From a virus, in IMG/VR virus record IMGVR_UViG_3300039366_000017: a stretch of 44,399 nucleotides of DNA; one strand, written 5' to 3'. The translations under genes and the position numbers were made by a program. The notes under the pieces were generated by a model. The model searched no databases. It was not told the DNA's origin and saw nothing but the letters and a program-made list of their open reading frames with translations. Positions 1 through 44,399 of this stretch are shown here, one piece after another (position 1 is the stretch's first letter; each line of letters starts with the position of its first letter).

Positions 1-77
1 CACAGCCTGTATAGCTAGAGCGAGACCCGTAGTTACCGTAGGCTCTCTTAAGCATGTTAGCCCACAGGTCATAAATT
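1..77. repeat. Assembly overlap: exact copy of 44323..44399 (circularly closed contig, unit length 44322 bp)
   Basis: First 77 nt read identically to the last 77 nt. A minus-strand ORF and an intron continue seamlessly across the junction. Confidence 0.9.
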
Positions 78-346
78 TTACGGATGATGCTGTTAGAACC
101 TCTTGCAGGGATTCTAATAGGAGACCCAAGGAACCCTACACCATAGACTGTAGGTTCCATAAAGTCTTCAAACTTGCCTGCCTTAATGTTGCCGGTCTGA
201 ACATCAATGACTGTACCAGTCTTGACAAACTGAATGACAGCCCTAGCATGCTTAATTTTACCGTTAGGAAGCTTATGCTTCTTAGTTCTAGACAGGATCT
301 TAATAAGACCCTTAGGAGTTTCGTAAGTTTTGTTAATTTCGTACAT
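1..346 (-). CDS. Intron-encoded homing-endonuclease-like protein, N-terminal part (191 aa in total; continues 44322..44093)
   Basis: ATG at 346 (MYEINKTYETPKG...) reads through position 1 into 44322 and stops at 44093. The C-terminal HLDKDIKKGYCKIYSRDHCKFVSAAEN resembles an HNH (beta-beta-alpha-Me) motif. The ORF lies entirely inside the intron, downstream of the ribozyme core. Confidence 0.6.
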   Translation of the reverse strand, partial: MYEINKTYETPKGLIKILSRTKKHKLPNGKIKHARAVIQFVKTGTVIDVQTGNIKAGKFEDFMEPTVYGVGFLGSPIRIPARGSNSIIRKIYDLWANMLKRAYGNYGSRSSYTGC

Positions 347-554
347 AGTTATGTTCCTTATTAGTTGACGATGCTTCATATCTCTATGAAGACCAGACTA
401 TATCTTATACCAAAAGGTATCCCCATTTTTCGAGCTACTTAGCCCTACATAATAGTCGTTACACCTGCAATACGCTCGGCTCGGTATTGTCTTTCCTAGT
501 TAGGACTGAGTTCCACCGAATTTAAGGGGTTTAAAGACGACATGGTTAAAGTTT

Positions 555-1034
555 ATCGTCTGCGCAGATAATATCAGCACGAGAGCCTGTCAACTGTCCT
601 CTAATACCTACGGATTTAACTGAAGGTGAATGGTCCGGTTTGGCTGGCCCGACGTCAAAAAGGTTCTGAGTATCTCTCTGACCTTCACGAGCCTTCAGGT
701 GATCCAAGAAAGGAAGCTCATTGATGATCTTCTTAATAAAGGTTGCATTAGCATCAGCTCTTTCCTTATTAGCTGAGACAATCATAATCTTGAGCTGAGG
801 GTTCTTCCATAGGCACCATACTACATAAGCACAAGTAATGAAACTCTTAGCTACCCCTCGGAACCCCATAAGAATGAATCTATCATTAGGGGGATGCTGT
901 AGTGTCTTAGCAATATCTACCTGAATAGGAGTAGTCTGTGGTAACCCAATAGTCTGCCACACTAAGCTGCAGAACAATGGAAAACTATTAAAGTATGGAA
1001 TCAATGCTTTAGTTGACAAGGCCATTAGCTCCAT
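555..1034 (-). CDS. Terminase large subunit (T7 gp19-like), exon 1 (ATPase N-terminal part)
   Basis: Walker A-like GFRGVAKSF and Walker B ...[11 protein letters not shown]. The listed ORF 546..1034 runs 3 codons into the intron before stopping. Confidence 0.85.
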
Positions 1035-1272
1035 AGTCTAACTCAAAGTTCTCTTTAGTAGCCTTAAGGAGAGAAGCTAATGCATTGTCTCCATCTTCAC
1101 CGGCTTTAGGGACACAATTGATGCCATTTCTCTGCAGCTCCTTGATAATCGCATTGTATAGCTGAGGGTTACGTTTCTCTGGGTCTTTAAGATCGTTCAG
1201 CATGTTCTCCAACATGTTGTCCTGAATCAAGCTCAGCAAGCTCTCTCTGTCTAATGGTTCTTTGTTCTTCAT
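1009..1272 (-). CDS. Terminase small subunit candidate (T7 gp18 position and size)
   Basis: 87-aa ORF immediately upstream of and overlapping the large terminase start. The call rests on synteny and size only. Confidence 0.5.
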
Positions 1273-1498
1273 TGATTCTCACTCTCCTAGCAGCTAGGTA
1301 GGGGTCTACCCAGTACTTTTTTATCATTGTTATAATGCCTACTATAGTGTACACAATGGTACCTATGTAGACCCAATCACTTAGGGCTACCCCTAATACG
1401 GTAACCCCAGTGACAGCTATAGGGGGAGACATATTAATAATATCCTTTGCTATGGAGCCCCCATCCTCTACTGTAGATTCTACATCTAGGAATCTCAT
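1187..1498 (-). CDS. Holin-like small membrane protein (T7 gp17.5 position)
   Basis: Two hydrophobic stretches (IAVTGVTVLGVAL, WVYIGTIVYTIVGIITMI) followed by a charged tail. The start is coupled to the upstream stop by TAATG. The 3' end overlaps the next ORF by 86 nt, so the true end is uncertain. Confidence 0.4.
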   Translation of the reverse strand: MRFLDVESTVEDGGSIAKDIINMSPPIAVTGVTVLGVALSDWVYIGTIVYTIVGIITMIKKYWVDPYLAARRVRINEEQRTIRQRELAELDSGQHVGEHAERS

Positions 1499-1899
1499 TA
1501 GTTCACACCTAAGAGACTCATAAAGTCAGCTTTCTTAAAGTGTGCTCCTTTAAGTAACTTTCCATCAGCTCTATAGGTAGGACAAAGGTTGCCATTGTCA
1601 TCAACCATCTTGCTCATGAATTCCTCTGCAAGAGCCTTCATGCCTAACTCAAGAGGATACTTATGTTCAATAGCATACATGATGCAAACCCAGATAAGAT
1701 CACAGAGTTCTTTGAAGTCCTCTGGGCAATCTGAAGCTTCCTCTGCCCATTCTTCAAACTCCTCAAGGATGAGCTTAAGATAGAGCTTTCCGTTCGTCCC
1801 TGAAGGGTGAGCCTTGTCGAACAATACTTGCATAGTGTCCGCAAGACCCTCCGTTGAATATTCTAAAGACCCGCTGATTGCTTGAGCCGTGGTATTCAT
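1498..1899 (-). CDS. MazG-like all-alpha nucleotide pyrophosphohydrolase candidate
   Basis: 133 aa with an acidic EEFEEWAEE...ELCDLIW pattern typical of MazG-type NTP-PPases. AAGGA lies 6 nt upstream of the ATG at 1899. Confidence 0.5.
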   Translation of the reverse strand: MNTTAQAISGSLEYSTEGLADTMQVLFDKAHPSGTNGKLYLKLILEEFEEWAEEASDCPEDFKELCDLIWVCIMYAIEHKYPLELGMKALAEEFMSKMVDDNGNLCPTYRADGKLLKGAHFKKADFMSLLGVN

Positions 1900-2305
1900 G
1901 TTTTTCCTTTTTATCTAATTCAAATTTACCATCAATGAGAACATCAACATAATCCAAGATGGGTTCATCTTTGATATCCTCATAGGTACGTCCTGTCCAT
2001 AACCAGATTCTCTTAGTGTCCCCATAGACATCCCTCACACGCTTCAGGATTTGCTCTACAGCGTGTTTGTTATAGGGTTCTAAGGGGTCACCACCTAAGA
2101 TACTCAATCGTTCAATATAGGGCGATTTAAGAGCATCTAGGAGGGTGTCTAGAGTATCTTCAGTGAACTCTTGACCGTATTGGGGATCCTGAGCTTTCTT
2201 GTTGAAGCACCCTCGGCAGCATAAGGAGCATCCTGAGACAAACAGGTCTATCCCCATGCCATCCCCATTAGTCATACTACAGGTATCTATCTTAGCGTAG
2301 TTCAT
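1775..2305 (-). CDS. nrdG: Anaerobic ribonucleotide reductase activating enzyme (radical SAM)
   Basis: CSLCCRGC (CX3CX2C) cluster motif, GGDPL, and the C-terminal DGKF...GSSNQRV motif as in E. coli NrdG. It lies directly downstream of nrdD. Confidence 0.85.
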   Translation of the reverse strand: MNYAKIDTCSMTNGDGMGIDLFVSGCSLCCRGCFNKKAQDPQYGQEFTEDTLDTLLDALKSPYIERLSILGGDPLEPYNKHAVEQILKRVRDVYGDTKRIWLWTGRTYEDIKDEPILDYVDVLIDGKFELDKKEKHEYHGSSNQRVFRIFNGGSCGHYASIVRQGSPFRDERKALS

Positions 2306-2307
2306 CG

Positions 2308-3240
2308 TTACATTGATACTCTGTCTTTAATTTCAGCTAACTTAGCATCGTTCATACGAGTACTGCCATTAGCTTTGGTGTACCCCAAGTATCCGCAAAC
2401 ACGACTAATGACAGACAAGTTAGTAGATCCACAATGGGGACACTTATTCATGACATTAGTTGAATGCTCACCGCAGTCTTCACAATAGACACTATCAAAG
2501 TTAATACCCTGATAGAACCCTTTCTCCATACCTCGTAAGATCAGTGCCTTAAGTGCCTGAAGGTTCTCAGGGTTAGTCACACGGACATACTGAATGTGGC
2601 CTCCGTTGCACATATGGAACATCTTGTATTCAGCATCCTGTTTCTCAAAAGGGGTGATAGGTTCATTAACGTGCATATGGAAGCTGTTAGTGAAGTATTC
2701 TCCAAACTGATGGTCACCTGTGTAATCAGCATATTGTTTAGCTTGAACCCCACAAAGGTTCTCTGCAGGGGTACCATAGACAGCATAAAGGTATCCATCT
2801 TCTTTCTTGAACTGCTCTACCTTATCATTGATATGCTTAAGTACACCCTCAGCAAACCAAGGATCCTGATAGAGTGTCTTACCAGTAGCAAGGATATTAA
2901 GTTCATTGAGGGCAGTAACACCAAAGGATGCAGTCATGTAGTTGACCAAATCACCAATCTCATCGTCTGCCTTAAGGTTCCCCTTATAGAACCCTCCTTG
3001 CATGAATGCCATAGGATTGGTACAAGCTTTAGTGTGTCTGATGATATCATAGCGTTTCTTAAAGAAATTACGGATAGTCTCAAGTCGTACATCAAGGACA
3101 TTGAAGAAGTCTACGTTATTCTTTAGAGAGTAGGCCAAAATAAGAGGGAGATTAAGAGACACTGCCCCAATGTTGCATCGACCGTTAGTGATCCATTCAC
3201 CATTCTCGGGATCCTTCCACGGACTGAGGTAAGCTCTACA
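2308..3240 (-). CDS. nrdD: Anaerobic ribonucleoside-triphosphate reductase, exon 3
   Basis: Starts CRAYLSPW (completing PMG-CR). Contains the Zn ribbon CEDCG..CPHCGS and the glycyl-radical motif RVCGYLG. Confidence 0.85.
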   Translation of the reverse strand, partial: CRAYLSPWKDPENGEWITNGRCNIGAVSLNLPLILAYSLKNNVDFFNVLDVRLETIRNFFKKRYDIIRHTKACTNPMAFMQGGFYKGNLKADDEIGDLVNYMTASFGVTALNELNILATGKTLYQDPWFAEGVLKHINDKVEQFKKEDGYLYAVYGTPAENLCGVQAKQYADYTGDHQFGEYFTNSFHMHVNEPITPFEKQDAEYKMFHMCNGGHIQYVRVTNPENLQALKALILRGMEKGFYQGINFDSVYCEDCGEHSTNVMNKCPHCGSTNLSVISRVCGYLGYTKANGSTRMNDAKLAEIKDRVSM

Positions 3241-4032
3241 CATTATATTCATATAGGTTCGTTACTCCTATACCGTTTATTAAACTGCTCATAGTCACCT
3301 ATGAGATTAGACTATATCTTCTGAGGACTGAGCCTCAGTTCCGCTTTTCGATTCACTTGAATCTACACCCTTACATTCATCAGGGTTAGTCGTTGGGCAT
3401 TCACATCGAACAACACGAATCCCAAGCTCAGGCAGCTTTCCACTATAGAAGCGTAAGACTGTTTTAATACGCTCTACAGGAAGCCCTAAACTATGGGCAC
3501 ATTCAGTCATAGAATCAAAGTACACCTTAGGCTCTGTGGTAATATATACTGGCTGTTTCTTGAACTTAGTAGAAGGGTCTCTAACAGTTTCCCGATAGCC
3601 CTTCTTAATGTTCTCACTTTGGGTAACCCATCGCAGATTAGTGTACATGTTATTAGTCTTATCCCCATCGATATGGTCTACAACCAACCCTTCTTGCTTA
3701 CCTTTTACAAAAAGTGTAGCAACAATCTGATGAGTATACAAAGACTTACGCCGAATCTTACCATTAGCACTACTAAAGAGATCACAACGGGCATAGCCAT
3801 TGTTATTCATAGTCTGAGCTTTGATTCGATTATAGCGTTTAGAGAAGATTCTCCCCATGTTAGAGACACAATAAAGGTTCTCCCATTCAGGGACATCTTT
3901 CCAAATTTCTTGATTATTAGTGTTGTTCATATTATATACGTAGTTATACGTTCAATAAAAGTGTTTAGCAACGGATTTGCTTAATATAAGCTCTCCCCGT
4001 TTTAACGGAATTTTATATGGGCAGTATTACGC
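3241..4032 (-). mobile_element. Group I intron 2 of nrdD (792 nt) carrying an HNH endonuclease ORF
   Basis: Exon AUGGGU pairs with guide GCCCAU (U-G at the junction, exon ends at 4033). R-like GGTGTAGA and S-like AGATATAGTC lie at the 3' end. The intron ends ..ATAATG with G at 3241. Confidence 0.8.
3307..3930 (-). CDS. HNH homing endonuclease (NUMOD4-like N-terminus plus HNH_3-like core)
   Basis: WKDVPEWENLYCVSNMGRIFS and VVDHIDGDKTNNMYTNLRWVTQSEN. The last codons run into the intron S element. Confidence 0.85.
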   Translation of the reverse strand: MNNTNNQEIWKDVPEWENLYCVSNMGRIFSKRYNRIKAQTMNNNGYARCDLFSSANGKIRRKSLYTHQIVATLFVKGKQEGLVVDHIDGDKTNNMYTNLRWVTQSENIKKGYRETVRDPSTKFKKQPVYITTEPKVYFDSMTECAHSLGLPVERIKTVLRFYSGKLPELGIRVVRCECPTTNPDECKGVDSSESKSGTEAQSSEDIV

Positions 4033-4578
4033 ACCCATAGGAGTAACTACTTGCTTATTCTCCATGTACTGTTTGCCTACAGAACTGTGTGCCCAATCCC
4101 CAGTTAAACTGAGGAAATCAGGGTACATGCACTTACTGGAGCATTCAATAGCTAACTCAAAGACATCCGAAGCTTCAATAGACCCCCCTACGCAGTCTTC
4201 ATCATACAAGTAGACTAGCTTAGGGAACACTACAGGCTTATGGTTCTCCCCGTGGCCATTCATGCGGGTCTTAAGGATAGCCTCACAAACTGCCTTAAGA
4301 AAGAGCTTGTCTTTATTGGTTAACTCTGGGTCATTCCAACAGCCGAAGGACACTGTAGTAAACGCAAAGTCACCTCGTGAACAGGGGACGGTATTAAGTT
4401 TCAACTCAAGAGACTGAAAGCCTTGCTTAAGTTCATCCTGAAGAGTACGCCAAGCGTACACATGGAGCTGCACTTCAGTTGCCCCGGGGAAACTATTGCT
4501 CGCCTGCTTGTATGCCTTATTCCAAGTCTTATGACAGTATGGCAGAAGAACCATATCAATTTGGGAGATTGTAAAACC
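4033..4578 (-). CDS. nrdD: Anaerobic ribonucleoside-triphosphate reductase, exon 2
   Basis: In-frame extension upstream of the listed ORF gives GFTISQIDMVLLPY. It ends ...VVTPMG immediately before the catalytic Cys codon. Confidence 0.8.
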
Positions 4579-5350
4579 CAGCGGAATCTCCCTAAACCGC
4601 TCTGTGGACTATCTCTTAAGCATTACTGCTTGTGTGCGCTTCGACCGGTAACCACTTCCGGCCTACTCTACTCACCTTTCGGATTTCGATAGTCTCTACA
4701 CCTTCTGCAAGAGTCTTAGCGATAATCTCAGGGTGACTGTAGTAGTAATTCACAGTAATTCCCGCTGCTTTGCAGGCATCCTTGATACTACCATATGTGA
4801 TCCCCTGATACATGCATTTCTTAGCTACTCCCGGCTTCTTACCTTTCATTCCATCAGAGTTTTCAGACCAAGACAACCACCTAAGGTTCTCGACCCTGTT
4901 GTCCTGTCGGTTCCTGTTCATGTGATCTACACAATAACTAGGATCAGGCTTAGGACCAAGAAAGGTCTCTGCTACAACCTGATGAACCTTCTTGTAGATT
5001 CGCTTCTTGTTGATAGAGAAAAGGATTTCAAAGTAGCCATCTTTGTCTACCTTATACGAAAGCTTCTTAGGAGCTCTTGTATAGTCAATCCTCTTATCAG
5101 GAGTAGATTTAGCGGCCGGTTTCCTGAACGAGACTACCTCTCCATCTTTAGAGACAAAGTAGCCTTCATAGGGAGTAGAAAAATATTTATCGATTTGCAT
5201 GTATGAATACCTCTTGTAGCTTGGCACGGGATTCCTTTCGGTTCCCCGTTAGCTGAAATCATATTAACAATATGGGGGCGTATCCCCTAAATTTCAACAC
5301 CGCAAGTCATGCGTTCACACACTTTTAATTCGGCAGTTTCTATTGATCGC
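4579..5350 (-). mobile_element. Group I intron 1 of nrdD (772 nt) carrying an HNH endonuclease ORF
   Basis: Exon UUCGGU (ends at 5351) pairs with guide GCCGAA. R-like GGTGTAGAGACTAT and S-like TAAGAGATAGTCC are present. The terminal G is at 4579. Confidence 0.8.
4616..5227 (-). CDS. HNH homing endonuclease
   Basis: YCVDHMNRNRQDNRVENLRWLSWSEN motif. The C-terminal ~30 codons overlap the R/P8/S region of the intron core. Confidence 0.85.
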   Translation of the reverse strand: MPSYKRYSYMQIDKYFSTPYEGYFVSKDGEVVSFRKPAAKSTPDKRIDYTRAPKKLSYKVDKDGYFEILFSINKKRIYKKVHQVVAETFLGPKPDPSYCVDHMNRNRQDNRVENLRWLSWSENSDGMKGKKPGVAKKCMYQGITYGSIKDACKAAGITVNYYYSHPEIIAKTLAEGVETIEIRKVSRVGRKWLPVEAHTSSNA

Positions 5351-5995
5351 ACCGAACTGTTGAGCTGTAGCAACTAAGGTGATATCTCCAATTACCTGAA
5401 GTGCACTCAATACACTCGTAGGTTCCGTGTAGTCCACATTGGACATACTAAAGCCACCCCTAAGGACATTCCCAATATCAAACAGGCAGCAATTGACAGA
5501 ACCCATGAGCATATCTCGCATATCGTGAATGTAGATATCGCCACGCTTAGTTAACTCTTTTTCTTCCTTGCTAAGATAGAATTGTCGATAGAGCTCTTTT
5601 GTAAGGTATCCCTTAATGAGCGAGCCTTTTGTTGACACCAGAGAGCTATCGAAGTTAGCATTCTCTCTGTCCCCAAGTAGAAGCACGTTATCAGCTTCAT
5701 CTTTAACTTTCTCAAATGATTTAGCATAAGTATTCTTATAGTCTCTATATTCTTGATATGAATTCGCTACATCAGTCAACCCAAAGTACTTCAAGTAATG
5801 AATTACTTCCTTATGAAGGTCTTTAGTTGGGGCATCTCTATCAATAATTAAACAAGAGTGAACTTTCTCAACCAGTTTGTTAAGAACATCAGGCTCCACA
5901 TATTGATTCACTCTAGCAGCCGCCTTATAGACAGCTTCTTTGATCTTCTCTCCGTTCCAGCCTTCTACAGTACCGTCTTTCTTAATAATCTTCAT
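5351..5995 (-). CDS. nrdD: Anaerobic ribonucleoside-triphosphate reductase, exon 1 (ATP-cone and N-terminal part)
   Basis: MKIIKKDGTVEGWNGEKIKEAV is an ATP-cone-like start. It ends ..TAQQFG, and joined to exon 2 gives QQFG-GFT. Confidence 0.8.
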
Positions 5996-6017
5996 GTTCC
6001 ATAGTGTATTTAGTTAT

Positions 6018-6260
6018 TTAATTAGTGTTGCTCTTATCCGTGAACTGTGCCTTAGCAAACTGCTTTATGGCAGTAACTTCCTCAGAAGTAAGTTCACTAA
6101 TAATATTAGCATAAATCTTCTTCGTTACGTTGTTGTCTTCGCTATACACGATGACATCAAAGGTAACCGTAGTAATGTCGGGTTTCGCTGTAAAGAATGC
6201 CTTACGGTTCTCATACTCACAGGCACCTACATTGCCATCCCAATAAACTTGTATATTCAT
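6018..6260 (-). CDS. Hypothetical protein (80 aa)
   Basis: Minus-strand ORF in the gene-dense array. No recognisable motif. Confidence 0.55.
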   Translation of the reverse strand: MNIQVYWDGNVGACEYENRKAFFTAKPDITTVTFDVIVYSEDNNVTKKIYANIISELTSEEVTAIKQFAKAQFTDKSNTN

Positions 6261-6283
6261 TTACTTAGTCTGTTAGATAGACT

Positions 6284-6330
6284 CAGTAGTCCTACGTTAA
6301 TTACTGTGCGTAAATCCTTTAGGACTACTG
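6284..6330 (-). promoter_or_regulatory. Intergenic stem-loop (11-bp perfect stem CAGTAGTCCTA/TAGGACTACTG, ~25-nt loop)
   Basis: Inverted repeat read directly, between small ORF 6342..6479 and the ORF starting at 6260. There is no U tract, so an RNA-processing or terminator role is speculative. Confidence 0.35.
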
Positions 6331-6341
6331 AAACACCCGAA

Positions 6342-6479
6342 TTACTTGCTCTTCTCAATGCTAATGAGGTAGTACAAAGCCTTTAGGGAATCCTTATAGG
6401 CTCGGATGTCTCCCTCAGTATGGTAAGACTCCTTGTTACGCTTCTCAATAGCTTCAAGAAGTTTATGCTTAGCCATCAT
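6342..6479 (-). CDS. Small hypothetical protein (45 aa; below the ORF-track cutoff)
   Basis: Hand translation gives MMAKHKLLEAIEKRNKESYHTEGDIRAYKDSLKALYYLISIEKSK. GGAAG lies ~12 nt upstream, and the ORF fills an otherwise empty gap. Confidence 0.35.
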   Translation of the reverse strand: MMAKHKLLEAIEKRNKESYHTEGDIRAYKDSLKALYYLISIEKSK

Positions 6480-6504
6480 AAAAACATTATCTTCCCATTT
6501 AGCG

Positions 6505-6837
6505 TCAATCATCTTTGTATTTCTCCATAATATTAATTAGAGCCTCACCATCAGACTTATCGAATTTAAATCCAAGGTATTCCACAGTACCACTCTTATC
6601 GAATGCACTGTTAATGAATCCCTTAGCAACTTCAATGTCTACCTTGTTATTCTCATCGACGATACCCACCTGCTTGAGCATAGGCAGATACTTACCGATG
6701 AGGGTATCCGCCTGATGCAGAATCAAGAACGTACTCCCTCCAAGAATCCATTTCATCGTGGAGGGAGCACTAGGCATCAGTCGAGTATCAACAAACTCAG
6801 GGAGCACCTGAGAGATTTTACTCAAACTGATTTTCAT
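6505..6837 (-). CDS. Hypothetical protein (110 aa)
   Basis: Minus-strand ORF with no recognisable motif. Confidence 0.6.
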   Translation of the reverse strand: MKISLSKISQVLPEFVDTRLMPSAPSTMKWILGGSTFLILHQADTLIGKYLPMLKQVGIVDENNKVDIEVAKGFINSAFDKSGTVEYLGFKFDKSDGEALINIMEKYKDD

Positions 6838-6846
6838 AAGGAATTA

Positions 6847-7416
6847 TTATGCTCCAGTAGCAGGAGTATTCGTAGGAGCAGTCCACGAATTGTACTTAGC
6901 CATCGGAGTCGGGCAAATGGCACTCATAGGCACAATGGTATCCGTGATCTTACCAAGAGTACCCATCATGTTGGCAATGGTTCCATCAAGACAACCAAAC
7001 TTTGCCTGAGTAGTCAGAGCAAGTTCATTGACCTTGCCAAGAACAATCTGCTCACGCAACTCCTGCTTTTCACAGCAACACTTAAGCTCTGCCTGAAGCT
7101 TAGCGAGTTCCACACGGTTGTTCGCAGATTCATCAGCAAGAGGCTTAATGAAAGCAAAGGCTTCATCACGGAGCCTACGGTTGTCTGCAAGAGACTGTGC
7201 GTAGACTTCCTTGGCGTTCTTATCGGAGTAGTTCTCAGCCTTGAGCATACCGTTCTCAGCCTGAAGAGCAGACACTACGTTCTGATTGCCTCCACCGAAG
7301 AGGCCACCAAGGAGACCATTGCCGTTATTAGAGCTATTGAGAACACCGAGAGCAAGACCTGCGATACCAGTACCAAGACCCGCACCTGCAACACCCTTAG
7401 AAGCAAATTCAGCCAT
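6847..7416 (-). CDS. Hypothetical protein with a Gly-rich hydrophobic N-terminus and coiled-coil middle (189 aa)
   Basis: Start moved to the ATG at 7416 (MAEFASKGVAG...), which has AAAGGA 8 nt upstream. The listed N-terminal extension to 7500 covers intergenic hairpins. Confidence 0.6.
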   Translation of the reverse strand: MAEFASKGVAGAGLGTGIAGLALGVLNSSNNGNGLLGGLFGGGNQNVVSALQAENGMLKAENYSDKNAKEVYAQSLADNRRLRDEAFAFIKPLADESANNRVELAKLQAELKCCCEKQELREQIVLGKVNELALTTQAKFGCLDGTIANMMGTLGKITDTIVPMSAICPTPMAKYNSWTAPTNTPATGA

Positions 7417-7511
7417 AATTAAATCCTTTCTAGTATTTACTAGAGTTAGACGATAACTTAATACAAGAAGTGTTTGAACCAGAGTTATCCAAAGATTCAA
7501 CCACTAGGAAT

Positions 7512-7559
7512 CCTAGGGGAGTTACACCTAGGGATTGTATCTCTAGTTTCATCTAGAGA
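7512..7559 (-). terminator. Two adjacent hairpins downstream of the 7569..8831 gene
   Basis: TCTCTAG/CTAGAGA (7540..7546 with 7553..7559) and CCTAGG/CCTAGG (7512..7517 with 7527..7532). No U tract follows either, so terminator function is uncertain. Confidence 0.3.
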
Positions 7560-7568
7560 ATTGAAATC

Positions 7569-8831
7569 TTAATTTGCGTAGCCTGCGGCACGGAAGCCTG
7601 CGAGGGAGTTACCTATGAACCAAGAGAGGGAGACACTACGGCACCAAACGCCAGCCTCATTGCCGTTACTATAGTTACCAGCGGCGAACACATCATGGGT
7701 AGGATCGTTACTGAACAACGACAAGTCATTACCAAACAATTCCGTACCTTGTGTACTCGCGCCTCCCGACACAGGTAATACGCCGCACAAGGCACGCCTT
7801 GCGCCAGAGGTTTCGGTAGGAAACACGCAGTTAGAGCCACTACCCCAACGCGGGTTTGTGTCAGAAAAGCCGCTTACTGAATCAAAATCAGAAAGTTCGC
7901 CATAGGTAGTTGGAGTGAAATTGTGCATCTTGCACGCCTCCTTTACAACCCCAACCGTTCCAGAAGTTTCATATAGCATCAACCCTAAGAGAGGTTGCCA
8001 CATACAGCCGTTCACATCAGCAACGCCGCAAGCCTGACCGTTGTGAGTGGTTTTTGCGAACGGAGTGCCCGAGCCTGTCCTACCAAAGGACTCATTCTGC
8101 AAATGGGGGGTGAATGTCACGCTAGAATCGTTGATATCTTTCGTGTAACGGTTGCTTCCCTTGGGGAAGTTGTATACGTAGTTGGCATCGTACCACGCAC
8201 AATTCTCTACAGACGTAGCCGCTTGCCCATGTGCCAAGGACAGCATAGACAGTGCACTCCATTGAAAAACGGACATACAGGCATATGCCTCACCACGGGC
8301 GCGGCTTAGATTGATGGCGTCGCCGCAGACACCGTAACAGCCAGCCATGCTAGAGGATTTTTCGTACATGCTGCTGAGCGAAATCTGATTCCCACCCTTC
8401 ACCGACACCGCGATATTCTCATCTTTTGCGTACTTAGAACACAGGTACTTGTCTACGAAAAAGCCAAACTTCTGTACGCCCCCATCAATGAATGCCCTAT
8501 GTAGGATCCACCCGTCACCTTCTCCCAAAGAGGCGTCCCTTATTTCTAGAGCATTGGCGCCGTCTCTAGAGTACGAAGGGGCACTAGTGTTTCCAATTCT
8601 ATAGCAGAACGCAGGGATAAACACCATTACAGAACCATTAAGGTGTATATAGTTCCCGTAATTAGCACTAGTGGGGTCTTCACAGCCCTCCATCGGATAC
8701 AACTCAATGCGAGCAAGATCAGTAGGATCACCACTATAGACCCCTACACCAAACCCCTGTTGTCCTGCTTTACCAATATTTTGCTTAATCTCCTTAGCAC
8801 CCATGAGCAACAACAGTGCATTATTATCCAT
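7569..8831 (-). CDS. Distal tail / receptor-binding candidate with a C-type-lectin (FGE-like) style C-terminus (420 aa)
   Basis: Visibly GC-richer than its neighbours. The C-terminus AAGNYSNGNEAGVWCRSVSLSWFIGNSLAGFRAAGY resembles the G-x-W/Y..G..AG...R...GFR-x-A ending of FGE/CLec-fold proteins. It lies downstream of the fibre chaperone. Confidence 0.5.
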   Translation of the reverse strand: MDNNALLLLMGAKEIKQNIGKAGQQGFGVGVYSGDPTDLARIELYPMEGCEDPTSANYGNYIHLNGSVMVFIPAFCYRIGNTSAPSYSRDGANALEIRDASLGEGDGWILHRAFIDGGVQKFGFFVDKYLCSKYAKDENIAVSVKGGNQISLSSMYEKSSSMAGCYGVCGDAINLSRARGEAYACMSVFQWSALSMLSLAHGQAATSVENCAWYDANYVYNFPKGSNRYTKDINDSSVTFTPHLQNESFGRTGSGTPFAKTTHNGQACGVADVNGCMWQPLLGLMLYETSGTVGVVKEACKMHNFTPTTYGELSDFDSVSGFSDTNPRWGSGSNCVFPTETSGARRALCGVLPVSGGASTQGTELFGNDLSLFSNDPTHDVFAAGNYSNGNEAGVWCRSVSLSWFIGNSLAGFRAAGYAN

Positions 8832-8833
8832 CC

Positions 8834-9259
8834 TTAGATCCCCACTTTAGCCAACCCAATGCCCACAGTCTCTTCAGTATCCTCACAGAACACTCTAGGC
8901 TCCACAGGCCACTTAACATCCCTAGGGAACCCACTCTGAAGTGTGATGTCTCTAAGAGCCTTTCTGTAGTTCTTAACGACCTCAAGAGTCTCAGGATCAG
9001 CAGGATAGTCAGGCATCATGTACCAGTCTGTCTCTTCGAGCTTACGGTCTCTTTCATCACGTATCTGTCTAGCAAGCTCTTCGTCAGTGGGTTCATAAGG
9101 AGGGGTAACAGGATCAGGGACCATCACCTCAGTAACACCAAACTGTTCCTTAACGAGATCATCCCATGCACCAAAGACCACTCTATCAGTTTCCCAGATA
9201 TCCTTACGGATATCCGAGAGCCAGTCGTACTGCTTACCTTTGTATTCATATTTAATCAT
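8834..9259 (-). CDS. Tail fibre assembly chaperone (Tfa-like)
   Basis: ...ARQIRDERDRKLEETDWYMMPDYP...VKNYRKALRDI is the typical Tfa C-terminal pattern. It lies immediately after the fibre genes. Confidence 0.65.
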   Translation of the reverse strand: MIKYEYKGKQYDWLSDIRKDIWETDRVVFGAWDDLVKEQFGVTEVMVPDPVTPPYEPTDEELARQIRDERDRKLEETDWYMMPDYPADPETLEVVKNYRKALRDITLQSGFPRDVKWPVEPRVFCEDTEETVGIGLAKVGI

Positions 9260-9261
9260 GA

Positions 9262-9921
9262 TTATGCAACTCCTGCTATGATACCTGCAATGCCTTTATC
9301 CTGATTCCAGTGGCACACAAGAAGACACGGATACTTAAGTTTAGGAGCTTCACCACCGACCCAAGACCAATTAGTTCCAAGAGTCACAGTACCTGCAGAC
9401 AGCTTAACAACCTTAGTCCAAGTCTGTCCAGTTGCACCATTGGCAACCGTAACGTCCGCAGAGGCATACAGAGAGTCGCCTGACGTAGCATTTACCGTGC
9501 GACCAGTAGCACTAGTAGAGTAACCCGCAAGAGCGCCTCTATTGCCACTCTTAGGGATAGCATTGGAAGCCTGAGTGCTAGCACTGTTAAGGGCCTCCTG
9601 AAGACCAGTAACATTAGCGATAGTATGCGTATGGGAGCTATTAGCCTTACCCGCAAGACCACTAGTAAGAGCGCTAGTCGTAGCATAGTCACCCTTAGGC
9701 TGCTTCTTAGTAAGCTCAGTATCCACATAAGTCTTATCAGCTTTACCAGAGATATCAGGAATATCAGTCCTGTTAGCAAGTTCCGTAGTGGTACCTGCAG
9801 TACCACTAAGAACATGCAGATGCTTGGTATCCGTAGCATACGCTAGGACACCATTGTGCCCTGCATAGCCCTTGATTTGGGCTTCAGTGCCCGTAATTTG
9901 TTTTCGCTCCTTAATAACCAT
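9262..9921 (-). CDS. Second tail fibre protein (219 aa)
   Basis: The N-terminus KQITGTEAQIKGYAGHNGVLAYATDTKHLHVLSG resembles the Mtd-N/fibre N-domain pattern. It also has a SHTHTIANVTGLQEAL fibre repeat. Confidence 0.6.
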   Translation of the reverse strand: MVIKERKQITGTEAQIKGYAGHNGVLAYATDTKHLHVLSGTAGTTTELANRTDIPDISGKADKTYVDTELTKKQPKGDYATTSALTSGLAGKANSSHTHTIANVTGLQEALNSASTQASNAIPKSGNRGALAGYSTSATGRTVNATSGDSLYASADVTVANGATGQTWTKVVKLSAGTVTLGTNWSWVGGEAPKLKYPCLLVCHWNQDKGIAGIIAGVA

Positions 9922-9922
9922 A

Positions 9923-12256
9923 TTAAGAACCTAAATCTCCATAATCAATGAAACCATTAAAGGTCGTAATATCCAACTTCTTAGCAAGACCTGCATTAAC
10001 AGTAGTCGTATCAGCTTTAGCACTGAGTTTACTGTTCACATCAGTAGTCTTTGCGTAAGGGGCTAGTGTCGTAGTAAGATCCGTAATCTGAGACACGGTA
10101 TGCGTATGACTCGCAGGAGCCTTACCTGCCAACGCAGTATCAAGCCCAGTAATCTGTGTCGTAGTGTGCGTATGCGAGAGGTTAGCTTTCTTAGCTAGTT
10201 CAGCAGTAAGAGTGCTACCAAGAACATACACGGAGAGATCAGGAGTACCCGTAACCTCAGTGTACGCGATACTGTTCTTACTAGCCAACGTACCAAGCGT
10301 AGGCTTGTTCTTGATAAACGCCTTAGACGTACTGTCAGTCTCAGCCCAGTCAGAGTTAATCTGGCCACTAGCGGCTTGGTCGGCATAACCCTTAGCGAGA
10401 TCAGCTTGTTTCTTGGCTTCAACTTCAGAATCCTTAGCGTTAGTCTCAGAGGTACCCGCCGCAGTCTTAGACAAAGCCGCATTATCCTCAGAGAGCTTAG
10501 CCGCCTTAGCACTATTGCTAGCCGCAGTAGCCTGAGCAGTAGAGGTGCTTGCACTATTAGCCGCATTGGTGGCACTAGCCTTAGCCTTAGTGGCATCAGC
10601 GTTAGCCGCAGTAGCACTATCCTCAGCCTCGCTAGCCTTCGTCGTAGCAAGGGTTGCCTGCTGTGTAGCGATGGTAGCCTGAGCTTTAGCTAAGTTAACC
10701 TGCTTGGTGCCTTCAGTGGTGACACTACCAACTTGCTTAGTGCCCTCAGCAGTAACTGCATTAACGCTAGTCGTCTGTTGAGCCTTCACAGCATTAACAC
10801 TGGTAGTACCCTGAGCACTCACAAGACCAACCTGCTTTCCCCCTTCACTAGTGATTTTACCAAGCTCAGTAGAAGCGGTATCTGTGATGGATTTTACTTG
10901 TTTAGCACCCTCGGTCGTGATTTCATTAAGGGTGGCAGCACCTTCAGTAGCGCTTTCCTTAGCCTTATTAGCATAATACTTAGAAGAGTATTCAGAGCCA
11001 TCCACAGTACCCGTAGTCTTGTTAGCCCAATCCTTAGCAAGATCTCTAGCAGAAATTGAGTCTGCCTTTAGGCCCTCCATGGTGGTGATTGTTTCAGGAA
11101 TCTTGTTGATTTCCGTAGCAACCTTCTTAACATCTTCAATGTTAGAGCCTACCTGCCTAACTTCAGTAATGTTGTCTGACACATTCTTGATGTTACCGCC
11201 AGTAATAATAGGAAGGACACCCCCAGTATTACCTAGATCACCATAGTCCTCAAAGATGGAGGTACTAAGGGAACCCTCAAGGTCATTACCAACGATGTTA
11301 ATATTATTGATGTTTCTAGAATCAGTAACTACATGGTCAATGTTTTCAGCTACGATACGGATCTCATCAGCAACAGGGACAACGACCTCTGCAACCTCTT
11401 CTACTCTATCTGCGTTAGCCTTAGCAGAGACTTCAGAAGCCTTAGCGTTCTCCTCAGACTCCTTAGCCTTAACTTCAGAAGCCTTAGCGTTCTCCTCAGA
11501 CACTTTAGCTTCATCAGCCTTTTGAGTAGCAATTACAGCATTATCATAAGCATTCCTCTCAGAGGTTTTAATACTGGTTTGTAGCTGTTGAGCCTCTTCA
11601 AGGATTGCTTGGTTCTCTGTCTTGACAGCATCAGCATGCTTAGCCGCAGATACTGCAGTACCCGCAGAAGCCTTAGCGGTTACCTCAGACTCCTTAGCCT
11701 TAACTTCAGAAGCCTTAGCGTTCTCCTCAGAGACCTTAGCGGCATCCCTAGCGGCCTCAGCATCAAGCTTAGCCTGATAGGCGCCCTTAGCATCAGTCTT
11801 ATAGACCCCATAGGTTACAGCATCAGAGTCAGCTACAGGAGTACCTACATTGACGATACGTTTACCCTTAGCGTCCCAGTTTCCCTCTCGGTTGACACTA
11901 AGGGAATCCTCAAGGATATCTCGACCTTCTTCAGCGATATGAAATGCCTGCACCTGAGACGTATCCAAATCAGTAGCCTTAAGAATGGAGGCATCCTTAA
12001 AGGTGACTACTCGTTCAGTAGCTGAGGTATATCTTCGGATTGTTAAGGATTCTCCTGATGAAGGAGCTACCTTAAGTCTAATCGTAGTTTTATCTAGGAA
12101 GTAATAGTCACTGCCGGTATCACCATAGTCACCCCCAGTAAGAGTAGTGCCAGCGCCTAATCGTACAGTAACGAAAGACTTCTTTAGATAATCAAAGGGA
12201 ATGGGGAAGTCTGTTCTTGTACCGTCCCCTTCGTAAAGGATAATAGTGGAAGCCAT
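9923..12256 (-). CDS. Tail fibre (T7 gp17-like N-terminal adaptor, repetitive coiled shaft)
   Basis: The N-terminus MASTIILYEGDGTRTDFPIPFDYLKKSFVTVRL...RRYTSATERVVTFKDASILKATDL matches the T7 gp17 N-domain pattern. It has SHTHT..QITGL repeats at the C-terminus. Confidence 0.85.
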   Translation of the reverse strand: MASTIILYEGDGTRTDFPIPFDYLKKSFVTVRLGAGTTLTGGDYGDTGSDYYFLDKTTIRLKVAPSSGESLTIRRYTSATERVVTFKDASILKATDLDTSQVQAFHIAEEGRDILEDSLSVNREGNWDAKGKRIVNVGTPVADSDAVTYGVYKTDAKGAYQAKLDAEAARDAAKVSEENAKASEVKAKESEVTAKASAGTAVSAAKHADAVKTENQAILEEAQQLQTSIKTSERNAYDNAVIATQKADEAKVSEENAKASEVKAKESEENAKASEVSAKANADRVEEVAEVVVPVADEIRIVAENIDHVVTDSRNINNINIVGNDLEGSLSTSIFEDYGDLGNTGGVLPIITGGNIKNVSDNITEVRQVGSNIEDVKKVATEINKIPETITTMEGLKADSISARDLAKDWANKTTGTVDGSEYSSKYYANKAKESATEGAATLNEITTEGAKQVKSITDTASTELGKITSEGGKQVGLVSAQGTTSVNAVKAQQTTSVNAVTAEGTKQVGSVTTEGTKQVNLAKAQATIATQQATLATTKASEAEDSATAANADATKAKASATNAANSASTSTAQATAASNSAKAAKLSEDNAALSKTAAGTSETNAKDSEVEAKKQADLAKGYADQAASGQINSDWAETDSTSKAFIKNKPTLGTLASKNSIAYTEVTGTPDLSVYVLGSTLTAELAKKANLSHTHTTTQITGLDTALAGKAPASHTHTVSQITDLTTTLAPYAKTTDVNSKLSAKADTTTVNAGLAKKLDITTFNGFIDYGDLGS

Positions 12257-15200
12257 TATTGGTTGTCTGTAATAAAGTTAATCATAGTTTGTTGTAGATA
12301 GGGGGCATTTGGAGTAATAGCTTTAATGCTCCTTCCAAAGCTCTTAGCAACCCTCTCACGTTCTCTGTTAGTGTAGAGTGATTTGTTCATGAACTTAGTC
12401 TCTGCAAGGTTTCTAGCGTCTGCCTGAAGGTTCCATAGTCCACTAATGGTGCCATAAGCAGGAAGCAATTGCCTAGCCCACTCATCTAAATCAAAGTGCT
12501 TAGCAAAGTCCTTTCTATTGACGTCCTCAAAGGTAGTCGTAGATTTAATGCCTGTATTGAACCCTGCCATATTAGCAATTAGAGCAGGCATAGCAAAGAC
12601 ACTAGATCTCATGATACCGTTAAGGCCCACCATAGCTAACTCTTTAGCACCCATCTTATTCCAAGAATCAACCCCTAAAGAATACTTAAGGTAATTCTTG
12701 CGTTGCTCATCGTTCATACCAGACATAGCTAAACCAGACTGACCAATGTAACCTGCAGTACCTAAAGCACCTGACAGAGCAACCGTAAGGAACTGCCCTA
12801 ATGCATCCCCTTCAGCGGCTCTTAGGGCACTCTTTGCTAACCTCTTGTTGTACGAACGAACAGCAAAAGATTTGAACTGAGTAAGAAGGTTCATCCAAGG
12901 AGACTTTTGATTGCCTCTCCATAGGAAGGTATCTGTTAAGTTATCTCTTTGGATAACCTCACTAGCTACGTAGTCCCCAAGTCTTCTGAGGGTCATGAGA
13001 TTATTCATATCCCTTTCGATCAAATCAAAGTATTCCTGATCTTTGATCTTAATGCCCCCCTCAGGGGTAACTTCAGTAGAGTTCTTAAGAGCCTTCACTA
13101 AGTTAGAGAATCTTTTATCTGCCTTAAGACCTAATCGGTTCAACACAGAATCACTAAGGAACATACCTCTCTTACCTCCTTCATGAGCATACCTCACAAG
13201 GTCTCCTAAGAAGTCCCCTCGTGCAGTGCTCACAATAGAGTTCTGAGAGTGTGCTAGATATCTTGTGAAAGGAGAGTTACCAGCGGCATATGCAGTACCT
13301 GCAACAACCTTAGCCATCCCTACATGCAGAGGGTCAGTCTTGTTTCGAGTGTATCTTTCAATATTTCTATTGTTGATTTCTCTCCAAGTCTGTCGTCTCT
13401 GTAGTTCATTGCCAAACACCTGATTGAGGATAGCGTGCCTATCATCGGCAGTGTAGACACCCTTAGACCAATCTGCTAACTTACGTTCTACCCCGGGAAT
13501 ACTCTTGATAATGAAAGAAGCCCCAAATCCTTTAATAGCTTCAGCAGTCTCAAAGTGATTCAAGAAACCCATAAAGGCATTCTTAGTGAAGAACGTAAGG
13601 TTCCTAGCAACATCATAGAATGCAGATGCTACAGTGTCCCCCTCATTAGGGTCTCTCATAGAGCGGCCATAGTAATCAGCAAAGTATGCCCTTAGTGCCT
13701 CTGTCTGCTCATTCTTAGTCTTTAGGTTAATCTCAGATTTACCTAGGTCATTCAAAAGATCATCAAAGTATCTTTCAGCATCCTTGTAGCTAGTGACTCC
13801 GAACACTTTATTAAGACCTAAATCCCCTGAGACCCTTAAGGTATACCCTTGCATAGTATCAAAGGAATCAGCCTGTAGTTTGTCTACAGAGAAACCATCA
13901 GTGTCCTCAATAGTGAACTTCCAAGGCAATCTGCTCTTTTGATAGTTATAACTAAAGCCCCCATCAGCATCATTAAGGAAGCCTTTGCGGATCCCCTCGC
14001 CTTGATCAAGATGACCTAAGGCATCACTATTGGCTTCTTTAGTTACCCATTCTTCAAACGTAGGAACACTCTTAGGAACTTTATTAGGGGCATCCTCTGC
14101 AAGCTTCTCTGCAGGTTTGACAATAGTATCATCATAAATCTTTTGGAACTGCTTAAGAACTTTAGGATCATCAAGAGACCGCAACAAGAGATTAGCAATC
14201 TTCTCTTTAGCAAGCTTGATGTTGCCTAATCTTGAGGCTGAACCAAAGGAATCAACAAAGTCTGCAGCCTTTTTAAAGGAGACAATGTGAGGGAAGTAGT
14301 CTTCGACACCTTTAATCATCTTGCCGTTGACAAGAGCACCTCCATAGAAATTATAGAATCCTTGGTACTCTTTAACAGCATTCTGAAAGTTCTTTGAGGA
14401 ATCTAAAGGTGTTTCATTGCCTTCAACCTTTTGTTTAATCAGGTGGTCAAGGTCTTCATAAGAGTACTGATTGTTGTACTCATTGAATAACTTTTGACGA
14501 TAATCAAAGTACGAATCGCTGTACTCTCTGCCTTTGTCTCTATAGAAATTTCTATATTCCTCTGCAGTGAACTTATCAGTGCTGAACTGCTGACCTGTAG
14601 ATCTGTCGCCTCGCTCAGATTTACCTAAGCGATCCCAAACGTTCTCCTTAAATGCCTTAGATCCTAATGTATCCGGTAGTTTGTCTATAGCACCTTGAAC
14701 AGTGATTGATGGAAGCTTTGATTCAATCTTAGTGAGAAGATCATTAATGATACCTTTAGGGGCCTCCTTAGTGATTGCCTCCTCACCCTTCTCAGCAAAG
14801 TTCTTTACTTGAATTGTGGCACGTCTCGAAACATCCCCAAGAGGTTCACCAATGCTTTTCTTAGCTCCCCCTAAGAGCTTAGCAGCTCCTTCTATAGTGC
14901 CCCCAAAGGCCATCCCGATTCCGAAGTCCATGAAAGCACTGTTGTCATCCCCCATAGACCAATTATCAAGCTGACCTGAGACTGCCCCAGAGACTGCCCC
15001 TAGCCCAACTCTAGCAACTAAAGAACCTCCCCCTACAGGTGTATATGACAAAGGATCACCTGCCATAGAACCTGCACCTGACAATAGGTTATTCCATATG
15101 GAGGCATAAGACTGCTTCTTACGATAGTCATCTACCTCCTTCATGAGTGCTACATTCAAGTCAAACTGTGCTTTGTTCTGAGCACCCCAAAGAGCACTAT

Positions 15201-15534
15201 TGTATCTGTCTAGGTTATAATCAAACAACTCTAATATAGAGGTACGCTCAGCATCTGTAGGAGTATATGCAGGGGGACTAAAGAAATCATAGTTACCCCC
15301 AAGATACTTTTGGACTTCTTTAGGTGCCCATGTATTCCAAAAGCCCCCTACAAAGCCTACATCAGTATCAGCTTCCTCTTCTTTTCTCTTTTGTTCTTCC
15401 TGTTGATGGGCATTGAATTCAGCCTTTTGATACTCAGTAAAAGTGCTTACTTGATCAACACCTGACAAGGAATTCAAAGCTTTATCTGAAGAGGAGACAA
15501 AAGGGTTTCTAGTGGTTACTTCGTTGTCTGCCAT
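12256..15534 (-). CDS. Internal virion (ejection) protein, gp16 position (1092 aa)
   Basis: Size and synteny between the gp15-like gene and the fibre. TAATG coupling to the fibre gene. Confidence 0.6.
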   Translation of the reverse strand: MADNEVTTRNPFVSSSDKALNSLSGVDQVSTFTEYQKAEFNAHQQEEQKRKEEEADTDVGFVGGFWNTWAPKEVQKYLGGNYDFFSPPAYTPTDAERTSILELFDYNLDRYNSALWGAQNKAQFDLNVALMKEVDDYRKKQSYASIWNNLLSGAGSMAGDPLSYTPVGGGSLVARVGLGAVSGAVSGQLDNWSMGDDNSAFMDFGIGMAFGGTIEGAAKLLGGAKKSIGEPLGDVSRRATIQVKNFAEKGEEAITKEAPKGIINDLLTKIESKLPSITVQGAIDKLPDTLGSKAFKENVWDRLGKSERGDRSTGQQFSTDKFTAEEYRNFYRDKGREYSDSYFDYRQKLFNEYNNQYSYEDLDHLIKQKVEGNETPLDSSKNFQNAVKEYQGFYNFYGGALVNGKMIKGVEDYFPHIVSFKKAADFVDSFGSASRLGNIKLAKEKIANLLLRSLDDPKVLKQFQKIYDDTIVKPAEKLAEDAPNKVPKSVPTFEEWVTKEANSDALGHLDQGEGIRKGFLNDADGGFSYNYQKSRLPWKFTIEDTDGFSVDKLQADSFDTMQGYTLRVSGDLGLNKVFGVTSYKDAERYFDDLLNDLGKSEINLKTKNEQTEALRAYFADYYGRSMRDPNEGDTVASAFYDVARNLTFFTKNAFMGFLNHFETAEAIKGFGASFIIKSIPGVERKLADWSKGVYTADDRHAILNQVFGNELQRRQTWREINNRNIERYTRNKTDPLHVGMAKVVAGTAYAAGNSPFTRYLAHSQNSIVSTARGDFLGDLVRYAHEGGKRGMFLSDSVLNRLGLKADKRFSNLVKALKNSTEVTPEGGIKIKDQEYFDLIERDMNNLMTLRRLGDYVASEVIQRDNLTDTFLWRGNQKSPWMNLLTQFKSFAVRSYNKRLAKSALRAAEGDALGQFLTVALSGALGTAGYIGQSGLAMSGMNDEQRKNYLKYSLGVDSWNKMGAKELAMVGLNGIMRSSVFAMPALIANMAGFNTGIKSTTTFEDVNRKDFAKHFDLDEWARQLLPAYGTISGLWNLQADARNLAETKFMNKSLYTNRERERVAKSFGRSIKAITPNAPYLQQTMINFITDNQ

Positions 15535-17699
15535 GTATCAATACCTTCAGTTCTCTCGTTCCACTTTCGATTAGCCTCATGAGCCTTAATAATCCACTGC
15601 TGTCCATAAGTCTTAGCAGGATTCTTAGCACGTTCATCAATGTAACTCTTGTAGCTGTCATTAATGAACTTATTGTCTACTCTAAACTTAACACGGCCAT
15701 TAGTGATATCATAGACGTCTAAGGTATCTGTCTGAGGGTTATACCCAACAATAACGTCCTTATCAACAGTCCATTTGTTCTTCTCAAAGGCTGCCTCAAG
15801 TAACTTTTCAGTGTACTCCTGAACATCACTAAAGGAAGCGTTAGGGACACTAAAGAGACTATTGGGAATATAGGAGCCCATTAGTTTGACATTAGATTCC
15901 TCCATATCCTTCTTAGCTTTGTCTATAGCATCACTCATATCCTCATTAAAGTATGAGTAACTCAGAGCTTTGTTGAAAGCAACAGTCTTAGAGTACTTAT
16001 CGTTGAACGAGATATCGAGATCATTAGAGATATTATCCTGCATAGCCTGAATGGTGTGTCTACCAGCAGCAGTAGAGGATAGCTCTTGGTATCTTGAGGC
16101 CGCCCTAATGCAGTCCTCATAGGAGGAACCTGTTGAAATACTGTTCACTAAAGCTCTGACTAAGTTTTGCTCATAAGGCTTCATATCACCAAAGGCTAAC
16201 TCAAAGCTATCTGGGTGAGCCTTATAGAGAGACAGAACCATATCTAACTGTTGGGGAGCTTTTACATTAGCTACCTTAGATTCAGTTAACTTACGAACAT
16301 CCCCAGTGAGGACACTCATTACTTTCTTAGCTTCTGCACTAAGGTAAGCTTTAGCAGGATTATAGCCACCTGATGGGTTTGAAGCAATCTGAAAGATATC
16401 CTCAGTAGTGTACACGCCTGATTCAACGTTATTAGTAAAGAGCTTATCTAAGTCTTTACTAGTCAAATCAAGGATATCAGGTTTATAGACAACCCCGCCT
16501 GTCTTTAGGGCATCTAGATAAAGGTTACCATTCTGAAGAGTAGCAGCATCCTTAGCTTGTTTCTCAGCATCCCTATTGGCTTGAGCAATCAATCTATCTG
16601 CCTGAGTTCGTGCCCTCTGGCCTGCCTGAATGAGCCACTTATAGCGGTCACTAAGGGCACCCCCAGAACTCTGGGCTTCCCACTGAGCCATCTCATCAAT
16701 GGTCTGGTAGTTGCCCTCATTAACGAATGCTTCTACTCGTCTATGATCTTCGCCCCAGACCTCAGCATCCCTAGTCCACATAGTAGCTCTAGCCTGTGCC
16801 TTAGCTTTGCCCCAAGCAAGCTCACCCATGATGTTCTTAAGACTCTCCCCGTTCTTAGCATAGGGAGGAGTATAGTCACCCAACTGTTCGAGCAGCTGAA
16901 CACCATCGGATCTGCTAGCCACCATAGTGAGCATGTTGTCAATCAGCTGCTTCTGTTGATCAGGGGTATAGTGGACGCCTACAGTATCGTAGACCTGATC
17001 AAAGACTCCTACAATGCTCTTATAGTTAGCATTAGGATCATTAATGAGTGCACTAAAGTTAGCTGATTCTGCTAAGATGGATGCCTGAGTTTTCTCATTG
17101 TTGTCTACTGCCTGAGCTTTAGCAATGAACCCTACACGACCCTGAGGAGAAGTCTCATAGAAGCCCCTGCGGAAGTACTCATCAGAATCATCATACCCAA
17201 AGGCTTCCAACATATCACTCTTAGATTCTTGGAAGTATCTAAAAGCCTCAGCATCAATCTGCTCAGGAGGCATATCCTTAAGCAGATTCTTGTCGATAAC
17301 CTCTCTCTCAAAGTCCTGCTTAGCAATGGAGTAAGCCATCTTGCCATGCATGTACTTGAGACGAGACATAGCAATAGGGTCATCTTGGAATGGCACTGCA
17401 TGATCCTGAATATCTCTTTGGTAATCCTCAAGAGAATGCTGTTGCAGGTACTCATCAACAAGCTTATTCTTTCTATCAGTCTCAGATTTAAAGTAGTCCT
17501 CAGTAGCTCTACCGATACCCTTAAAGGCGTGCATTAATGATTCAGCCCAGTTGCGTTCCTCAGGCTGAACAGTCTTCTCAGGGATGTTTAATGAGGCACC
17601 TTTATATGACCCTAGTTTAGCTAAGCTAGAATTGAAGTACCTCCAAGTCCCCATCTCGTTAGCAATGGATGAAGTACCTGCTGTATTCTTATAAGCCAT
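15516..17699 (-). CDS. Internal virion protein, gp15 position (727 aa)
   Basis: Size and synteny only. Confidence 0.6.
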   Translation of the reverse strand: MAYKNTAGTSSIANEMGTWRYFNSSLAKLGSYKGASLNIPEKTVQPEERNWAESLMHAFKGIGRATEDYFKSETDRKNKLVDEYLQQHSLEDYQRDIQDHAVPFQDDPIAMSRLKYMHGKMAYSIAKQDFEREVIDKNLLKDMPPEQIDAEAFRYFQESKSDMLEAFGYDDSDEYFRRGFYETSPQGRVGFIAKAQAVDNNEKTQASILAESANFSALINDPNANYKSIVGVFDQVYDTVGVHYTPDQQKQLIDNMLTMVASRSDGVQLLEQLGDYTPPYAKNGESLKNIMGELAWGKAKAQARATMWTRDAEVWGEDHRRVEAFVNEGNYQTIDEMAQWEAQSSGGALSDRYKWLIQAGQRARTQADRLIAQANRDAEKQAKDAATLQNGNLYLDALKTGGVVYKPDILDLTSKDLDKLFTNNVESGVYTTEDIFQIASNPSGGYNPAKAYLSAEAKKVMSVLTGDVRKLTESKVANVKAPQQLDMVLSLYKAHPDSFELAFGDMKPYEQNLVRALVNSISTGSSYEDCIRAASRYQELSSTAAGRHTIQAMQDNISNDLDISFNDKYSKTVAFNKALSYSYFNEDMSDAIDKAKKDMEESNVKLMGSYIPNSLFSVPNASFSDVQEYTEKLLEAAFEKNKWTVDKDVIVGYNPQTDTLDVYDITNGRVKFRVDNKFINDSYKSYIDERAKNPAKTYGQQWIIKAHEANRKWNERTEGIDTWQTTK

Positions 17700-18592
17700 T
17701 AGTAGTAATAACCTCCATAGGAACCTCGTCTACCTCCATTGAATCCTTGGTTCAGTGCTCCTGTAGCATTCTGCAGATAATCAAGGAAGTTAAACATGCC
17801 TTGGTTCTGTGTCTTCATAGTGCTGTAGTTAGCCATAAAGTTACTCATAAAGCTACCTCCGGTACCTGCAGTAGAAGCAGAGGTAGTAACACCTGCTGTA
17901 GAGGTACCTAAAGCACTGGCACCTGCGGCACCTGAGAGACCCGCAGAACCCCCAACACTAGAGGTACCTGCAAGAACTGTCTCTCCGCCTACAGTGCCTG
18001 CAATAGAACCACCGGTACCACCTGCGGCTCCACCTGCGGCACCCGCAAGGGCACTGCCTGCACCTGCAGTGAACGCACCAATAGCGGCACCCTTAGCAGA
18101 GGTATCAAGGAATTCCATAAGGTAACTAATGCCACCCTTATATTGGCTCTTGAGTTGATCTCTAGCCTGCTCTACAGAATTCTTCATCTGGACATATAGA
18201 GCATCCTTTTGAGATCTAATGTTTACTACATCAGTCTCATAGGCATCCTTAAGAGCAGTCTTTTGTCGCAACACTGCACCTGAGATTGATCTTTTGATTT
18301 GTCCTGCAGTTCGCCCTTCGTAACCTGTCTCAGCTAGAGAAGCTTCAACTGTAGCATTATTCTGCAAGGCGTTATAAGACAACTGAAATAAGTTGCTCAC
18401 AGCATTATCATAGGCACTCTGCTCTTGTCTAGTCAATTGGTTCTGATTCCAATTGTAGTTCATCTGAGCATAGTACATCTGTTTCTTGAATGCTTTAGTG
18501 AGAGATCTGTTGTACTTTGATTTCTGCCACAGGGAACTGCCACCACCTGCAACTGCACCGATTACTGCACCTGCAGCAATTATTCCTGACAT
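17699..18592 (-). CDS. Internal virion protein, gp14 position (297 aa, Gly/Ala/Ser-rich C-half)
   Basis: Synteny, a hydrophobic Gly-rich N-terminus, and a low-complexity GAAGG tract. Confidence 0.55.
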   Translation of the reverse strand: MSGIIAAGAVIGAVAGGGSSLWQKSKYNRSLTKAFKKQMYYAQMNYNWNQNQLTRQEQSAYDNAVSNLFQLSYNALQNNATVEASLAETGYEGRTAGQIKRSISGAVLRQKTALKDAYETDVVNIRSQKDALYVQMKNSVEQARDQLKSQYKGGISYLMEFLDTSAKGAAIGAFTAGAGSALAGAAGGAAGGTGGSIAGTVGGETVLAGTSSVGGSAGLSGAAGASALGTSTAGVTTSASTAGTGGSFMSNFMANYSTMKTQNQGMFNFLDYLQNATGALNQGFNGGRRGSYGGYYY

Positions 18593-19005
18593 AGTTCCTC
18601 TCTATTGTTAGTTAATAACTGCCACTCATCAGTAAACTCTTTCTCTGCTTCCTCTACAGTAGATGCGTTACTAGCAAAGAACATTGTAATGTAGGTGTCA
18701 TCAAAGGCACTAAAGACCTGCCTACGGCCATCCATACCTTTCAATACAGAATAGCCAGAGATCTCCTCTAGGTGATCCCCTACGACAACCTTACAGTCCC
18801 CGCTAACGATAACCACTGTAGGAATCTTAATGAAAGCACCTGCACCAATCTCACCCTTTCTCAATAGAATGGTTCTAACGTAACAGCCTGCCCACAGGAA
18901 ATGATCTACTTCAATAGGTGCCTCAGGCAGAGACAGAGTAGCCATAACAAGACCTTTACCAATCTCTTGCTCCATAGGCGCCATACTAGGCAAAGCACCA
19001 ACCAT
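18580..19005 (-). CDS. Hypothetical protein in the gp13 position (141 aa from the ATG at 19005)
   Basis: The listed ORF begins with a non-ATG codon inside the upstream gene. The first ATG (MVGALPSMAP...) lies 27 nt after the gp12-like stop. Confidence 0.5.
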   Translation of the reverse strand: MVGALPSMAPMEQEIGKGLVMATLSLPEAPIEVDHFLWAGCYVRTILLRKGEIGAGAFIKIPTVVIVSGDCKVVVGDHLEEISGYSVLKGMDGRRQVFSAFDDTYITMFFASNASTVEEAEKEFTDEWQLLTNNREELCQE

Positions 19006-19031
19006 AGCTTTCTTAAGAGTTAATCCCTTTC

Positions 19032-21509
19032 TCACGTCTGAGTATTCCTCCGAATGTAATATCCTTCCCAACCACCAGAGATAAGGTTCACAGGTAAAGG
19101 ATTATCTGAAGTAACTGTAATCTTAACCTCAGTACTATTGTCCTGCACAGGGAACTTAAACTTACCTGTTGCTACTCTATAGGATCCTAAGACTAATGGA
19201 GATTCACTTAAGACCTTAGATGTACAAGTGTACTTGAAGTGCTTATTCTTGACATCATTGTCTACAGACACATCAAAGGTACCAGAGTTACTATAGTTAA
19301 CCCAATAGTATCTCAGTTGTAATCTGCCTTCATCTTCAGAGATCGTAGCACCGTCAGAAGTAGTTTTCTTAATCATTGGTCTAGACAATACAACATCAAA
19401 TTCATATTGACTGCCTACGAAGTAAGTCATACCTCTGAGATCACCGGTCACCTTAAAGACACCATTAGCATCCCAATCGGTTACCTGATGATAGTAGCCA
19501 TCAGTACCAACTAGACAATACGTAGCTGAGCCAATCTTAGGAACAGCACCATAGACATCCTTTAGGGAGACCTCGGTATAGTCATTGTAGTCACTGTACT
19601 TATTAGTATCAGGGATGACATAGCGTACCTTACGATCCATAAAGTATCTTACAGGCTCATCAGAGAAGTCTACTGCCTGACCTGTAAGCCTGCTCTTCTC
19701 TAAGAACAGTCCGCCATCAGTGTTAATAAGGAAGTAGATTTCAGAGCCTACGAACTCTGCAAGTAAGACCTGAGTACCTTCATATCGGAACGTCCATTTG
19801 CACCATGACTGCTGCAGACTCTGGGAATTCTGAATGATGTACTTAAAGATCCATACAGTGTTAGGATGAGTACGTGAACATAGTGTGATTACATTGTCTG
19901 AAGTATTACCAGAGAGCCTAAAGATTCCCTTAGGAATATACGTAGGAACATGTGCAGCTACGTCCTCAGCATCCTTAAGATCAGCTACGTCCTGTACCGT
20001 ATAGTATCTCATAAGAGAGCAATAGTTAACTCTGTTAGAGATAAAGAAAATACTTTGTCCTACACCTAAAGGCTGAGCATCATCACTGTAATCAAAGGAA
20101 GTGATTTGATCAACCTTAGCACTCTTAGGTGTCATTACGCCATCGCTAGAGAGAACAAATTGTCCCTCTCTAGAGAACAACATTAGTTCCCTGCTGAATG
20201 GTACTGCATGTGTTAGAATACAGACTTTGTTTGAAGATACAGCAAGGTCAATTGGATCAGTATCAGCAATAGTAGCTGCTGATCTAAACCAGAAATTAAA
20301 GAAATCAGCAGAAGCACTGAGGATAACATTTTCACCACTGATGAACCCTAAGCGATTTCTGTAGAAGAACATATCATTCAGCGTTTCCCCTACGAAGCTA
20401 GGCTCAGGATTGCTGTCCTCATCGCCTACTGCTCTATCAGTCCAAGTAAGTCTTTTGAAGTGGAAGGAGCCATCAGATTCTCTTACGAGAGCATGAGGCA
20501 TACTAGAGTAATCAAATTTATACTGAATGTTTGGTGCGGCACACTCTAGCCACGCATTCTTACCTTCATTGTAGTTAACATAGTAGTCATCATCAGCCGA
20601 GTTAGATTCACCCTTAATGCGCATGATGTAACCATCAGGAGCAGCAGGGGGAAGCTTAGAGACACTGTTAACGTAACCCTTCAAGACATATGCATTAGTG
20701 TTGCCAAAGCCATCCTTAACAACAACATTAGGCATATCCCAGCCAGACTTAGCTTGGATGGAAACTACGGAATCACCAAAGACAAGGAAGTTATAAGCAT
20801 TGAAGTTGAAATTAGGATTCTTAGCGAACCCCATAGAGGCTCTGCCTCCAACCTGTCCTAATAGCCAATCATAGGTAGTGGCTCCCTCATCAGCACCCTG
20901 AGAACCTGTAGCTAAGTCTACAAGTTTCTCTGCAATGTACGCAGAGGTAGTCTGTACAGCCTGCTTAGCTTCACCACCATCAGGTGTAATGACACCACAC
21001 ATAAAGGTACTGCCCATAAAGAGAGCATAGGTCTTAGCATAGGAGGCATTCTTAATGTACGCTAGTGCAGTGTCCTGACCTTTTTGAGGGGTAGTAGAGC
21101 TAGACATACCAATAGTTTTACTACGGTTCAGAATGAACGTATAGTCTGCAACAGTGACTGCTCTAAATTCATCATTAGCGTCCGTGACATTAAGATAACT
21201 AGCATCATTGTCAATAACAACTTTCTTTTCATTACCTTCAAAATCCCATACCTTTAGAGACCCGCTGGACATACCTAAGATATACTGCTCAGTCTCGTCT
21301 CTGTTAATGACATGATACTTAGTAGTGAGTGGACCTACTCTGTCCCCAAGTCTCTTAATGTGAACTGTAGGAGGTCTCTTTTGCAGGCCATCGACTTCAC
21401 TAGAGAAACCATTGATCTGCTCCTCTACCTGATCAGCAAACCTAATGATATCCGGTTGCTGAGATACGCCACCCTTATAGGATACTGTTGATTGCGATAC
21501 TAATGGCAT
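19032..21509 (-). CDS. Tail tubular protein B (T7 gp12-like, 825 aa)
   Basis: Size and position after the gp11-like gene. Confidence 0.75.
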   Translation of the reverse strand: MPLVSQSTVSYKGGVSQQPDIIRFADQVEEQINGFSSEVDGLQKRPPTVHIKRLGDRVGPLTTKYHVINRDETEQYILGMSSGSLKVWDFEGNEKKVVIDNDASYLNVTDANDEFRAVTVADYTFILNRSKTIGMSSSTTPQKGQDTALAYIKNASYAKTYALFMGSTFMCGVITPDGGEAKQAVQTTSAYIAEKLVDLATGSQGADEGATTYDWLLGQVGGRASMGFAKNPNFNFNAYNFLVFGDSVVSIQAKSGWDMPNVVVKDGFGNTNAYVLKGYVNSVSKLPPAAPDGYIMRIKGESNSADDDYYVNYNEGKNAWLECAAPNIQYKFDYSSMPHALVRESDGSFHFKRLTWTDRAVGDEDSNPEPSFVGETLNDMFFYRNRLGFISGENVILSASADFFNFWFRSAATIADTDPIDLAVSSNKVCILTHAVPFSRELMLFSREGQFVLSSDGVMTPKSAKVDQITSFDYSDDAQPLGVGQSIFFISNRVNYCSLMRYYTVQDVADLKDAEDVAAHVPTYIPKGIFRLSGNTSDNVITLCSRTHPNTVWIFKYIIQNSQSLQQSWCKWTFRYEGTQVLLAEFVGSEIYFLINTDGGLFLEKSRLTGQAVDFSDEPVRYFMDRKVRYVIPDTNKYSDYNDYTEVSLKDVYGAVPKIGSATYCLVGTDGYYHQVTDWDANGVFKVTGDLRGMTYFVGSQYEFDVVLSRPMIKKTTSDGATISEDEGRLQLRYYWVNYSNSGTFDVSVDNDVKNKHFKYTCTSKVLSESPLVLGSYRVATGKFKFPVQDNSTEVKITVTSDNPLPVNLISGGWEGYYIRRNTQT

Positions 21510-21514
21510 CCCTA

Positions 21515-22090
21515 TTAGCTCCTCTGGATATACTGAGAAATGTATTGGTCATCATTGAGGATATTATAGTTACCCGTAGTTAGATCATAGTCAATGATAT
21601 CTGCATAGGCACTAGATTCCTCAGTCATCAGATGCGTATTCAGGTCATCTGAAGTAAGATATCTCATCTGGAAGATTCTAGCTGCACGACAAGTAATGAA
21701 CTTACGGAATACCTCAGGTAACTCCTCAAAGTCTAATCCTCTAACCAGAGTATCTAAAGTCAAACCCTCAGGGAACTCATTGGTCTGCGAAAGAATGTCG
21801 AAAAAATAGCCGGATCGTCTGATCAACTTATAACCACTGCTGACAAACCTAAGATAATTATTAGGGCAGGGAACTAAGTTAGTATCAGCGTCCGGCAATA
21901 AAGCTACTGAATCTTCAATATTAAAGTCCCATCCTCTTGATTGAATCTCTTTAGAGACACTATCGAGAATCCTCACTGCATTCAGAACGTCTACATTCAG
22001 TTCATCTTCAAGTGAGTTGACAGGACTAGAGCCTACAGCAGATAAAATCTCATTCACTGCATCTAGTTTGTTAGAAGGAGTGACAATCAT
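21515..22090 (-). CDS. Tail tubular protein A (T7 gp11-like, 191 aa)
   Basis: AVNEILSAVGSSPVNSLED...SKEIQSRGWDFNIED..LLPD parallels T7 gp11 [20 protein letters not shown]...RQIQSRGWTFNIEEG..LLPD (from memory). Confidence 0.85.
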   Translation of the reverse strand: MIVTPSNKLDAVNEILSAVGSSPVNSLEDELNVDVLNAVRILDSVSKEIQSRGWDFNIEDSVALLPDADTNLVPCPNNYLRFVSSGYKLIRRSGYFFDILSQTNEFPEGLTLDTLVRGLDFEELPEVFRKFITCRAARIFQMRYLTSDDLNTHLMTEESSAYADIIDYDLTTGNYNILNDDQYISQYIQRS

Positions 22091-22133
22091 AATTTATCCT
22101 TTGTAGTAGTATTTTTATAGTTGTTATTATGTA

Positions 22134-22307
22134 TTATTTGGGAGCTGCAGGGATCTTAGGCTTCCTAGAGACTACCTTAGGTTTGACTTCAGTTGGGGCT
22201 TTAATCAAACCTAATTTAATCTTTTCTTCTACAGTCAAACGGGAGCCTTTCTTAGAACCCCCGTTGACATAGAAATAGGAATCCTTAATGTCGGATTCCG
22301 AGTACAT
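22134..22307 (-). CDS. Small basic protein (57 aa) coupled to the capsid gene stop (below the ORF-track cutoff)
   Basis: Hand translation gives MYSESDIKDSYFYVNGGSKKGSRLTVEEKIKLGLIKAPTEVKPKVVSRKPKIPAAPK. The ATG overlaps the capsid TAA as TAATG, a junction used at several other gene pairs in this genome. Confidence 0.45.
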   Translation of the reverse strand: MYSESDIKDSYFYVNGGSKKGSRLTVEEKIKLGLIKAPTEVKPKVVSRKPKIPAAPK

Positions 22308-23317
22308 TACGCACCAACCTGAGCAGTCTTAACGAAGAGACCCACGGCTTCAGGACGAAGGCCGCCGTGACCCACAGCCATCTTAGCGATGATCTGATCA
22401 GCCTGATATTCAGCTCTGCGAGCACGTTCCATAGCGAGATCCTTCAGCTTAAGGGCACCCACAGCGGAACGGTGGAAGGCGATACCCTGAAGGACAGCCG
22501 TAGAGATCTGCTCCTTAAGAGCGTGCTTACCATCAACACCGTTGTTCAAGAAGTTCGGGGTTTCCACAATCTGGAAGCCACAGACATTCTGGAGCTTGCC
22601 CGTATTCGGATCAAAGATAGCAGCAAAGTTAGCAGCATCCGGCATAAGGGCACGGCAGATAGCCGAATAACCTTCGGGGGAGACAAGGAAATAACGGTCA
22701 CCTGCCGGAACCCAATTCTTCGTAAACTGAGCACGGGCATCAATCAGACCCTGCAGGAGGATGTTGCCATACTCCACAGTCGTAGCTTCATCCTTACCCG
22801 TAACATACTCAAATGCCTTGCCCGTACCCGGATTTTCAAGAGTAGTATTATCAGGGATGTTCTCAGGCATACCCGCGGCAGTCTTAGCACCCGTGTTAGC
22901 AAGTTCATTGATAGAGGCACAGTCGAAAGCCTGAGCAAGAGCTTCACCAAGCTGCTTCGAGTATTCCGTACGGACATCATAGTGATTCATTGCATCATCG
23001 ATATCCGTGATAAGAGCATCAGCCGTGAGGAGACCATCGATAGCAATCACTCGCTCCGTGTTCTCCATCTTCTTACGCTGATCATCTAAGGAGTTACCTG
23101 GGGTAAGATACTTAGCATGAGTACGACCCATCACTGCGAAGCTAGCAGAACGACCGTGCGGAATAGTACGAACAATCTGTTTGTCCATCATGACAGACGT
23201 TCTCGTGAAAGCCGTAAGGACTTCACCAGAGAAGATCTTCATGAACAGCTCATCACGATCACCAGCGCTCAGATTCTGACCAGGATTAGAAATAGAATTA
23301 GCGGTTAACGCAGCCAT
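22307..23317 (-). CDS. Major capsid protein (T7 gp10A-like, 336 aa)
   Basis: GEVLTAFTRTSV, ERVIAIDGLLTADALITDIDDAMNHYDVRTEYSKQLGEAL closely parallels T7 gp10 (GEVLTAFARTSV; EKVITIDGLLTADVLIYDIEDAMNHYDVRSEY). Confidence 0.95.
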   Translation of the reverse strand: MAALTANSISNPGQNLSAGDRDELFMKIFSGEVLTAFTRTSVMMDKQIVRTIPHGRSASFAVMGRTHAKYLTPGNSLDDQRKKMENTERVIAIDGLLTADALITDIDDAMNHYDVRTEYSKQLGEALAQAFDCASINELANTGAKTAAGMPENIPDNTTLENPGTGKAFEYVTGKDEATTVEYGNILLQGLIDARAQFTKNWVPAGDRYFLVSPEGYSAICRALMPDAANFAAIFDPNTGKLQNVCGFQIVETPNFLNNGVDGKHALKEQISTAVLQGIAFHRSAVGALKLKDLAMERARRAEYQADQIIAKMAVGHGGLRPEAVGLFVKTAQVGA

Positions 23318-23379
23318 TTTATTATATTCTTATTGTAGTTATATTATTGTTATTAGGAAATGTTTTTATTATGGGTACG

Positions 23380-24147
23380 TTACAACTGAGTATAGTACAT
23401 CTTCATTTCGATAGCTCTAGTGTAACTGGGGTCAGCACCATAGCGGGGGTCACTCATAGCCTCCACTACTTCCTGCTTACTTGAGAAGCCCTTATAGCCA
23501 CCCGTAGTAACCCCACCACCCATAATAGTAGGATTACGTGTTCCTTGCTTAGCAATCATCTTAGCTTTCATACCCTCAAACATAAGAGTAACAGCTTCAA
23601 GATTGTTGTTGTCAATAGCTCGATTAAAGGAACTCAGAACCTTATTAGAGAGGTTTCCTTGTGCCCACTCAATAACCTTGTTGTACGCCTGTTCTCCGCC
23701 TGCCGCACTATAGACAGCATTAGTGAACTCACTCTCAAGGTTCTGTCGTGATTCAATGAAACCCTCAATGACCTCTGCAGGATAACCTGCCTGAGCAAGG
23801 TCAGCCATAGTCTTACTAGACAAGGCCCCATACTCATTGTATTCCTTAATGGCCTGATTGAAGTCCACACCTTTAGCCTTAAGATCCTTACCAAGGGCAT
23901 CTAAGGTCTTCGTGTGCTTCTCAATCTTATCATTAAGGGCAACCTGAGGTTCGCCCTGAGGTTCTGCCGTAGGTTCTGCCTGAGGCTCCTCCTGAGGTTC
24001 CTCTACAGGGACAGCATCACCCTCCTTAAGAAGCCCTGAGGCTTCATCTCCATCAAGAGAGAGTTGCTGAGTTCCTGAGATCATAATGTCAACCCCATTG
24101 TCGACACTAAGACCATCACTATTCAAATTAGTAGTTTCTTCGCTCAC
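23380..24147 (-). CDS. Scaffolding protein (T7 gp9 position, acidic, 255 aa)
   Basis: Lies between portal and capsid. Has an acidic PQEEPQAEP repeat region. Confidence 0.7.
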   Translation of the reverse strand: MSEETTNLNSDGLSVDNGVDIMISGTQQLSLDGDEASGLLKEGDAVPVEEPQEEPQAEPTAEPQGEPQVALNDKIEKHTKTLDALGKDLKAKGVDFNQAIKEYNEYGALSSKTMADLAQAGYPAEVIEGFIESRQNLESEFTNAVYSAAGGEQAYNKVIEWAQGNLSNKVLSSFNRAIDNNNLEAVTLMFEGMKAKMIAKQGTRNPTIMGGGVTTGGYKGFSSKQEVVEAMSDPRYGADPSYTRAIEMKMYYTQL

Positions 24148-24150
24148 CTG

Positions 24151-24619
24151 TTACACCCCCTGTTCCTGTTGAGCTTTGTTGTTGTCAATTGCCATCTGAG
24201 CCTGAGCATCAACACCCTGTTGTGCCGCATACTGCTCCATCATAGCCTGCTGTTCCTGAGCAACCTGTTCAGGAGACTTAACGAGACCCGTAGCATCAAT
24301 CTGAGCACTCGTGAAGATACGCATAGCTAAGTTCTGCTGATTGATCATCTGCATGATATCAGGGAACTGAGCAAGTACCTGAAGTGCCTGAGACAAGTTA
24401 GCAAAGTCATGACCACGACCCAAGGCATCAACACCAGTGATGACCGTAGGTTCAATCGTAGCGAACTGCTCAGAGATAGTCGGAAGGCTGCCATTAGACT
24501 GCATCTGATTGAAGATACAGGACACTAAAGGCAACTGAAGTTCCTGAGACAGGAGACTATAGACACCCCCTAAGGTATCCTCAAGTTCCTGAGCCATATA
24601 TCTGATTTCTTCTGCTGTT
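24151..24619 (-). CDS. Portal protein (T7 gp8-like), exon 2
   Basis: The reading frame is open upstream of the listed ATG, giving (V)TAEEIRYMAQELEDTLGGVYSLLSQELQLPLV, as in T7 gp8. Confidence 0.85.
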
Positions 24620-25368
24620 CTTTAATATTATCGGGGAGGCGTTACTTCCCCACTTATAGTTACCTATAAGAATAGACTATATCTTACCTAAAGGTTTCTA
24701 CATTTCGAGCCACTTGGCTCTACTCCTTTCGGATAGTCGTTACACTCACTTAACCTTCTTAGCACCTGTAACCCTAGCCCAAGATTTACCCTTCCAAATA
24801 TTTTGGATAGTCCCACGAGAAACGTCTATTTTGTGGCGATTCTTAAACTGTGTAGGCGTCAATCCACTATCTCGGAATTTGTAAATAAAGAGTACTTCTT
24901 CCGTAGTTAGCTTATGCGTCCCAATAAGTTCCCCATGTTGTTCCATGTGTAAACCGTTGCCCCAACAGTGTCGAATATTCTGTTTAGCAGTACACCACTC
25001 TAGGTTGCCCACAGAGTTGTTATAACGGTTCCCATCCTTGTGATTAACTTGAGGGTAATTATTAGGATTTGGAATAAATGCTTGAGCAACAAGACGATGC
25101 AAAGGGATAAACTTAGAGCAATGATCTGCACCTAAATGTACCTTCACATATCTGTTTGTCTTGGTTATAGATGTACCTTTAATCCATTTGCCATTATCCT
25201 CATTAAAGATTGTTCCATCTTCAAATAAGGTATAATTATGGACACATGGAAAAGGCAATAATTCATTAAGGTTGGTTTTTCTCATAGTTAAAAACCTCGT
25301 TAGCTCGGTATTGTCCCAGAGGGATGTTCACCGAATTAGTAGAATTTATAGAGAGCCACTTTTATTTA
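24620..25368 (-). mobile_element. Group I intron in the portal gene (749 nt) carrying an HNH endonuclease ORF
   Basis: Exon AGAGGGU (ends at 25369) pairs with guide GCUCUCU (25356..25350), with U-G at the junction. P AATTCGGTGAAC, Q ATACCGAGCT, R GTGTAACGACTAT and S TAAGATATAGTC are present. The terminal G is at 24620. Confidence 0.8.
24746..25285 (-). CDS. HNH homing endonuclease (179 aa), inserted between the Q and R elements of the portal intron
   Basis: HRLVAQAFIPNPNNYPQVNHKDGNRYNNSVGNLEWCTAKQN motif. Confidence 0.85.
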   Translation of the reverse strand: MRKTNLNELLPFPCVHNYTLFEDGTIFNEDNGKWIKGTSITKTNRYVKVHLGADHCSKFIPLHRLVAQAFIPNPNNYPQVNHKDGNRYNNSVGNLEWCTAKQNIRHCWGNGLHMEQHGELIGTHKLTTEEVLFIYKFRDSGLTPTQFKNRHKIDVSRGTIQNIWKGKSWARVTGAKKVK

Positions 25369-26486
25369 ACCCTCTCAGCCTGCCGTTGCACACTAGAATT
25401 AAGCATGAAGCAATAAGACAATCTCTGTTCGATACCCTGAGATACCGCATAGCAGCCCTGAAGGTCAGTCTGTTTGTTTGTCTGCATTGCAACAATATCG
25501 TCCTGTCGACCTCTTACGAAAGCCCCATTCTCAGCTTTAGTAAGAGCCTTAATGTTAGTCTGACAGGAAGGAGACACTAGGTACAATACCTTAGCACAAA
25601 TCATAGCCATATCGTTAATGGCATGCTGAAGGTTCTCTAAAGAGATCAAGTCACCAAGGTAATCTTCAACAAAGGATCGACCATAGGATTCCCCATCTTT
25701 CTTAGTGAATCTCACAGGGATCCAAGGACATTTGCCATAGGGATACGTCTGTTCTGATCCGGGGATAATGGTATTATTTACTTCCTGATAGGATTCCCAA
25801 GTGGATCCCTCTAAGGTATCCCCACGGACAAGATAGGTATGAGTGTAGATGTTAACCTTCTCAGAACGATTAACCTCATTACCTGCATTGCCTAAAAGAC
25901 TTAAGATACTCGGAGGGATAGTCCCCTGAGCTAAAGTATCTCTAGCGACAATCTGAAGTACATTGCCGATAGCATCTCTTTCAACTACAAAGTTTCTGAG
26001 AGTGTAGCACTTCATGCCACCCTCTAGAGGAGGCAAAAAGAGCAACGCATTGCCAGCAATAATGAGCTGCTTGATGCACTCAAAGAGCGTAGGTCTAAGA
26101 CCATTATGCTCCATATACTTCACCATAGCAGCCTCCATCATAGACAAGCCGTACTCTATGGCATCCTTAACCTGATCATTGCCAGATGCCTGTAGTGCCT
26201 CATTAGATGCAGTATCTAACCCAAGTCTAAAGAAAGGCTGACCCGGGGGAAGCAAAGATAACAACAACTTAGATGCTAAGTTATTGAGACCTCTAGCCCC
26301 AATAGAATTATAAGGTGTCGTATAGGCAGTGCCACCATCATCAGATTCCTTAGGGAACAACTGAGGGATAGTATAGGTAGCATTCTTCTCTGCTCTCTGG
26401 GTATACTGATCTCTGTCCGTAGACAATCTTTCGTATACCTTTTGTGCACCTTCAGCAGTTTGATTACCTAGTTTAGTTTCTGCCAT
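25369..26486 (-). CDS. Portal protein (T7 gp8-like), exon 1
   Basis: VYERL..DR..Y..RA, GARGLNNLASKL, ESYGRSFVEDYLGDLISLENLQ and ...MLNSSVQRQAERV parallel T7 gp8. Confidence 0.9.
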
Positions 26487-26488
26487 TA

Positions 26489-26758
26489 TTACACAATATT
26501 ACGTCCCGTACCACCGGCACCAGTCATGTCAACCTTAAGAGACTTCTTGCCTCTCTTCTTTCCTTTAGTTAACTGTTGCTTCTCTGATTCTGCTTCAGTA
26601 GTGTTAGTCGTATCTGTCGTCACAAACCCTAACTCAGGAGCAGGAACAGGCGCTTCAGTAGTCGATTGACCAGAGTTACTGTGGCCACCAATAAGGCCAC
26701 CAGTGGCTACCTTAATTACTTTCTTAAAGGGTTTAGTGATTTTACTGAAAAATCCCAT
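26489..26758 (-). CDS. gp6.7-like small virion protein, copy B (89 aa)
   Basis: MGFFSKITKP...PAPELG...KGKKRGKKSLKV...G.G.N. It is a paralogue of 27293..27496 and resembles T7 gp6.7 (MCFSPKIKTPK...EPAP...GRKGLKV, from memory). Confidence 0.6.
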   Translation of the reverse strand: MGFFSKITKPFKKVIKVATGGLIGGHSNSGQSTTEAPVPAPELGFVTTDTTNTTEAESEKQQLTKGKKRGKKSLKVDMTGAGGTGRNIV

Positions 26759-27278
26759 TAATATCCTCTTTACTTAAATAATAGCAATTATAAATATGGA
26801 ATCCTTTAGAGACATAACTATTCTTTAACATAGGAGCACACCAATCATTGACACTCCCAGTTTGAATATAGTCACACTCATCATTCTTTAGACACTCAAT
26901 TAAATAATCAGACAACGCTCTAGCAATGCCTGCTCCTCTTTTAAAAGATACAGTCCATTCTTCATTAAGGATTCTTTGCTTATCAGAATACCAAGGGTAA
27001 CCATAGGATAACAAACAGCATCCCACTAGTTCATCTGCAGATTGACTATAGAAACCAATAATACGATAATCATATTGGTTATTATTCAATACTACATCTT
27101 TAACAAAAGACCTAATATAGTCTTTATCTAAGTTTCTTATGAAGGATAAATTATTAGGATTATCTATAATAGATTCCATACATTTATCTAGAACCTCCAT
27201 AGCTGTCTTTAAGTCTACAATAGGTTTAACATAAAGTTTACCTATAGACCCCCTATAGTCCCCCATAGTATTCGTCAT
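26742..27278 (-). CDS. GNAT-family N-acetyltransferase candidate (178 aa), low-GC insert
   Basis: Motif A-like FKRGAGIARALSDYL. Spot GC counts are ~25-33 percent, against ~42 percent for neighbouring genes. Confidence 0.55.
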   Translation of the reverse strand: MTNTMGDYRGSIGKLYVKPIVDLKTAMEVLDKCMESIIDNPNNLSFIRNLDKDYIRSFVKDVVLNNNQYDYRIIGFYSQSADELVGCCLLSYGYPWYSDKQRILNEEWTVSFKRGAGIARALSDYLIECLKNDECDYIQTGSVNDWCAPMLKNSYVSKGFHIYNCYYLSKEDINGIFQ

Positions 27279-27292
27279 CCTTTTTTAATTTT

Positions 27293-27496
27293 TTACATTA
27301 CGTTAGTGCCTACACCCTTAGCTTTGTCTAAGGATACCTTAAGACCTTTCTTACCCTTACGAGCCTTCTGTTCTTCAGTCTCCTGAGCACCAAGCTCCGG
27401 TTCCTGAGGTTCAACTACAGGGTTGTCTAAGGCAGGTGCCTGAACTTTCACTTCAGGTGTCTTAGGCTTTGAAAACAGTGCACCGATTTTAATCAC
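27293..27496 (-). CDS. gp6.7-like small virion protein, copy A (67 aa)
   Basis: LFSKPKTPEVKVQAPALD...EPELG...RKGKKGLKVSLDKAKGVGTNVM. Confidence 0.6.
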   Translation of the reverse strand: MIKIGALFSKPKTPEVKVQAPALDNPVVEPQEPELGAQETEEQKARKGKKGLKVSLDKAKGVGTNVM

Positions 27497-27725
27497 CTAT
27501 ATGGTTTTGTTCATTGAACTTATTTTCAAGGAAGTCAAGTACATCCTGTACACCACCACAGTAATCAATGGTAGGCTTATAGCGGATCATCTTGCGTACA
27601 TCAAAGATCTTCTGAAGTCCCTCCAACAAGTCTTTCGGGACAGCCGGAAAGTTGTCGAAGAGGGGTTCATCAGGATCACTTTTAGTGGTATCTTTGATAT
27701 CAATTTTCATAGATTCGTCTTTCAC
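27489..27725 (-). CDS. Hypothetical protein (78 aa)
   Basis: Minus-strand ORF in the array with no motif. Confidence 0.55.
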   Translation of the reverse strand: MKDESMKIDIKDTTKSDPDEPLFDNFPAVPKDLLEGLQKIFDVRKMIRYKPTIDYCGGVQDVLDFLENKFNEQNHIGD

Positions 27726-27730
27726 GATTA

Positions 27731-27759
27731 TCTATCTCCTAGTGGGGTGAATTTATTAT
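27731..27759 (-). promoter_or_regulatory. Possible divergent phage-RNAP promoter
   Basis: The sense strand ATAATAAATTCACCCCACTAGGAGATAGA shares the CCACTA..GAGA core with the 4 strong copies but differs at many positions. Confidence 0.25.
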
Positions 27760-28538
27760 CAACTATCTGTCGTCTTAATAGGGACGATTTTATCAGGTGT
27801 CCAAAGGGTATCTTTAGTGTCCCCTTGTCGAAGAATATAGGCCATTCTAGCTTGCAGCAAAGCATCATCTTCAGTAAGGCCAGCTTTCTTATAAGTGTTG
27901 ACTACAGTCTCCCATAGTTTCTCTTTAGGTACACCTTTAAGAATCCTCTCTGCTCTTACTGCTCCAATACCGGGGCAACCTTTATAGCCATCAGCGGTGT
28001 CTCCTACTAGTGTCTGAAACATATGCCAATAGTTAGCTTTATCTTCATCAAGCCAATAGATTTGATCTTCATTAACCCTATAGAAATGAGTAGGTAATGT
28101 TTTGAAGTCTTTATCCATTGAGACAATTAAAGTGGTATTAGGAGTACTATTAATACCAATTACATCATCAGCCTCTAGTGATTCAATGGATTTAGATTCA
28201 TAGTTATTCTTAATCCATTCAACCAAAGCATTATAACAAGTAGGCTTTCTTTTATCTTGTCTATTGCTTTTATAGTCAGGCATTAGATGCTTTCTAAAGT
28301 TGTCATTAGGATCACTAAAGACAAACACATTATCATTTAATGATACATTATGGTTAGTCTTTAGTGCACCTTTAATACCGCCCATTATCTCTTCAAATTG
28401 ATCTATTGCATCATCCAAATAAGCATGACAAGTGTATAGACCATCTCCCCAATAGATATCCTTTTGGACAGCTGAAGAGGCTTTATAGGCCAATAGATCT
28501 CCGTCTATCAGCCCAATGTATTCTTTAGTAGCGCTCAT
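27759..28538 (-). CDS. 5'-3' exonuclease (T7 gp6-like, FEN family; 259 aa from the ATG at 28538)
   Basis: GLIDGDLLAYK, LEADDVIG and VGDTADGYKGCPGIG motifs. The listed N-terminal extension overlaps the upstream gene. Confidence 0.85.
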   Translation of the reverse strand: MSATKEYIGLIDGDLLAYKASSAVQKDIYWGDGLYTCHAYLDDAIDQFEEIMGGIKGALKTNHNVSLNDNVFVFSDPNDNFRKHLMPDYKSNRQDKRKPTCYNALVEWIKNNYESKSIESLEADDVIGINSTPNTTLIVSMDKDFKTLPTHFYRVNEDQIYWLDEDKANYWHMFQTLVGDTADGYKGCPGIGAVRAERILKGVPKEKLWETVVNTYKKAGLTEDDALLQARMAYILRQGDTKDTLWTPDKIVPIKTTDS

Positions 28539-28809
28539 AGGATGATGCAAGCTCAGCGCCAGAACGAGTAAGCAGCCACCGATTGCCTGCCTGTCGAATG
28601 TACTTATTGATTGACGTAATGTGACCTCGGGAGGCCATCTCAGCAATCATTCGTGCATTGTATCGACAATAGTCTGACTGAAGTTTAGGATGGACTTCAC
28701 CAATGTAAGCAAGAGCGCTGCAGTAGTTACTCATCTCAGCGTTACGCTTGTGAACAATAACCTCCCCAGTACTCTTCTCTGCTGTATAGAAATACTTAGG
28801 CATCTTCAT
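28525..28809 (-). CDS. Hypothetical protein (94 aa)
   Basis: Minus-strand ORF between DNAP and exonuclease. Confidence 0.55.
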   Translation of the reverse strand: MKMPKYFYTAEKSTGEVIVHKRNAEMSNYCSALAYIGEVHPKLQSDYCRYNARMIAEMASRGHITSINKYIRQAGNRWLLTRSGAELASSYERY

Positions 28810-29125
28810 AACTACCCTCCTCCTCTGTAGTGGTATCTGAAGTCACACTGTAACCGAGCTTCATAAGGAGGTCATGAATGATCTCTTCAGGAGCCCAATC
28901 CTTCCAAGTTTCAGGTTCCGGCTCATAGTTAAGCACAGTCTCACCATTAAGAGTGACTACAGCACCATAAGCAGGGACATTGCCATACTCATCATGCTTA
29001 ACCTTCCACTTCCACATAATATGGATGTGCTTAACGTCATTCTTAGGAGCCTTATAGTCACGCAGCAGTGCTGCCTTAGTTTCTTTAGTCATACCAGTGT
29101 TTTCCATAGTAGTAATTAATGACAA
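28796..29125 (-). CDS. Hypothetical protein (109 aa)
   Basis: Minus-strand ORF directly downstream of DNAP. Confidence 0.55.
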   Translation of the reverse strand: MSLITTMENTGMTKETKAALLRDYKAPKNDVKHIHIMWKWKVKHDEYGNVPAYGAVVTLNGETVLNYEPEPETWKDWAPEEIIHDLLMKLGYSVTSDTTTEEEGSYEDA

Positions 29126-31023
29126 GCTGCCCAGTTACAGCCAATCTTTCCTTCAGTATCAAGTTGGCATTTAAAATTAAAGAATGCCTGAGTTTGTCTC
29201 ATGGATTCCTGAGCAATCCTACAGCAATCTTCAGCGATTTCCTTAGTGCGACAAGCTATCTGACACTCATCATGAATCCATGCCACCATAGCAAAGTCAC
29301 CATCCCAGCCGTGCTTATAGCCAGCCTTACGCATATTCTCTTCTACAAGACACACCCATTTCTTACAAACGAGAGCACCTGCAGATTGCAATAGAGTATT
29401 CAAAGCTGAGTGTTCAGAGCGTACATAGATAACGCGTCTGTCCAAACCCAAGACACAATGGGTGATCTCAAGCTGAGGACTATCAGGATGATACCGCTTA
29501 CGCCACTTCACTTTATGAGTACCCCCTACCCACTCTGAAGAGGAGACAAGACTATGAGAGATATCCTCTACTAGATCTTTATAAGCAGGAATAGCCTTAA
29601 AGAACTTCTCTTTAAGTGCCTTACCTGCCCTAGCGTCTCCCCCGATAACCTCACCAAGCTTAGCGTCTCCTCCTCCGTACATCATGCAGTAGATCATAGT
29701 TTTCGCTTGGTCACGTGTAGCAAGCCCTGCCATCTTTTGGTTATGCGTATGGATATCCCCTGAGAGGATTTCATTTACATATGCACCATTATCATATGGG
29801 GATAGGAAATGCCCAAGGCAACGCAGCTCAAGACCAGAAGCATCAATACCAGCCTCATACCATCCTTGTGGAACAGTAAATAATTCTCTGCATAATTTCC
29901 CATACGGAGATCTGTTCGCGGGAACTTGAGCAACATTAGGATAGCTATGAGTTGCACGGCCAGTGACAGCCCCATTAGGGTTAACGGAACCATGAATACG
30001 CCATAGGTGATCATTAGGATCCTCCTTCATCAGCTTTAGCCACGCATTACTACCCTCAGCAAGCTGACCAATACGTTTGTTTAACATGAGAAGCTCTAGG
30101 ATCTTGCTAGTCATAGGGATATCTTTAGCAGTCTTTAGAGTTTCTTCATCAACCTTAGGCAACCCTGTATCAGTCACCTCCTGAGGCTCCCACCCTTGCT
30201 CAATGAGAACCTTAGCAATCTGTTGTCGACTATTGGGATTAAAGGTTTCATAAACAGGATATTGTACTCCTGCTTTAATACCTTTCTTAGCGTTGTCTCT
30301 CTTGTAGGTCTTATAGCCAGTCAATAGAGGAGGGACACTCTCTTGCAGCTCTTTAGTCAACTCATCTCTGCGCCCTGCAAGCTCACTATAGAGAACTACA
30401 GCTTTATCTCTATTAAAGACAAAACCATTACGCTCCTGCTTAGCCATCACCCATGCGATATCATGCTCAAGCTGTACGGCCTCCCAAGGGTAACCTTTGC
30501 CTAAGAGTTTATCAAAAAGCATCTTAGTAACAACTACGTCCTGATAGTTGTACTGATACATCTCTTCTGAGAAGCTGTCCCAAGCCTCCTCCTGTTCCCC
30601 ATAGGTGCCCTTTAGTTCACGCATACGATAGCCATAGGCTTTCAATGAATGGGAACCAAAGAGATCCTTAGGAAGCCTCCCAGAACGAATTAAGCCCATA
30701 TCGAGATCTTTAATGTTGCTCCAAACTAGACGAGCAAAGACAAGTGTATCGATAACACAATCCCTAGGATCAAATACAAAGTCTTTACCTGATAGTCGCT
30801 TAAGACAAGGGACATCGTACTTGATACCATTGTGAAATACCAAGTTATAACCGCTAGTACCATATACATTAAGAGCATCAATGTATTCATCGAGATCCTT
30901 ATACCCTTTGTACTCCTGAGAGGCACTATCGTAGATCCATGCGCACCAGAATTTAGTTACGGTATCCAATAGTCCATTGGTTTCGATATCAGTAATGATA
31001 TGTTTGTCGTATAGTTGAAGCAT
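29116..31023 (-). CDS. DNA polymerase (family A, T7 gp5-like, 635 aa)
   Basis: Exo motif DIETNGL; DASGLELR (motif A); RDQAKTMIYCMMYGGG (motif B); WIHDECQ (motif C). Confidence 0.95.
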   Translation of the reverse strand: MLQLYDKHIITDIETNGLLDTVTKFWCAWIYDSASQEYKGYKDLDEYIDALNVYGTSGYNLVFHNGIKYDVPCLKRLSGKDFVFDPRDCVIDTLVFARLVWSNIKDLDMGLIRSGRLPKDLFGSHSLKAYGYRMRELKGTYGEQEEAWDSFSEEMYQYNYQDVVVTKMLFDKLLGKGYPWEAVQLEHDIAWVMAKQERNGFVFNRDKAVVLYSELAGRRDELTKELQESVPPLLTGYKTYKRDNAKKGIKAGVQYPVYETFNPNSRQQIAKVLIEQGWEPQEVTDTGLPKVDEETLKTAKDIPMTSKILELLMLNKRIGQLAEGSNAWLKLMKEDPNDHLWRIHGSVNPNGAVTGRATHSYPNVAQVPANRSPYGKLCRELFTVPQGWYEAGIDASGLELRCLGHFLSPYDNGAYVNEILSGDIHTHNQKMAGLATRDQAKTMIYCMMYGGGDAKLGEVIGGDARAGKALKEKFFKAIPAYKDLVEDISHSLVSSSEWVGGTHKVKWRKRYHPDSPQLEITHCVLGLDRRVIYVRSEHSALNTLLQSAGALVCKKWVCLVEENMRKAGYKHGWDGDFAMVAWIHDECQIACRTKEIAEDCCRIAQESMRQTQAFFNFKCQLDTEGKIGCNWAACH

Positions 31024-31072
31024 TTTCTATATCCTTCTATAGCTTTGCCAAGATTGTTGTATCAAGAAACTA

Positions 31073-32698
31073 CTAGAATGGGCAGTCACCTAAGCCATCC
31101 TCAAATGGGCAATCGTAGTCCTTTAGTCGGCCTGTTTCGGGATCATAATAGAGATAACCACCTATACCAGTCAAACCACTGAAACGATTCTTAAGTACTC
31201 TAATGGCCATGACATTAGGATTATCTCCCTGTTGATTCCTCTCCAGGCCAATCACCATATCTGCAAGCTGAGCGATAGCACCGGAACCCCTAAGTTGACT
31301 TAAAGACACCTGAGCTCCTTCTTCGTGACCTTTCTTATCGGGGCGCTTAAGGTGACTAACAACATACATAGTACACCCTGTTTCTTCAACAAGGGATCTA
31401 AGGTTTGTCATTAGTTTGTCAATAGCTTTACGCTCCCCGCCATCGTCACTATTGTCCATACCAGAGACAACAATAGAGATATGGTCTAGGAAGATTCTCT
31501 TGCATCCTAAAGCTACGATCATGTATCTAAGCTTACTAAGCAGATTCCCAGAATCAAGTGATCCAAAGTGATCATAGAGGAAGAACTTTCCGTTGCCAAT
31601 CGTGACATCAAAAGCACTCTTGAGTTCTTCTTTAGAAACACTATCGGGATCCACGCTGATAATGAGACGTCTATTAAGAAATATGGACATAAGTTCAAGT
31701 CCCGTCTTTGCCGTAGATTCCTCAAGAGCAACCACGCCACAAGTCTCGCCTTTAGAGACACCAAAGAAATATTCAAGCTCTCTGAGTAAAGTGGATTTTC
31801 CCATACCTGATCCTGAGGTAATGACATAAAGCTCACCGTGTCTAGCACCGTTTGTCTTGCTTTGGAGAGCTTGAAAAGGATAGGCCACACTGTCTTTAAG
31901 ACTATCAAGACCTTCCACACACTTCTCATAGAGATCTTGACCTGAAACAATTCCATCAGGTCTGTAAGGCTTAGCGTTCCATATGGCCGATACAAGGTCA
32001 CCTGATCTCCCAGCCTTAAGACACTCATTAGGATCCTTAAGAGGTAGATTAGCAATGTACGCTTTACCCACTGGGAGAATCTTTGCACAATCTTCACATG
32101 CTTTACGTCCCGGATCATCCATATCAAACATTAGGATGATCTCTTCAAAGTTATTTAGATACTCTAGGTTAGCTTCAATGGCTTTCCTAGCAGCCTGAGC
32201 ACCATTAGGGATAGACACTACAGGCCACTTATTGCCTTGCATTTGAGACACACTAAGGGCATCTATCTCACCCTCAGTGATTACTAGTTTCTTACCACTA
32301 GACCACAACTGAGAACCATAGAGGCACCCAGAGATCTTCCCTAGTACAGCAAAAGACTTATCAGGGAATCTAAGCTTTTGTCCTACAAGAGAACCCTTGT
32401 CATCATAGTAGCAAGCCACTTGACAAGGGTTACCCTTATACTCCCCCACGAAATACTTTAGCTTAGTACAAGTATCTTTAGTGATACCCCTAGCAGGCAA
32501 AGCAGAGATCTGTAGTTCCTCTAAAGGAATCATATTGGATGCTGACATCTTTACCCCCTTGGGTTTGTCCAAAGATCCATCAGGTCTAAAATAAGTGGTA
32601 CAGCTATAGCAATACTTATGACCGTCACTAAAAACAGCAAGAGCATCACTAGAGCCGCAATTAGGACAAGGCTCATGGTGCAGAAAGGTCGATTCCAT
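31073..32698 (-). CDS. Primase-helicase (T7 gp4-like, 541 aa)
   Basis: Zn ribbon CPNCGSSD..CYSC, TOPRIM EGEIDALS / FDMDDPG, Walker A GSGMGKST, Walker B IFLDHIS. Confidence 0.95.
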   Translation of the reverse strand: MESTFLHHEPCPNCGSSDALAVFSDGHKYCYSCTTYFRPDGSLDKPKGVKMSASNMIPLEELQISALPARGITKDTCTKLKYFVGEYKGNPCQVACYYDDKGSLVGQKLRFPDKSFAVLGKISGCLYGSQLWSSGKKLVITEGEIDALSVSQMQGNKWPVVSIPNGAQAARKAIEANLEYLNNFEEIILMFDMDDPGRKACEDCAKILPVGKAYIANLPLKDPNECLKAGRSGDLVSAIWNAKPYRPDGIVSGQDLYEKCVEGLDSLKDSVAYPFQALQSKTNGARHGELYVITSGSGMGKSTLLRELEYFFGVSKGETCGVVALEESTAKTGLELMSIFLNRRLIISVDPDSVSKEELKSAFDVTIGNGKFFLYDHFGSLDSGNLLSKLRYMIVALGCKRIFLDHISIVVSGMDNSDDGGERKAIDKLMTNLRSLVEETGCTMYVVSHLKRPDKKGHEEGAQVSLSQLRGSGAIAQLADMVIGLERNQQGDNPNVMAIRVLKNRFSGLTGIGGYLYYDPETGRLKDYDCPFEDGLGDCPF

Positions 32699-34310
32699 GA
32701 TCTAGCATATAACGTGCACTTTGGAAATCACGAAGGTTATATTGAAAGCCTGTATCAAAGCTGTATCGGCACTGATGTTCAAAAGGTGTCATATGCCCAC
32801 TATCAATAAGCCGCTTAGCAAGAGTAAGGTCCTTTAGGATATCCGGCTTAGACCCATCGTGATTAAGGTAAGACACTCGGGCACAACGTGCAGCAGAGAT
32901 AAGTGTGAGAATCCGCAGATCATCGATAGCATCCATCTCATCAAAGTTCACATACGGAAGCGTACGCCCCCCGTGAGCATTGATATAAATGTAGGTGTTG
33001 CTAACGGCATTCATAGCCATCTTAATAGCCTTAGCAAGGTGCTGGATCTCTGGATCAGCATCAGGAGACAACCGGAGATCAAAGAAATTGCTCCACTCAG
33101 TAGCAGTGACAATAACTTTAATCTTAGTGAAGGGCTCAAGGATGCGATTGATGTGCTGCTTATGAAACCCATTGTCAATCATCTTATGAGCAACCTCGAT
33201 TGCCTTAAATGCAGCATCTTGCCACTCTTCACAAAAGATATCATAGTCCTCTTCATTGACAATATCTTTGCCTTGCATGCCCTTGCAATTCTTATAGACA
33301 TCCGAAGGCACCCAAGGATCATTCAAGATATTCTGAATAGTTCGCTCTACAGGTACCGCACGCGAGCTAGAGGCATTACGACTGAAACAGTTATGCACTG
33401 TAATCCCGTTTGCTAGGAAGTTATGGTATTCAGATGAAACCGAAATATCAAATACCTCTTCTTCACCAACATACTCAATGGAATCTACCTCTACTGCCAT
33501 AACATTACATTGGCTAACACCTTGCCAACCCTGCTTACTATGCCTGAGCTTATGACAATCCTGACAAAGTGCAACCACATTATTAATGTCAAAAGCAAGA
33601 TCAGGGTTTTCATACCTCGGAATCACGTGATGAATTTCTAAAGGCTTGTTCTCAGCACCACAATCAGCACATCGAAACCCCTGCCTTTCAGACACTTCAG
33701 GCTTAACCTTTTTATTCCAACAAGAAACCCATTCTCCATTAATCTTCTTGTAAGGATCAAAACGAAGTTCTGTATACTTCTTACGAGTATTGCAGTACAC
33801 CTTATCTCTACCTACAGCAATGTCCTGCAACTCCTTCCAACCACTATCAGTAAGAATTAGATGGTCTGCAGTGCAAGTTACGGAGAAATCTCCTGCTGTA
33901 ATCTTATACACAGGCTTAACCCCAACCTTCCAACAATCAGTAATGGTCGTGTGAGTAACTTCCATCGTAGACTCATCCACAGAACGAAGACGCATCTTGT
34001 TCAAACGACCTTTCATGTCATATCGCCGTACTCCGCCCCATCGAGTAGCATGAGGGGAACTACCGTTTTCCCACTTATCCCAAAAATCTCCCAGTGTAAT
34101 TTGATAGGATCTGTGTTTGCTACCCCTGCTTCCACTAGGGAGATCGAAAGTCAGCACTGTATCTGCAGTGAGGCACCTGTGTGTCATGAATTCACTATGG
34201 ATGAAACGAGGATACTCCAATTCAAACGTATAGAGGTTATCCCAGCGTGCACGAATGATAGCTTTAGAGTTACCTACGCAATAGACCTTAGAGATAGGAT
34301 CATCACTCAT
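32673..34310 (-). CDS. thyX: ThyX-like FAD-dependent thymidylate synthase precursor containing an in-frame intein
   Basis: FMTHR-[intein]-CFSRNASSSRAVP reconstitutes a ThyX RHRxxSxxxxSxR-type motif. Also has ..INRILEPF..TATEWSNFFDLR..EIQHLA. The start is set at MSDDPISK (GAGGAGG upstream); the listed M-rich extension is discounted. Confidence 0.75.
   Translation of the reverse strand: MSDDPISKVYCVGNSKAIIRARWDNLYTFELEYPRFIHSEFMTHRCLTADTVLTFDLPSGSRGSKHRSYQITLGDFWDKWENGSSPHATRWGGVRRYDMKGRLNKMRLRSVDESTMEVTHTTITDCWKVGVKPVYKITAGDFSVTCTADHLILTDSGWKELQDIAVGRDKVYCNTRKKYTELRFDPYKKINGEWVSCWNKKVKPEVSERQGFRCADCGAENKPLEIHHVIPRYENPDLAFDINNVVALCQDCHKLRHSKQGWQGVSQCNVMAVEVDSIEYVGEEEVFDISVSSEYHNFLANGITVHNCFSRNASSSRAVPVERTIQNILNDPWVPSDVYKNCKGMQGKDIVNEEDYDIFCEEWQDAAFKAIEVAHKMIDNGFHKQHINRILEPFTKIKVIVTATEWSNFFDLRLSPDADPEIQHLAKAIKMAMNAVSNTYIYINAHGGRTLPYVNFDEMDAIDDLRILTLISAARCARVSYLNHDGSKPDILKDLTLAKRLIDSGHMTPFEHQCRYSFDTGFQYNLRDFQSARYMLDHGIDLSAP
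33390..34175 (-). mobile_element. HNH-type intein (262 aa) within ThyX
   Basis: Starts CLTADTVL (block A) and has TADH (block B TxxH). Central CADCG...HHVIPRYENPDLAFDINNVVALCQDCHKLRH is an HNH motif. Ends VFDISV..NGITVHN followed by the +1 Cys. Confidence 0.8.
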
Positions 34311-34473
34311 CTTCATCATCCTCCTCATCAATCTCATCATCAGCATCATCTTCAGAATCTAGGAAGGCTTCATATTCATACTCCCACTTCTCTTTCTGAT
34401 TGTTGTGAAGCTCATCACGATATGAATCTCCATCAGGATAATGCCAATCTGATTTACGTTCAATAGGTTCCAT
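34303..34473 (-). CDS. Small highly acidic protein (56 aa; below the ORF-track cutoff)
   Basis: Hand translation gives MEPIERKSDWHYPDGDSYRDELHNNQKEKWEYEYEAFLDSEDDADDEIDEEDDEDE. The stop overlaps the thyX start. Confidence 0.45.
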   Translation of the reverse strand: MEPIERKSDWHYPDGDSYRDELHNNQKEKWEYEYEAFLDSEDDADDEIDEEDDEDE

Positions 34474-34510
34474 AATTATGGTTTCCTTAGTGTTTACTAT
34501 GGTATAGCTT

Positions 34511-34595
34511 TGGTAGGCCGAGGGGGATTCGAACCCCCATGCTCTAAGCGGCGCATTTTAAGTGCGCTGAGTCTCACCAATTTCTCCATCAGCCC
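34511..34595 (-). tRNA. tRNA-Leu (anticodon UAA), class II, CCA encoded
   Basis: The reverse complement folds as GGGCTGA-TG-GAG/AAATTGGTGAGA/CTC-A-GCGCA/CTTAAAA/TGCGC-variable arm-GGGGG/TTCGAAT/CCCCC-TCGGCCT-A-CCA. The acceptor stem has 2 G-U pairs. Confidence 0.8.
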
Positions 34596-34602
34596 AAATG
34601 TT

Positions 34603-34687
34603 TGGAGCGTCCATGAGGAATCGAACCTCTCACCTCCTTCCAACTTTTTAGGTACAGCTTTAGAAGAACTGTGTTGGGAATGGACGC
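34603..34687 (-). tRNA. tRNA-like gene with an Arg(UCU)-type anticodon stem-loop but no canonical D arm (85 nt, CCA encoded)
   Basis: Perfect 7-bp acceptor stem GCGTCCA/TGGACGC, T loop GGTTCGATTCC, and anticodon arm CAGTT-CTTCTAA-AGCTG. Only 9 nt separate the acceptor stem and anticodon stem, and 24 nt precede the T arm. Confidence 0.5.
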
Positions 34688-34691
34688 AGAA

Positions 34692-35123
34692 TTAGTTAAT
34701 TCTTTTTAGAGTATTCAGTTTGATAAAAGCCTCTAGTCTCGTGTTGAGGTCTCTGAGTAATTCAACACCTTCTCTATGAAGTCCTGCACTCTCTGAGAGT
34801 AACTGTCTACACGCTTCGACTGACTTTGCATTAGCTCCTGAGGCATCCCTGAGAAGCTTTCTATCGGTGCTACTGAGGTTGTACTGCACCCGATCAACAT
34901 GTTTAGTAAGGGCAACCAAGTCAGCAGCATCAGAAGCTTTACTTTTAATGATAAGGCTAATTGTTTCATCTTTCCTAGCTGTTAGCTCCTTTAGTTTGAC
35001 TTCATTCTGAGCTTGAATAGCTACAAGCTCTTCAGTGTGCTTATTGCTTTCATATTTCCTGCCACCAATGACACCTGTAATGAAAGCTAAGACTACTGCT
35101 AGTATGGCTACCTTCTCCCACAT
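34692..35123 (-). CDS. i-spanin (Rz-like) candidate (143 aa)
   Basis: N-terminal TMD (VAILAVVLAFITGVIGG) followed by coiled-coil-like sequence. It contains an embedded lipoprotein ORF. Confidence 0.65.
   Translation of the reverse strand: MWEKVAILAVVLAFITGVIGGRKYESNKHTEELVAIQAQNEVKLKELTARKDETISLIIKSKASDAADLVALTKHVDRVQYNLSSTDRKLLRDASGANAKSVEACRQLLSESAGLHREGVELLRDLNTRLEAFIKLNTLKRIN
34733..34969 (-). CDS. o-spanin (Rz1-like) candidate embedded out of frame in the i-spanin gene
   Basis: Signal peptide ending in the lipobox-like LIGC (..LLTWLPLLNMLIGCSTT). Lies entirely within 34692..35123 in another frame. Confidence 0.55.
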   Translation of the reverse strand: MKQLALSLKVKLLMLLTWLPLLNMLIGCSTTSVAPIESFSGMPQELMQSQSKRVDSYSQRVQDFIEKVLNYSETSTRD

Positions 35124-35133
35124 AGTTTATTCT

Positions 35134-35157
35134 TCTCTCTAGTAGTGGAGATTTTAT
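35134..35157 (-). promoter_or_regulatory. Phage RNAP promoter (sense ATAAAATCTCCACTACTAGAGAGA)
   Basis: One of 4 near-identical 24-mers, all in the minus-sense orientation in intergenic or gene-end positions. Confidence 0.7.
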
Positions 35158-35750
35158 GCGATACGAACTAAGTCACCTTTAGTGAACTCAAGTGTCCCAT
35201 TGGCTTCCTTAAGATCAGCTTGAGACAACTTGCATCTATCAAGAGAACTTGCATCTTCATAGATAACGTAGACAGCACCACGGCCGTACCACGACTGAAC
35301 ATCAAAGCAAGGGCAGTCTTTAGCTACCCCGGGGAAATCTCTATGCCCTAAGACCTTAGCTTTAGGATACTTACTCTTAAGCCAGTCTAAAAGTTTCTTA
35401 AGAGATTCCTTTTGCTTCTCTGTAAAGTTGTCTACAGACTTACCGTTACGATCAGTCCCCCCAATAAGGCAAATGCCAACACTGTCATCATTATAACCCA
35501 GAACGTGACTGCCAATAGCTTCAAGGGGTCTGCCATTTTGAATAGTTCCATCCGTAAGAATGACAAAGTGATAGCCTATACCAAGCCATCCCCTTTGACG
35601 ATGCATTTGATCAATAGTTTTCCAAGTGTACTCAGGCTTATTTTGAGTAGCGCTGCAGTGAACCACAAGATAATCCGTAGAACTGCGAGACTTGAACTTA
35701 ACAAAGTTTCTATGGTAGTCAATCAGTGGTTCCTTAAAGGTAGTAGTCAT
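35154..35750 (-). CDS. N-acetylmuramoyl-L-alanine amidase (T7 gp3.5 lysozyme-like)
   Basis: LVVHCSAT, GWLGIGYHFVILTDGT, GSHVLGYNDDSVGICLIGG and HRDF..AKDCPCFDV parallel T7 lysozyme. Confidence 0.9.
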   Translation of the reverse strand: MTTTFKEPLIDYHRNFVKFKSRSSTDYLVVHCSATQNKPEYTWKTIDQMHRQRGWLGIGYHFVILTDGTIQNGRPLEAIGSHVLGYNDDSVGICLIGGTDRNGKSVDNFTEKQKESLKKLLDWLKSKYPKAKVLGHRDFPGVAKDCPCFDVQSWYGRGAVYVIYEDASSLDRCKLSQADLKEANGTLEFTKGDLVRIA

Positions 35751-36229
35751 TTATTAATTCTCTTGTTGTTATTGTTATTATTCTTGTTCTTCAAGATTCC
35801 CTCAGGGATATCTTTAGGTTTCTCTTTAAGCCATTCTTCGGGAATCAGCTTATCGGCAAACTTAATGCCGTTCTTGTTGCAGAAGCTAGCGTAAGTAGTA
35901 GACGATCCCTTATAAATGTACGTCTTACTTCTACTAAAGACAAACCGGATATCTAACTCAGGATGTTGCTCACGGATTAATAAATGCTTCTTCCTATCTT
36001 CAGCATCCCAGACACCCTTAGTTTCTATAATGATGCCATTAGGCAACACGAAATCAGGGGTATACTTGTGAGTACTCTGAGGAACGACATACTCTAAGTA
36101 CTGTTCCTCATAGTGTGGCTCAATAGAAAAGGACTTGAGGAAGTCTGAATTCTTCTCCTCAAGTCCTGATCTGTAGGTACCCGCGTTGTGCCTTTTAGCT
36201 TTGCTGTATGCTGCACTGCGGGTGGTCAT
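35747..36229 (-). CDS. Endonuclease I / Holliday junction resolvase (T7 gp3-like)
   Basis: HKYTPDFVLPNGIIIETKG...RKK catalytic pattern. Has an unusual poly-Asn C-terminal tail. Confidence 0.85.
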   Translation of the reverse strand: MTTRSAAYSKAKRHNAGTYRSGLEEKNSDFLKSFSIEPHYEEQYLEYVVPQSTHKYTPDFVLPNGIIIETKGVWDAEDRKKHLLIREQHPELDIRFVFSRSKTYIYKGSSTTYASFCNKNGIKFADKLIPEEWLKEKPKDIPEGILKNKNNNNNNKRINK

Positions 36230-36675
36230 TAGATATACCCAAAGACGTACTTAAAGTAATAATCCTTAGGATCTCGCTTCTCTTCACTGCCCTTATAAAA
36301 GATAGGATATCCATTAGGGTACTTGAAGGTAAGTTTAGCACCATTAAACGAAAAGTACATGTAACCCATAAATAGGCTACCATCTTGCACACTATAGGCA
36401 TCTACAGGAATACTTTCTTCATCTTCACGGTATTTCTTATAGACATCCTTATGCATCAGCATGACTGCAACATAGTCACAATTGATATCTTGCAGCACAT
36501 GATCAGGGACTTTAATGGTGCATGGGTTCCAATCATAGAGATCGAAAGTAGGTTCCTTTTGTTCCTCTTTAAGTTCCTCAATGTTAGTCTTAAGACCCTG
36601 CACAACATCCTGCATCGTAGCAAGAGTAGATTGAGCCATATCAAGGCGGTTCTCAAGTTCTTCCAAAGTAATCAT
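36229..36675 (-). CDS. Hypothetical protein (148 aa from the ATG at 36675)
   Basis: GGAG lies 9 nt upstream of the MITLEELENRL start. The listed extension overlaps the SSB gene end. Confidence 0.55.
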   Translation of the reverse strand: MITLEELENRLDMAQSTLATMQDVVQGLKTNIEELKEEQKEPTFDLYDWNPCTIKVPDHVLQDINCDYVAVMLMHKDVYKKYREDEESIPVDAYSVQDGSLFMGYMYFSFNGAKLTFKYPNGYPIFYKGSEEKRDPKDYYFKYVFGYI

Positions 36676-36697
36676 CTTAGGTACTCCATAGTAATTA

Positions 36698-37324
36698 TTA
36701 AAAATCAGTGGCTCCAACAGCCTTACGTGATTCTACTTCATCTTCATCGAGGCTGTCAAATGGTGCCTCTTCCTTGAATGCCTCATAGCCTTCCTCTTCA
36801 GCAGAGAAGCCGTAGTCCTCTGCAGATGAACCACCGAACTCGTTAAGCTTAATCACTTGGACTGCAACCGGTCGAAGGCTAAGGCCAACCTGCTTAGTTG
36901 ACTGCATGAAGTAAGGTGCTGCAGTGAAGCTAAGACGAATCACTGAATCACGACCTACATTGACGTCAATAGGCTTGCCCTTAGAATCAAAATGGGCAAT
37001 CTTAGCGTTAACTGTAGATCCATCCTTTTTCTTGATTACAGCATTCTGCTTAAACTTGAGGTAGACATTACCCTCTTCATCTTCAAAGAAGAGATCAGAC
37101 TTATGGATCTTTTTCTTGTTCATTGCATTGGCTTCAGAGACTGCTTCATCAAAAGCCTTGTCTTGAATAGCCTCAAGCTTCTCAATGAGCTTCTTAAGTT
37201 CATCAGTCTTACCCTCAAAGCGCATAGTGACACTAAAGACACCCTCAGGATTGAACTTCATATCAGGCTCCTTCAGGTGAGGATACTGAGCAAAGCCCTT
37301 AGGAGTAGTGTAACGTTCGATCAT
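36698..37324 (-). CDS. Single-stranded DNA-binding protein (T7 gp2.5 position, 208 aa)
   Basis: First gene after the RNAP-proximal phage promoter. Acidic C-terminal tail ending in Phe (..DSLDEDEVESRKAVGATDF), as in gp2.5-type SSBs. Confidence 0.6.
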   Translation of the reverse strand: MIERYTTPKGFAQYPHLKEPDMKFNPEGVFSVTMRFEGKTDELKKLIEKLEAIQDKAFDEAVSEANAMNKKKIHKSDLFFEDEEGNVYLKFKQNAVIKKKDGSTVNAKIAHFDSKGKPIDVNVGRDSVIRLSFTAAPYFMQSTKQVGLSLRPVAVQVIKLNEFGGSSAEDYGFSAEEEGYEAFKEEAPFDSLDEDEVESRKAVGATDF

Positions 37325-37383
37325 TTTAAAATGGTTTCCTTGTTTAATTAATTAAGTAAAGGTTACTAGAGAGATTCCTTGGT

Positions 37384-37407
37384 TCTCTCTAGTAGTGGAG
37401 ATTATAT
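37384..37407 (-). promoter_or_regulatory. Phage RNAP promoter (sense ATATAATCTCCACTACTAGAGAGA) with a predicted 5' transcript hairpin
   Basis: Lies 7 nt after the RNAP stop. The initially transcribed GAGAGA..UCUCUC forms a stem (37366..37392). Confidence 0.7.
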
Positions 37408-37414
37408 TAAGTTA

Positions 37415-40057
37415 CTAGCAGAACGCATACATAGACTGTTTGACTACATCAAGATCTAATGTACCGTGCTTAGGAATCGGAGGCAACTCCTTAGCTTTCT
37501 TAGGAGACAACATATTCTCGACTTGATCATGAAGATCCTGCAGCACATCATTCTGGTTGTAGGTTTCAGCAAAGACCTCACGAACAAGAGAGAACATCAA
37601 ATCACCTTGACCTGCAGGGCAGCCATAGGAATCATGAATCATAGCGAACTGATGGATACCTGCATCAACACAAGCGTCTACAGTTAACATGAGGTGACTA
37701 GCATCCATAGAGTGCACATAGTTAGGAGCGATACCCTGTTTCTGCTTACGAGAATCGATTTCCCCTAAGTCCTCTGAGACACTAATCTGAAAAGTTTCAC
37801 CTTCTTTCTTAGATTCCTCAGGAGCACCCGATTCATCAGACACATGAATAGTTCCGCTGCAGAAGGTCTTAAGTTTCTTCAGGCGAACTTTAGGATACCT
37901 TTGACGAACCAAGAAACCACTTGGAGTTACCCATTGTGTAGGAAGGTTCTCTCCGTTGATATTCTTGTCCGTAGCGAGTAGTCCTGAGGCAGTCTGAAGC
38001 CAATCCATAGCTTCTCTAGCTTTGACAACAACTTCACCTAATGAATTCCAAATCTTGTCAGCCATATAGGTTGCAGCTTGTCGAGGCTTAGAGAATGCTA
38101 AAGGATGATGTTCTAAATGAGGGTAGATAGTATCTTCAAGGATCTGTTCAGTAAAGCCAAACTTCTTCGCTCCGTATGAGAGTGTCATAGTCGGTCTCTT
38201 GGTTACCTTACGGGTAATTCCATAGGCCAGCCACTCAGCAGCAAGAGACTTAGTACCCTTTGAGACGTACTCAGCGCCATCTTCAGCAGTCTTTAGTTCA
38301 TCTTCAGTACCCTCAGCAGCATCCTTCATCACAGCTTGTTTCACATGCTCAGCGACAATACCGTAGATATCGTGAACTTTATCATCAGGCACGAGGTTAA
38401 CTGCAGTACCCCCAATCTCATCCTTTAGCATAGCTGAGAAGTGCTGGATACCACTGCAGCTGCCATCGAATGCTACTGGGATATGAGACACATAATCTGT
38501 ACCCTGTTCCATGAAATCAGCCCATTCAAAGCAGAATGCTAGGAACTCCCAAGGGCTATCTGTTTCAGTCCATTCGAGGTCTGTAAGAGGATCTTTAGCA
38601 GTCCTAAGAATCAACTCAGTGTTCTCATAGACCCACGCAATGCGTTCCTCTAAGGGTTTCTTATCAAGCCCATAGCAGTTAGCACCTTGGATAGCTAACC
38701 AAGCTACCCCCGAATCTCCTAAAGGAGCACCATCAGCAAACTCTAGCAAGCTCTTGCAGAAATCAGTGCCCTGAGGATTCAGCAAGGGCAATGGATAGAC
38801 ACGACCACGAAAATCAAGATTATGAGGAAAGTAGATACGTTCATAGTCTTTGTAGATATCAGCAAGAGCAAGCTGAGCATTCACTGCATAACGCTTAGAC
38901 TTACGCTTATTGTCACGCTGAAAGTAGATAACCATAGACTTACGCCATTCCTTCTGAACGTTAGGATCCTTATCTGCTGCCTCTGGGCGCACTGGAGGCT
39001 CCTCAGGTTCCGCCAAAGGCATCTCAAGTCCCTCAGGGATATGCTTCCACTTAGAGATCTCCTGAGCTACCTTAAGTACCCTTTGATTGATCCTCCAAGG
39101 GGTCTCTTGGATGGCGTTAACAGCCTTGTAGACGTCAGGCATATCGAGATCTCCATAGAGATCCATAACAGTCTTTTCATTAAGACGAACTAAAGGGATA
39201 GGCCTCTTGAGATTGATGTAATAGCCGCCATTGATAGGATTAGTCCAAGGCTTGGGAGGGATGACCATAGGACGATTTTTGAATAGCAAATCTGCCATTT
39301 CCTTATCGTTATGGACAATGTATTGGACAATCTCAGGAGCTATCTCAAAACGATAGGTAATGTTAAAGCTGCCACTCTTGGAGTACTTAGAGATCTTCCC
39401 AAGGCCAGTAGAGACAATAAAAATATCGATCAGCTTCATACCTAGGTTGCAGCGAACACTATCCGTCCATTTCTCCCAGCGTTCCTTACGGTTCTCATCA
39501 GCTAACCATTTATCTTTAGCGTTAACAAAAGCCTGCTTAAAAGACATACCAATACGCTTGTTTAGGTTGACCTGAAAGTAGGAACGTTCTTTATCAGACA
39601 AAGTAGACAATACATCTTGAAACTTCATCTCTAATTCCAACTCAGTACCTAGTTCTTTCGCAAGGGACGTAAGGTTCACCTGAGGAATAGCATTAGAAAG
39701 AATAGACCTGAGAGACAAGAAAGCTACATGCTCAATCTCTAGCTGCTTTAAGACAACTGCACAAATATGGCGTTTCCCCGGTTTACCTGAATCAGCTTTA
39801 GTGTAGAAATCTTTTAGTCCCTTACAAAAGGCCGGAAGGGCTTCTTTAAGCAGCATTTTGGTTGTCCCCGTGTCTGCTAAAGTTTTATTCTCTCTGGCCT
39901 TATTAATTTTAGACATAAAAGCTTGATAAGCAAGATCCTTACTCTCTAACTCTAATTCTATTTCTTTATCGACTAAATGCTTTCCATATTTGAGACACAA
40001 TTCATCATAACCACATTCATTAATCCGAATTGAATCAATAGCTGCTTTAGTGTCCAT
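37415..40057 (-). CDS. Single-subunit DNA-dependent RNA polymerase (T7 gp1-like, 880 aa)
   Basis: PVAFDGSCSGIQHFSAMLKDEIGG and FAMIHDSYG motifs, as in T7 RNAP. Confidence 0.95.
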   Translation of the reverse strand: MDTKAAIDSIRINECGYDELCLKYGKHLVDKEIELELESKDLAYQAFMSKINKARENKTLADTGTTKMLLKEALPAFCKGLKDFYTKADSGKPGKRHICAVVLKQLEIEHVAFLSLRSILSNAIPQVNLTSLAKELGTELELEMKFQDVLSTLSDKERSYFQVNLNKRIGMSFKQAFVNAKDKWLADENRKERWEKWTDSVRCNLGMKLIDIFIVSTGLGKISKYSKSGSFNITYRFEIAPEIVQYIVHNDKEMADLLFKNRPMVIPPKPWTNPINGGYYINLKRPIPLVRLNEKTVMDLYGDLDMPDVYKAVNAIQETPWRINQRVLKVAQEISKWKHIPEGLEMPLAEPEEPPVRPEAADKDPNVQKEWRKSMVIYFQRDNKRKSKRYAVNAQLALADIYKDYERIYFPHNLDFRGRVYPLPLLNPQGTDFCKSLLEFADGAPLGDSGVAWLAIQGANCYGLDKKPLEERIAWVYENTELILRTAKDPLTDLEWTETDSPWEFLAFCFEWADFMEQGTDYVSHIPVAFDGSCSGIQHFSAMLKDEIGGTAVNLVPDDKVHDIYGIVAEHVKQAVMKDAAEGTEDELKTAEDGAEYVSKGTKSLAAEWLAYGITRKVTKRPTMTLSYGAKKFGFTEQILEDTIYPHLEHHPLAFSKPRQAATYMADKIWNSLGEVVVKAREAMDWLQTASGLLATDKNINGENLPTQWVTPSGFLVRQRYPKVRLKKLKTFCSGTIHVSDESGAPEESKKEGETFQISVSEDLGEIDSRKQKQGIAPNYVHSMDASHLMLTVDACVDAGIHQFAMIHDSYGCPAGQGDLMFSLVREVFAETYNQNDVLQDLHDQVENMLSPKKAKELPPIPKHGTLDLDVVKQSMYAFC

Positions 40058-40060
40058 TTG

Positions 40061-40260
40061 GTTTCCTTTAGTTAACTTTAAGTTATCTTTAGTTAGTCTT
40101 TAGATTAGTATCTATAGTAATAACCTACTTGATTAATCATTATAGTTATATTCATTATTATAATCTTATAAGTTATTATTATAGTTATAATCATTAAAGT
40201 TAATATCTATAGTTCTCTATAGTTTATCTTTAGGTTATCTTTAAGTTAACTATAGTCCCT
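40061..40260 (-). repeat. AT-rich leader with tandem ~11-nt iteron-like units (plus-strand TTTA(A)GTTAnC)
   Basis: Four units lie tandemly at 40067..40109 (TTTAGTTAAC, TTTAAGTTATC, TTTAGTTAGTC, TTTAGATTAGT) and more at 40223..40250. TTATAGTTATA occurs twice (40140, 40179). Confidence 0.6.
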
Positions 40261-40300
40261 TGTCTCCCTGATTTGATCTACATCAATGTCTTATCCTACC

Positions 40301-40324
40301 TCTCTCTAGGAGTGGAGATTATAT
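40301..40324 (-). promoter_or_regulatory. Phage RNAP promoter (sense ATATAATCTCCACTCCTAGAGAGA) upstream of the RNAP gene
   Basis: Matches the consensus at 23 of 24 positions. Lies 244 nt upstream of the RNAP ATG. Confidence 0.6.
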
Positions 40325-40382
40325 TTTTTTTCTTGACCTAGATCAATATTAATATAATCTCCCCTAATGACAACCTTATGTA

Positions 40383-40697
40383 TCAGTTGTCTCCTTCATC
40401 ATCCTCTCGTTCAATCAACGGTCTGCCATAAAGATACCTATTGAGAAACTCCTTATAAGCTTCATATTTCTCTTTGTCTTTCTTACCAGATTCCCCATTT
40501 TTATGGCCTGCCCTATAGGCATATTTAATCATATTTCCTTTACAGAAACCTATGAATTCCTTGTGAGAAAGTAGCTCCTGCATTAATTCAATAGGCTGAA
40601 TTAAGCCTTGATAATGGGCTTGATCTTCAGGCTTTCCACTATCGTTTATTCCTTCATTAACCCATTCATTGTCGTATTCCTGCATATTAATTCCCAT
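40383..40697 (-). CDS. DUF3310-like early protein (104 aa)
   Basis: HYQGLIQPIELMQ...GNMIKYAYRAGHKNG pattern. Confidence 0.6.
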   Translation of the reverse strand: MGINMQEYDNEWVNEGINDSGKPEDQAHYQGLIQPIELMQELLSHKEFIGFCKGNMIKYAYRAGHKNGESGKKDKEKYEAYKEFLNRYLYGRPLIEREDDEGDN

Positions 40698-40800
40698 TTA
40701 TTACATAGAATTCAGTTAAATCGATGTTGTCTTTATGTTCCTCATAGTATTCTTTAGAGTAAACTACGGAGGTTTCTTTATGAATTAAATACCAAATCAT
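40687..40800 (-). CDS. Small hypothetical protein (37 aa; below the ORF-track cutoff)
   Basis: MIWYLIHKETSVVYSKEYYEEHKDNIDLTEFYVINGN. AGGAAA lies ~9 nt upstream of the ATG, 5 nt after the previous stop. Confidence 0.35.
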   Translation of the reverse strand: MIWYLIHKETSVVYSKEYYEEHKDNIDLTEFYVINGN

Positions 40801-40805
40801 ATAAG

Positions 40806-41054
40806 TTATTTCCTGCATAAGTATTGTTCAGTTTCTTTCTCAAGAGTATTCAACAGCTCAGCATACTTCCCATAGGAGAGCTTTGAGTTATCTCTGAGCA
40901 TATTGAGGTAGTCTACGGCAGCTTGTGCCTTGGTGAATACGACTACACTCAATGTGTTCTCATCATAGAGTTCAATAGGTATTGTCTTACGAACACTGAT
41001 GGTTGTCCCTTTGCTGCCTAAGTTGGTTTGAAATGTGTGAATGATGACATACAT
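40806..41054 (-). CDS. Early hypothetical protein (82 aa)
   Basis: Minus-strand ORF in the early region. An AAGGAAA-type SD lies upstream. Confidence 0.55.
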   Translation of the reverse strand: MYVIIHTFQTNLGSKGTTISVRKTIPIELYDENTLSVVVFTKAQAAVDYLNMLRDNSKLSYGKYAELLNTLEKETEQYLCRK

Positions 41055-41123
41055 GTTGTGGTTTCCTTCTTTAGGTTGCTCTATAGAATGGCCGCAGAGG
41101 CCTCAGAATTGCTTCAGGTTAAA

Positions 41124-41169
41124 CGATAGGGCACTTGGTGGTATGTTGGCCTTACCAGAGTGCCTATCG
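41124..41169 (-). promoter_or_regulatory. Long imperfect hairpin between the first two early genes (RNase III-site-like or terminator-like)
   Basis: CGATAGGGCACTTGG (41124..41138) pairs with CCAGAGTGCCTATCG (41155..41169), giving ~14 bp with two bulges. It lies 17 nt after the stop of 41186..41485. Confidence 0.4.
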
Positions 41170-41185
41170 TCGATCCTGAGTGAAA

Positions 41186-41485
41186 TTAGAGGTCGTTCCA
41201 ATCTCCCAGCCACTTCCCCTCGAAGTTCTCAATGCCTTGCATGAGTGCATAATGCTTAACTTCTCGGATGACTAGAAGAGTACGTTCTTCATCTCTGAAG
41301 TCTGAGTAGTGCATTGCATTCCACAGAAGATAAGCTTCAAACTCATGAAAATGATCATCATCAGTCGTAAACCGGATCACATACTGAGCACCATCAGGGC
41401 ACACTATAGAAACCCTCTGTGTCTCTGCATCCGATCTGATAATCACTCTCTTTAATCTGAACTGTAGCATCTTTAGATCCTCCAT
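41186..41485 (-). CDS. First early protein (99 aa, mildly acidic; T7 gp0.3 position)
   Basis: First ORF downstream of the sigma70-type promoter. No recognisable motif. Confidence 0.6.
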   Translation of the reverse strand: MEDLKMLQFRLKRVIIRSDAETQRVSIVCPDGAQYVIRFTTDDDHFHEFEAYLLWNAMHYSDFRDEERTLLVIREVKHYALMQGIENFEGKWLGDWNDL

Positions 41486-41514
41486 GTGATCTGTTTGTGT
41501 TTAACCATGAGCAC

Positions 41515-41543
41515 ACTATAGCAATTCACAAGTCACATGTCAA
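41515..41543 (-). promoter_or_regulatory. Host sigma70-type early promoter (TTGACA-17 nt-TATAGT)
   Basis: In minus sense, TTGACA (41543..41538), a 17-nt spacer, then TATAGT (41520..41515). The predicted start lies ~25 nt upstream of the ATG at 41485. Confidence 0.65.
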
Positions 41544-41649
41544 GCCCTCCCCTATCCCCTGTTCATGGGATACCCTCGGTGCCCCAACGCTATCCTAATA
41601 ATAGTCATCGGGTAGGCCTTCGGGCTTCCCAAGGTTGATAATAGGGAAA

Positions 41650-42331
41650 CTTAAGGGAGCAACAGATATGATATAAGTAGAAATACCTATGTTACCCCGA
41701 AAAAACATAGATGAACCCTAAGTAAACAATAGGTATCATGAAAAAAACAATAGGGCACCTTTAGGTACCCCTTGGGCATCCCTATGCTAGCCTACACATA
41801 TATACGTAAATTAGGCACAGCAGGTGTATACGAGCAGCAACAGGGAATCTAGAGGCACCCTATGGGGGGACACACGCCCGTGTCTGTCTTAAGGTGCCAC
41901 CTTACAAATTTATTATAAAATTCTAATCAAGGTGACCCTGTTGCTACACTTAAGTTACCCTAGAGTTAACCACAAGTTATCGTCAAGAGATAGCAAGCTA
42001 ACATAAGGAGGCGTACCCTAAGGGTTAACTTAAGGTACACCTTAAAGGGTCTATAGGCTAACTATAGGCACCCCTTAAAGGGCTAGCTTGCTAGCTGTGA
42101 CTATAGTAATCCACCTACAGCAGCTCTAAGTAGTGCATCAACTGTACCTACATCACCATTCAATAAGGAAACCACTAAAAGGACAATAATAATGATGATC
42201 TTGATAGCTACTACTAGTTTATGATTCAATGGTCTCATATGGATACTTTGAGTTAACTAAAAGGGAACATAAAGAAAAATCTAAAGTCAGTCTTTACGAT
42301 CCCCTTTAGAATATCTCAAAGGGTCTATAGG
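41650..42331. repeat. Cluster of short CCTTAAAGG / CCCTAAG / CCTTTAGG-type motifs in the non-coding terminal region
   Basis: Copies at 41650, 41716, 41758, 41888, 42016, 42029, 42040, 42073 and 42301. The exact 14-mer AAAGGGTCTATAGG occurs at 42044 and 42318, and the palindrome GCTAGCTTGCTAGC at 42082. Confidence 0.6.
42101..42238 (-). CDS. Possible small membrane peptide (45 aa) in the terminal region
   Basis: MRPLNHKLVVAIKIIIIIVLLVVSLLNGDVGTVDALLRAAVGGLL. No SD is seen, so it may be non-coding. Confidence 0.2.
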   Translation of the reverse strand: MRPLNHKLVVAIKIIIIIVLLVVSLLNGDVGTVDALLRAAVGGLL

Positions 42332-42417
42332 TAACCCCATTATTTTTTTTATTATTATTTTCTTATTTTTTGTCAGGAGGGGGTCAGGTAGATATCTTAT
42401 ATATACCTTTTTCTGGC

Positions 42418-42441
42418 CCCTTCTGGGAGTGGAGATTTTAT
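42418..42441 (-). promoter_or_regulatory. Phage RNAP promoter variant just downstream of the terminase gene (sense ATAAAATCTCCACTCCCAGAAGGG)
   Basis: The upstream 16 nt are identical to the other copies, while the initiation region differs. Its position is analogous to the T7 right-end promoter. Confidence 0.5.
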
Positions 42442-42475
42442 TCGGAGTAGTCACTTCACCCTTATAGGGATGATT

Positions 42476-42988
42476 TTATCTTGTAAACTTGTATCCCTCT
42501 GAATATTTGTATTTATTGAATCCCTTGGAAGTACCTGATTCTCTTACATTTTCTGTAATTGTATTTATTCCTAATTTCCCCCCTATTTCTCTAGTTACGA
42601 ATCCATAAAAACTTTCTAAAGATTCCTCTAGCCATTCTGAAGTTACTTCATTTATTCCTTCATCAGCATCAATTCCCATGAAGTCTACTAAATACTTGAC
42701 ACCTATAGCTAGGCAATCGATAGCGTCATCGTGAACTAGTGCTCCTCTGTCTGATGTGATTCTAGTCAGCTGATAGAACAGGGAGTACTTATAGTCACCT
42801 TCAGGTACACTATCGATATCCTTATTGATGCACTCAGGGGTAACTATCATCTTATGGTTACCTAGGACAGGCTCTAGTGTGTCTATGATACGTACTTCTT
42901 TTTGGCCTGTAGACTTGACTTCAGTTAAGCCACAGTCTTTATAAGTTTTCCTAAGGACAGGCTCAAAGAGCTTGAGGTACATACCATC
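42476..42988 (-). CDS. Terminase large subunit, exon 3 (nuclease domain C-terminal part)
   Basis: Starts DGMYLKLFEPVL (completing NFG-DGM). Contains YSLFYQLTRITSDRGALVHDDAIDCLAIG, as in T7 gp19. Confidence 0.85.
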   Translation of the reverse strand, partial: DGMYLKLFEPVLRKTYKDCGLTEVKSTGQKEVRIIDTLEPVLGNHKMIVTPECINKDIDSVPEGDYKYSLFYQLTRITSDRGALVHDDAIDCLAIGVKYLVDFMGIDADEGINEVTSEWLEESLESFYGFVTREIGGKLGINTITENVRESGTSKGFNKYKYSEGYKFTR

Positions 42989-43301
42989 CATTATGTTTAC
43001 ATAAGTTCGTTACGCTTATGCCTTGGGGCTATACATTACTGTATAGATCGGACTATATCTTAACAATAGCTAATCTTCCAACCTCTTCTACCACGAATAC
43101 CTTTATAGAGGAGGTTTCTTATATTACCTCTAGCAAATCCTAGAGTATCTGCACATTATTCTTATAGCTATTGTTCCCACTTTTTCAGATCACTTGATCT
43201 TACAATTAGTCTCTACACCTTCCTATTTCTAGGCTTGGCTCGGTATCGTCCCTTAGGGAGTTTCACCGAATTTAATGGGTTTTATTTCGGCAATGTTGTT
43301 T
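42989..43301 (-). mobile_element. ORF-less group I intron 2 of the terminase large-subunit gene (313 nt)
   Basis: Exon UUCGGU (ends at 43302) pairs with guide GCCGAA. Contains P TTAAATTCGGTGAAAC, the TCCC-TAA-GGGA hairpin, Q GATACCGAGCC, the CCTA-GAAA-TAGG hairpin, R GGTGTAGAGACTAA and S TTAAGATATAGTCC. It ends ..ATAATG with G at 42989. Confidence 0.85.
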
Positions 43302-44090
43302 ACCGAAGTTACCTTCAATGACTACCTCATTAACCTTCCATTTCTTAGCAGTGCTCGCTAGTTTATTTAGGACTACATCAGAGTAGCCTCCCATAAGTCC
43401 TCCTGCATCCATCAGATAGATGTATCCATTGAGGTAATATAGGATGCAATAGGCCGTGGCATCACGTCCACGCCCCGAGGGATCAACTGCCATCATCTTA
43501 TAGGTATACTTCTCCATCTCAGGTGAAGCTGTATGGCACCTATAATAGGCATCACCCTTTAGTCCCATTACCTTTGGGATCTCCTGAAGGGAGACCTTAC
43601 GAGCAGGATCAGGCATCCATGTAAGCTTCATAGGTGCTTCATCTGTACTGAAGGTGCCTACAATGAGGTCTCTAAGTCTCAATGGATACTTATCAGCATC
43701 AGATAAGCTAGTGTCTAACATGAACTGGAGTAGGAAGCCTGCTCTTCTATATGACAGCTCTCGTTTCTGTAGATCCTCTTCATTGAATCTAAGGGGATCT
43801 GTAGGCTTACCTGCGTACTTCTGAGGGTTACTATCGTACTTATCTGCAATGAACTTAGCTAGGCGTGTACCATAGTTAGCTCTCTGGGTCTCATCATAAG
43901 GATATCTTGCAGGGTAGATGATAGCAGTGTACCCTCTCTCCTGAAGCTCATTATAGAGAGACATTTCATTCTGAGGAGTACCAAGGTAAATGATGGTGCC
44001 ATTAGGTTTGATAACAGCGTCAAACTCCTTCACCAACTCGAATAGCTGATCTCGAAGAACCTGAGTAAATGAATTAGATGGAACTTCCAC
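43302..44090 (-). CDS. Terminase large subunit, exon 2
   Basis: Starts VEVPSNS (GTG is the first exon codon, not a start codon). Contains IYLGTPQNEMSLY, KYPLRLRDLIV and MAVDPSGRG, and ends ..EGNFG. Confidence 0.85.
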
Positions 44091-44322
44091 CTTTATGTTA
44101 AGGTAAGGTCGTTAGTCTTACCCCATCGTCTTTTCACAGAATCTGCCACATTTTCAGCGGCAGAGACAAACTTACAATGATCCCTAGAATAAATCTTGCA
44201 GTAACCCTTCTTAATGTCCTTATCAAGGTGCATGCTAGAATCCTTCTCCCACTCTTCATATCCTTCTACCTCATGGATAGTATTCAAGAAAGTGGTGAAG
44301 TTATGCCATCTAGGATCTACTA
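44091..44322 (-). mobile_element. Terminase intron 1, 3' part (continues from 1..554 across the circular junction)
   Basis: The intron ends AG with the terminal G at 44091, 2 nt after the endonuclease stop codon (44093..44095). Confidence 0.75.
44093..44322 (-). CDS. Intron-encoded homing-endonuclease-like protein, C-terminal part (continuation of 346..1)
   Basis: Same frame across the junction. The listed ORF 44093..44377 is the truncated view of this gene. Confidence 0.6.
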
Positions 44323-44399
44323 CACAGCCTGTATAGCTAGAGCGAGACCCGTAGTTACCGTAGGCTCTCTTAAGCATGTTAGCCCACAGGTCATAAATT
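44323..44399. repeat. Assembly overlap: exact copy of 1..77
   Basis: Identical 77-mer at both window ends. Confidence 0.9.

Follow-up and report, generated by a model that had tools for sequence, protein, structure and literature searches.

In the genome of a T7-like gut phage, the gene for the terminase large subunit (terL) is interrupted, directly after the two aspartates that close the Walker B strand (...IICADD|VEVPSNS...), by a 786-nt element that is very probably a mobile, self-splicing-type group I intron of subgroup IA. This element, hereafter intron 1, was analysed in IMGVR_UViG_3300039366_000017 (hereafter the window, 44,399 nt in full length), a circular contig whose ends overlap by 77 nt. 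Its genome includes T7-type genes for RNA polymerase, primase-helicase, portal, nozzle and tail fibre, and harbours at least 5 related introns and one intein within 44 kb. Among these, the introns of nrdD and of the portal gene display the same P9.2 hairpin and loop as intron 1; with Rfam RF00028 these two, in each of which an ORF divides the core, were missed or barely detected. Intron 1 is not new as a kind, and belongs to a well-known type of selfish element.

Anatomy of the interrupted terminase gene

As the sequence-only reading had proposed, intron 1 crosses the window junction, running from 554 to 1 and then from 44322 to 44091, and its length of 786 nt holds once the terminal overlap is subtracted (Table 1). 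Because this overlap lies inside the intron ORF, we infer that it is a circular assembly overlap and not a genome terminus. An element spanning the junction of two ends that share only 77 nt might be a chimera produced by contig-end joining and absent from any single molecule; this is almost inconceivable, given that the intron is unbroken in eight independent IMG/VR contigs (aligned over 1-786, 88-93% identity) and that proteins on other contigs share 99% identity with the 191-aa ORF rebuilt over the two ends.

The borders of the element were also as first described. ORF 546..1034, on the minus strand, finishes with a 13-residue end followed by a stop, and ORF 43272..44090 opens with GTG GAA GTT CCA, reading VEVPSNS. 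The final base of exon 1 (555) is U (T in DNA); exon GACGAU pairs with GUCGUC at intron nucleotides 14-19 (window 541..536), with a U.G pair at the splice site, and the element closes with G at 44091, as do the introns of 20/20 relatives. Once joined, the two ORFs match the Walker B region of T7 gp19 (PDB 4bij, ...gsradiiiaddveipsns...) with no gap at the junction. The interruption had been placed inside Walker B; it does fall at this motif, at its C-terminal edge (IICAD-D|VE) and not mid-motif, when the motif is located by the generic pattern LhhhD (PMC13595956), motif residue numbers for T7 gp19 being absent from the literature found.

Removal of intron 1 restores the reading frame and colinearity with both T7 gp19 and intron-less relatives. 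Two of these relatives are close ones: MT835557 reads ...CVDD|VEVPSNS without intron 1, and MT835695 gives one unbroken TerL match through the insertion site. A second intron further downstream in terL (intron 2, 43301..42989) scored 80.7 bits with RF00028, over the gathering cut-off of 50, and is exactly missing from MT835557. With both introns removed, a 593-aa TerL is obtained that is gapless across both junctions and colinear with T7 gp19 at full length, ATPase and RNase-H-like nuclease domains included (4bij, E 2e-168; 8dgc, E 1.5e-187; residues 16-549), and that matches Pfam PF22530 (E 2.9e-38). The alignment of the spliced product to T7 gp19, suggested beforehand as a check, is thus continuous.

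Table 1. Positions of the exons, introns and intron components of terL in the window, with the exon junctions.
Feature	Coordinates	Strand	Description
End-overlap duplicate	44323..44399	none	Exact match to 1..77 (1..77 = 44323..44399)
terL exon 1	555..1034	-	160 codons, Walker A through ...ADIICADD; ORF list; T7 gp19 residues 17-~160
Intron 1, nt 1-554	1..554	-	5' part to contig end; resumes at 44322 past the 77-nt overlap
Internal guide sequence	536..545	-	CCAU (P10, to exon-2 GUGG) then GUCGUC (P1, to exon-1 GACGAU)
Catalytic core P3-P4-P5/5a-P6-P7-P7.2-P3'-P8-P7'-P9	374..529	-	RF00028 alignment; helices 79-98% paired
P9.1 5' strand, CAUCGUC	367..373	-	Pairs with GACGAUG at 44130..44124
Intron ORF, N-terminal part	1..346	-	ATG 346..344; Shine-Dalgarno AAGGAA 359..354
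Intron 1, nt 555-786	44091..44322	-	3' part, terminal G at 44091; contiguous IMG/VR homologues
Intron ORF, C-terminal part and stop	44093..44322	-	191 aa in total; putative homing nuclease
P9.1 3' strand, GACGAUG	44124..44130	-	Within end of ORF
P9.2 hairpin GGUAAG-ACUAACGAC-CUUACC	44102..44122	-	Conserved loop (A)GUAACGA
terL exon 2	43302..44090	-	263 codons; ORF list and T7 gp19 alignment
Intron 2	42989..43301	-	313 nt, ORF-less; flanked by ...EGNFG and DGMYLK...
terL exon 3	42476..42988	-	170 codons and stop; T7 gp19 alignment
Predicted spliced junction, intron 1			...GCAGACGAU|GUGGAAGUU; also ...GCAGACGAU|GUGGAAGUUCC...
Predicted spliced junction, intron 2			...GGUAACUUCGGU|GAUGGUAUGUAC...
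MT835557-type intron-less terL site			GTTGACGAC|GTGGAGGTGCC

Ribozyme fold and its covariation

The RF00028 covariance search that had been proposed for intron 1 returned a significant match of 47.5 bits (E 6e-11 locally, 3.9e-9 over the whole window), aligned to model positions 1-253, though below the curated gathering cut-off of 50 bits, which is a score threshold and no structural feature; Rfam therefore reports intron 1 at its E-value threshold and not at the gathering threshold. The model set P1 wrongly in the exon and was blind to P9.1 and P9.2 across the ORF.

Comparison of 20 homologous introns, aligned with the ORF deleted, revealed a conserved and covarying structure: 92.3% of cells pair, versus 37-45% with slid partners, and both sides changed in compensation in 42 of the 66 pairs, values reached in 0/500 shuffles. 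This covariation backs P1, P3-P9, P9.1, P9.2 and P10; the pair counts of P6 and P7 are conservative, since MAFFT misaligned Vi06 and fPS-9 there. P1 is paired in all homologues (20/20, 100%). P10, where 71% of cells pair and 3/4 pairs have changed in compensation, is not universal, being weak or absent in some relatives and without convincing pairing in ZX22-type introns. The P, Q, R and S elements expected after P1 are present in both the RF00028 alignment and the covariation, and the core has no P2. Between P7 and P3' lies an extra hairpin (GGGCU-AAGU-AGCUC, window 445..432) of which 5/5 pairs covary; most relatives possess a second one, P7.1 (UUCC-GAAA-GGAA), that is missing from the window copy. 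Such extra hairpins (P7.1/P7.2) between P7 and P3' are typical of subgroup IA, and intron 1 is a subgroup-IA-like group I intron. In addition, the minimum-free-energy fold of a natural mini-intron gives the same core helices (z = -4.2).

All ribozyme elements had been placed upstream of the ORF, which is right for the core and wrong for the 3' strand of P9.1 (44130..44124) and for P9.2 (44122..44102). The ORF forms the loop of P9.1, and both helices are completed at the 3' end, inside or after the end of the ORF. Compensatory changes affect 6/7 pairs of P9.1, where 95% of cells pair and which is kept in ORF-less mini-introns, and 5/6 pairs of P9.2.

This structure bears directly on a gene in pieces, in which a free-standing nuclease gene would have split terL and the separately made fragments would reassemble as protein without splicing. 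The split nrdA of phage Aeh1, whose fragments are translated separately with no RNA splicing, provides a precedent; furthermore, databases give each terL piece of fPS-9, vB_Kp_Z1 and the Edwardsiella phages a CDS of its own, and exon 2 happens to open with GTG. We nevertheless hold such an arrangement to be highly improbable here: the intervening sequence folds as a covarying group I intron with U/G boundaries, ORF-less versions of 254-322 nt, which insertion of a nuclease gene leaves unexplained, interrupt terL as well, the GTG directly adjoins AAAG with no spaced ribosome-binding site, exon 3 has no start of its own at its junction, and the break separates neighbouring residues of an ATPase active-site strand.

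The intron ORF and the proposed route of spread

The stop of the 191-aa ORF (44095..44093) was correctly described as lying 2 nt from the 3' splice site. This is a trait of the lineage: in distant relatives the stop falls in the P9.2 loop, ~25-30 nt upstream, and the P9.2 loop of the window is 1 nt shorter, which shifts the stop. Homologues share the start of the ORF (MYEINK, or a M..RY motif) and form 95 clusters, one of which (HE cluster P0003) comprises 591 member sequences. With dN/dS values of 0.07-0.17, the ORF is under purifying selection.

The protein matches PHROG 2081 'HNH endonuclease' (E 2e-40), PHROG 953 (E 1e-24) and PHROG 374 (E 6.5e-13), matches that have the value of annotation labels only, and its structural neighbours in BFVD include proteins labelled homing endonuclease. 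Pfam and NCBIfam, HNH profiles PF01844 and PF13392 included, returned no match for it nor for any of 61 family members, and searches of the PDB by sequence and by profile gave no usable match. Its AlphaFold2 model (pLDDT 91) predicts a C-terminal beta-beta-alpha unit (beta 147-149, beta 166-168, alpha 170-182) holding H147 and the invariant N173; the putative catalytic His147 is found in 44/61 family members. The motif HLDKD…CxFVSxxEN resembles the HiD…LxWVTxxEN signature of I-HmuI-type enzymes. Because Foldseek gave no PDB match below E 0.019, with weak SH3/Tudor-like matches to the N-terminal barrel as its only yield, we refrain from classing the ORF product among HNH enzymes, and its predicted structure is only loosely HNH-like. 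The designation "endonuclease ORF" in the sequence-only reading is supported in that the protein is endonuclease-like (PHROG 2081); no Pfam or PDB match fixes the nuclease family. A PD-(D/E)xK reading (D118…D151-x-K153) was rejected, K153 being poorly conserved and the predicted topology unfit, and matches to Get1 were discarded as coiled-coil noise.

From these features, a route of splicing and spread can be proposed. In the terL pre-mRNA, exon-1 GACGAU and the guide GUCGUC would form P1, with the U.G pair at the cleavage site, and the core P3-P9 would then form; P9.1 would seal off the 560-nt ORF loop and, with P9.2, return the 3' tail to the core, and exon-2 GUGG would pair in P10 with the CCAU adjoining the guide. 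An exogenous guanosine would attack after U555, the freed exon would then attack after G44091, and splicing of both intron 1 and the ORF-less intron 2 would deliver an mRNA for the intact 593-aa terminase. During co-infection, the 191-aa protein would most likely cut intron-less terL near the insertion site, and repair from the intron-bearing copy would spread the element. Such homing, like catalysis and cleavage, is deduced from sequence, and is consistent with the presence/absence polymorphism, the ORF-less derivatives, an intron better conserved than its host gene and a dN/dS of ~0.1.

The element could instead be a non-splicing relic, with terL itself defective or reduced to a pseudogene and the window representing a non-viable variant, which would fit the flagging of Vi06 gene 19 as pseudo by its GenBank depositors, the Rfam score under the gathering cut-off and the 1-nt shorter P9.2 loop that moves the ORF stop. 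A decayed intron is, however, very unlikely, as the helices of the window copy are all intact within a family where 92% of cells pair, the exons share one reading frame and show high conservation, the ORF is maintained by selection, and many near-identical metagenomic copies exist, as in HE cluster P0003. Moreover, cultured, plaque-forming lytic phages have the same arrangement in terL, an essential gene.

Distribution and relation to known introns

The intron was recovered in about 30 GenBank genomes of Autographiviridae. The codon boundary at which it is inserted does not vary between Vi06, fPS-9, vB_Kp_Z1, Edwardsiella phages, ZX22 and ~18 IMG/VR contigs, and the ORF-less forms stand at the same terL site. 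The ribozyme core of the window copy is 76% identical to those of Klebsiella and Edwardsiella phages, while the TerL of vB_Kp_Z1 is only 31-36% identical. Among the matches listed, GAC-GAT is present in all intron-bearing alleles versus 13/120 intron-less ones, counts that are no measure of the frequency of either allele. The intron lineage is also found at a ...HDD| site in the nuclease domain of a different TerL type (KIL1, L023, L081, L102), and 4 different terL intron sites were seen across T7-supergroup phages.

Two linked and broader readings are possible, and we regard them as rather doubtful: a new family of homing nucleases, and an intron spreading by pairing of its guide sequence. 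The ORF family, in which an SH3/Tudor-like barrel at the N-terminus would be joined to a C-terminal part of degenerate HNH type, may be a widespread and uncharacterised one, whose chemistry or DNA recognition may differ from those of I-HmuI-type enzymes. The lineage may re-target GAC-GAU (Asp-Asp) sites wherever they match the 6-nt guide, across unrelated terminase families; its occurrence at both the ADD| site of T7-type TerL and the HDD| site of another type would point to reverse splicing. If true, reverse splicing, and not nuclease specificity, would lie behind ectopic transposition. With 5 related introns and one intein within its 44 kb, this genome would also rank among the most intron-dense of small phages.

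Existing knowledge of group I intron function is left unchanged by these results, which show that selfish introns have repeatedly targeted those catalytic codons of the packaging motor that are best conserved. In practice, gene callers break such a terL into 2 or 3 'terminase' fragments or call it a pseudogene, affecting TerL-based phage detection, phylogeny and completeness scoring in gut viromes. Vi06, fPS-9 and vB_Kp_Z1 are cultured relatives open to splicing, homing and co-infection competition tests.

With regard to architecture, the nrdD (sunY) intron of T4, to which the sequence-only reading likened this layout, has its core 5' of an ORF looped from a P9.x helix, and requires short 3'-terminal elements for exon ligation; its gene and its nuclease, I-TevII, differ from those of the window intron. 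The intron of T7-like PhiI/W31 and phiL7 (Bonocora & Shub 2004; Lee et al. 2009; both as cited in PMC8351571 and PMC10580990) interrupts the DNA polymerase gene, whereas the terminase is the target here. Group I introns in terL have been described in Lactobacillus phage LL-H (Mikkonen & Alatossava 1995, as cited in PMC9610469) and in Bastillevirinae and Twort-like phages (PMC9610469; PMC11878797). These elements agree with intron 1 in kind and in the class of gene they occupy, with 2 or 3 introns in some genes and PHROG 2081 ORFs within Bastillevirinae introns, but they concern unrelated phage families, hosts and sites, and splicing has been demonstrated there, when our evidence is sequence-based.

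Closer to the window, terminase introns have been noted in K1E (gene 40A/40.5/40B) and in Lelliottia phage phD2B (PMC4246154; PMC2504315), podophages of the T7 supergroup whose terL is likewise interrupted by a group I intron encoding a nuclease ORF. Intron 2 of the window shares ~76% identity with the K1E core; the break in the K1E gene follows …YIDPAG, within the nuclease domain, and its gp40.5 ORF, which by eye looks GIY-YIG-like, is unlike the window ORF. In our literature search, no paper explicitly described a terL intron at the Walker B site of T7-like phages, and the term "intron" is absent for this element from the GenBank records of its closest counterparts and from the fPS paper (PMC5923468). 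The initial statement that such introns are rarely if ever described thus stands for the site and fails for the element, given the ~30 genomes carrying it and the notes on K1E and phD2B. These counterparts, which carry the same intron, are Salmonella phage Vi06 (gene 19, FR667955), Yersinia phages fPS-7/-9 etc. (g046/g047/g048), Klebsiella phages vB_Kp_Z1, RCIP0053/0089 and ZX22, and Edwardsiella vB_EtA phages. They belong to other genera, with TerL about 35-60% identical and an ORF stop in the P9.2 loop instead of 2 nt from the splice site, but share with the window the insertion point (…ADD|VE/IE…), the P1 pairing GACGAU/GUCGUC, the core, the P9.2 GUAACGA loop and an ORF within the P9.1 loop whose product is 43-49% identical in amino acids.

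Architecture of the interrupted terminase gene

The sequence-only reading of this T7-like phage had proposed a terminase large-subunit gene (terL) split by a group I intron carrying an endonuclease ORF, and this element is real and was correctly read. Its boundaries hold as well: exon 1 runs on through K and L into a stop codon, exon 2 starts with GTG GAA GTT CCA, base 555 is T (U in the RNA), exon GACGAT pairs with GTCGTC at intron nucleotides 14-19, and the insert (intron 1) measures 786 nt with a terminal G at 44091. The 593-aa protein predicted from splicing aligns colinearly with T7 gp19 (4bij, E 2e-168; …gsradiiiaddveipsns…), leaving no gap at either junction, and also matches 8dgc (E 1.5e-187). 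The ~90% identical TerL of MT835557 (human faeces) is uninterrupted between …CVDD and VEVPSNS… and between …NFG and DGMY…, and this genome therefore lacks introns 1 and 2 exactly at the predicted junctions, while terL of MT835695 has no interruption at all. Terminases in general show Walker B as …LhhhD (PMC13595956); the window TerL reads I-I-C-A-D plus a second D, and intron 1 lies directly after the D pair and before V-E. The insertion, previously placed inside Walker B, is at this motif, more precisely at its C-terminal edge.

Bases 1..77 are identical to 44323..44399, an exact 77-nt match of the contig ends giving a unique length of 44,322 nt, so that the window corresponds to a contig assembled as a circle. 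Because this match falls inside the intron ORF, it would represent an assembly overlap rather than a genome end or a T7-type terminal repeat. Contiguous copies of intron 1 on eight IMG/VR contigs (alignment 1-786, 88-93% identity) show that the two contig ends truly belong together. The gene set is T7-like, with a single-subunit RNA polymerase, T7 primase-helicase, family A polymerase, portal, nozzle and T7 tail-fibre N-terminus.

Exons, introns and associated features of the window
Feature	Coordinates	Strand	Remarks
terL exon 1	1034..555	-	terL in three pieces
terL intron 1	554..1, 44322..44091	-	786 nt
P9.1 of intron 1	373..367 with 44130..44124	-	CAUCGUC pairs with GACGAUG; covariation in 6/7 pairs
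P9.2 hairpin of intron 1	44122..44102	-	3' of P9.1; conserved (A)GUAACGA loop
terL exon 2	44090..43302	-	terL in three pieces
terL intron 2	42989..43301	-	313 nt, no ORF; between …EGNFG and DGMYLK…
terL exon 3	42988..42476	-	terL in three pieces
nrdD intron-like inserts	~5350..4579 and 4032..3241	-	nrdD split into three exons
I-HmuI-like HNH ORFs, one per nrdD insert	5227..4616 and 3930..3307	-	
Portal (gp8-like) group I intron	~25366..24620	-	core motifs and P9.2 loop in common with related introns
HNH ORF of portal intron	25285..24746	-	in P6 loop
ThyX (Thy1) ORF with intein and HNH endonuclease domain	32673..34349	-	Pfam
tRNA gene with long variable arm	34514..34595	-	Rfam tRNA, 51 bits

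Ribozyme and reading frame of intron 1

Intron 1 is a group I intron. The Rfam Intron_gpI covariance model (RF00028) matched window 585..374 at 47.5 bits (E 6e-11 locally, 3.9e-9 over the whole window), below the curated cut-off of 50 bits. A hand-drawn fold was then confronted with 20 aligned homologues of the intron, taken from phages in GenBank and from IMG/VR, their ORFs removed: 92.3% of the cells were paired, versus 37-45% with the 3' partners slid by 1-3 columns, both sides changed in 42 of 66 pairs, and none of 500 shuffles reached the observed values. The alignment supported P1, P3, P4, P5/5a, P6, P7, P7.2, P8, P9, P9.1, P9.2 and P10; P2 is absent, and a hairpin separating P7 from the P3 3' strand identifies the intron as subgroup-IA-type. 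Three naturally ORF-less variants occupy the same site (L105, 254 nt; L097, 257 nt; L122, 322 nt), and the minimum-free-energy fold of L105 recovers the same helices (z = -4.2).

P10 is formed by CCAU, directly 5' of the P1 guide, and GUGG of exon 2; its counterparts in relatives (CAAU/AUUG, CUAU/AUAG, UAAU/GUUG) support the placement of the 3' splice site. In all intron-bearing alleles the two Asp residues are encoded as GAC-GAT. The 120 listed intron-less IMG/VR alleles have GAT-GAC (76), GAC-GAC (22), GAC-GAT (13) or GAT-GAT (9). Seen among related sequences and hence no formal test, this bias fits either a dependence on the 6-nt P1 pairing or co-conversion as the element homes.

The earlier statement that all ribozyme parts precede the ORF did not stand: the ORF sits in the P9.1 loop, and the P9.1 3' strand and P9.2 come later, followed by an 11-nt tail to the intron end, so that the final 40 nt of the coding sequence also serve as ribozyme structure. 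In distant relatives the ORF stops at a UAA within the loop of P9.2; the window lineage has one nucleotide fewer in this loop, and its reading frame extends as far as a UAA 2 nt short of the 3' splice site, giving the 191 aa originally read. The ATG is preceded at 7 nt by a Shine-Dalgarno AAGGAA, and since homologues begin at MYEINK, the protein made is probably the 191-aa one. An in-frame ATG within the P9 3' strand (379..347, minus strand) would add 11 codons (MKHRQLIRNIT…).

Public data hold 95 homologue clusters of this ORF, none with a Pfam domain or informative name, and dN/dS against close relatives is 0.07-0.17. PHROG 2081 ('HNH endonuclease') matches it (E 2e-40), with no match in Pfam, NCBIfam or PDB by sequence or profile. 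Its AlphaFold2 model is confident (pLDDT 91). Searches with this model returned no solved structure below E 0.019, the top matches being SH3/Tudor-like barrels over the N-terminus, and many uncharacterised phage proteins in BFVD, some labelled homing endonuclease. A C-terminal beta-beta-alpha element is predicted, with an invariant N173 and with H147 in only 44 of 61 family members; the motif HLDKD…CxFVSxxEN is reminiscent of I-HmuI-type HNH enzymes. On these results the protein is a putative homing nuclease, HNH-like in motif and a candidate member of the HNH family.

Distribution of intron 1 and related elements

Among cultured phages, intron, site and ORF are shared by Salmonella phage Vi06 (its gene 19 entered as a join of two pieces with a pseudo flag), ~18 Yersinia fPS phages, Klebsiella phages vB_Kp_Z1, RCIP0053/0089 and ZX22, three Edwardsiella phages and Salmonella CHRF phages; ~18 of the first 119 listed IMG/VR loci with the core motif carry intron 1 at this site. 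The ribozyme core is 76% identical to those of the Klebsiella and Edwardsiella phages, versus just 31-36% for the TerL of vB_Kp_Z1, the one compared, which argues for lateral spread. This lineage is also found after …HDD or …KDD near the C-terminus of a non-T7 terminase type, in Pseudomonas myovirus KIL1 (~2507) and three IMG/VR contigs (L023, L081, L102), with P1 GACGAU/GU(C/U)GUC, an identical P9.2 loop and a homologue of the ORF. The L081 terminase appears to hold an intein too.

Related introns number at least five in the window genome, a pair each in terL and nrdD and a single one in the portal gene, all with the motif AAGA(U/G)AUAGUC; the P9.2 GUAACG loop is common to terL intron 1, nrdD intron B and the portal intron. 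Intron 2 reaches 80.7 bits with RF00028 and forms P1 CUUCGGU/GCCGAA and P10 GAUG/CAUU. Both nrdD inserts carry AAGA(G/U)AUAGUC and end in G; P1 reads UUCGGU/GCCGAA in one of them, AUGGGU/GCCCAU in the other. A P9.2 GUAACGA hairpin is present in the second insert as well, and Rfam returned only a 25.8-bit fragment. The portal intron, with P9.2 GGGGA-AGUAACGCC-UCCCC, was not detected by Rfam. The ThyX ORF matches Intein_splicing (8.8e-15), HNH (1.1e-9) and Thy1 (4.3e-13). The closest relative, MT835557.1, bears a different terL insert of 749 nt (1186..1934), 20 codons downstream between …FELV and KEFD…, preceded by U and ending in G, with weak RF00028 matches (23.5 and 16.5 bits) and a classical HNH ORF at 1296..1766.

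Relation to known terminase introns

Introns in the packaging genes of T7-like phages had been thought rarely if ever described. For intron 1 itself, we found no paper describing it at its terL site (the fPS paper lacks the word 'intron'). Terminase introns are nevertheless well known: one in phage LL-H is cited in PMC9610469, splicing was shown in Bastillevirinae (PMC11878797), and K1E and phD2B represent Autographiviridae (PMC4246154, PMC2504315). Intron 1 is thus no new kind of system. It is a mobile group I intron, and making terminase requires its removal; the splicing itself, nuclease activity and homing are inferred. Its value lies in annotation, and it opens the way to a so far uncharacterised nuclease family and to a T7-like genome dense in introns. 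In Escherichia phage K1E, terL (AM084415, genes 40A/40B) is split at 2215..~2950 by a group I intron carrying gp40.5, for which the annotation gives putative homing endonuclease. The K1E core is ~76% identical to window intron 2, yet it is inserted after …YIDPAG, the fourth position at which terL was seen interrupted in the T7 supergroup.

Follow-up and report, generated by a model that had tools for sequence, protein, structure and literature searches.

Five group I introns in a T7-like gut phage genome belong to a broad phage intron family and were probably acquired independently

The whole stretch of DNA analysed here (IMG/VR record IMGVR_UViG_3300039366_000017; 44,399 nucleotides, referred to below as the window) is a circularly assembled T7-like gut phage genome of ~44.3 kb, in which positions 44323-44399 duplicate positions 1-77 as a 77-nt assembly overlap. 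Five inserts are counted in this 44-kb genome, two in nrdD (nrdD1 and nrdD2), two in the terminase gene (term1 and term2) and one in the portal gene (Table 1), and the segment 3241-5350 spans exactly both nrdD inserts on the minus strand. When the exons are joined in silico, the reading frames run without interruption for 707 aa in NrdD, 593 aa in terminase and 528 aa in portal, the spliced nrdD coding sequence of 2124 nt being free of internal stop codons. In every insert an exonic U before the 5' splice site is paired with a G in P1 and the 3' end carries a terminal G. With the junctions read directly from intron-less homologues, P1 helices of 6-7 bp that include this U-G pair are found in all five (AGACGAU/GUCGUCU, UUCGGU/GCCGAA twice, GAGGGU/GCUCUC and UAUGGGU/GCCCAUA). 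As judged from their sequences, the inserts are group I introns, and they are predicted to be self-splicing. They make up about 7.7% of the genome; together with one intein, the five occupy roughly 9-10% of the 44 kb.

Table 1. Introns, exons, endonuclease reading frames and overlapped ribozyme elements in the window
Feature	Position	Strand	Size	Details	Basis
nrdD exons	exon 1 5351-5995, exon 2 4033-4578, exon 3 2308-3240	(-)			Pfam NRDD, ATP-cone, Gly_radical
nrdD intron 1 (nrdD1)	5350->4579	(-)	772 nt	after ...QQFG; 5' exon TTCGGT; IGS GCCGAA at 5329-5334	junction vs intron-less NrdD of MT835557 and L025
nrdD1 HNH endonuclease ORF	4616..5200	(-)	194 aa	ATG 5200; SD AAGAGG at 5211-5216	Pfam HNH_3 2e-14, 53.4 bits; phrog_59
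nrdD1 ORF/ribozyme overlap	4616..4713	(-)	98 nt	stop TAA 4616-4618 in J8/7
nrdD1 overlapped elements	P6' 4708-4713, J6/7-P7 4690-4701, P7.1, GUA-P7.2 4639-4666, P3' 4632-4638, P8 4618-4631	(-)
nrdD1 structured insertion	5252..5313	(-)	~62 nt	between P3 (5316-5322) and P4	MFE fold
nrdD intron 2 (nrdD2)	4032->3241	(-)	792 nt	after ...TPMG; 5' exon ATGGGT; IGS GCCCATA at 4016-4022	junction vs intron-less nrdD of relative MT835557
nrdD2 NUMOD4 + HNH_3 endonuclease ORF	3307..3930	(-)	207 aa		NUMOD4 4e-12, 46.5 bits; HNH_3 9e-13, 48.1 bits
nrdD2 ORF/ribozyme overlap	3307..3412	(-)	106 nt	stop immediately after P7'
nrdD2 overlapped elements	P6' 3404-3412, J6/7-P7 CAACGACTA 3387-3395, P7.1 3367-3386, GUA-P7.2 3345-3366, P3' 3339-3344, P8 3321-3338, J8/7-P7' + stop 3307-3320	(-)
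portal intron	25368->24620	(-)	749 nt	within Val codon, AERV|TAEEIR; IGS GCTCTC at 25351-25356	junction vs MT835557
portal HNH_3 endonuclease ORF in L6	24746..25285	(-)	179 aa		Pfam HNH_3 1.3e-8, 34.8 bits
terminase intron 1 (term1)	554->1 + 44322->44091	(-)	786 nt	wraps across 77-nt assembly overlap
term1 5' part	1..554	(-)		core 373-554; ORF start ATG at 346	Rfam 47.5 bits
term1 3' part	44091..44322	(-)		ORF stop 44093-44095; P9.1' 44124-44130; terminal hairpin 44102-44122; omega-G 44091
terminase intron 2 (term2)	43301->42989	(-)	313 nt	5' exon TTCGGT; IGS GCCGAA at 43286-43291	Rfam match 80.7 bits; site empty in MT835557
term2 remnant 3' end of GIY-YIG-like ORF	43064..43155	(-)		inside L8/P8'	alignment to L079, L114

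Against Rfam RF00028, whose gathering threshold is 50 bits, only term2 scores above the threshold; term1 (match 374-585) falls just below it, and nrdD2 (two partial matches, 25.8 and 12.1 bits) and portal (25.0 bits) lie far lower. Since the gathering threshold alone recovers one of the five, permissive scans were needed; these gave no match to nrdD1 in the window, nor did its shortened natural variants match. Scores are low where an ORF interrupts the core, and ORF-less variants of the nrdD2 lineage (L037, 251 nt) and of the term1 lineage (L047) score 63.8 and 48.0 bits, respectively. Weak Rfam matches to snoRNA, hammerhead, PK-IAV and similar families were far under threshold and are regarded as chance. 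The intron status of the four sub-threshold elements rests on their junctions, on manual and MFE structures and on covariation within the family. MFE folds with P7 masked recovered P3, P4-P5, P6, P8 and P9 in the nrdD introns, and P1, P7.1 and P7.2 as well in nrdD1. P1 of nrdD2 is drawn from manual complementarity, as P1 is missing from its MFE fold, where the 5' exon is paired to the 3' tail. Across 17 family members, window introns included, P7 (GACUA/UAGUC) is invariant and covariation supports P7.2, P8, P9 and the terminal hairpin. Subgroup IA2 is recognised by two additional helices, P7.1 and P7.2, that are joined by G-U-A and inserted between P7 and P3' (PMC3428280). The GUA linker and P7.2 are found in all five introns and the P7.1 hairpin in portal, nrdD1 and nrdD2; term1 and term2 have only 3-4 unpaired nucleotides at that position, like the K1E and PA28 introns.

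A preliminary description of this DNA had united the five introns by common strings placed in the R, P8 and S regions. These strings are real and far above chance, AAGAKATAGTC occurring five times, once per intron, against 0.10 expected; GTGTARMGACTA, however, occurs only four times. A further string reported for term1, term2 and portal, AATTCGGTGRA...ATACCGAGC, was recovered in precisely these three introns with none expected. Two structural assignments had to be corrected: the GGTGTAGA match in nrdD2 sits in the P7.1/P7.2 junction, the true J6/7-P7 being CAACGACTA according to the Rfam alignment, and the 'AAGTG..CGAAA' string assigned to P8 is actually the P7.2 loop with its 3' flank. The five elements are indeed related as group I introns in the broad sense. 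The lineage-specific similarity claimed for them beyond the group I consensus essentially dissolves at the level of the subgroup, the extra motifs (GUA-P7.2-GAAA, the GUAACGA-loop 3' hairpin with its tail, and the TTCGGTG/TACCGAG P4) being found in introns of many unrelated phages; phages that bear introns with the family strings include those of Klebsiella, Vibrio, Pseudomonas, Staphylococcus, Streptococcus and Salmonella. The shared strings are thus best read as hallmarks of a broad phage IA2-type intron family, distinguished by P7.2 after a GUA linker and by the GUAACGA-loop 3' hairpin.

The position of the endonuclease ORF differs among the introns, as first described: it lies in L6 of portal, nrdD1 and nrdD2, in L9.1 of term1 and in L8 of term2. 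Endonuclease content varies as well, at least three predicted families being involved, and the proposed independent gain and loss stands. All three ORFs in L6 exceed the Pfam HNH_3 cut-off of 24.8 bits. The HNH_3 motif is all that they share, and none of them is matched by the term1 ORF. Both nrdD ORFs run through P6', J6/7, P7, P7.1, P7.2, P3' and P8, so that about 33-35 codons coincide with the ribozyme core, in keeping with the 30 or more previously claimed. In nrdD1 the SD of the ORF also overlaps the 5' strand of P6. The overlapped sequence is probably constrained primarily as RNA, because the L037 intron, which lacks an ORF, matches the corresponding nrdD2 stretch at 96% identity; because natural deletion variants of nrdD1 (L044 and L045), which have lost 200-380 nt of the ORF, keep the overlapped core at >99% identity; because the phrog_59 match of the nrdD2 ORF covers residues 3-158 only of 207; and because an unrelated intron at aa 556 has the same ending, ...GAT ATA GTC TAA. 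The insertion between P3 and P4 of nrdD1 folds (MFE) into one hairpin and a three-way-junction domain and was not found in any other family member of the alignment; this structured domain could conceivably be new.

The term1 ORF had been placed after the core, which is not simply so. It occupies the loop of the P9.1 hairpin CATCGTC/GACGATG, as defined by the ORF-less 238-nt same-site variant L047, and reads through P9.1' and the terminal hairpin to a stop 2 nt before the 3' splice site. It has no Pfam match but matches phrog_2081, 'HNH endonuclease', at 2e-40, and is 43-45% identical to the ORFs of the same-site, same-IGS introns of Klebsiella phage vB_Kp_Z1 (KpZ1) and Edwardsiella phage DT115P1. 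Intron term2, described as lacking an ORF, has no full ORF now but is not primitively ORF-less, since ~90 nt from the 3' end of a GIY-YIG-like ORF are still present. It is 95% identical to 716-719-nt same-site introns on both flanks of a ~403-nt deletion and is, by this alignment, evidently an ORF-deleted derivative; the full ORF of the term2-site introns scores 21.5 bits for GIY-YIG (cut-off 22.6) and 24.8 bits for I-HmuI_NUMOD-like (cut-off 27). In the portal intron the ORF stop TGA abuts J6/7. A same-site orthologue occurs in Pectobacterium phage Gaspode, whose intron HNH is 45% identical to the portal ORF over 165 aa, and the portal core is ~86% identical over 56% of its length to an intron carried by the DNA polymerase gene in Erwinia phage phiEa100.

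Relatedness was assessed with an alignment-based identity matrix of 203 core columns and a bootstrapped NJ tree, as summed blastn bits between mini-introns were too noisy. Core identity among the five window introns ranges from 0.49 to 0.66; its mean is 0.551, against 0.577 between window introns and outgroups, which were chosen as BLAST matches to the window introns, a choice that favours closer foreign relatives and is still the relevant test. The best partners of every window intron are foreign, and four of the five group with foreign introns, among them term1 with KpZ1 and Edwardsiella (90% of bootstraps), term2 with PA28, K1E and VEN (80%) and nrdD2 with D1-2 (77%). No clade composed of window introns alone exceeded 3.7% of bootstraps in this tree. 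Exact same-site orthologues exist elsewhere for three of the five, term1 (Klebsiella/Edwardsiella), portal (Pectobacterium) and nrdD2 (FelixO1-like phages), the ORF having been inherited along with the intron in two cases (43-45% identity); for term2 and nrdD1 none was found outside the gut-phage clade. A kinship of nrdD1 with the EF1-type intron at aa 556 of the clade was considered and rejected, there being no match at E <= 0.01, and the match to EF1 being a 43-nt conserved block.

The distribution of these elements was surveyed in about 140 related gut-phage loci (IMG/VR relatives) containing 119 inserts. Eleven insertion sites in nrdD, terminase and portal were found, each polymorphic for presence and absence, the counts of present and absent alleles being 8/18 for nrdD1, 18/9 for nrdD2, 25/55 for term1, 16/63 for term2 and 15/17 for portal. 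Same-site copies are >99% identical (nrdD copies 99.1-99.9%) in exons that are 72-99% identical at the protein level; the eight nrdD1 relatives carry copies 99.2-99.9% identical or deletion derivatives. Near-identical copies thus stand at identical sites in diverged backgrounds, the polymorphism expected of homing introns. The 119 inserts fall into 21 sequence clusters, each confined to one site, and no cluster spans two sites. All five sites are intron-less in MT835557; a diverged term1-site intron suspected in this phage proved to be a different HNH-containing intron 15 codons downstream of an empty site. At nrdD aa 397 at least four intron types occur in the clade. A reading of the clade as an unusually dense arena of intron and endonuclease turnover, in which unrelated introns compete for the same few nucleotides, is rather unlikely; in such an arena, ribozymes may outlast the endonuclease genes that they gain, see decay and have replaced one after another.

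These elements can be set against several known systems. Overlap of ORF and core is a documented feature of phage introns: the T4 I-TevI ORF extends into the core and its translation impairs splicing (PMC2988022), and the ORF of the Pf-WMP3 IA2 intron spans P6a-P7.2 (PMC3428280). In common with the window introns, those of PMC3428280 reside in T7-like hosts, lack P2, have P7.1 and P7.2 joined by G-U-A and carry, in the P6 region, an HNH ORF that reads into P6, P7, P7.1 and P7.2. They differ in that the host genes here are nrdD, terminase and portal, in that there are five introns per genome rather than one, and in that the overlap in nrdD1 and nrdD2 continues through P3' and P8, and in nrdD2 through J8/7-P7' as well. 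The T4 introns in td (I-TevI) and nrdD (sunY; I-TevII) are likewise phage IA2-type introns in nucleotide-metabolism genes, with an ORF in a loop whose 3' end contributes core nucleotides, an RBS sequestered by RNA structure (here predicted), presence/absence among relatives and movement by homing (here inferred) (PMC2988022), although the T4 endonucleases are GIY-YIG and those of the window mostly I-HmuI-like HNH. Split terminase genes are known in cultured Autographiviridae from K1E (gp40A/40.5/40B), Vibrio phage VEN, vB_Kp_Z1 and DT115P1. The latter two carry their intron precisely where term1 is inserted, and it agrees with term1 in its IGS, in the placing of the ORF and in its terminal hairpin. 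Those of K1E, VEN and PA28 are the nearest relatives of term2 (70-72% core identity), but the K1E and VEN introns occupy a DPxG site about 55 codons upstream, which is empty in the window and occupied (aa 368) in five relatives. The nrdD intron of the FelixO1-like Salmonella phages D1-2 and SP116 shares the nrdD2 insertion site, PMG|CRA(Y/F)LSP, is 73-74% identical in a colinear 3' half including the unusual P7.1, and exists in ORF-less and HNH-containing forms; the SP116 and nrdD2 ORFs are, however, only 29% identical, and there is no overlap in the SP116 intron because its HNH ORF ends just before J6/7. Several IA-type introns per genome, ribozymes split by endonuclease loops, conserved elements overlapping nuclease genes and cross-taxon mixing in trees have been described in Staphylococcus Twort-like phages and Bastillevirinae (PMC11878797), which are large myoviruses of >120 kb, unlike the 44-kb podovirus-type genome considered here.

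Taken together, the introns very probably represent independent acquisitions of five members of the IA2-type family, each at its own cognate site by conventional homing. Where a relative lacking the intron co-infects, the endonuclease encoded in the intron would cut its empty allele, into which the intron would then be copied during repair; each intron most likely arrived, and persists, in this way. Their mutual resemblance would then reflect membership of one old, widespread phage intron family and not copying within the genome. The endonuclease genes appear to have invaded peripheral loops independently, I-HmuI-like HNH genes having presumably entered L6 of portal, nrdD1 and nrdD2, a different HNH family L9.1 of term1, and a GIY-YIG-like gene L8 of term2, from which it would later have been lost through a ~400-nt deletion. 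An ORF would start in the loop and read 3'-ward into the ribozyme structure to the first in-frame stop, often supplied by the conserved (U)UAAGAUAUAGUC(UAA) of J8/7-P7'-J7/9. It is conceivable, though rather unlikely, that this conserved element works as a general trap providing a stop codon, by which any ORF landing in L6 or L8 would become expressible. On any one transcript, ribosomes reading the ORF and a folded ribozyme would exclude each other, and the overlap of SD and P6 in nrdD1 would correspond to the T4 td/I-TevI paradigm. The read-through of the whole 3' catalytic half in nrdD2, with both strands of P7, could conceivably constitute a new translation-versus-splicing switch.

The preliminary description had instead proposed the spread of one lineage to new sites within the genome, with independent gain or loss of ORFs; reverse splicing or ectopic homing could have brought such an intron to all five sites. 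Although the core and peripheral motifs common to all five would suit such a history, it is extremely improbable: the introns are on average less similar to each other than to foreign introns, distant phages carry same-site orthologues with co-inherited ORFs, and the clade's inserts include no cross-site cluster. The identical 5' exon hexamer and IGS of nrdD1 and term2 could be taken as a signature of reverse splicing, but a weak one, as an exon ending in ...GGT with an IGS (T)GCC is typical of the family and only 3 nt extra are shared; the remainder of both introns shares only universal blocks. Placed in the deep past, transposition is a reasonably likely contributor: the IA2-type family would have diversified by occasional transposition in the phage gene pool, through reverse splicing or retargeting of endonucleases to ...GGU-ending sites, and this genome would have sampled five site-specific lineages. 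The architecture common across sites and hosts, the peripheral GUAACGA hairpin included, points this way, as do the GGT that precedes most family members at their insertion sites, with GCC in the guide sequence pairing to it, and the closest cross-site pair, the terminase introns at aa 422 and aa 368 (85-86% identical over 81 nt of the 5' core). Such a history does not compete with independent acquisition but is compatible with it, and no event of recent date can be seen.

Two further readings concern single elements. It is improbable that the 30-35 overlapped codons are dual-function, encoding a C-terminal peptide needed for endonuclease activity and under protein-level selection. The recurrence of read-through in nrdD1, nrdD2, the term2 ancestor and the aa-556 intron would fit this, as would the phrog_59 match of nrdD1, which reaches residue 183 of 194, inside the overlap; yet the profile match of nrdD2 ends about 14 residues before its overlap, the HNH ORF of the same-site SP116 orthologue stops before the core, and the RNA sequence is conserved in the ORF-less intron and retained after ORF decay. 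A 35-codon open frame would moreover arise by chance with a probability of roughly 0.1-0.2, estimated from stop-codon frequency in AT-rich sequence. That one or more inserts, especially nrdD1, have decayed to a non-splicing state and left the host gene a pseudogene is very improbable. The failure of nrdD1 and its variants to match Rfam and its atypical 62-nt insertion would agree with decay, but its junctions are exact and in frame, its 6-bp P1 with U-G pair is in place, as are the G at its 3' end and every core helix, the invariant P7 among them, and copies 99% conserved persist in eight relatives with otherwise intact nrdD.

Under independent acquisition by homing, the elements are real, well resolved and ordinary in kind, and no new mechanism is revealed. 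For annotation, nrdD (three pieces), terminase (three pieces) and portal (two pieces) are fragments of essential genes that call for joining, and homing endonucleases are the predicted products of four 'hypothetical' ORFs. The genome offers a clean, data-rich case of mobile introns populating a small phage genome by independent, site-specific acquisition, in which endonuclease genes would be swapped and lost as the ribozyme persists, and the ribozyme would furnish ORFs with 3' ends and stop codons. The clade-wide polymorphism at 11 sites, where alleles may carry an ORF, have lost it by deletion or be empty, would make these phages a good natural system for the life cycles of introns and endonucleases in the human gut virome.

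The two ends of the window are identical over 77 nt (1-77 = 44323-44399), so the window represents a circular assembly of ~44,322 bp, whose junction falls inside the terminase gene, in the ORF of terminase intron 1; this intron and its ORF wrap round the window. All genes lie on the minus strand, and Pfam matches reveal a T7-type set (single-subunit RNA polymerase, primase-helicase, family A DNA polymerase, head-tail connector (portal), Gp10A-like capsid protein and T7-type terminase), with further matches to NrdD/NrdG and ThyX. The closest GenBank record, MT835557.1, is an unannotated human-faecal phage scaffold, ~90% identical, in which all five introns are absent at the window sites. Its nrdD region spans 1,886 nt, compared with 3,673 nt in the window, and when its uninterrupted NrdD is compared, as protein, with the three window reading-frame pieces, the junctions fall between ...QQFG and GFT... 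(intron 1) and between ...TPMG and CRAY... (intron 2), matching exactly the limits of 3241-5350 proposed in the preliminary description. In both nrdD introns the preceding exonic base is T and the last intron base is G. The remaining introns were delimited likewise, and in silico exon joining yields NrdD (707 aa), terminase (593 aa) and portal (528 aa) proteins, all free of stops. Only terminase intron 2 reaches the threshold of the Rfam group I model (80.7 bits); terminase intron 1 (47.5), nrdD intron 2 (25.8) and the portal intron (25.0) score below it, and nrdD intron 1 has no match to this model.

Features of the window and of MT835557 (coordinates 5' to 3' for introns)
Feature	Coordinates	Length (nt)	Strand	Basis or remark
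nrdD intron 1	5350->4579	772	-	NrdD comparison with MT835557
nrdD intron 1 ORF, HNH_3	ATG 5200 to TAA 4616		-	Pfam
nrdD intron 2	4032->3241	792	-	NrdD comparison with MT835557
nrdD intron 2 ORF, NUMOD4 + HNH_3	3930-3307		-	Pfam
Terminase intron 1	554->1 then 44322->44091	786	-	Junction approach as for nrdD
Terminase intron 2	43301->42989	313	-	Junction approach as for nrdD
Portal intron	25368->24620	749	-	Junction approach as for nrdD
ThyX (Thy1) gene with intein and HNH endonuclease domain	32673-34349, insert ~33376-34178		-	Pfam Intein_splicing, HNH
tRNA gene, long variable arm, anticodon loop CUUAAAA	34514-34595		-	Rfam, 51 bits
MT835557 group I-like intron, HNH-containing, after ...LFELV	L003 (MT835557) ~34988-35745			12-bp P6 flanks ORF

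MT835557 differs from the window in several other respects. It has a distinct intron with an HNH ORF, located 15 codons 3' of the terminase intron 1 site and giving no Rfam match at E <= 0.01. It lacks ~786 nt of the ThyX intein insert, the sixth mobile element of the window genome, and gives two tRNA matches in the region corresponding to the window tRNA. Downstream of the terminase gene it has ~1.5 kb with three extra ORFs (L002, from this scaffold, 4683-6257) versus ~315 nt in the window (41187-41501). It also lacks 217 nt of the nrdD 3' region (window 2575-2791), a frameshifting length, and ~80 nt at the nrdD/nrdG junction (window ~2248-2327), as compared using its sequence L001; these gaps may reflect truncation of its intron-free nrdD or misassembly of the scaffold.

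The strings described as common to the window introns are real: AAGAKATAGTC occurs five times, once in each intron (0.10 expected), the P4...P4' string three times (0 expected) and GTGTARMGACTA four times (0.02 expected). Two structural assignments required revision. In nrdD intron 2, GGTGTAGA, taken as J6/7-P7, is located in the P7.1/P7.2 junction, the true J6/7-P7 being CAACGACTA at 3387-3395; AAGTG...CGAAA, read as P8, is the P7.2 loop with its 3' flank. MFE folding was run with the ORFs excised and, given the P3/P7 pseudoknot, the P7 strands masked; it recovered P1, P3, P4-P5, P6 (closing the ORF loop), P7.1, P7.2, P8 and P9 in nrdD intron 1, and the whole core except P1 in nrdD intron 2. 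Between P3 and P4, where other family members have merely UAA(A), nrdD intron 1 harbours a well-structured insertion of ~62 nt (5252-5313, minus strand), composed of a hairpin and a domain in which an 8-bp stem closes a three-way junction.

The ORF of nrdD intron 1 starts 10 nt past the P6 5' strand, CAAGAG (5211-5216, minus strand), which overlaps the Shine-Dalgarno sequence AAGAGG, so folding of the ribozyme should occlude initiation of endonuclease translation; the nrdD intron 2 ORF has no recognisable Shine-Dalgarno sequence. The former ORF traverses P6', J6/7, P7, P7.1, P7.2, P3' and both P8 strands before stopping in J8/7 (98 nt of overlap), and the latter traverses the same elements, then J8/7 and P7', stopping at GTC-TAA (106 nt), in keeping with the 30 or more shared codons originally estimated. 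The portal ORF (HNH_3) lies in L6, with its stop at the start of J6/7. That of terminase intron 1, previously placed after the core, does begin past P9, but in a relative an ORF-less intron of 238 nt at this site reveals P9.1 as a small hairpin (CATCGTC...GACGATG), which places the ORF in L9.1; the ORF crosses P9.1' and the terminal hairpin and terminates 2 nt 5' of the 3' splice site. Terminase intron 2 has no full ORF now, as reported, but is not primitively ORF-less: compared with 716-719-nt introns at the same site, it shows 95% identity flanking a ~403-nt deletion. These long forms possess a GIY-YIG-like ORF in L8, slightly below Pfam cut-offs, that traverses P8' and stops at a TAA in J8/7, and the long 'P8 extension' of the window intron is what is left of this gene.

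The resemblance among the window introns had been attributed to intragenomic spread of one lineage. A ribozyme-core BLAST against ~50,000 phage records, from which 15 related introns were retrieved, finds core relatives in many unrelated phages. The supposedly lineage-specific features are a P4 of TTCGGTG/TACCGAG, a GUA-P7.2-GAAA module, and a 3' hairpin that has (G/C)UAACGA as its loop and a UAAACAUAAUG-like tail after it. All recur in introns of Klebsiella, Edwardsiella, Escherichia K1E, Vibrio, Pseudomonas (PA28, KIL1), Staphylococcus, Streptococcus, Pectobacterium, Erwinia and Salmonella phages. Joining of P7.1 and P7.2 by G-U-A is the hallmark of subgroup IA2 (PMC3428280). In an RNAalifold analysis of 17 family members, P7.2, P8, P9 and the terminal hairpin all show compensatory changes. 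In a 20-sequence alignment, over its 203 well-occupied columns, identity among the window introns is 49-66% (mean 0.551), no higher than the means to outgroups (0.577) or between outgroups (0.582). Each of the five has its best partners outside the window, and clades made up of window introns alone reach at most 3.7% of bootstraps; terminase intron 1 groups with KpZ1/Edwardsiella (90%), terminase intron 2 with PA28/K1E/VEN (80%) and nrdD intron 2 with Salmonella D1-2 (77%). Exact same-site orthologues exist for three introns: terminase intron 1 in Klebsiella vB_Kp_Z1 and Edwardsiella DT115P1, with identical exon (GCAGACGAT immediately upstream), IGS and ORF position; the portal intron in Pectobacterium phage Gaspode, at the identical position within the Val codon where AERV meets TAEEIR; and nrdD intron 2 in FelixO1-like phages, between ...PMG and CRA(Y/F)LSP. 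Identity to the ORFs of these orthologues is 43-45% for terminase intron 1 and the portal intron. Within the window, the three HNH_3 ORFs have only a 45-70-aa HNH_3 motif in common and the terminase intron 1 ORF has no match among the three; PHROGs assigns the portal and both nrdD ORFs to phrog_59 and that of terminase intron 1 to phrog_2081. Spread of one lineage within the genome is thus not supported.

Mapping of the spliced proteins onto IMG/VR relatives (28 NrdD, 80 terminase and 33 portal loci; L019-L158) uncovered both intron-plus and intron-minus alleles at each of at least 11 polymorphic sites: five in nrdD (~aa 168, 216, 397, 556 and 681), five in the terminase gene (aa 160, 180, 368, 422 and 513) and one in the portal gene (aa 373). 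In contig L025 nrdD is uninterrupted. At least four unrelated intron types occupy nrdD aa 397 or positions only a few nt away, and many ORF-deleted size variants occur. Copies at the window nrdD sites are 99.1-99.9% identical to those of the window, with flanking exons at 72-99% (protein level). Clustering of 119 extracted inserts (>=85% identity over >=150 nt) gave 21 clusters, each confined to one site and none spanning two; the top cross-site match, between the terminase aa-422 and aa-368 introns, is 85-86% over 81 nt. Such site-confined, near-identical copies point to site-specific homing rather than to within-genome transposition.

The overlapped sequence itself is concluded to be ribozyme first. 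L037, a 251-nt ORF-less intron of the nrdD intron 2 lineage, shares 96% identity with the window across the stretch that the ORF traverses (intron positions 632-788) and passes the Rfam group I model (63.8 bits). Two natural derivatives of nrdD intron 1, with ORF losses of 200 and 380 nt, retain both core halves at >99% identity. In nrdD intron 2 the conserved endonuclease profile ends at residue ~158/207, and the ORF of its same-site SP116 orthologue ends upstream of the core. An unrelated intron of the clade, at nrdD aa 556 (L032), has an HNH ORF that traverses the entire 3' core; its last codons are ...GAT ATA GTC TAA, and it shares both frame and stop with the ORF of window nrdD intron 2. 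At the same site, Enterococcus myophage EF1 has a related nrdD intron (L016; 88% over the 67-nt 3' end). An ORF landing in L6 or L8 would continue as far as the conserved (U)UAAGAUAUAGUC(UAA), which terminates it and can offer a stop in every frame. This arrangement is already documented: the T4 I-TevI ORF reaches into the ribozyme core (PMC2988022), the Pf-WMP3 intron ORF contributes to P6a, P6, P7, P7.1 and P7.2 (PMC3428280), and conserved elements overlap nuclease genes in a Bastillevirinae survey (PMC11878797). Premature translation is reported to reduce td splicing (PMC2988022).

The initial observation is therefore largely confirmed, with four corrections, and independent endonuclease gain and loss is both supported and sharpened. 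The window introns belong to a known kind of element, with splicing and cleavage activity predicted from sequence. None of their distinctive features is highly surprising; somewhat unusual are the load of five introns (7.7% of the genome) plus the ThyX intein, the clade's wealth of polymorphic sites, the extent of read-through in nrdD intron 2 and the structured P3-P4 insertion of nrdD intron 1.

Follow-up and report, generated by a model that had tools for sequence, protein, structure and literature searches.

Homing-endonuclease-bearing introns of subgroup IA2 are well known in T7-like phages, in which they interrupt DNA polymerase genes. These DNA polymerase introns have no P2, contain P7.1 and P7.2 joined by GUA and carry the endonuclease ORF in P6a (PMC3428280). 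The intron described here, which interrupts a portal gene, shares all of these features, resembles the DNA polymerase introns directly in its core (homologues in Jarilo, phiEa1H/phiEa100 and DU_RP_I), resides in the same phage family and likewise encodes an HNH-class endonuclease. It differs from them in its guide sequence and in its host gene and target site, which here is the portal sequence encoding ERVTAEEIR. For Pf-WMP3, splicing and nicking were proven by experiment; for the portal intron they are predicted. The endonuclease itself shares an N-terminal HNH_3 motif (..NHKDGN..NN..NLEW..N) with I-HmuI (from the SPO1 DNA polymerase intron; 1U3E) and the related nicking enzymes I-HmuII, I-BasI and I-TwoI, which are also intron-encoded and about 175-180 aa long. 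However, only residues 18-115 align between I-HmuI and the portal-intron HNH protein, the C-terminal DNA-binding part is unrelated in sequence and the target gene is another one.

A 2025 survey remarked on the concentration of phage introns in genes for nucleotide and DNA metabolism (PMC11878797). Introns that, like this one, interrupt an essential late or virion gene have been described in the capsid and tail genes of mycobacteriophage cluster J, in the tail tube gene of Twort and in the capsid gene of the Bacillus phages SerPounce and Claudi (PMC3706429; PMC11878797). These structural-gene introns differ from the portal intron in the gene that is interrupted; the core of the SerPounce capsid intron is 73% identical to the portal intron over 124 nt. 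We found no described portal intron in Autographiviridae in the literature, and the portion that we searched of a 2025 catalogue of phage introns lists none in a portal or connector gene. The split portal loci of Phimunavirus (PP90 orf38-40, Nobby gp35-37, Slant, Clickz, Koot and others) are interrupted at the identical codon position, GAAAGGGU|...AAAG|AACCGC, corresponding to ERV|TAEEIR. They contain a homologous IA2-type core with an HNH ORF that lies likewise in P6a and is 46-48% identical to that of the portal intron. In contrast, the Phimunavirus portals are just 31% identical and belong to another subfamily (Corkvirinae), and the likeness of the introns is limited to the core. Both their annotation and their publication treat these loci as ORFs interrupted by a homing endonuclease and not as intron-containing genes (PMC6115819).

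The 44,399-nt stretch of DNA analysed here (the window) is from a T7-like (Autographiviridae-type) gut phage whose portal gene is split by a group I intron. All portal, intron and endonuclease features are on the minus strand. Two portal ORFs are listed, one of 374 aa (25362..26486) and one of 148 aa (24151..24597) that starts only at an internal AUG at 24597, with an HNH_3 ORF (24746..25285) in between. The two portal ORFs matched the Pfam profile PF12236 (Head-tail_con) at profile positions 3-371 (194.2 bits) and 379-486 (55.3 bits), respectively. When nucleotides 25368..24620 were taken out, portal (head-to-tail connector) exon 1 (25369..26486, 1118 nt, ending in ...GAG AGG GU) was joined to exon 2 (24151..24619, 469 nt including the stop codon, beginning with A ACA GCA GAA GAA AUC). 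The resulting open frame of 1587 nt encodes a 528-aa protein that reads ...QRQAERVTAEEIRYMAQELEDTLGGVYS... and gave a single continuous match to PF12236 (284.3 bits, profile positions 3-486 of 489). The boundaries on the minus strand are ...GCUGAGAGGGU(25369)|UAAAUAAAAGUGGCUCUCU...AUAUUAAAG(24620)|AACAGCAGAAGAAAUC. In the predicted ligated exons ...GCUGAGAGGGU is joined to AACAGCAGAAG..., giving the predicted splice-junction sequence 5'-GGCUGAGAGGGUAACAGCAGAAGAAAUC-3'. The ligated-exon sequence had no match in the metagenome contig collection, a result that is silent on RNA and lends splicing no positive support.

An earlier note on this DNA, made without database searches, had placed the splice sites at 25369/24619, predicted that splicing yields a portal of about 528 aa with ERVTAEEIR as the peptide at the junction, which the joined frame contains, and quoted a T7-family sequence across the junction. 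The splice sites agreed with those given by an intron-less allele in phage MT835557.1, which is 97.7% nt-identical and aligned on both sides of a clean 749-nt insertion with the same boundaries. Its uninterrupted 529-aa portal aligned end to end with the spliced 528-aa protein, and exon 1 was collinear with the intron-less allele L001. The quoted sequence was borne out by the solved portals 7Y1C (9.3e-142) and T7 gp8 (6R21; 6.6e-138), which aligned with the spliced protein gap-free through the junction; across the junction 7Y1C reads LNSAVQRTGERVTAEEIRYVASELEDTLGGVYS. From the exon comparison alone the boundaries could move by +1, as GUU|ACA would likewise encode V-T. We preferred 25369/24619 over this shift because only these boundaries place a G at the end of the intron.

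Comparative analysis confirmed that the insert is a group I intron of the IA2 type whose core has the P3/P7 pseudoknot topology. An intein at this site was rejected, as the insert contains in-frame stop codons. The intron (24620..25368) is 749 nt long; its first base is U25368 and its last is G24620, and every homologue ends in ...AARG. P1 consists of the exon sequence AGAGGGU (25369..25375) and the internal guide sequence GCUCUCU (25350..25356), the latter identified by sequence, covariation and a covariance model match (R1), and U25369 is in a U·G pair at the 5' splice site. This pair was invariant in 11 of 11 homologues, while the remaining P1 positions varied with compensation, for example in a second variant of the intron (ACAGGGU/GCUCUGU) and in PP90 (AAGGGU/GCCCUU). 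The 5' core (25299..25344) comprises the P3 5' strand UUCUAC (25344..25339), J3/4 UAAU, P4 UCGGUG (25334..25329), P5 UCCC/GGGA, P4' UACCGA (25310..25305) and the P6 5' strand GCUAAC (25304..25299). The 3' core (24653..24749) comprises the P6 3' strand GUGAGU (24749..24744), the P7 5' strand GACUA (24738..24734), P7.1 UCC-GAAA-GGA (24733..24724), a GUA linker, P7.2 GAGCC-AAGU-GGCUC (24720..24707), P3' GUAGAA (24701..24696), P8 ACC-UUUA-GGU (24695..24686), J8/7 AAGAUA, the P7 3' strand UAGUC (24679..24675) and P9 CUUAUAG-GUAA-CUAUAAG (24670..24653). The last part of the intron (24620..24651) forms a peripheral hairpin, P9.x (GGGGA...UCCCC, 24651..24633), followed by the 3' tail to the terminal G. 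The P9.x hairpin was also scored as terminator-like on the plus strand.

Covariance models R1 and R2, which were built solely from the introns of other phages and contained no sequence from the window, matched 25303..25375 (75.4 bits, E 6.7e-16) and 24652..24745 (92.6 bits, E 1.3e-17), that is, both halves of the core. These matches, and the same boundaries in the intron-less allele of MT835557.1, are far more than chance would give. RNAalifold applied to 11 ORF-deleted homologues predicted P1, P3, P4, P5, P7.1, P7.2, P9 and P9.x. Of the 46 pairs, 24 showed compensatory changes, among them pairs in P3, P4 and P5; the 3' core was likewise marked by covariation. When the helices were threaded by hand, P6, P7 and P8 included, 572 of 582 pairs were canonical and the variable positions were mostly compensatory. 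P8 and P7.1 of PP90 and Nobby, which the MAFFT alignment had misplaced, were among those threaded by hand. The IA2 signature as defined in PMC3428280 was present: P2 is absent, P7.1 and P7.2 are joined by G-U-A (UCCGAAAGGA-GUA-GAGCCAAGUGGCUC at 24733..24707, both hairpins co-varying) and the endonuclease ORF is in P6a. [quoted passage not shown] The 3' half of the intron may resemble that of the T4 td intron. In this variant P6a has only about 5 bp, and P6a and P8 are minimal. Reading the sequence by eye for a P10 between the 3' exon and the guide sequence gave no convincing pairing.

A scan of the window with Rfam gathering thresholds did not report the portal intron. In E-value mode RF00028 gave a partial match only (25 bits, E 4.8e-4), below the gathering score of 50 bits, because the model is interrupted by the 540-nt ORF in P6a. 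Homologues that share the core but have no ORF exceeded the gathering score (SerPounce, 83.8 bits; DU_RP_I, 62.9 bits). A helix assignment taken from the 25-bit match was discarded, its internal alignment being unreliable. Pairings of CUAACGAGGUUU or CUAAGAAGGUU with AAACCUUUAG, which would place the ORF in P8 or create a very long P6, were rejected because their topology clashes with P3 and P7 and no homologue supports them.

The intron ORF (24746..25285) encodes a 179-aa I-HmuI-like HNH homing endonuclease in the P6a loop. It is preceded by a GAGG Shine-Dalgarno-like motif 9 nt upstream of its AUG, and its UGA stop codon falls within the P6 3' strand. The product matched Pfam PF13392 (HNH_3) with 34.8 bits, against a cut-off of 24.8, and I-HmuI (1U3E) with E 3.1e-7, such that ...VNHKDGNRYNN...NLEW...N was aligned to VDHKDGNKDNN...NLRW...N. 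The catalytic H..N..N motif of I-HmuI is thereby retained, and it is conserved in variant 1, variant 2 and PP90. The ORF was intact in PP90 and in all unique copies of both variants that we examined, and its product would probably act as a site-specific endonuclease. The earlier note had also claimed a 749-nt group I intron with this P1, its U·G pair and G24620 at its end, with an HNH homing endonuclease ORF between the Q and R elements, at the P6 loop. The intron was corroborated by the covariance models, the intron-less alleles and covariation, P1 and the terminal G were read in the sequence as described, the ORF was placed correctly, between P4' (Q) and P7 (R) in the P6a loop, and its identity was supported by the HNH_3 and 1U3E matches.

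Within one species-level population of phages with portals 96-100% identical, 18 alleles were without an intron, 12 carried variant 1 and 4 carried variant 2. Variant 2 is 72% identical to variant 1 and is inserted at the identical site, with the compensating change in P1. Such presence/absence polymorphism at one precise site among near-identical phages indicates that the portal intron is mobile. The intron was present in 16 large contigs of this population, which ranged from 14 to 76 kb; most were 23-44 kb, and several of 40-44 kb were near complete. All intron-bearing alleles read AGGGU|AACAGCAGA, whereas intron-less alleles read CGUGU|AACGGCUGA or AGAGU|GACAGCAGA. The intron-less portal site sequences are GAACGTGTAACGGCTGAAGAG or AGAGATAGAGTGACAGCAGAG, and the site types are GCTGAACGTGTAACGGCTGAAGAGATT (type A) and AGAGATAGAGTGACAGCAGAGGAGATC (type B). 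The exon differences that track the intron are synonymous and local, extending only about 6 nt upstream and about 15 nt downstream. They and the presence/absence polymorphism are indirect evidence that the enzyme may nick or cleave the intron-less allele near the insertion site. A diverged tract of about 36 nt upstream of the site (NSSV-QRQAERV versus SSTTAQITRDRV) was rejected as a co-conversion tract; because intron-less alleles of both types exist, we consider it an independent exon polymorphism.

Beyond this population, none of the 57 next-closest portals (62-73% aa identity) contained the intron. L134-L136 carried an 88% nt-identical intron at the same site in exons that were just 67-73% nt identical (62% aa), and Pectobacterium Phimunavirus phages, with portals 31% identical, carried a related intron and HNH ORF at the same codon. 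On these alignments, the intron is shown to have spread horizontally to the same site in distant portals.

In our model, which we hold with high confidence, the portal gene is split by a mobile IA2-type self-splicing group I intron with an I-HmuI-like HNH ORF in P6a, and splicing yields a 528-aa portal. A single pre-mRNA would be transcribed across the whole portal gene, and the intron RNA would fold into P1 and P3-P9, without P2 and with P7.1 and P7.2. A guanosine cofactor would then attack after U25369 of the P1 U·G pair, and the freed exon 1 would attack after the terminal G24620, joining GAGAGGGU to AACAGC. Translation of the ligated mRNA would produce the 528-aa portal with the junction ...AERV-TAEEIRY. 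The HNH endonuclease would be made from unspliced or excised RNA. In a mixed infection it would attack portal alleles that lack the intron, with a nick or a cut close to the highly conserved site encoding ERVTAEEIR, and repair off the intron-bearing genome would transfer the intron to the recipient together with a few bases of the flanking exons (homing). We infer catalytic splicing, endonuclease activity and the strand and site of cleavage. Virion assembly would depend on splicing, because the portal is essential and 16 large contigs carry the intron.

We considered whether the portal might truly be split, a free-standing HNH gene having inserted such that the halves are translated separately into two chains with no splicing. 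Both halves are indeed listed as ORFs, the second with its own AUG at 24597, and the GenBank records of PP90, Nobby and relatives are annotated with two portal CDS and an HNH CDS. However, the insert holds a complete group I core with covariation, its boundaries conform to the U·G and terminal-G rules and give back the exact reading frame, and the guide sequence and its exon partner co-vary between variants. Moreover, separate translation would lose the invariant residues TAEEIRY and gain a stray K. AUG 24597 lacks a canonical Shine-Dalgarno motif upstream, and none of the promoter or terminator signals in the region was above chance. Two separate chains are therefore extremely unlikely. That the insertion arose as a chimera or artefact in the assembly of the metagenomic contig has next to no probability. 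The window does come from a metagenome-type assembly, and its ends overlap by 77 nt, but the insertion recurs at the same base elsewhere: independent contigs of at least two IMG samples (3300045988 and 3300000297) contain it, as do a second phage lineage and Pectobacterium phages that were cultured and sequenced.

It is also very unlikely that the intron has decayed and no longer self-splices, such that a host or phage protein cofactor is needed or the genomes are defective. Compensatory changes keep all core helices across variants that are 72-88% identical, and the intron is present in 16 population contigs, several of them near complete, and in 3 from a distant lineage; the portal is essential, and therefore non-splicing copies would not persist at the observed frequency. 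Points that would fit decay are that P10 is not evident, that P6a and P8 are so small and that certain phage group I introns fail to splice in vitro although they do so in vivo (PMC11878797). A further, rather doubtful reading is that the intron is no mere passive parasite and serves as a weapon of interference competition among co-circulating, nearly identical gut T7-like phages. Relatives without the intron that infect the same cell would have their portal gene cut by the HNH enzyme, and the two diverged intron lineages, which differ in the exon allele and guide sequence that each is fitted to, would be maintained as rival, mutually immune alleles. If true, and taken with the four other introns and the intein of the 44-kb genome, this phage group would be a natural setting for warfare between homing elements, with an essential virion gene as its target.

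The portal intron is thus best described as a well-founded addition to a familiar class of mobile elements, here in an unusual host gene, and not as a new type of biology. Its recognition changes how these loci should be annotated: the portal of this phage would be one spliced gene and not two genes with a stray HNH, and so would that of about 34 Pectobacterium phages whose GenBank records leave a homologous intron at the same portal site unrecognised. The portal joins the short list of virion genes that host group I introns, which are to be expected in structural genes by gene callers and in the engineering of T7-like phages. The metagenomic population also offers a natural homing experiment, with empty sites, two competing intron lineages, short flanking conversion tracts, guide-sequence compensation and transfer between portals 62% and 31% identical. 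The same 44-kb genome contains four further group I introns and one intein.

The window carries two portal ORFs on the minus strand, 25362..26486 (374 aa; PF12236 head-to-tail connector, profile positions 3-371) and 24151..24597 (148 aa; PF12236, profile positions 379-486), and between them an ORF of 179 aa (24746..25285, minus strand) that matched HNH_3 (34.8 bits; cut-off 24.8). The ORF calls and Pfam matches thus bore out the arrangement described in the earlier note. In the RNA sense the 5′ boundary reads ...GCUGAGAGGGU/UAAAUAAAAGUGGCUCUCUAUAAAUUCUACUAAUUCGGUG... and the 3′ boundary reads ...CCUCCCCGAUAAUAUUAAAG/AACAGCAGAAGAAAUCAGAUAUAUGGCU.... Removal of the 749 nt between them (25368..24620) left an open frame of 1587 nt encoding a 528-aa portal, and the RNA-sense sequence and this deletion confirmed all of the coordinates and sequence features in the earlier note. 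The sole close relative in GenBank is MT835557.1, from an uncultured phage in human faeces. It matches at 97.7% identity on either side and lacks the middle piece; its unbroken 529-aa portal aligned with the spliced one from one end to the other. The spliced portal gave one Pfam match of 284.3 bits (profile positions 3-486), which exceeds the sum of both pieces, and its alignment with solved T7-family portals crossed the junction without a gap (...LNSAVQRTGERVTAEEIRYVASELEDTLGGVYS... in 7Y1C; 6.6e-138 for T7 gp8 6R21). No part of the portal protein is more conserved than the insertion target, ERV/TAEEIR. Boundaries shifted by +1 (GUU/ACA) are equally compatible with the exon comparison by itself, and we chose those given here because they make G the last base of the intron.

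When the whole intron was searched with Rfam it scored 25 bits (E 4.8e-4), below the gathering level, because the 540-nt ORF interrupts the model. With the ORF deleted, blastn matched the DNA polymerase introns of phiEa1H/phiEa100 (E 3e-11), those of Jarilo and DU_RP_I, and an intron in the capsid gene of Bacillus phage SerPounce. The DU_RP_I and SerPounce introns have no ORF, and with 62.9 and 83.8 bits, respectively, both exceed the gathering threshold of Rfam. RNAalifold, applied to an alignment of 11 homologues with their ORFs deleted, recovered P1, P3, P4, P5, P7.1, P7.2, P9 and a terminal hairpin, with changes on both sides in 24 of 46 pairs. With P6, P7 and P8 threaded manually, canonical pairs filled 572 of the 582 base-pair cells. 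Two covariance models trained exclusively on introns of other phages also matched the window, the 5′-half model at 25303..25375 (75.4 bits, E 6.7e-16) and the 3′-half model at 24652..24745 (92.6 bits, E 1.3e-17). Because the blastn homologues, the covariation and the independent covariance models agree, we regard the identity of the insert as a group I ribozyme as settled at the level of sequence. The intron lacks P2, joins P7.1 to P7.2 through G-U-A and carries its endonuclease ORF in P6a, as do the DNA polymerase introns of PhiI, W31 and Pf-WMP3, which these features placed in subgroup IA2 (PMC3428280), and the same type is assigned here. No convincing P10 pairing was visible on reading the intron sequence. 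The intron structure and boundaries are thereby demonstrated by comparative analysis.

The only solved relative of the 179-aa ORF is I-HmuI (1U3E; E 3.1e-7), a nicking homing endonuclease from the SPO1 DNA polymerase intron, and the catalytic H..N..N motif is kept between the two. A GAGG motif lies 9 nt 5′ of the AUG, the UGA stop falls within the P6 3′ strand, and the ORF was undamaged in all copies examined.

An IMG/VR population of near-identical phages, most of them from one sample, contained 18 empty portal alleles, 12 alleles (the window included) with variant 1 of the intron (748-749 nt) and 4 with variant 2 (752 nt). The variants are only 72% identical, occupy an identical site and sit in differing exon backgrounds. 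P1 covaries by lineage, such that exon AGAGGGU is found with guide GCUCUCU and exon ACAGGGU with guide GCUCUGU. All intron-bearing alleles read AGGGU/AACAGCAGA; at empty sites the sequence is either CGUGU/AACGGCUGA or AGAGU/GACAGCAGA. These substitutions, all synonymous, lie within ~6 nt on the 5′ side and ~15 nt on the 3′ side of the site, an outcome expected if the P1 requirement were combined with short co-conversion or target immunity. The next 57 relatives, with portals 62-73% identical, were all uninterrupted. A search with the endonuclease as query identified three contigs of a distant lineage (L134-L136) with an 88%-identical intron in the same portal codon, although their portal is just 62% identical to that of the window (exons 67-73% at the nucleotide level). 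A related intron with an HNH ORF is also present at ERV/TAEEIR in ~34 Pectobacterium Phimunavirus genomes (PP90, Nobby, Slant, Clickz, Koot and others), whose HNH proteins are 46-48% and portals 31% identical to those of the window. As read from these alleles and homologues, the intron is mobile, with presence/absence polymorphism and transfer between lineages.

Standard group I splicing and homing is the account with the most support. Transcription would run through the whole portal gene, guanosine would attack at the U·G pair to begin splicing, and ligation of the exons after the terminal G would yield the 528-aa portal. The HNH enzyme would be made from the ORF in the P6a loop and, in mixed infections, would nick or cleave empty alleles, with recombinational repair copying the intron into them. 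We infer both splicing catalysis and endonuclease cleavage from the sequence features. Assembly probably depends on splicing, since the portal is essential and many large, apparently complete genomes bear the intron.

GenBank annotates the Pectobacterium loci as a split gene plus HNH, and they have been worded as split by a free-standing HNH gene (PMC6115819). Such an arrangement, with no intron, is highly improbable for the window, as the insert contains a ribozyme core and its guide sequence covaries; moreover, separate translation would lose the invariant TAEEIRY residues, and a search of the region for expression signals found none above chance. Compensatory conservation also speaks against a decayed or cofactor-dependent intron, which we consider very unlikely. 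The chance that the insertion is an assembly artefact is practically negligible given its recurrence in independent contigs and cultured phages. Splicing and homing of a group I intron therefore remains our preferred reading.

The novelty lies in which gene hosts the intron and at which site. The literature searched contained no description of a portal intron in Autographiviridae, and the part of a 2025 phage intron catalogue examined has no entry for a portal or connector gene. The paper with this catalogue describes phage introns as concentrated in nucleotide- and DNA-metabolism genes (PMC11878797). Homologous loci are already deposited in GenBank but, judging from their sequences, are mis-annotated. 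The case is clear-cut and has good support, and its population-genetic setting makes it attractive; specialists would not find it surprising.

In Pectobacterium phages PP90 and Nobby, the portal is entered in GenBank as two CDS and an HNH CDS, and the sequence contains a group I intron of 725-726 nt (2378..3103 of the PP90 locus), excision of which gives a 503-aa portal. Additional HNH genes adjoin the scaffold and capsid genes of PP90. Klebsiella phage RCIP0053 (OR532847.1, 2501..3060) has an intron core 83% identical to that of the window over ~110 nt, surrounded by unannotated 'hypothetical' ORFs and downstream of a 542-aa ORF.

The window has an exact 77-nt terminal repeat (1..77 = 44323..44399), and therefore the genome is circularly closed or terminally redundant, at 44,322 bp. 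The large terminase gene, which with one intron ORF spans the contig ends, contains two group I introns. The ORF-less one (43301..42989, minus strand, 313 nt; Rfam RF00028 80.7 bits, above gathering) has ORFs 43272..44090 and 42476..42991 on its two sides. It interrupts the T7-type RNaseH-like nuclease domain; by frame analysis, which set these intron limits, exon 1 ends at U43302 and the joined product reads ...IEGNFG/DGMYLKLFEP. The other (~565..44091, minus strand; core 373..585) comes after an N-terminal ATPase-like ORF (546..1034) and scored 47.5 bits with Rfam (E 5.4e-10), just below gathering, and 46.7 and 75.4 bits with our two custom models. Its 191-aa ORF (346, across the junction, to 44093) had no Pfam match and is possibly a novel intron-encoded endonuclease.

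The nrdD gene (anaerobic ribonucleotide reductase; 2308..5995, minus strand) is divided into three segments, 5315..5995, 4027..4554 and 2308..3252 (Pfam NRDD positions 1-106, 114-263 and 264-560), separated by two inserts on the same strand with HNH_3 ORFs at 4616..5227 and 3307..3930, the latter with NUMOD4. The 3′-half intron model matched strongly at 3287..3398 (64 bits) and weakly at 4581..4701 (30 bits), and the 5′-half model matched neither insert. An NrdG-like radical SAM activase (1775..2305, minus strand) comes after nrdD. A tRNA gene with a long variable arm (34514..34595, minus strand; Rfam 51 bits) lies within the DNA-metabolism region. The 558-aa ThyX ORF (Thy1, flavin-dependent thymidylate synthase; 32673..34349, minus strand) bears a homing intein, recognised by its intein splicing domain and a second domain of the HNH endonuclease type.
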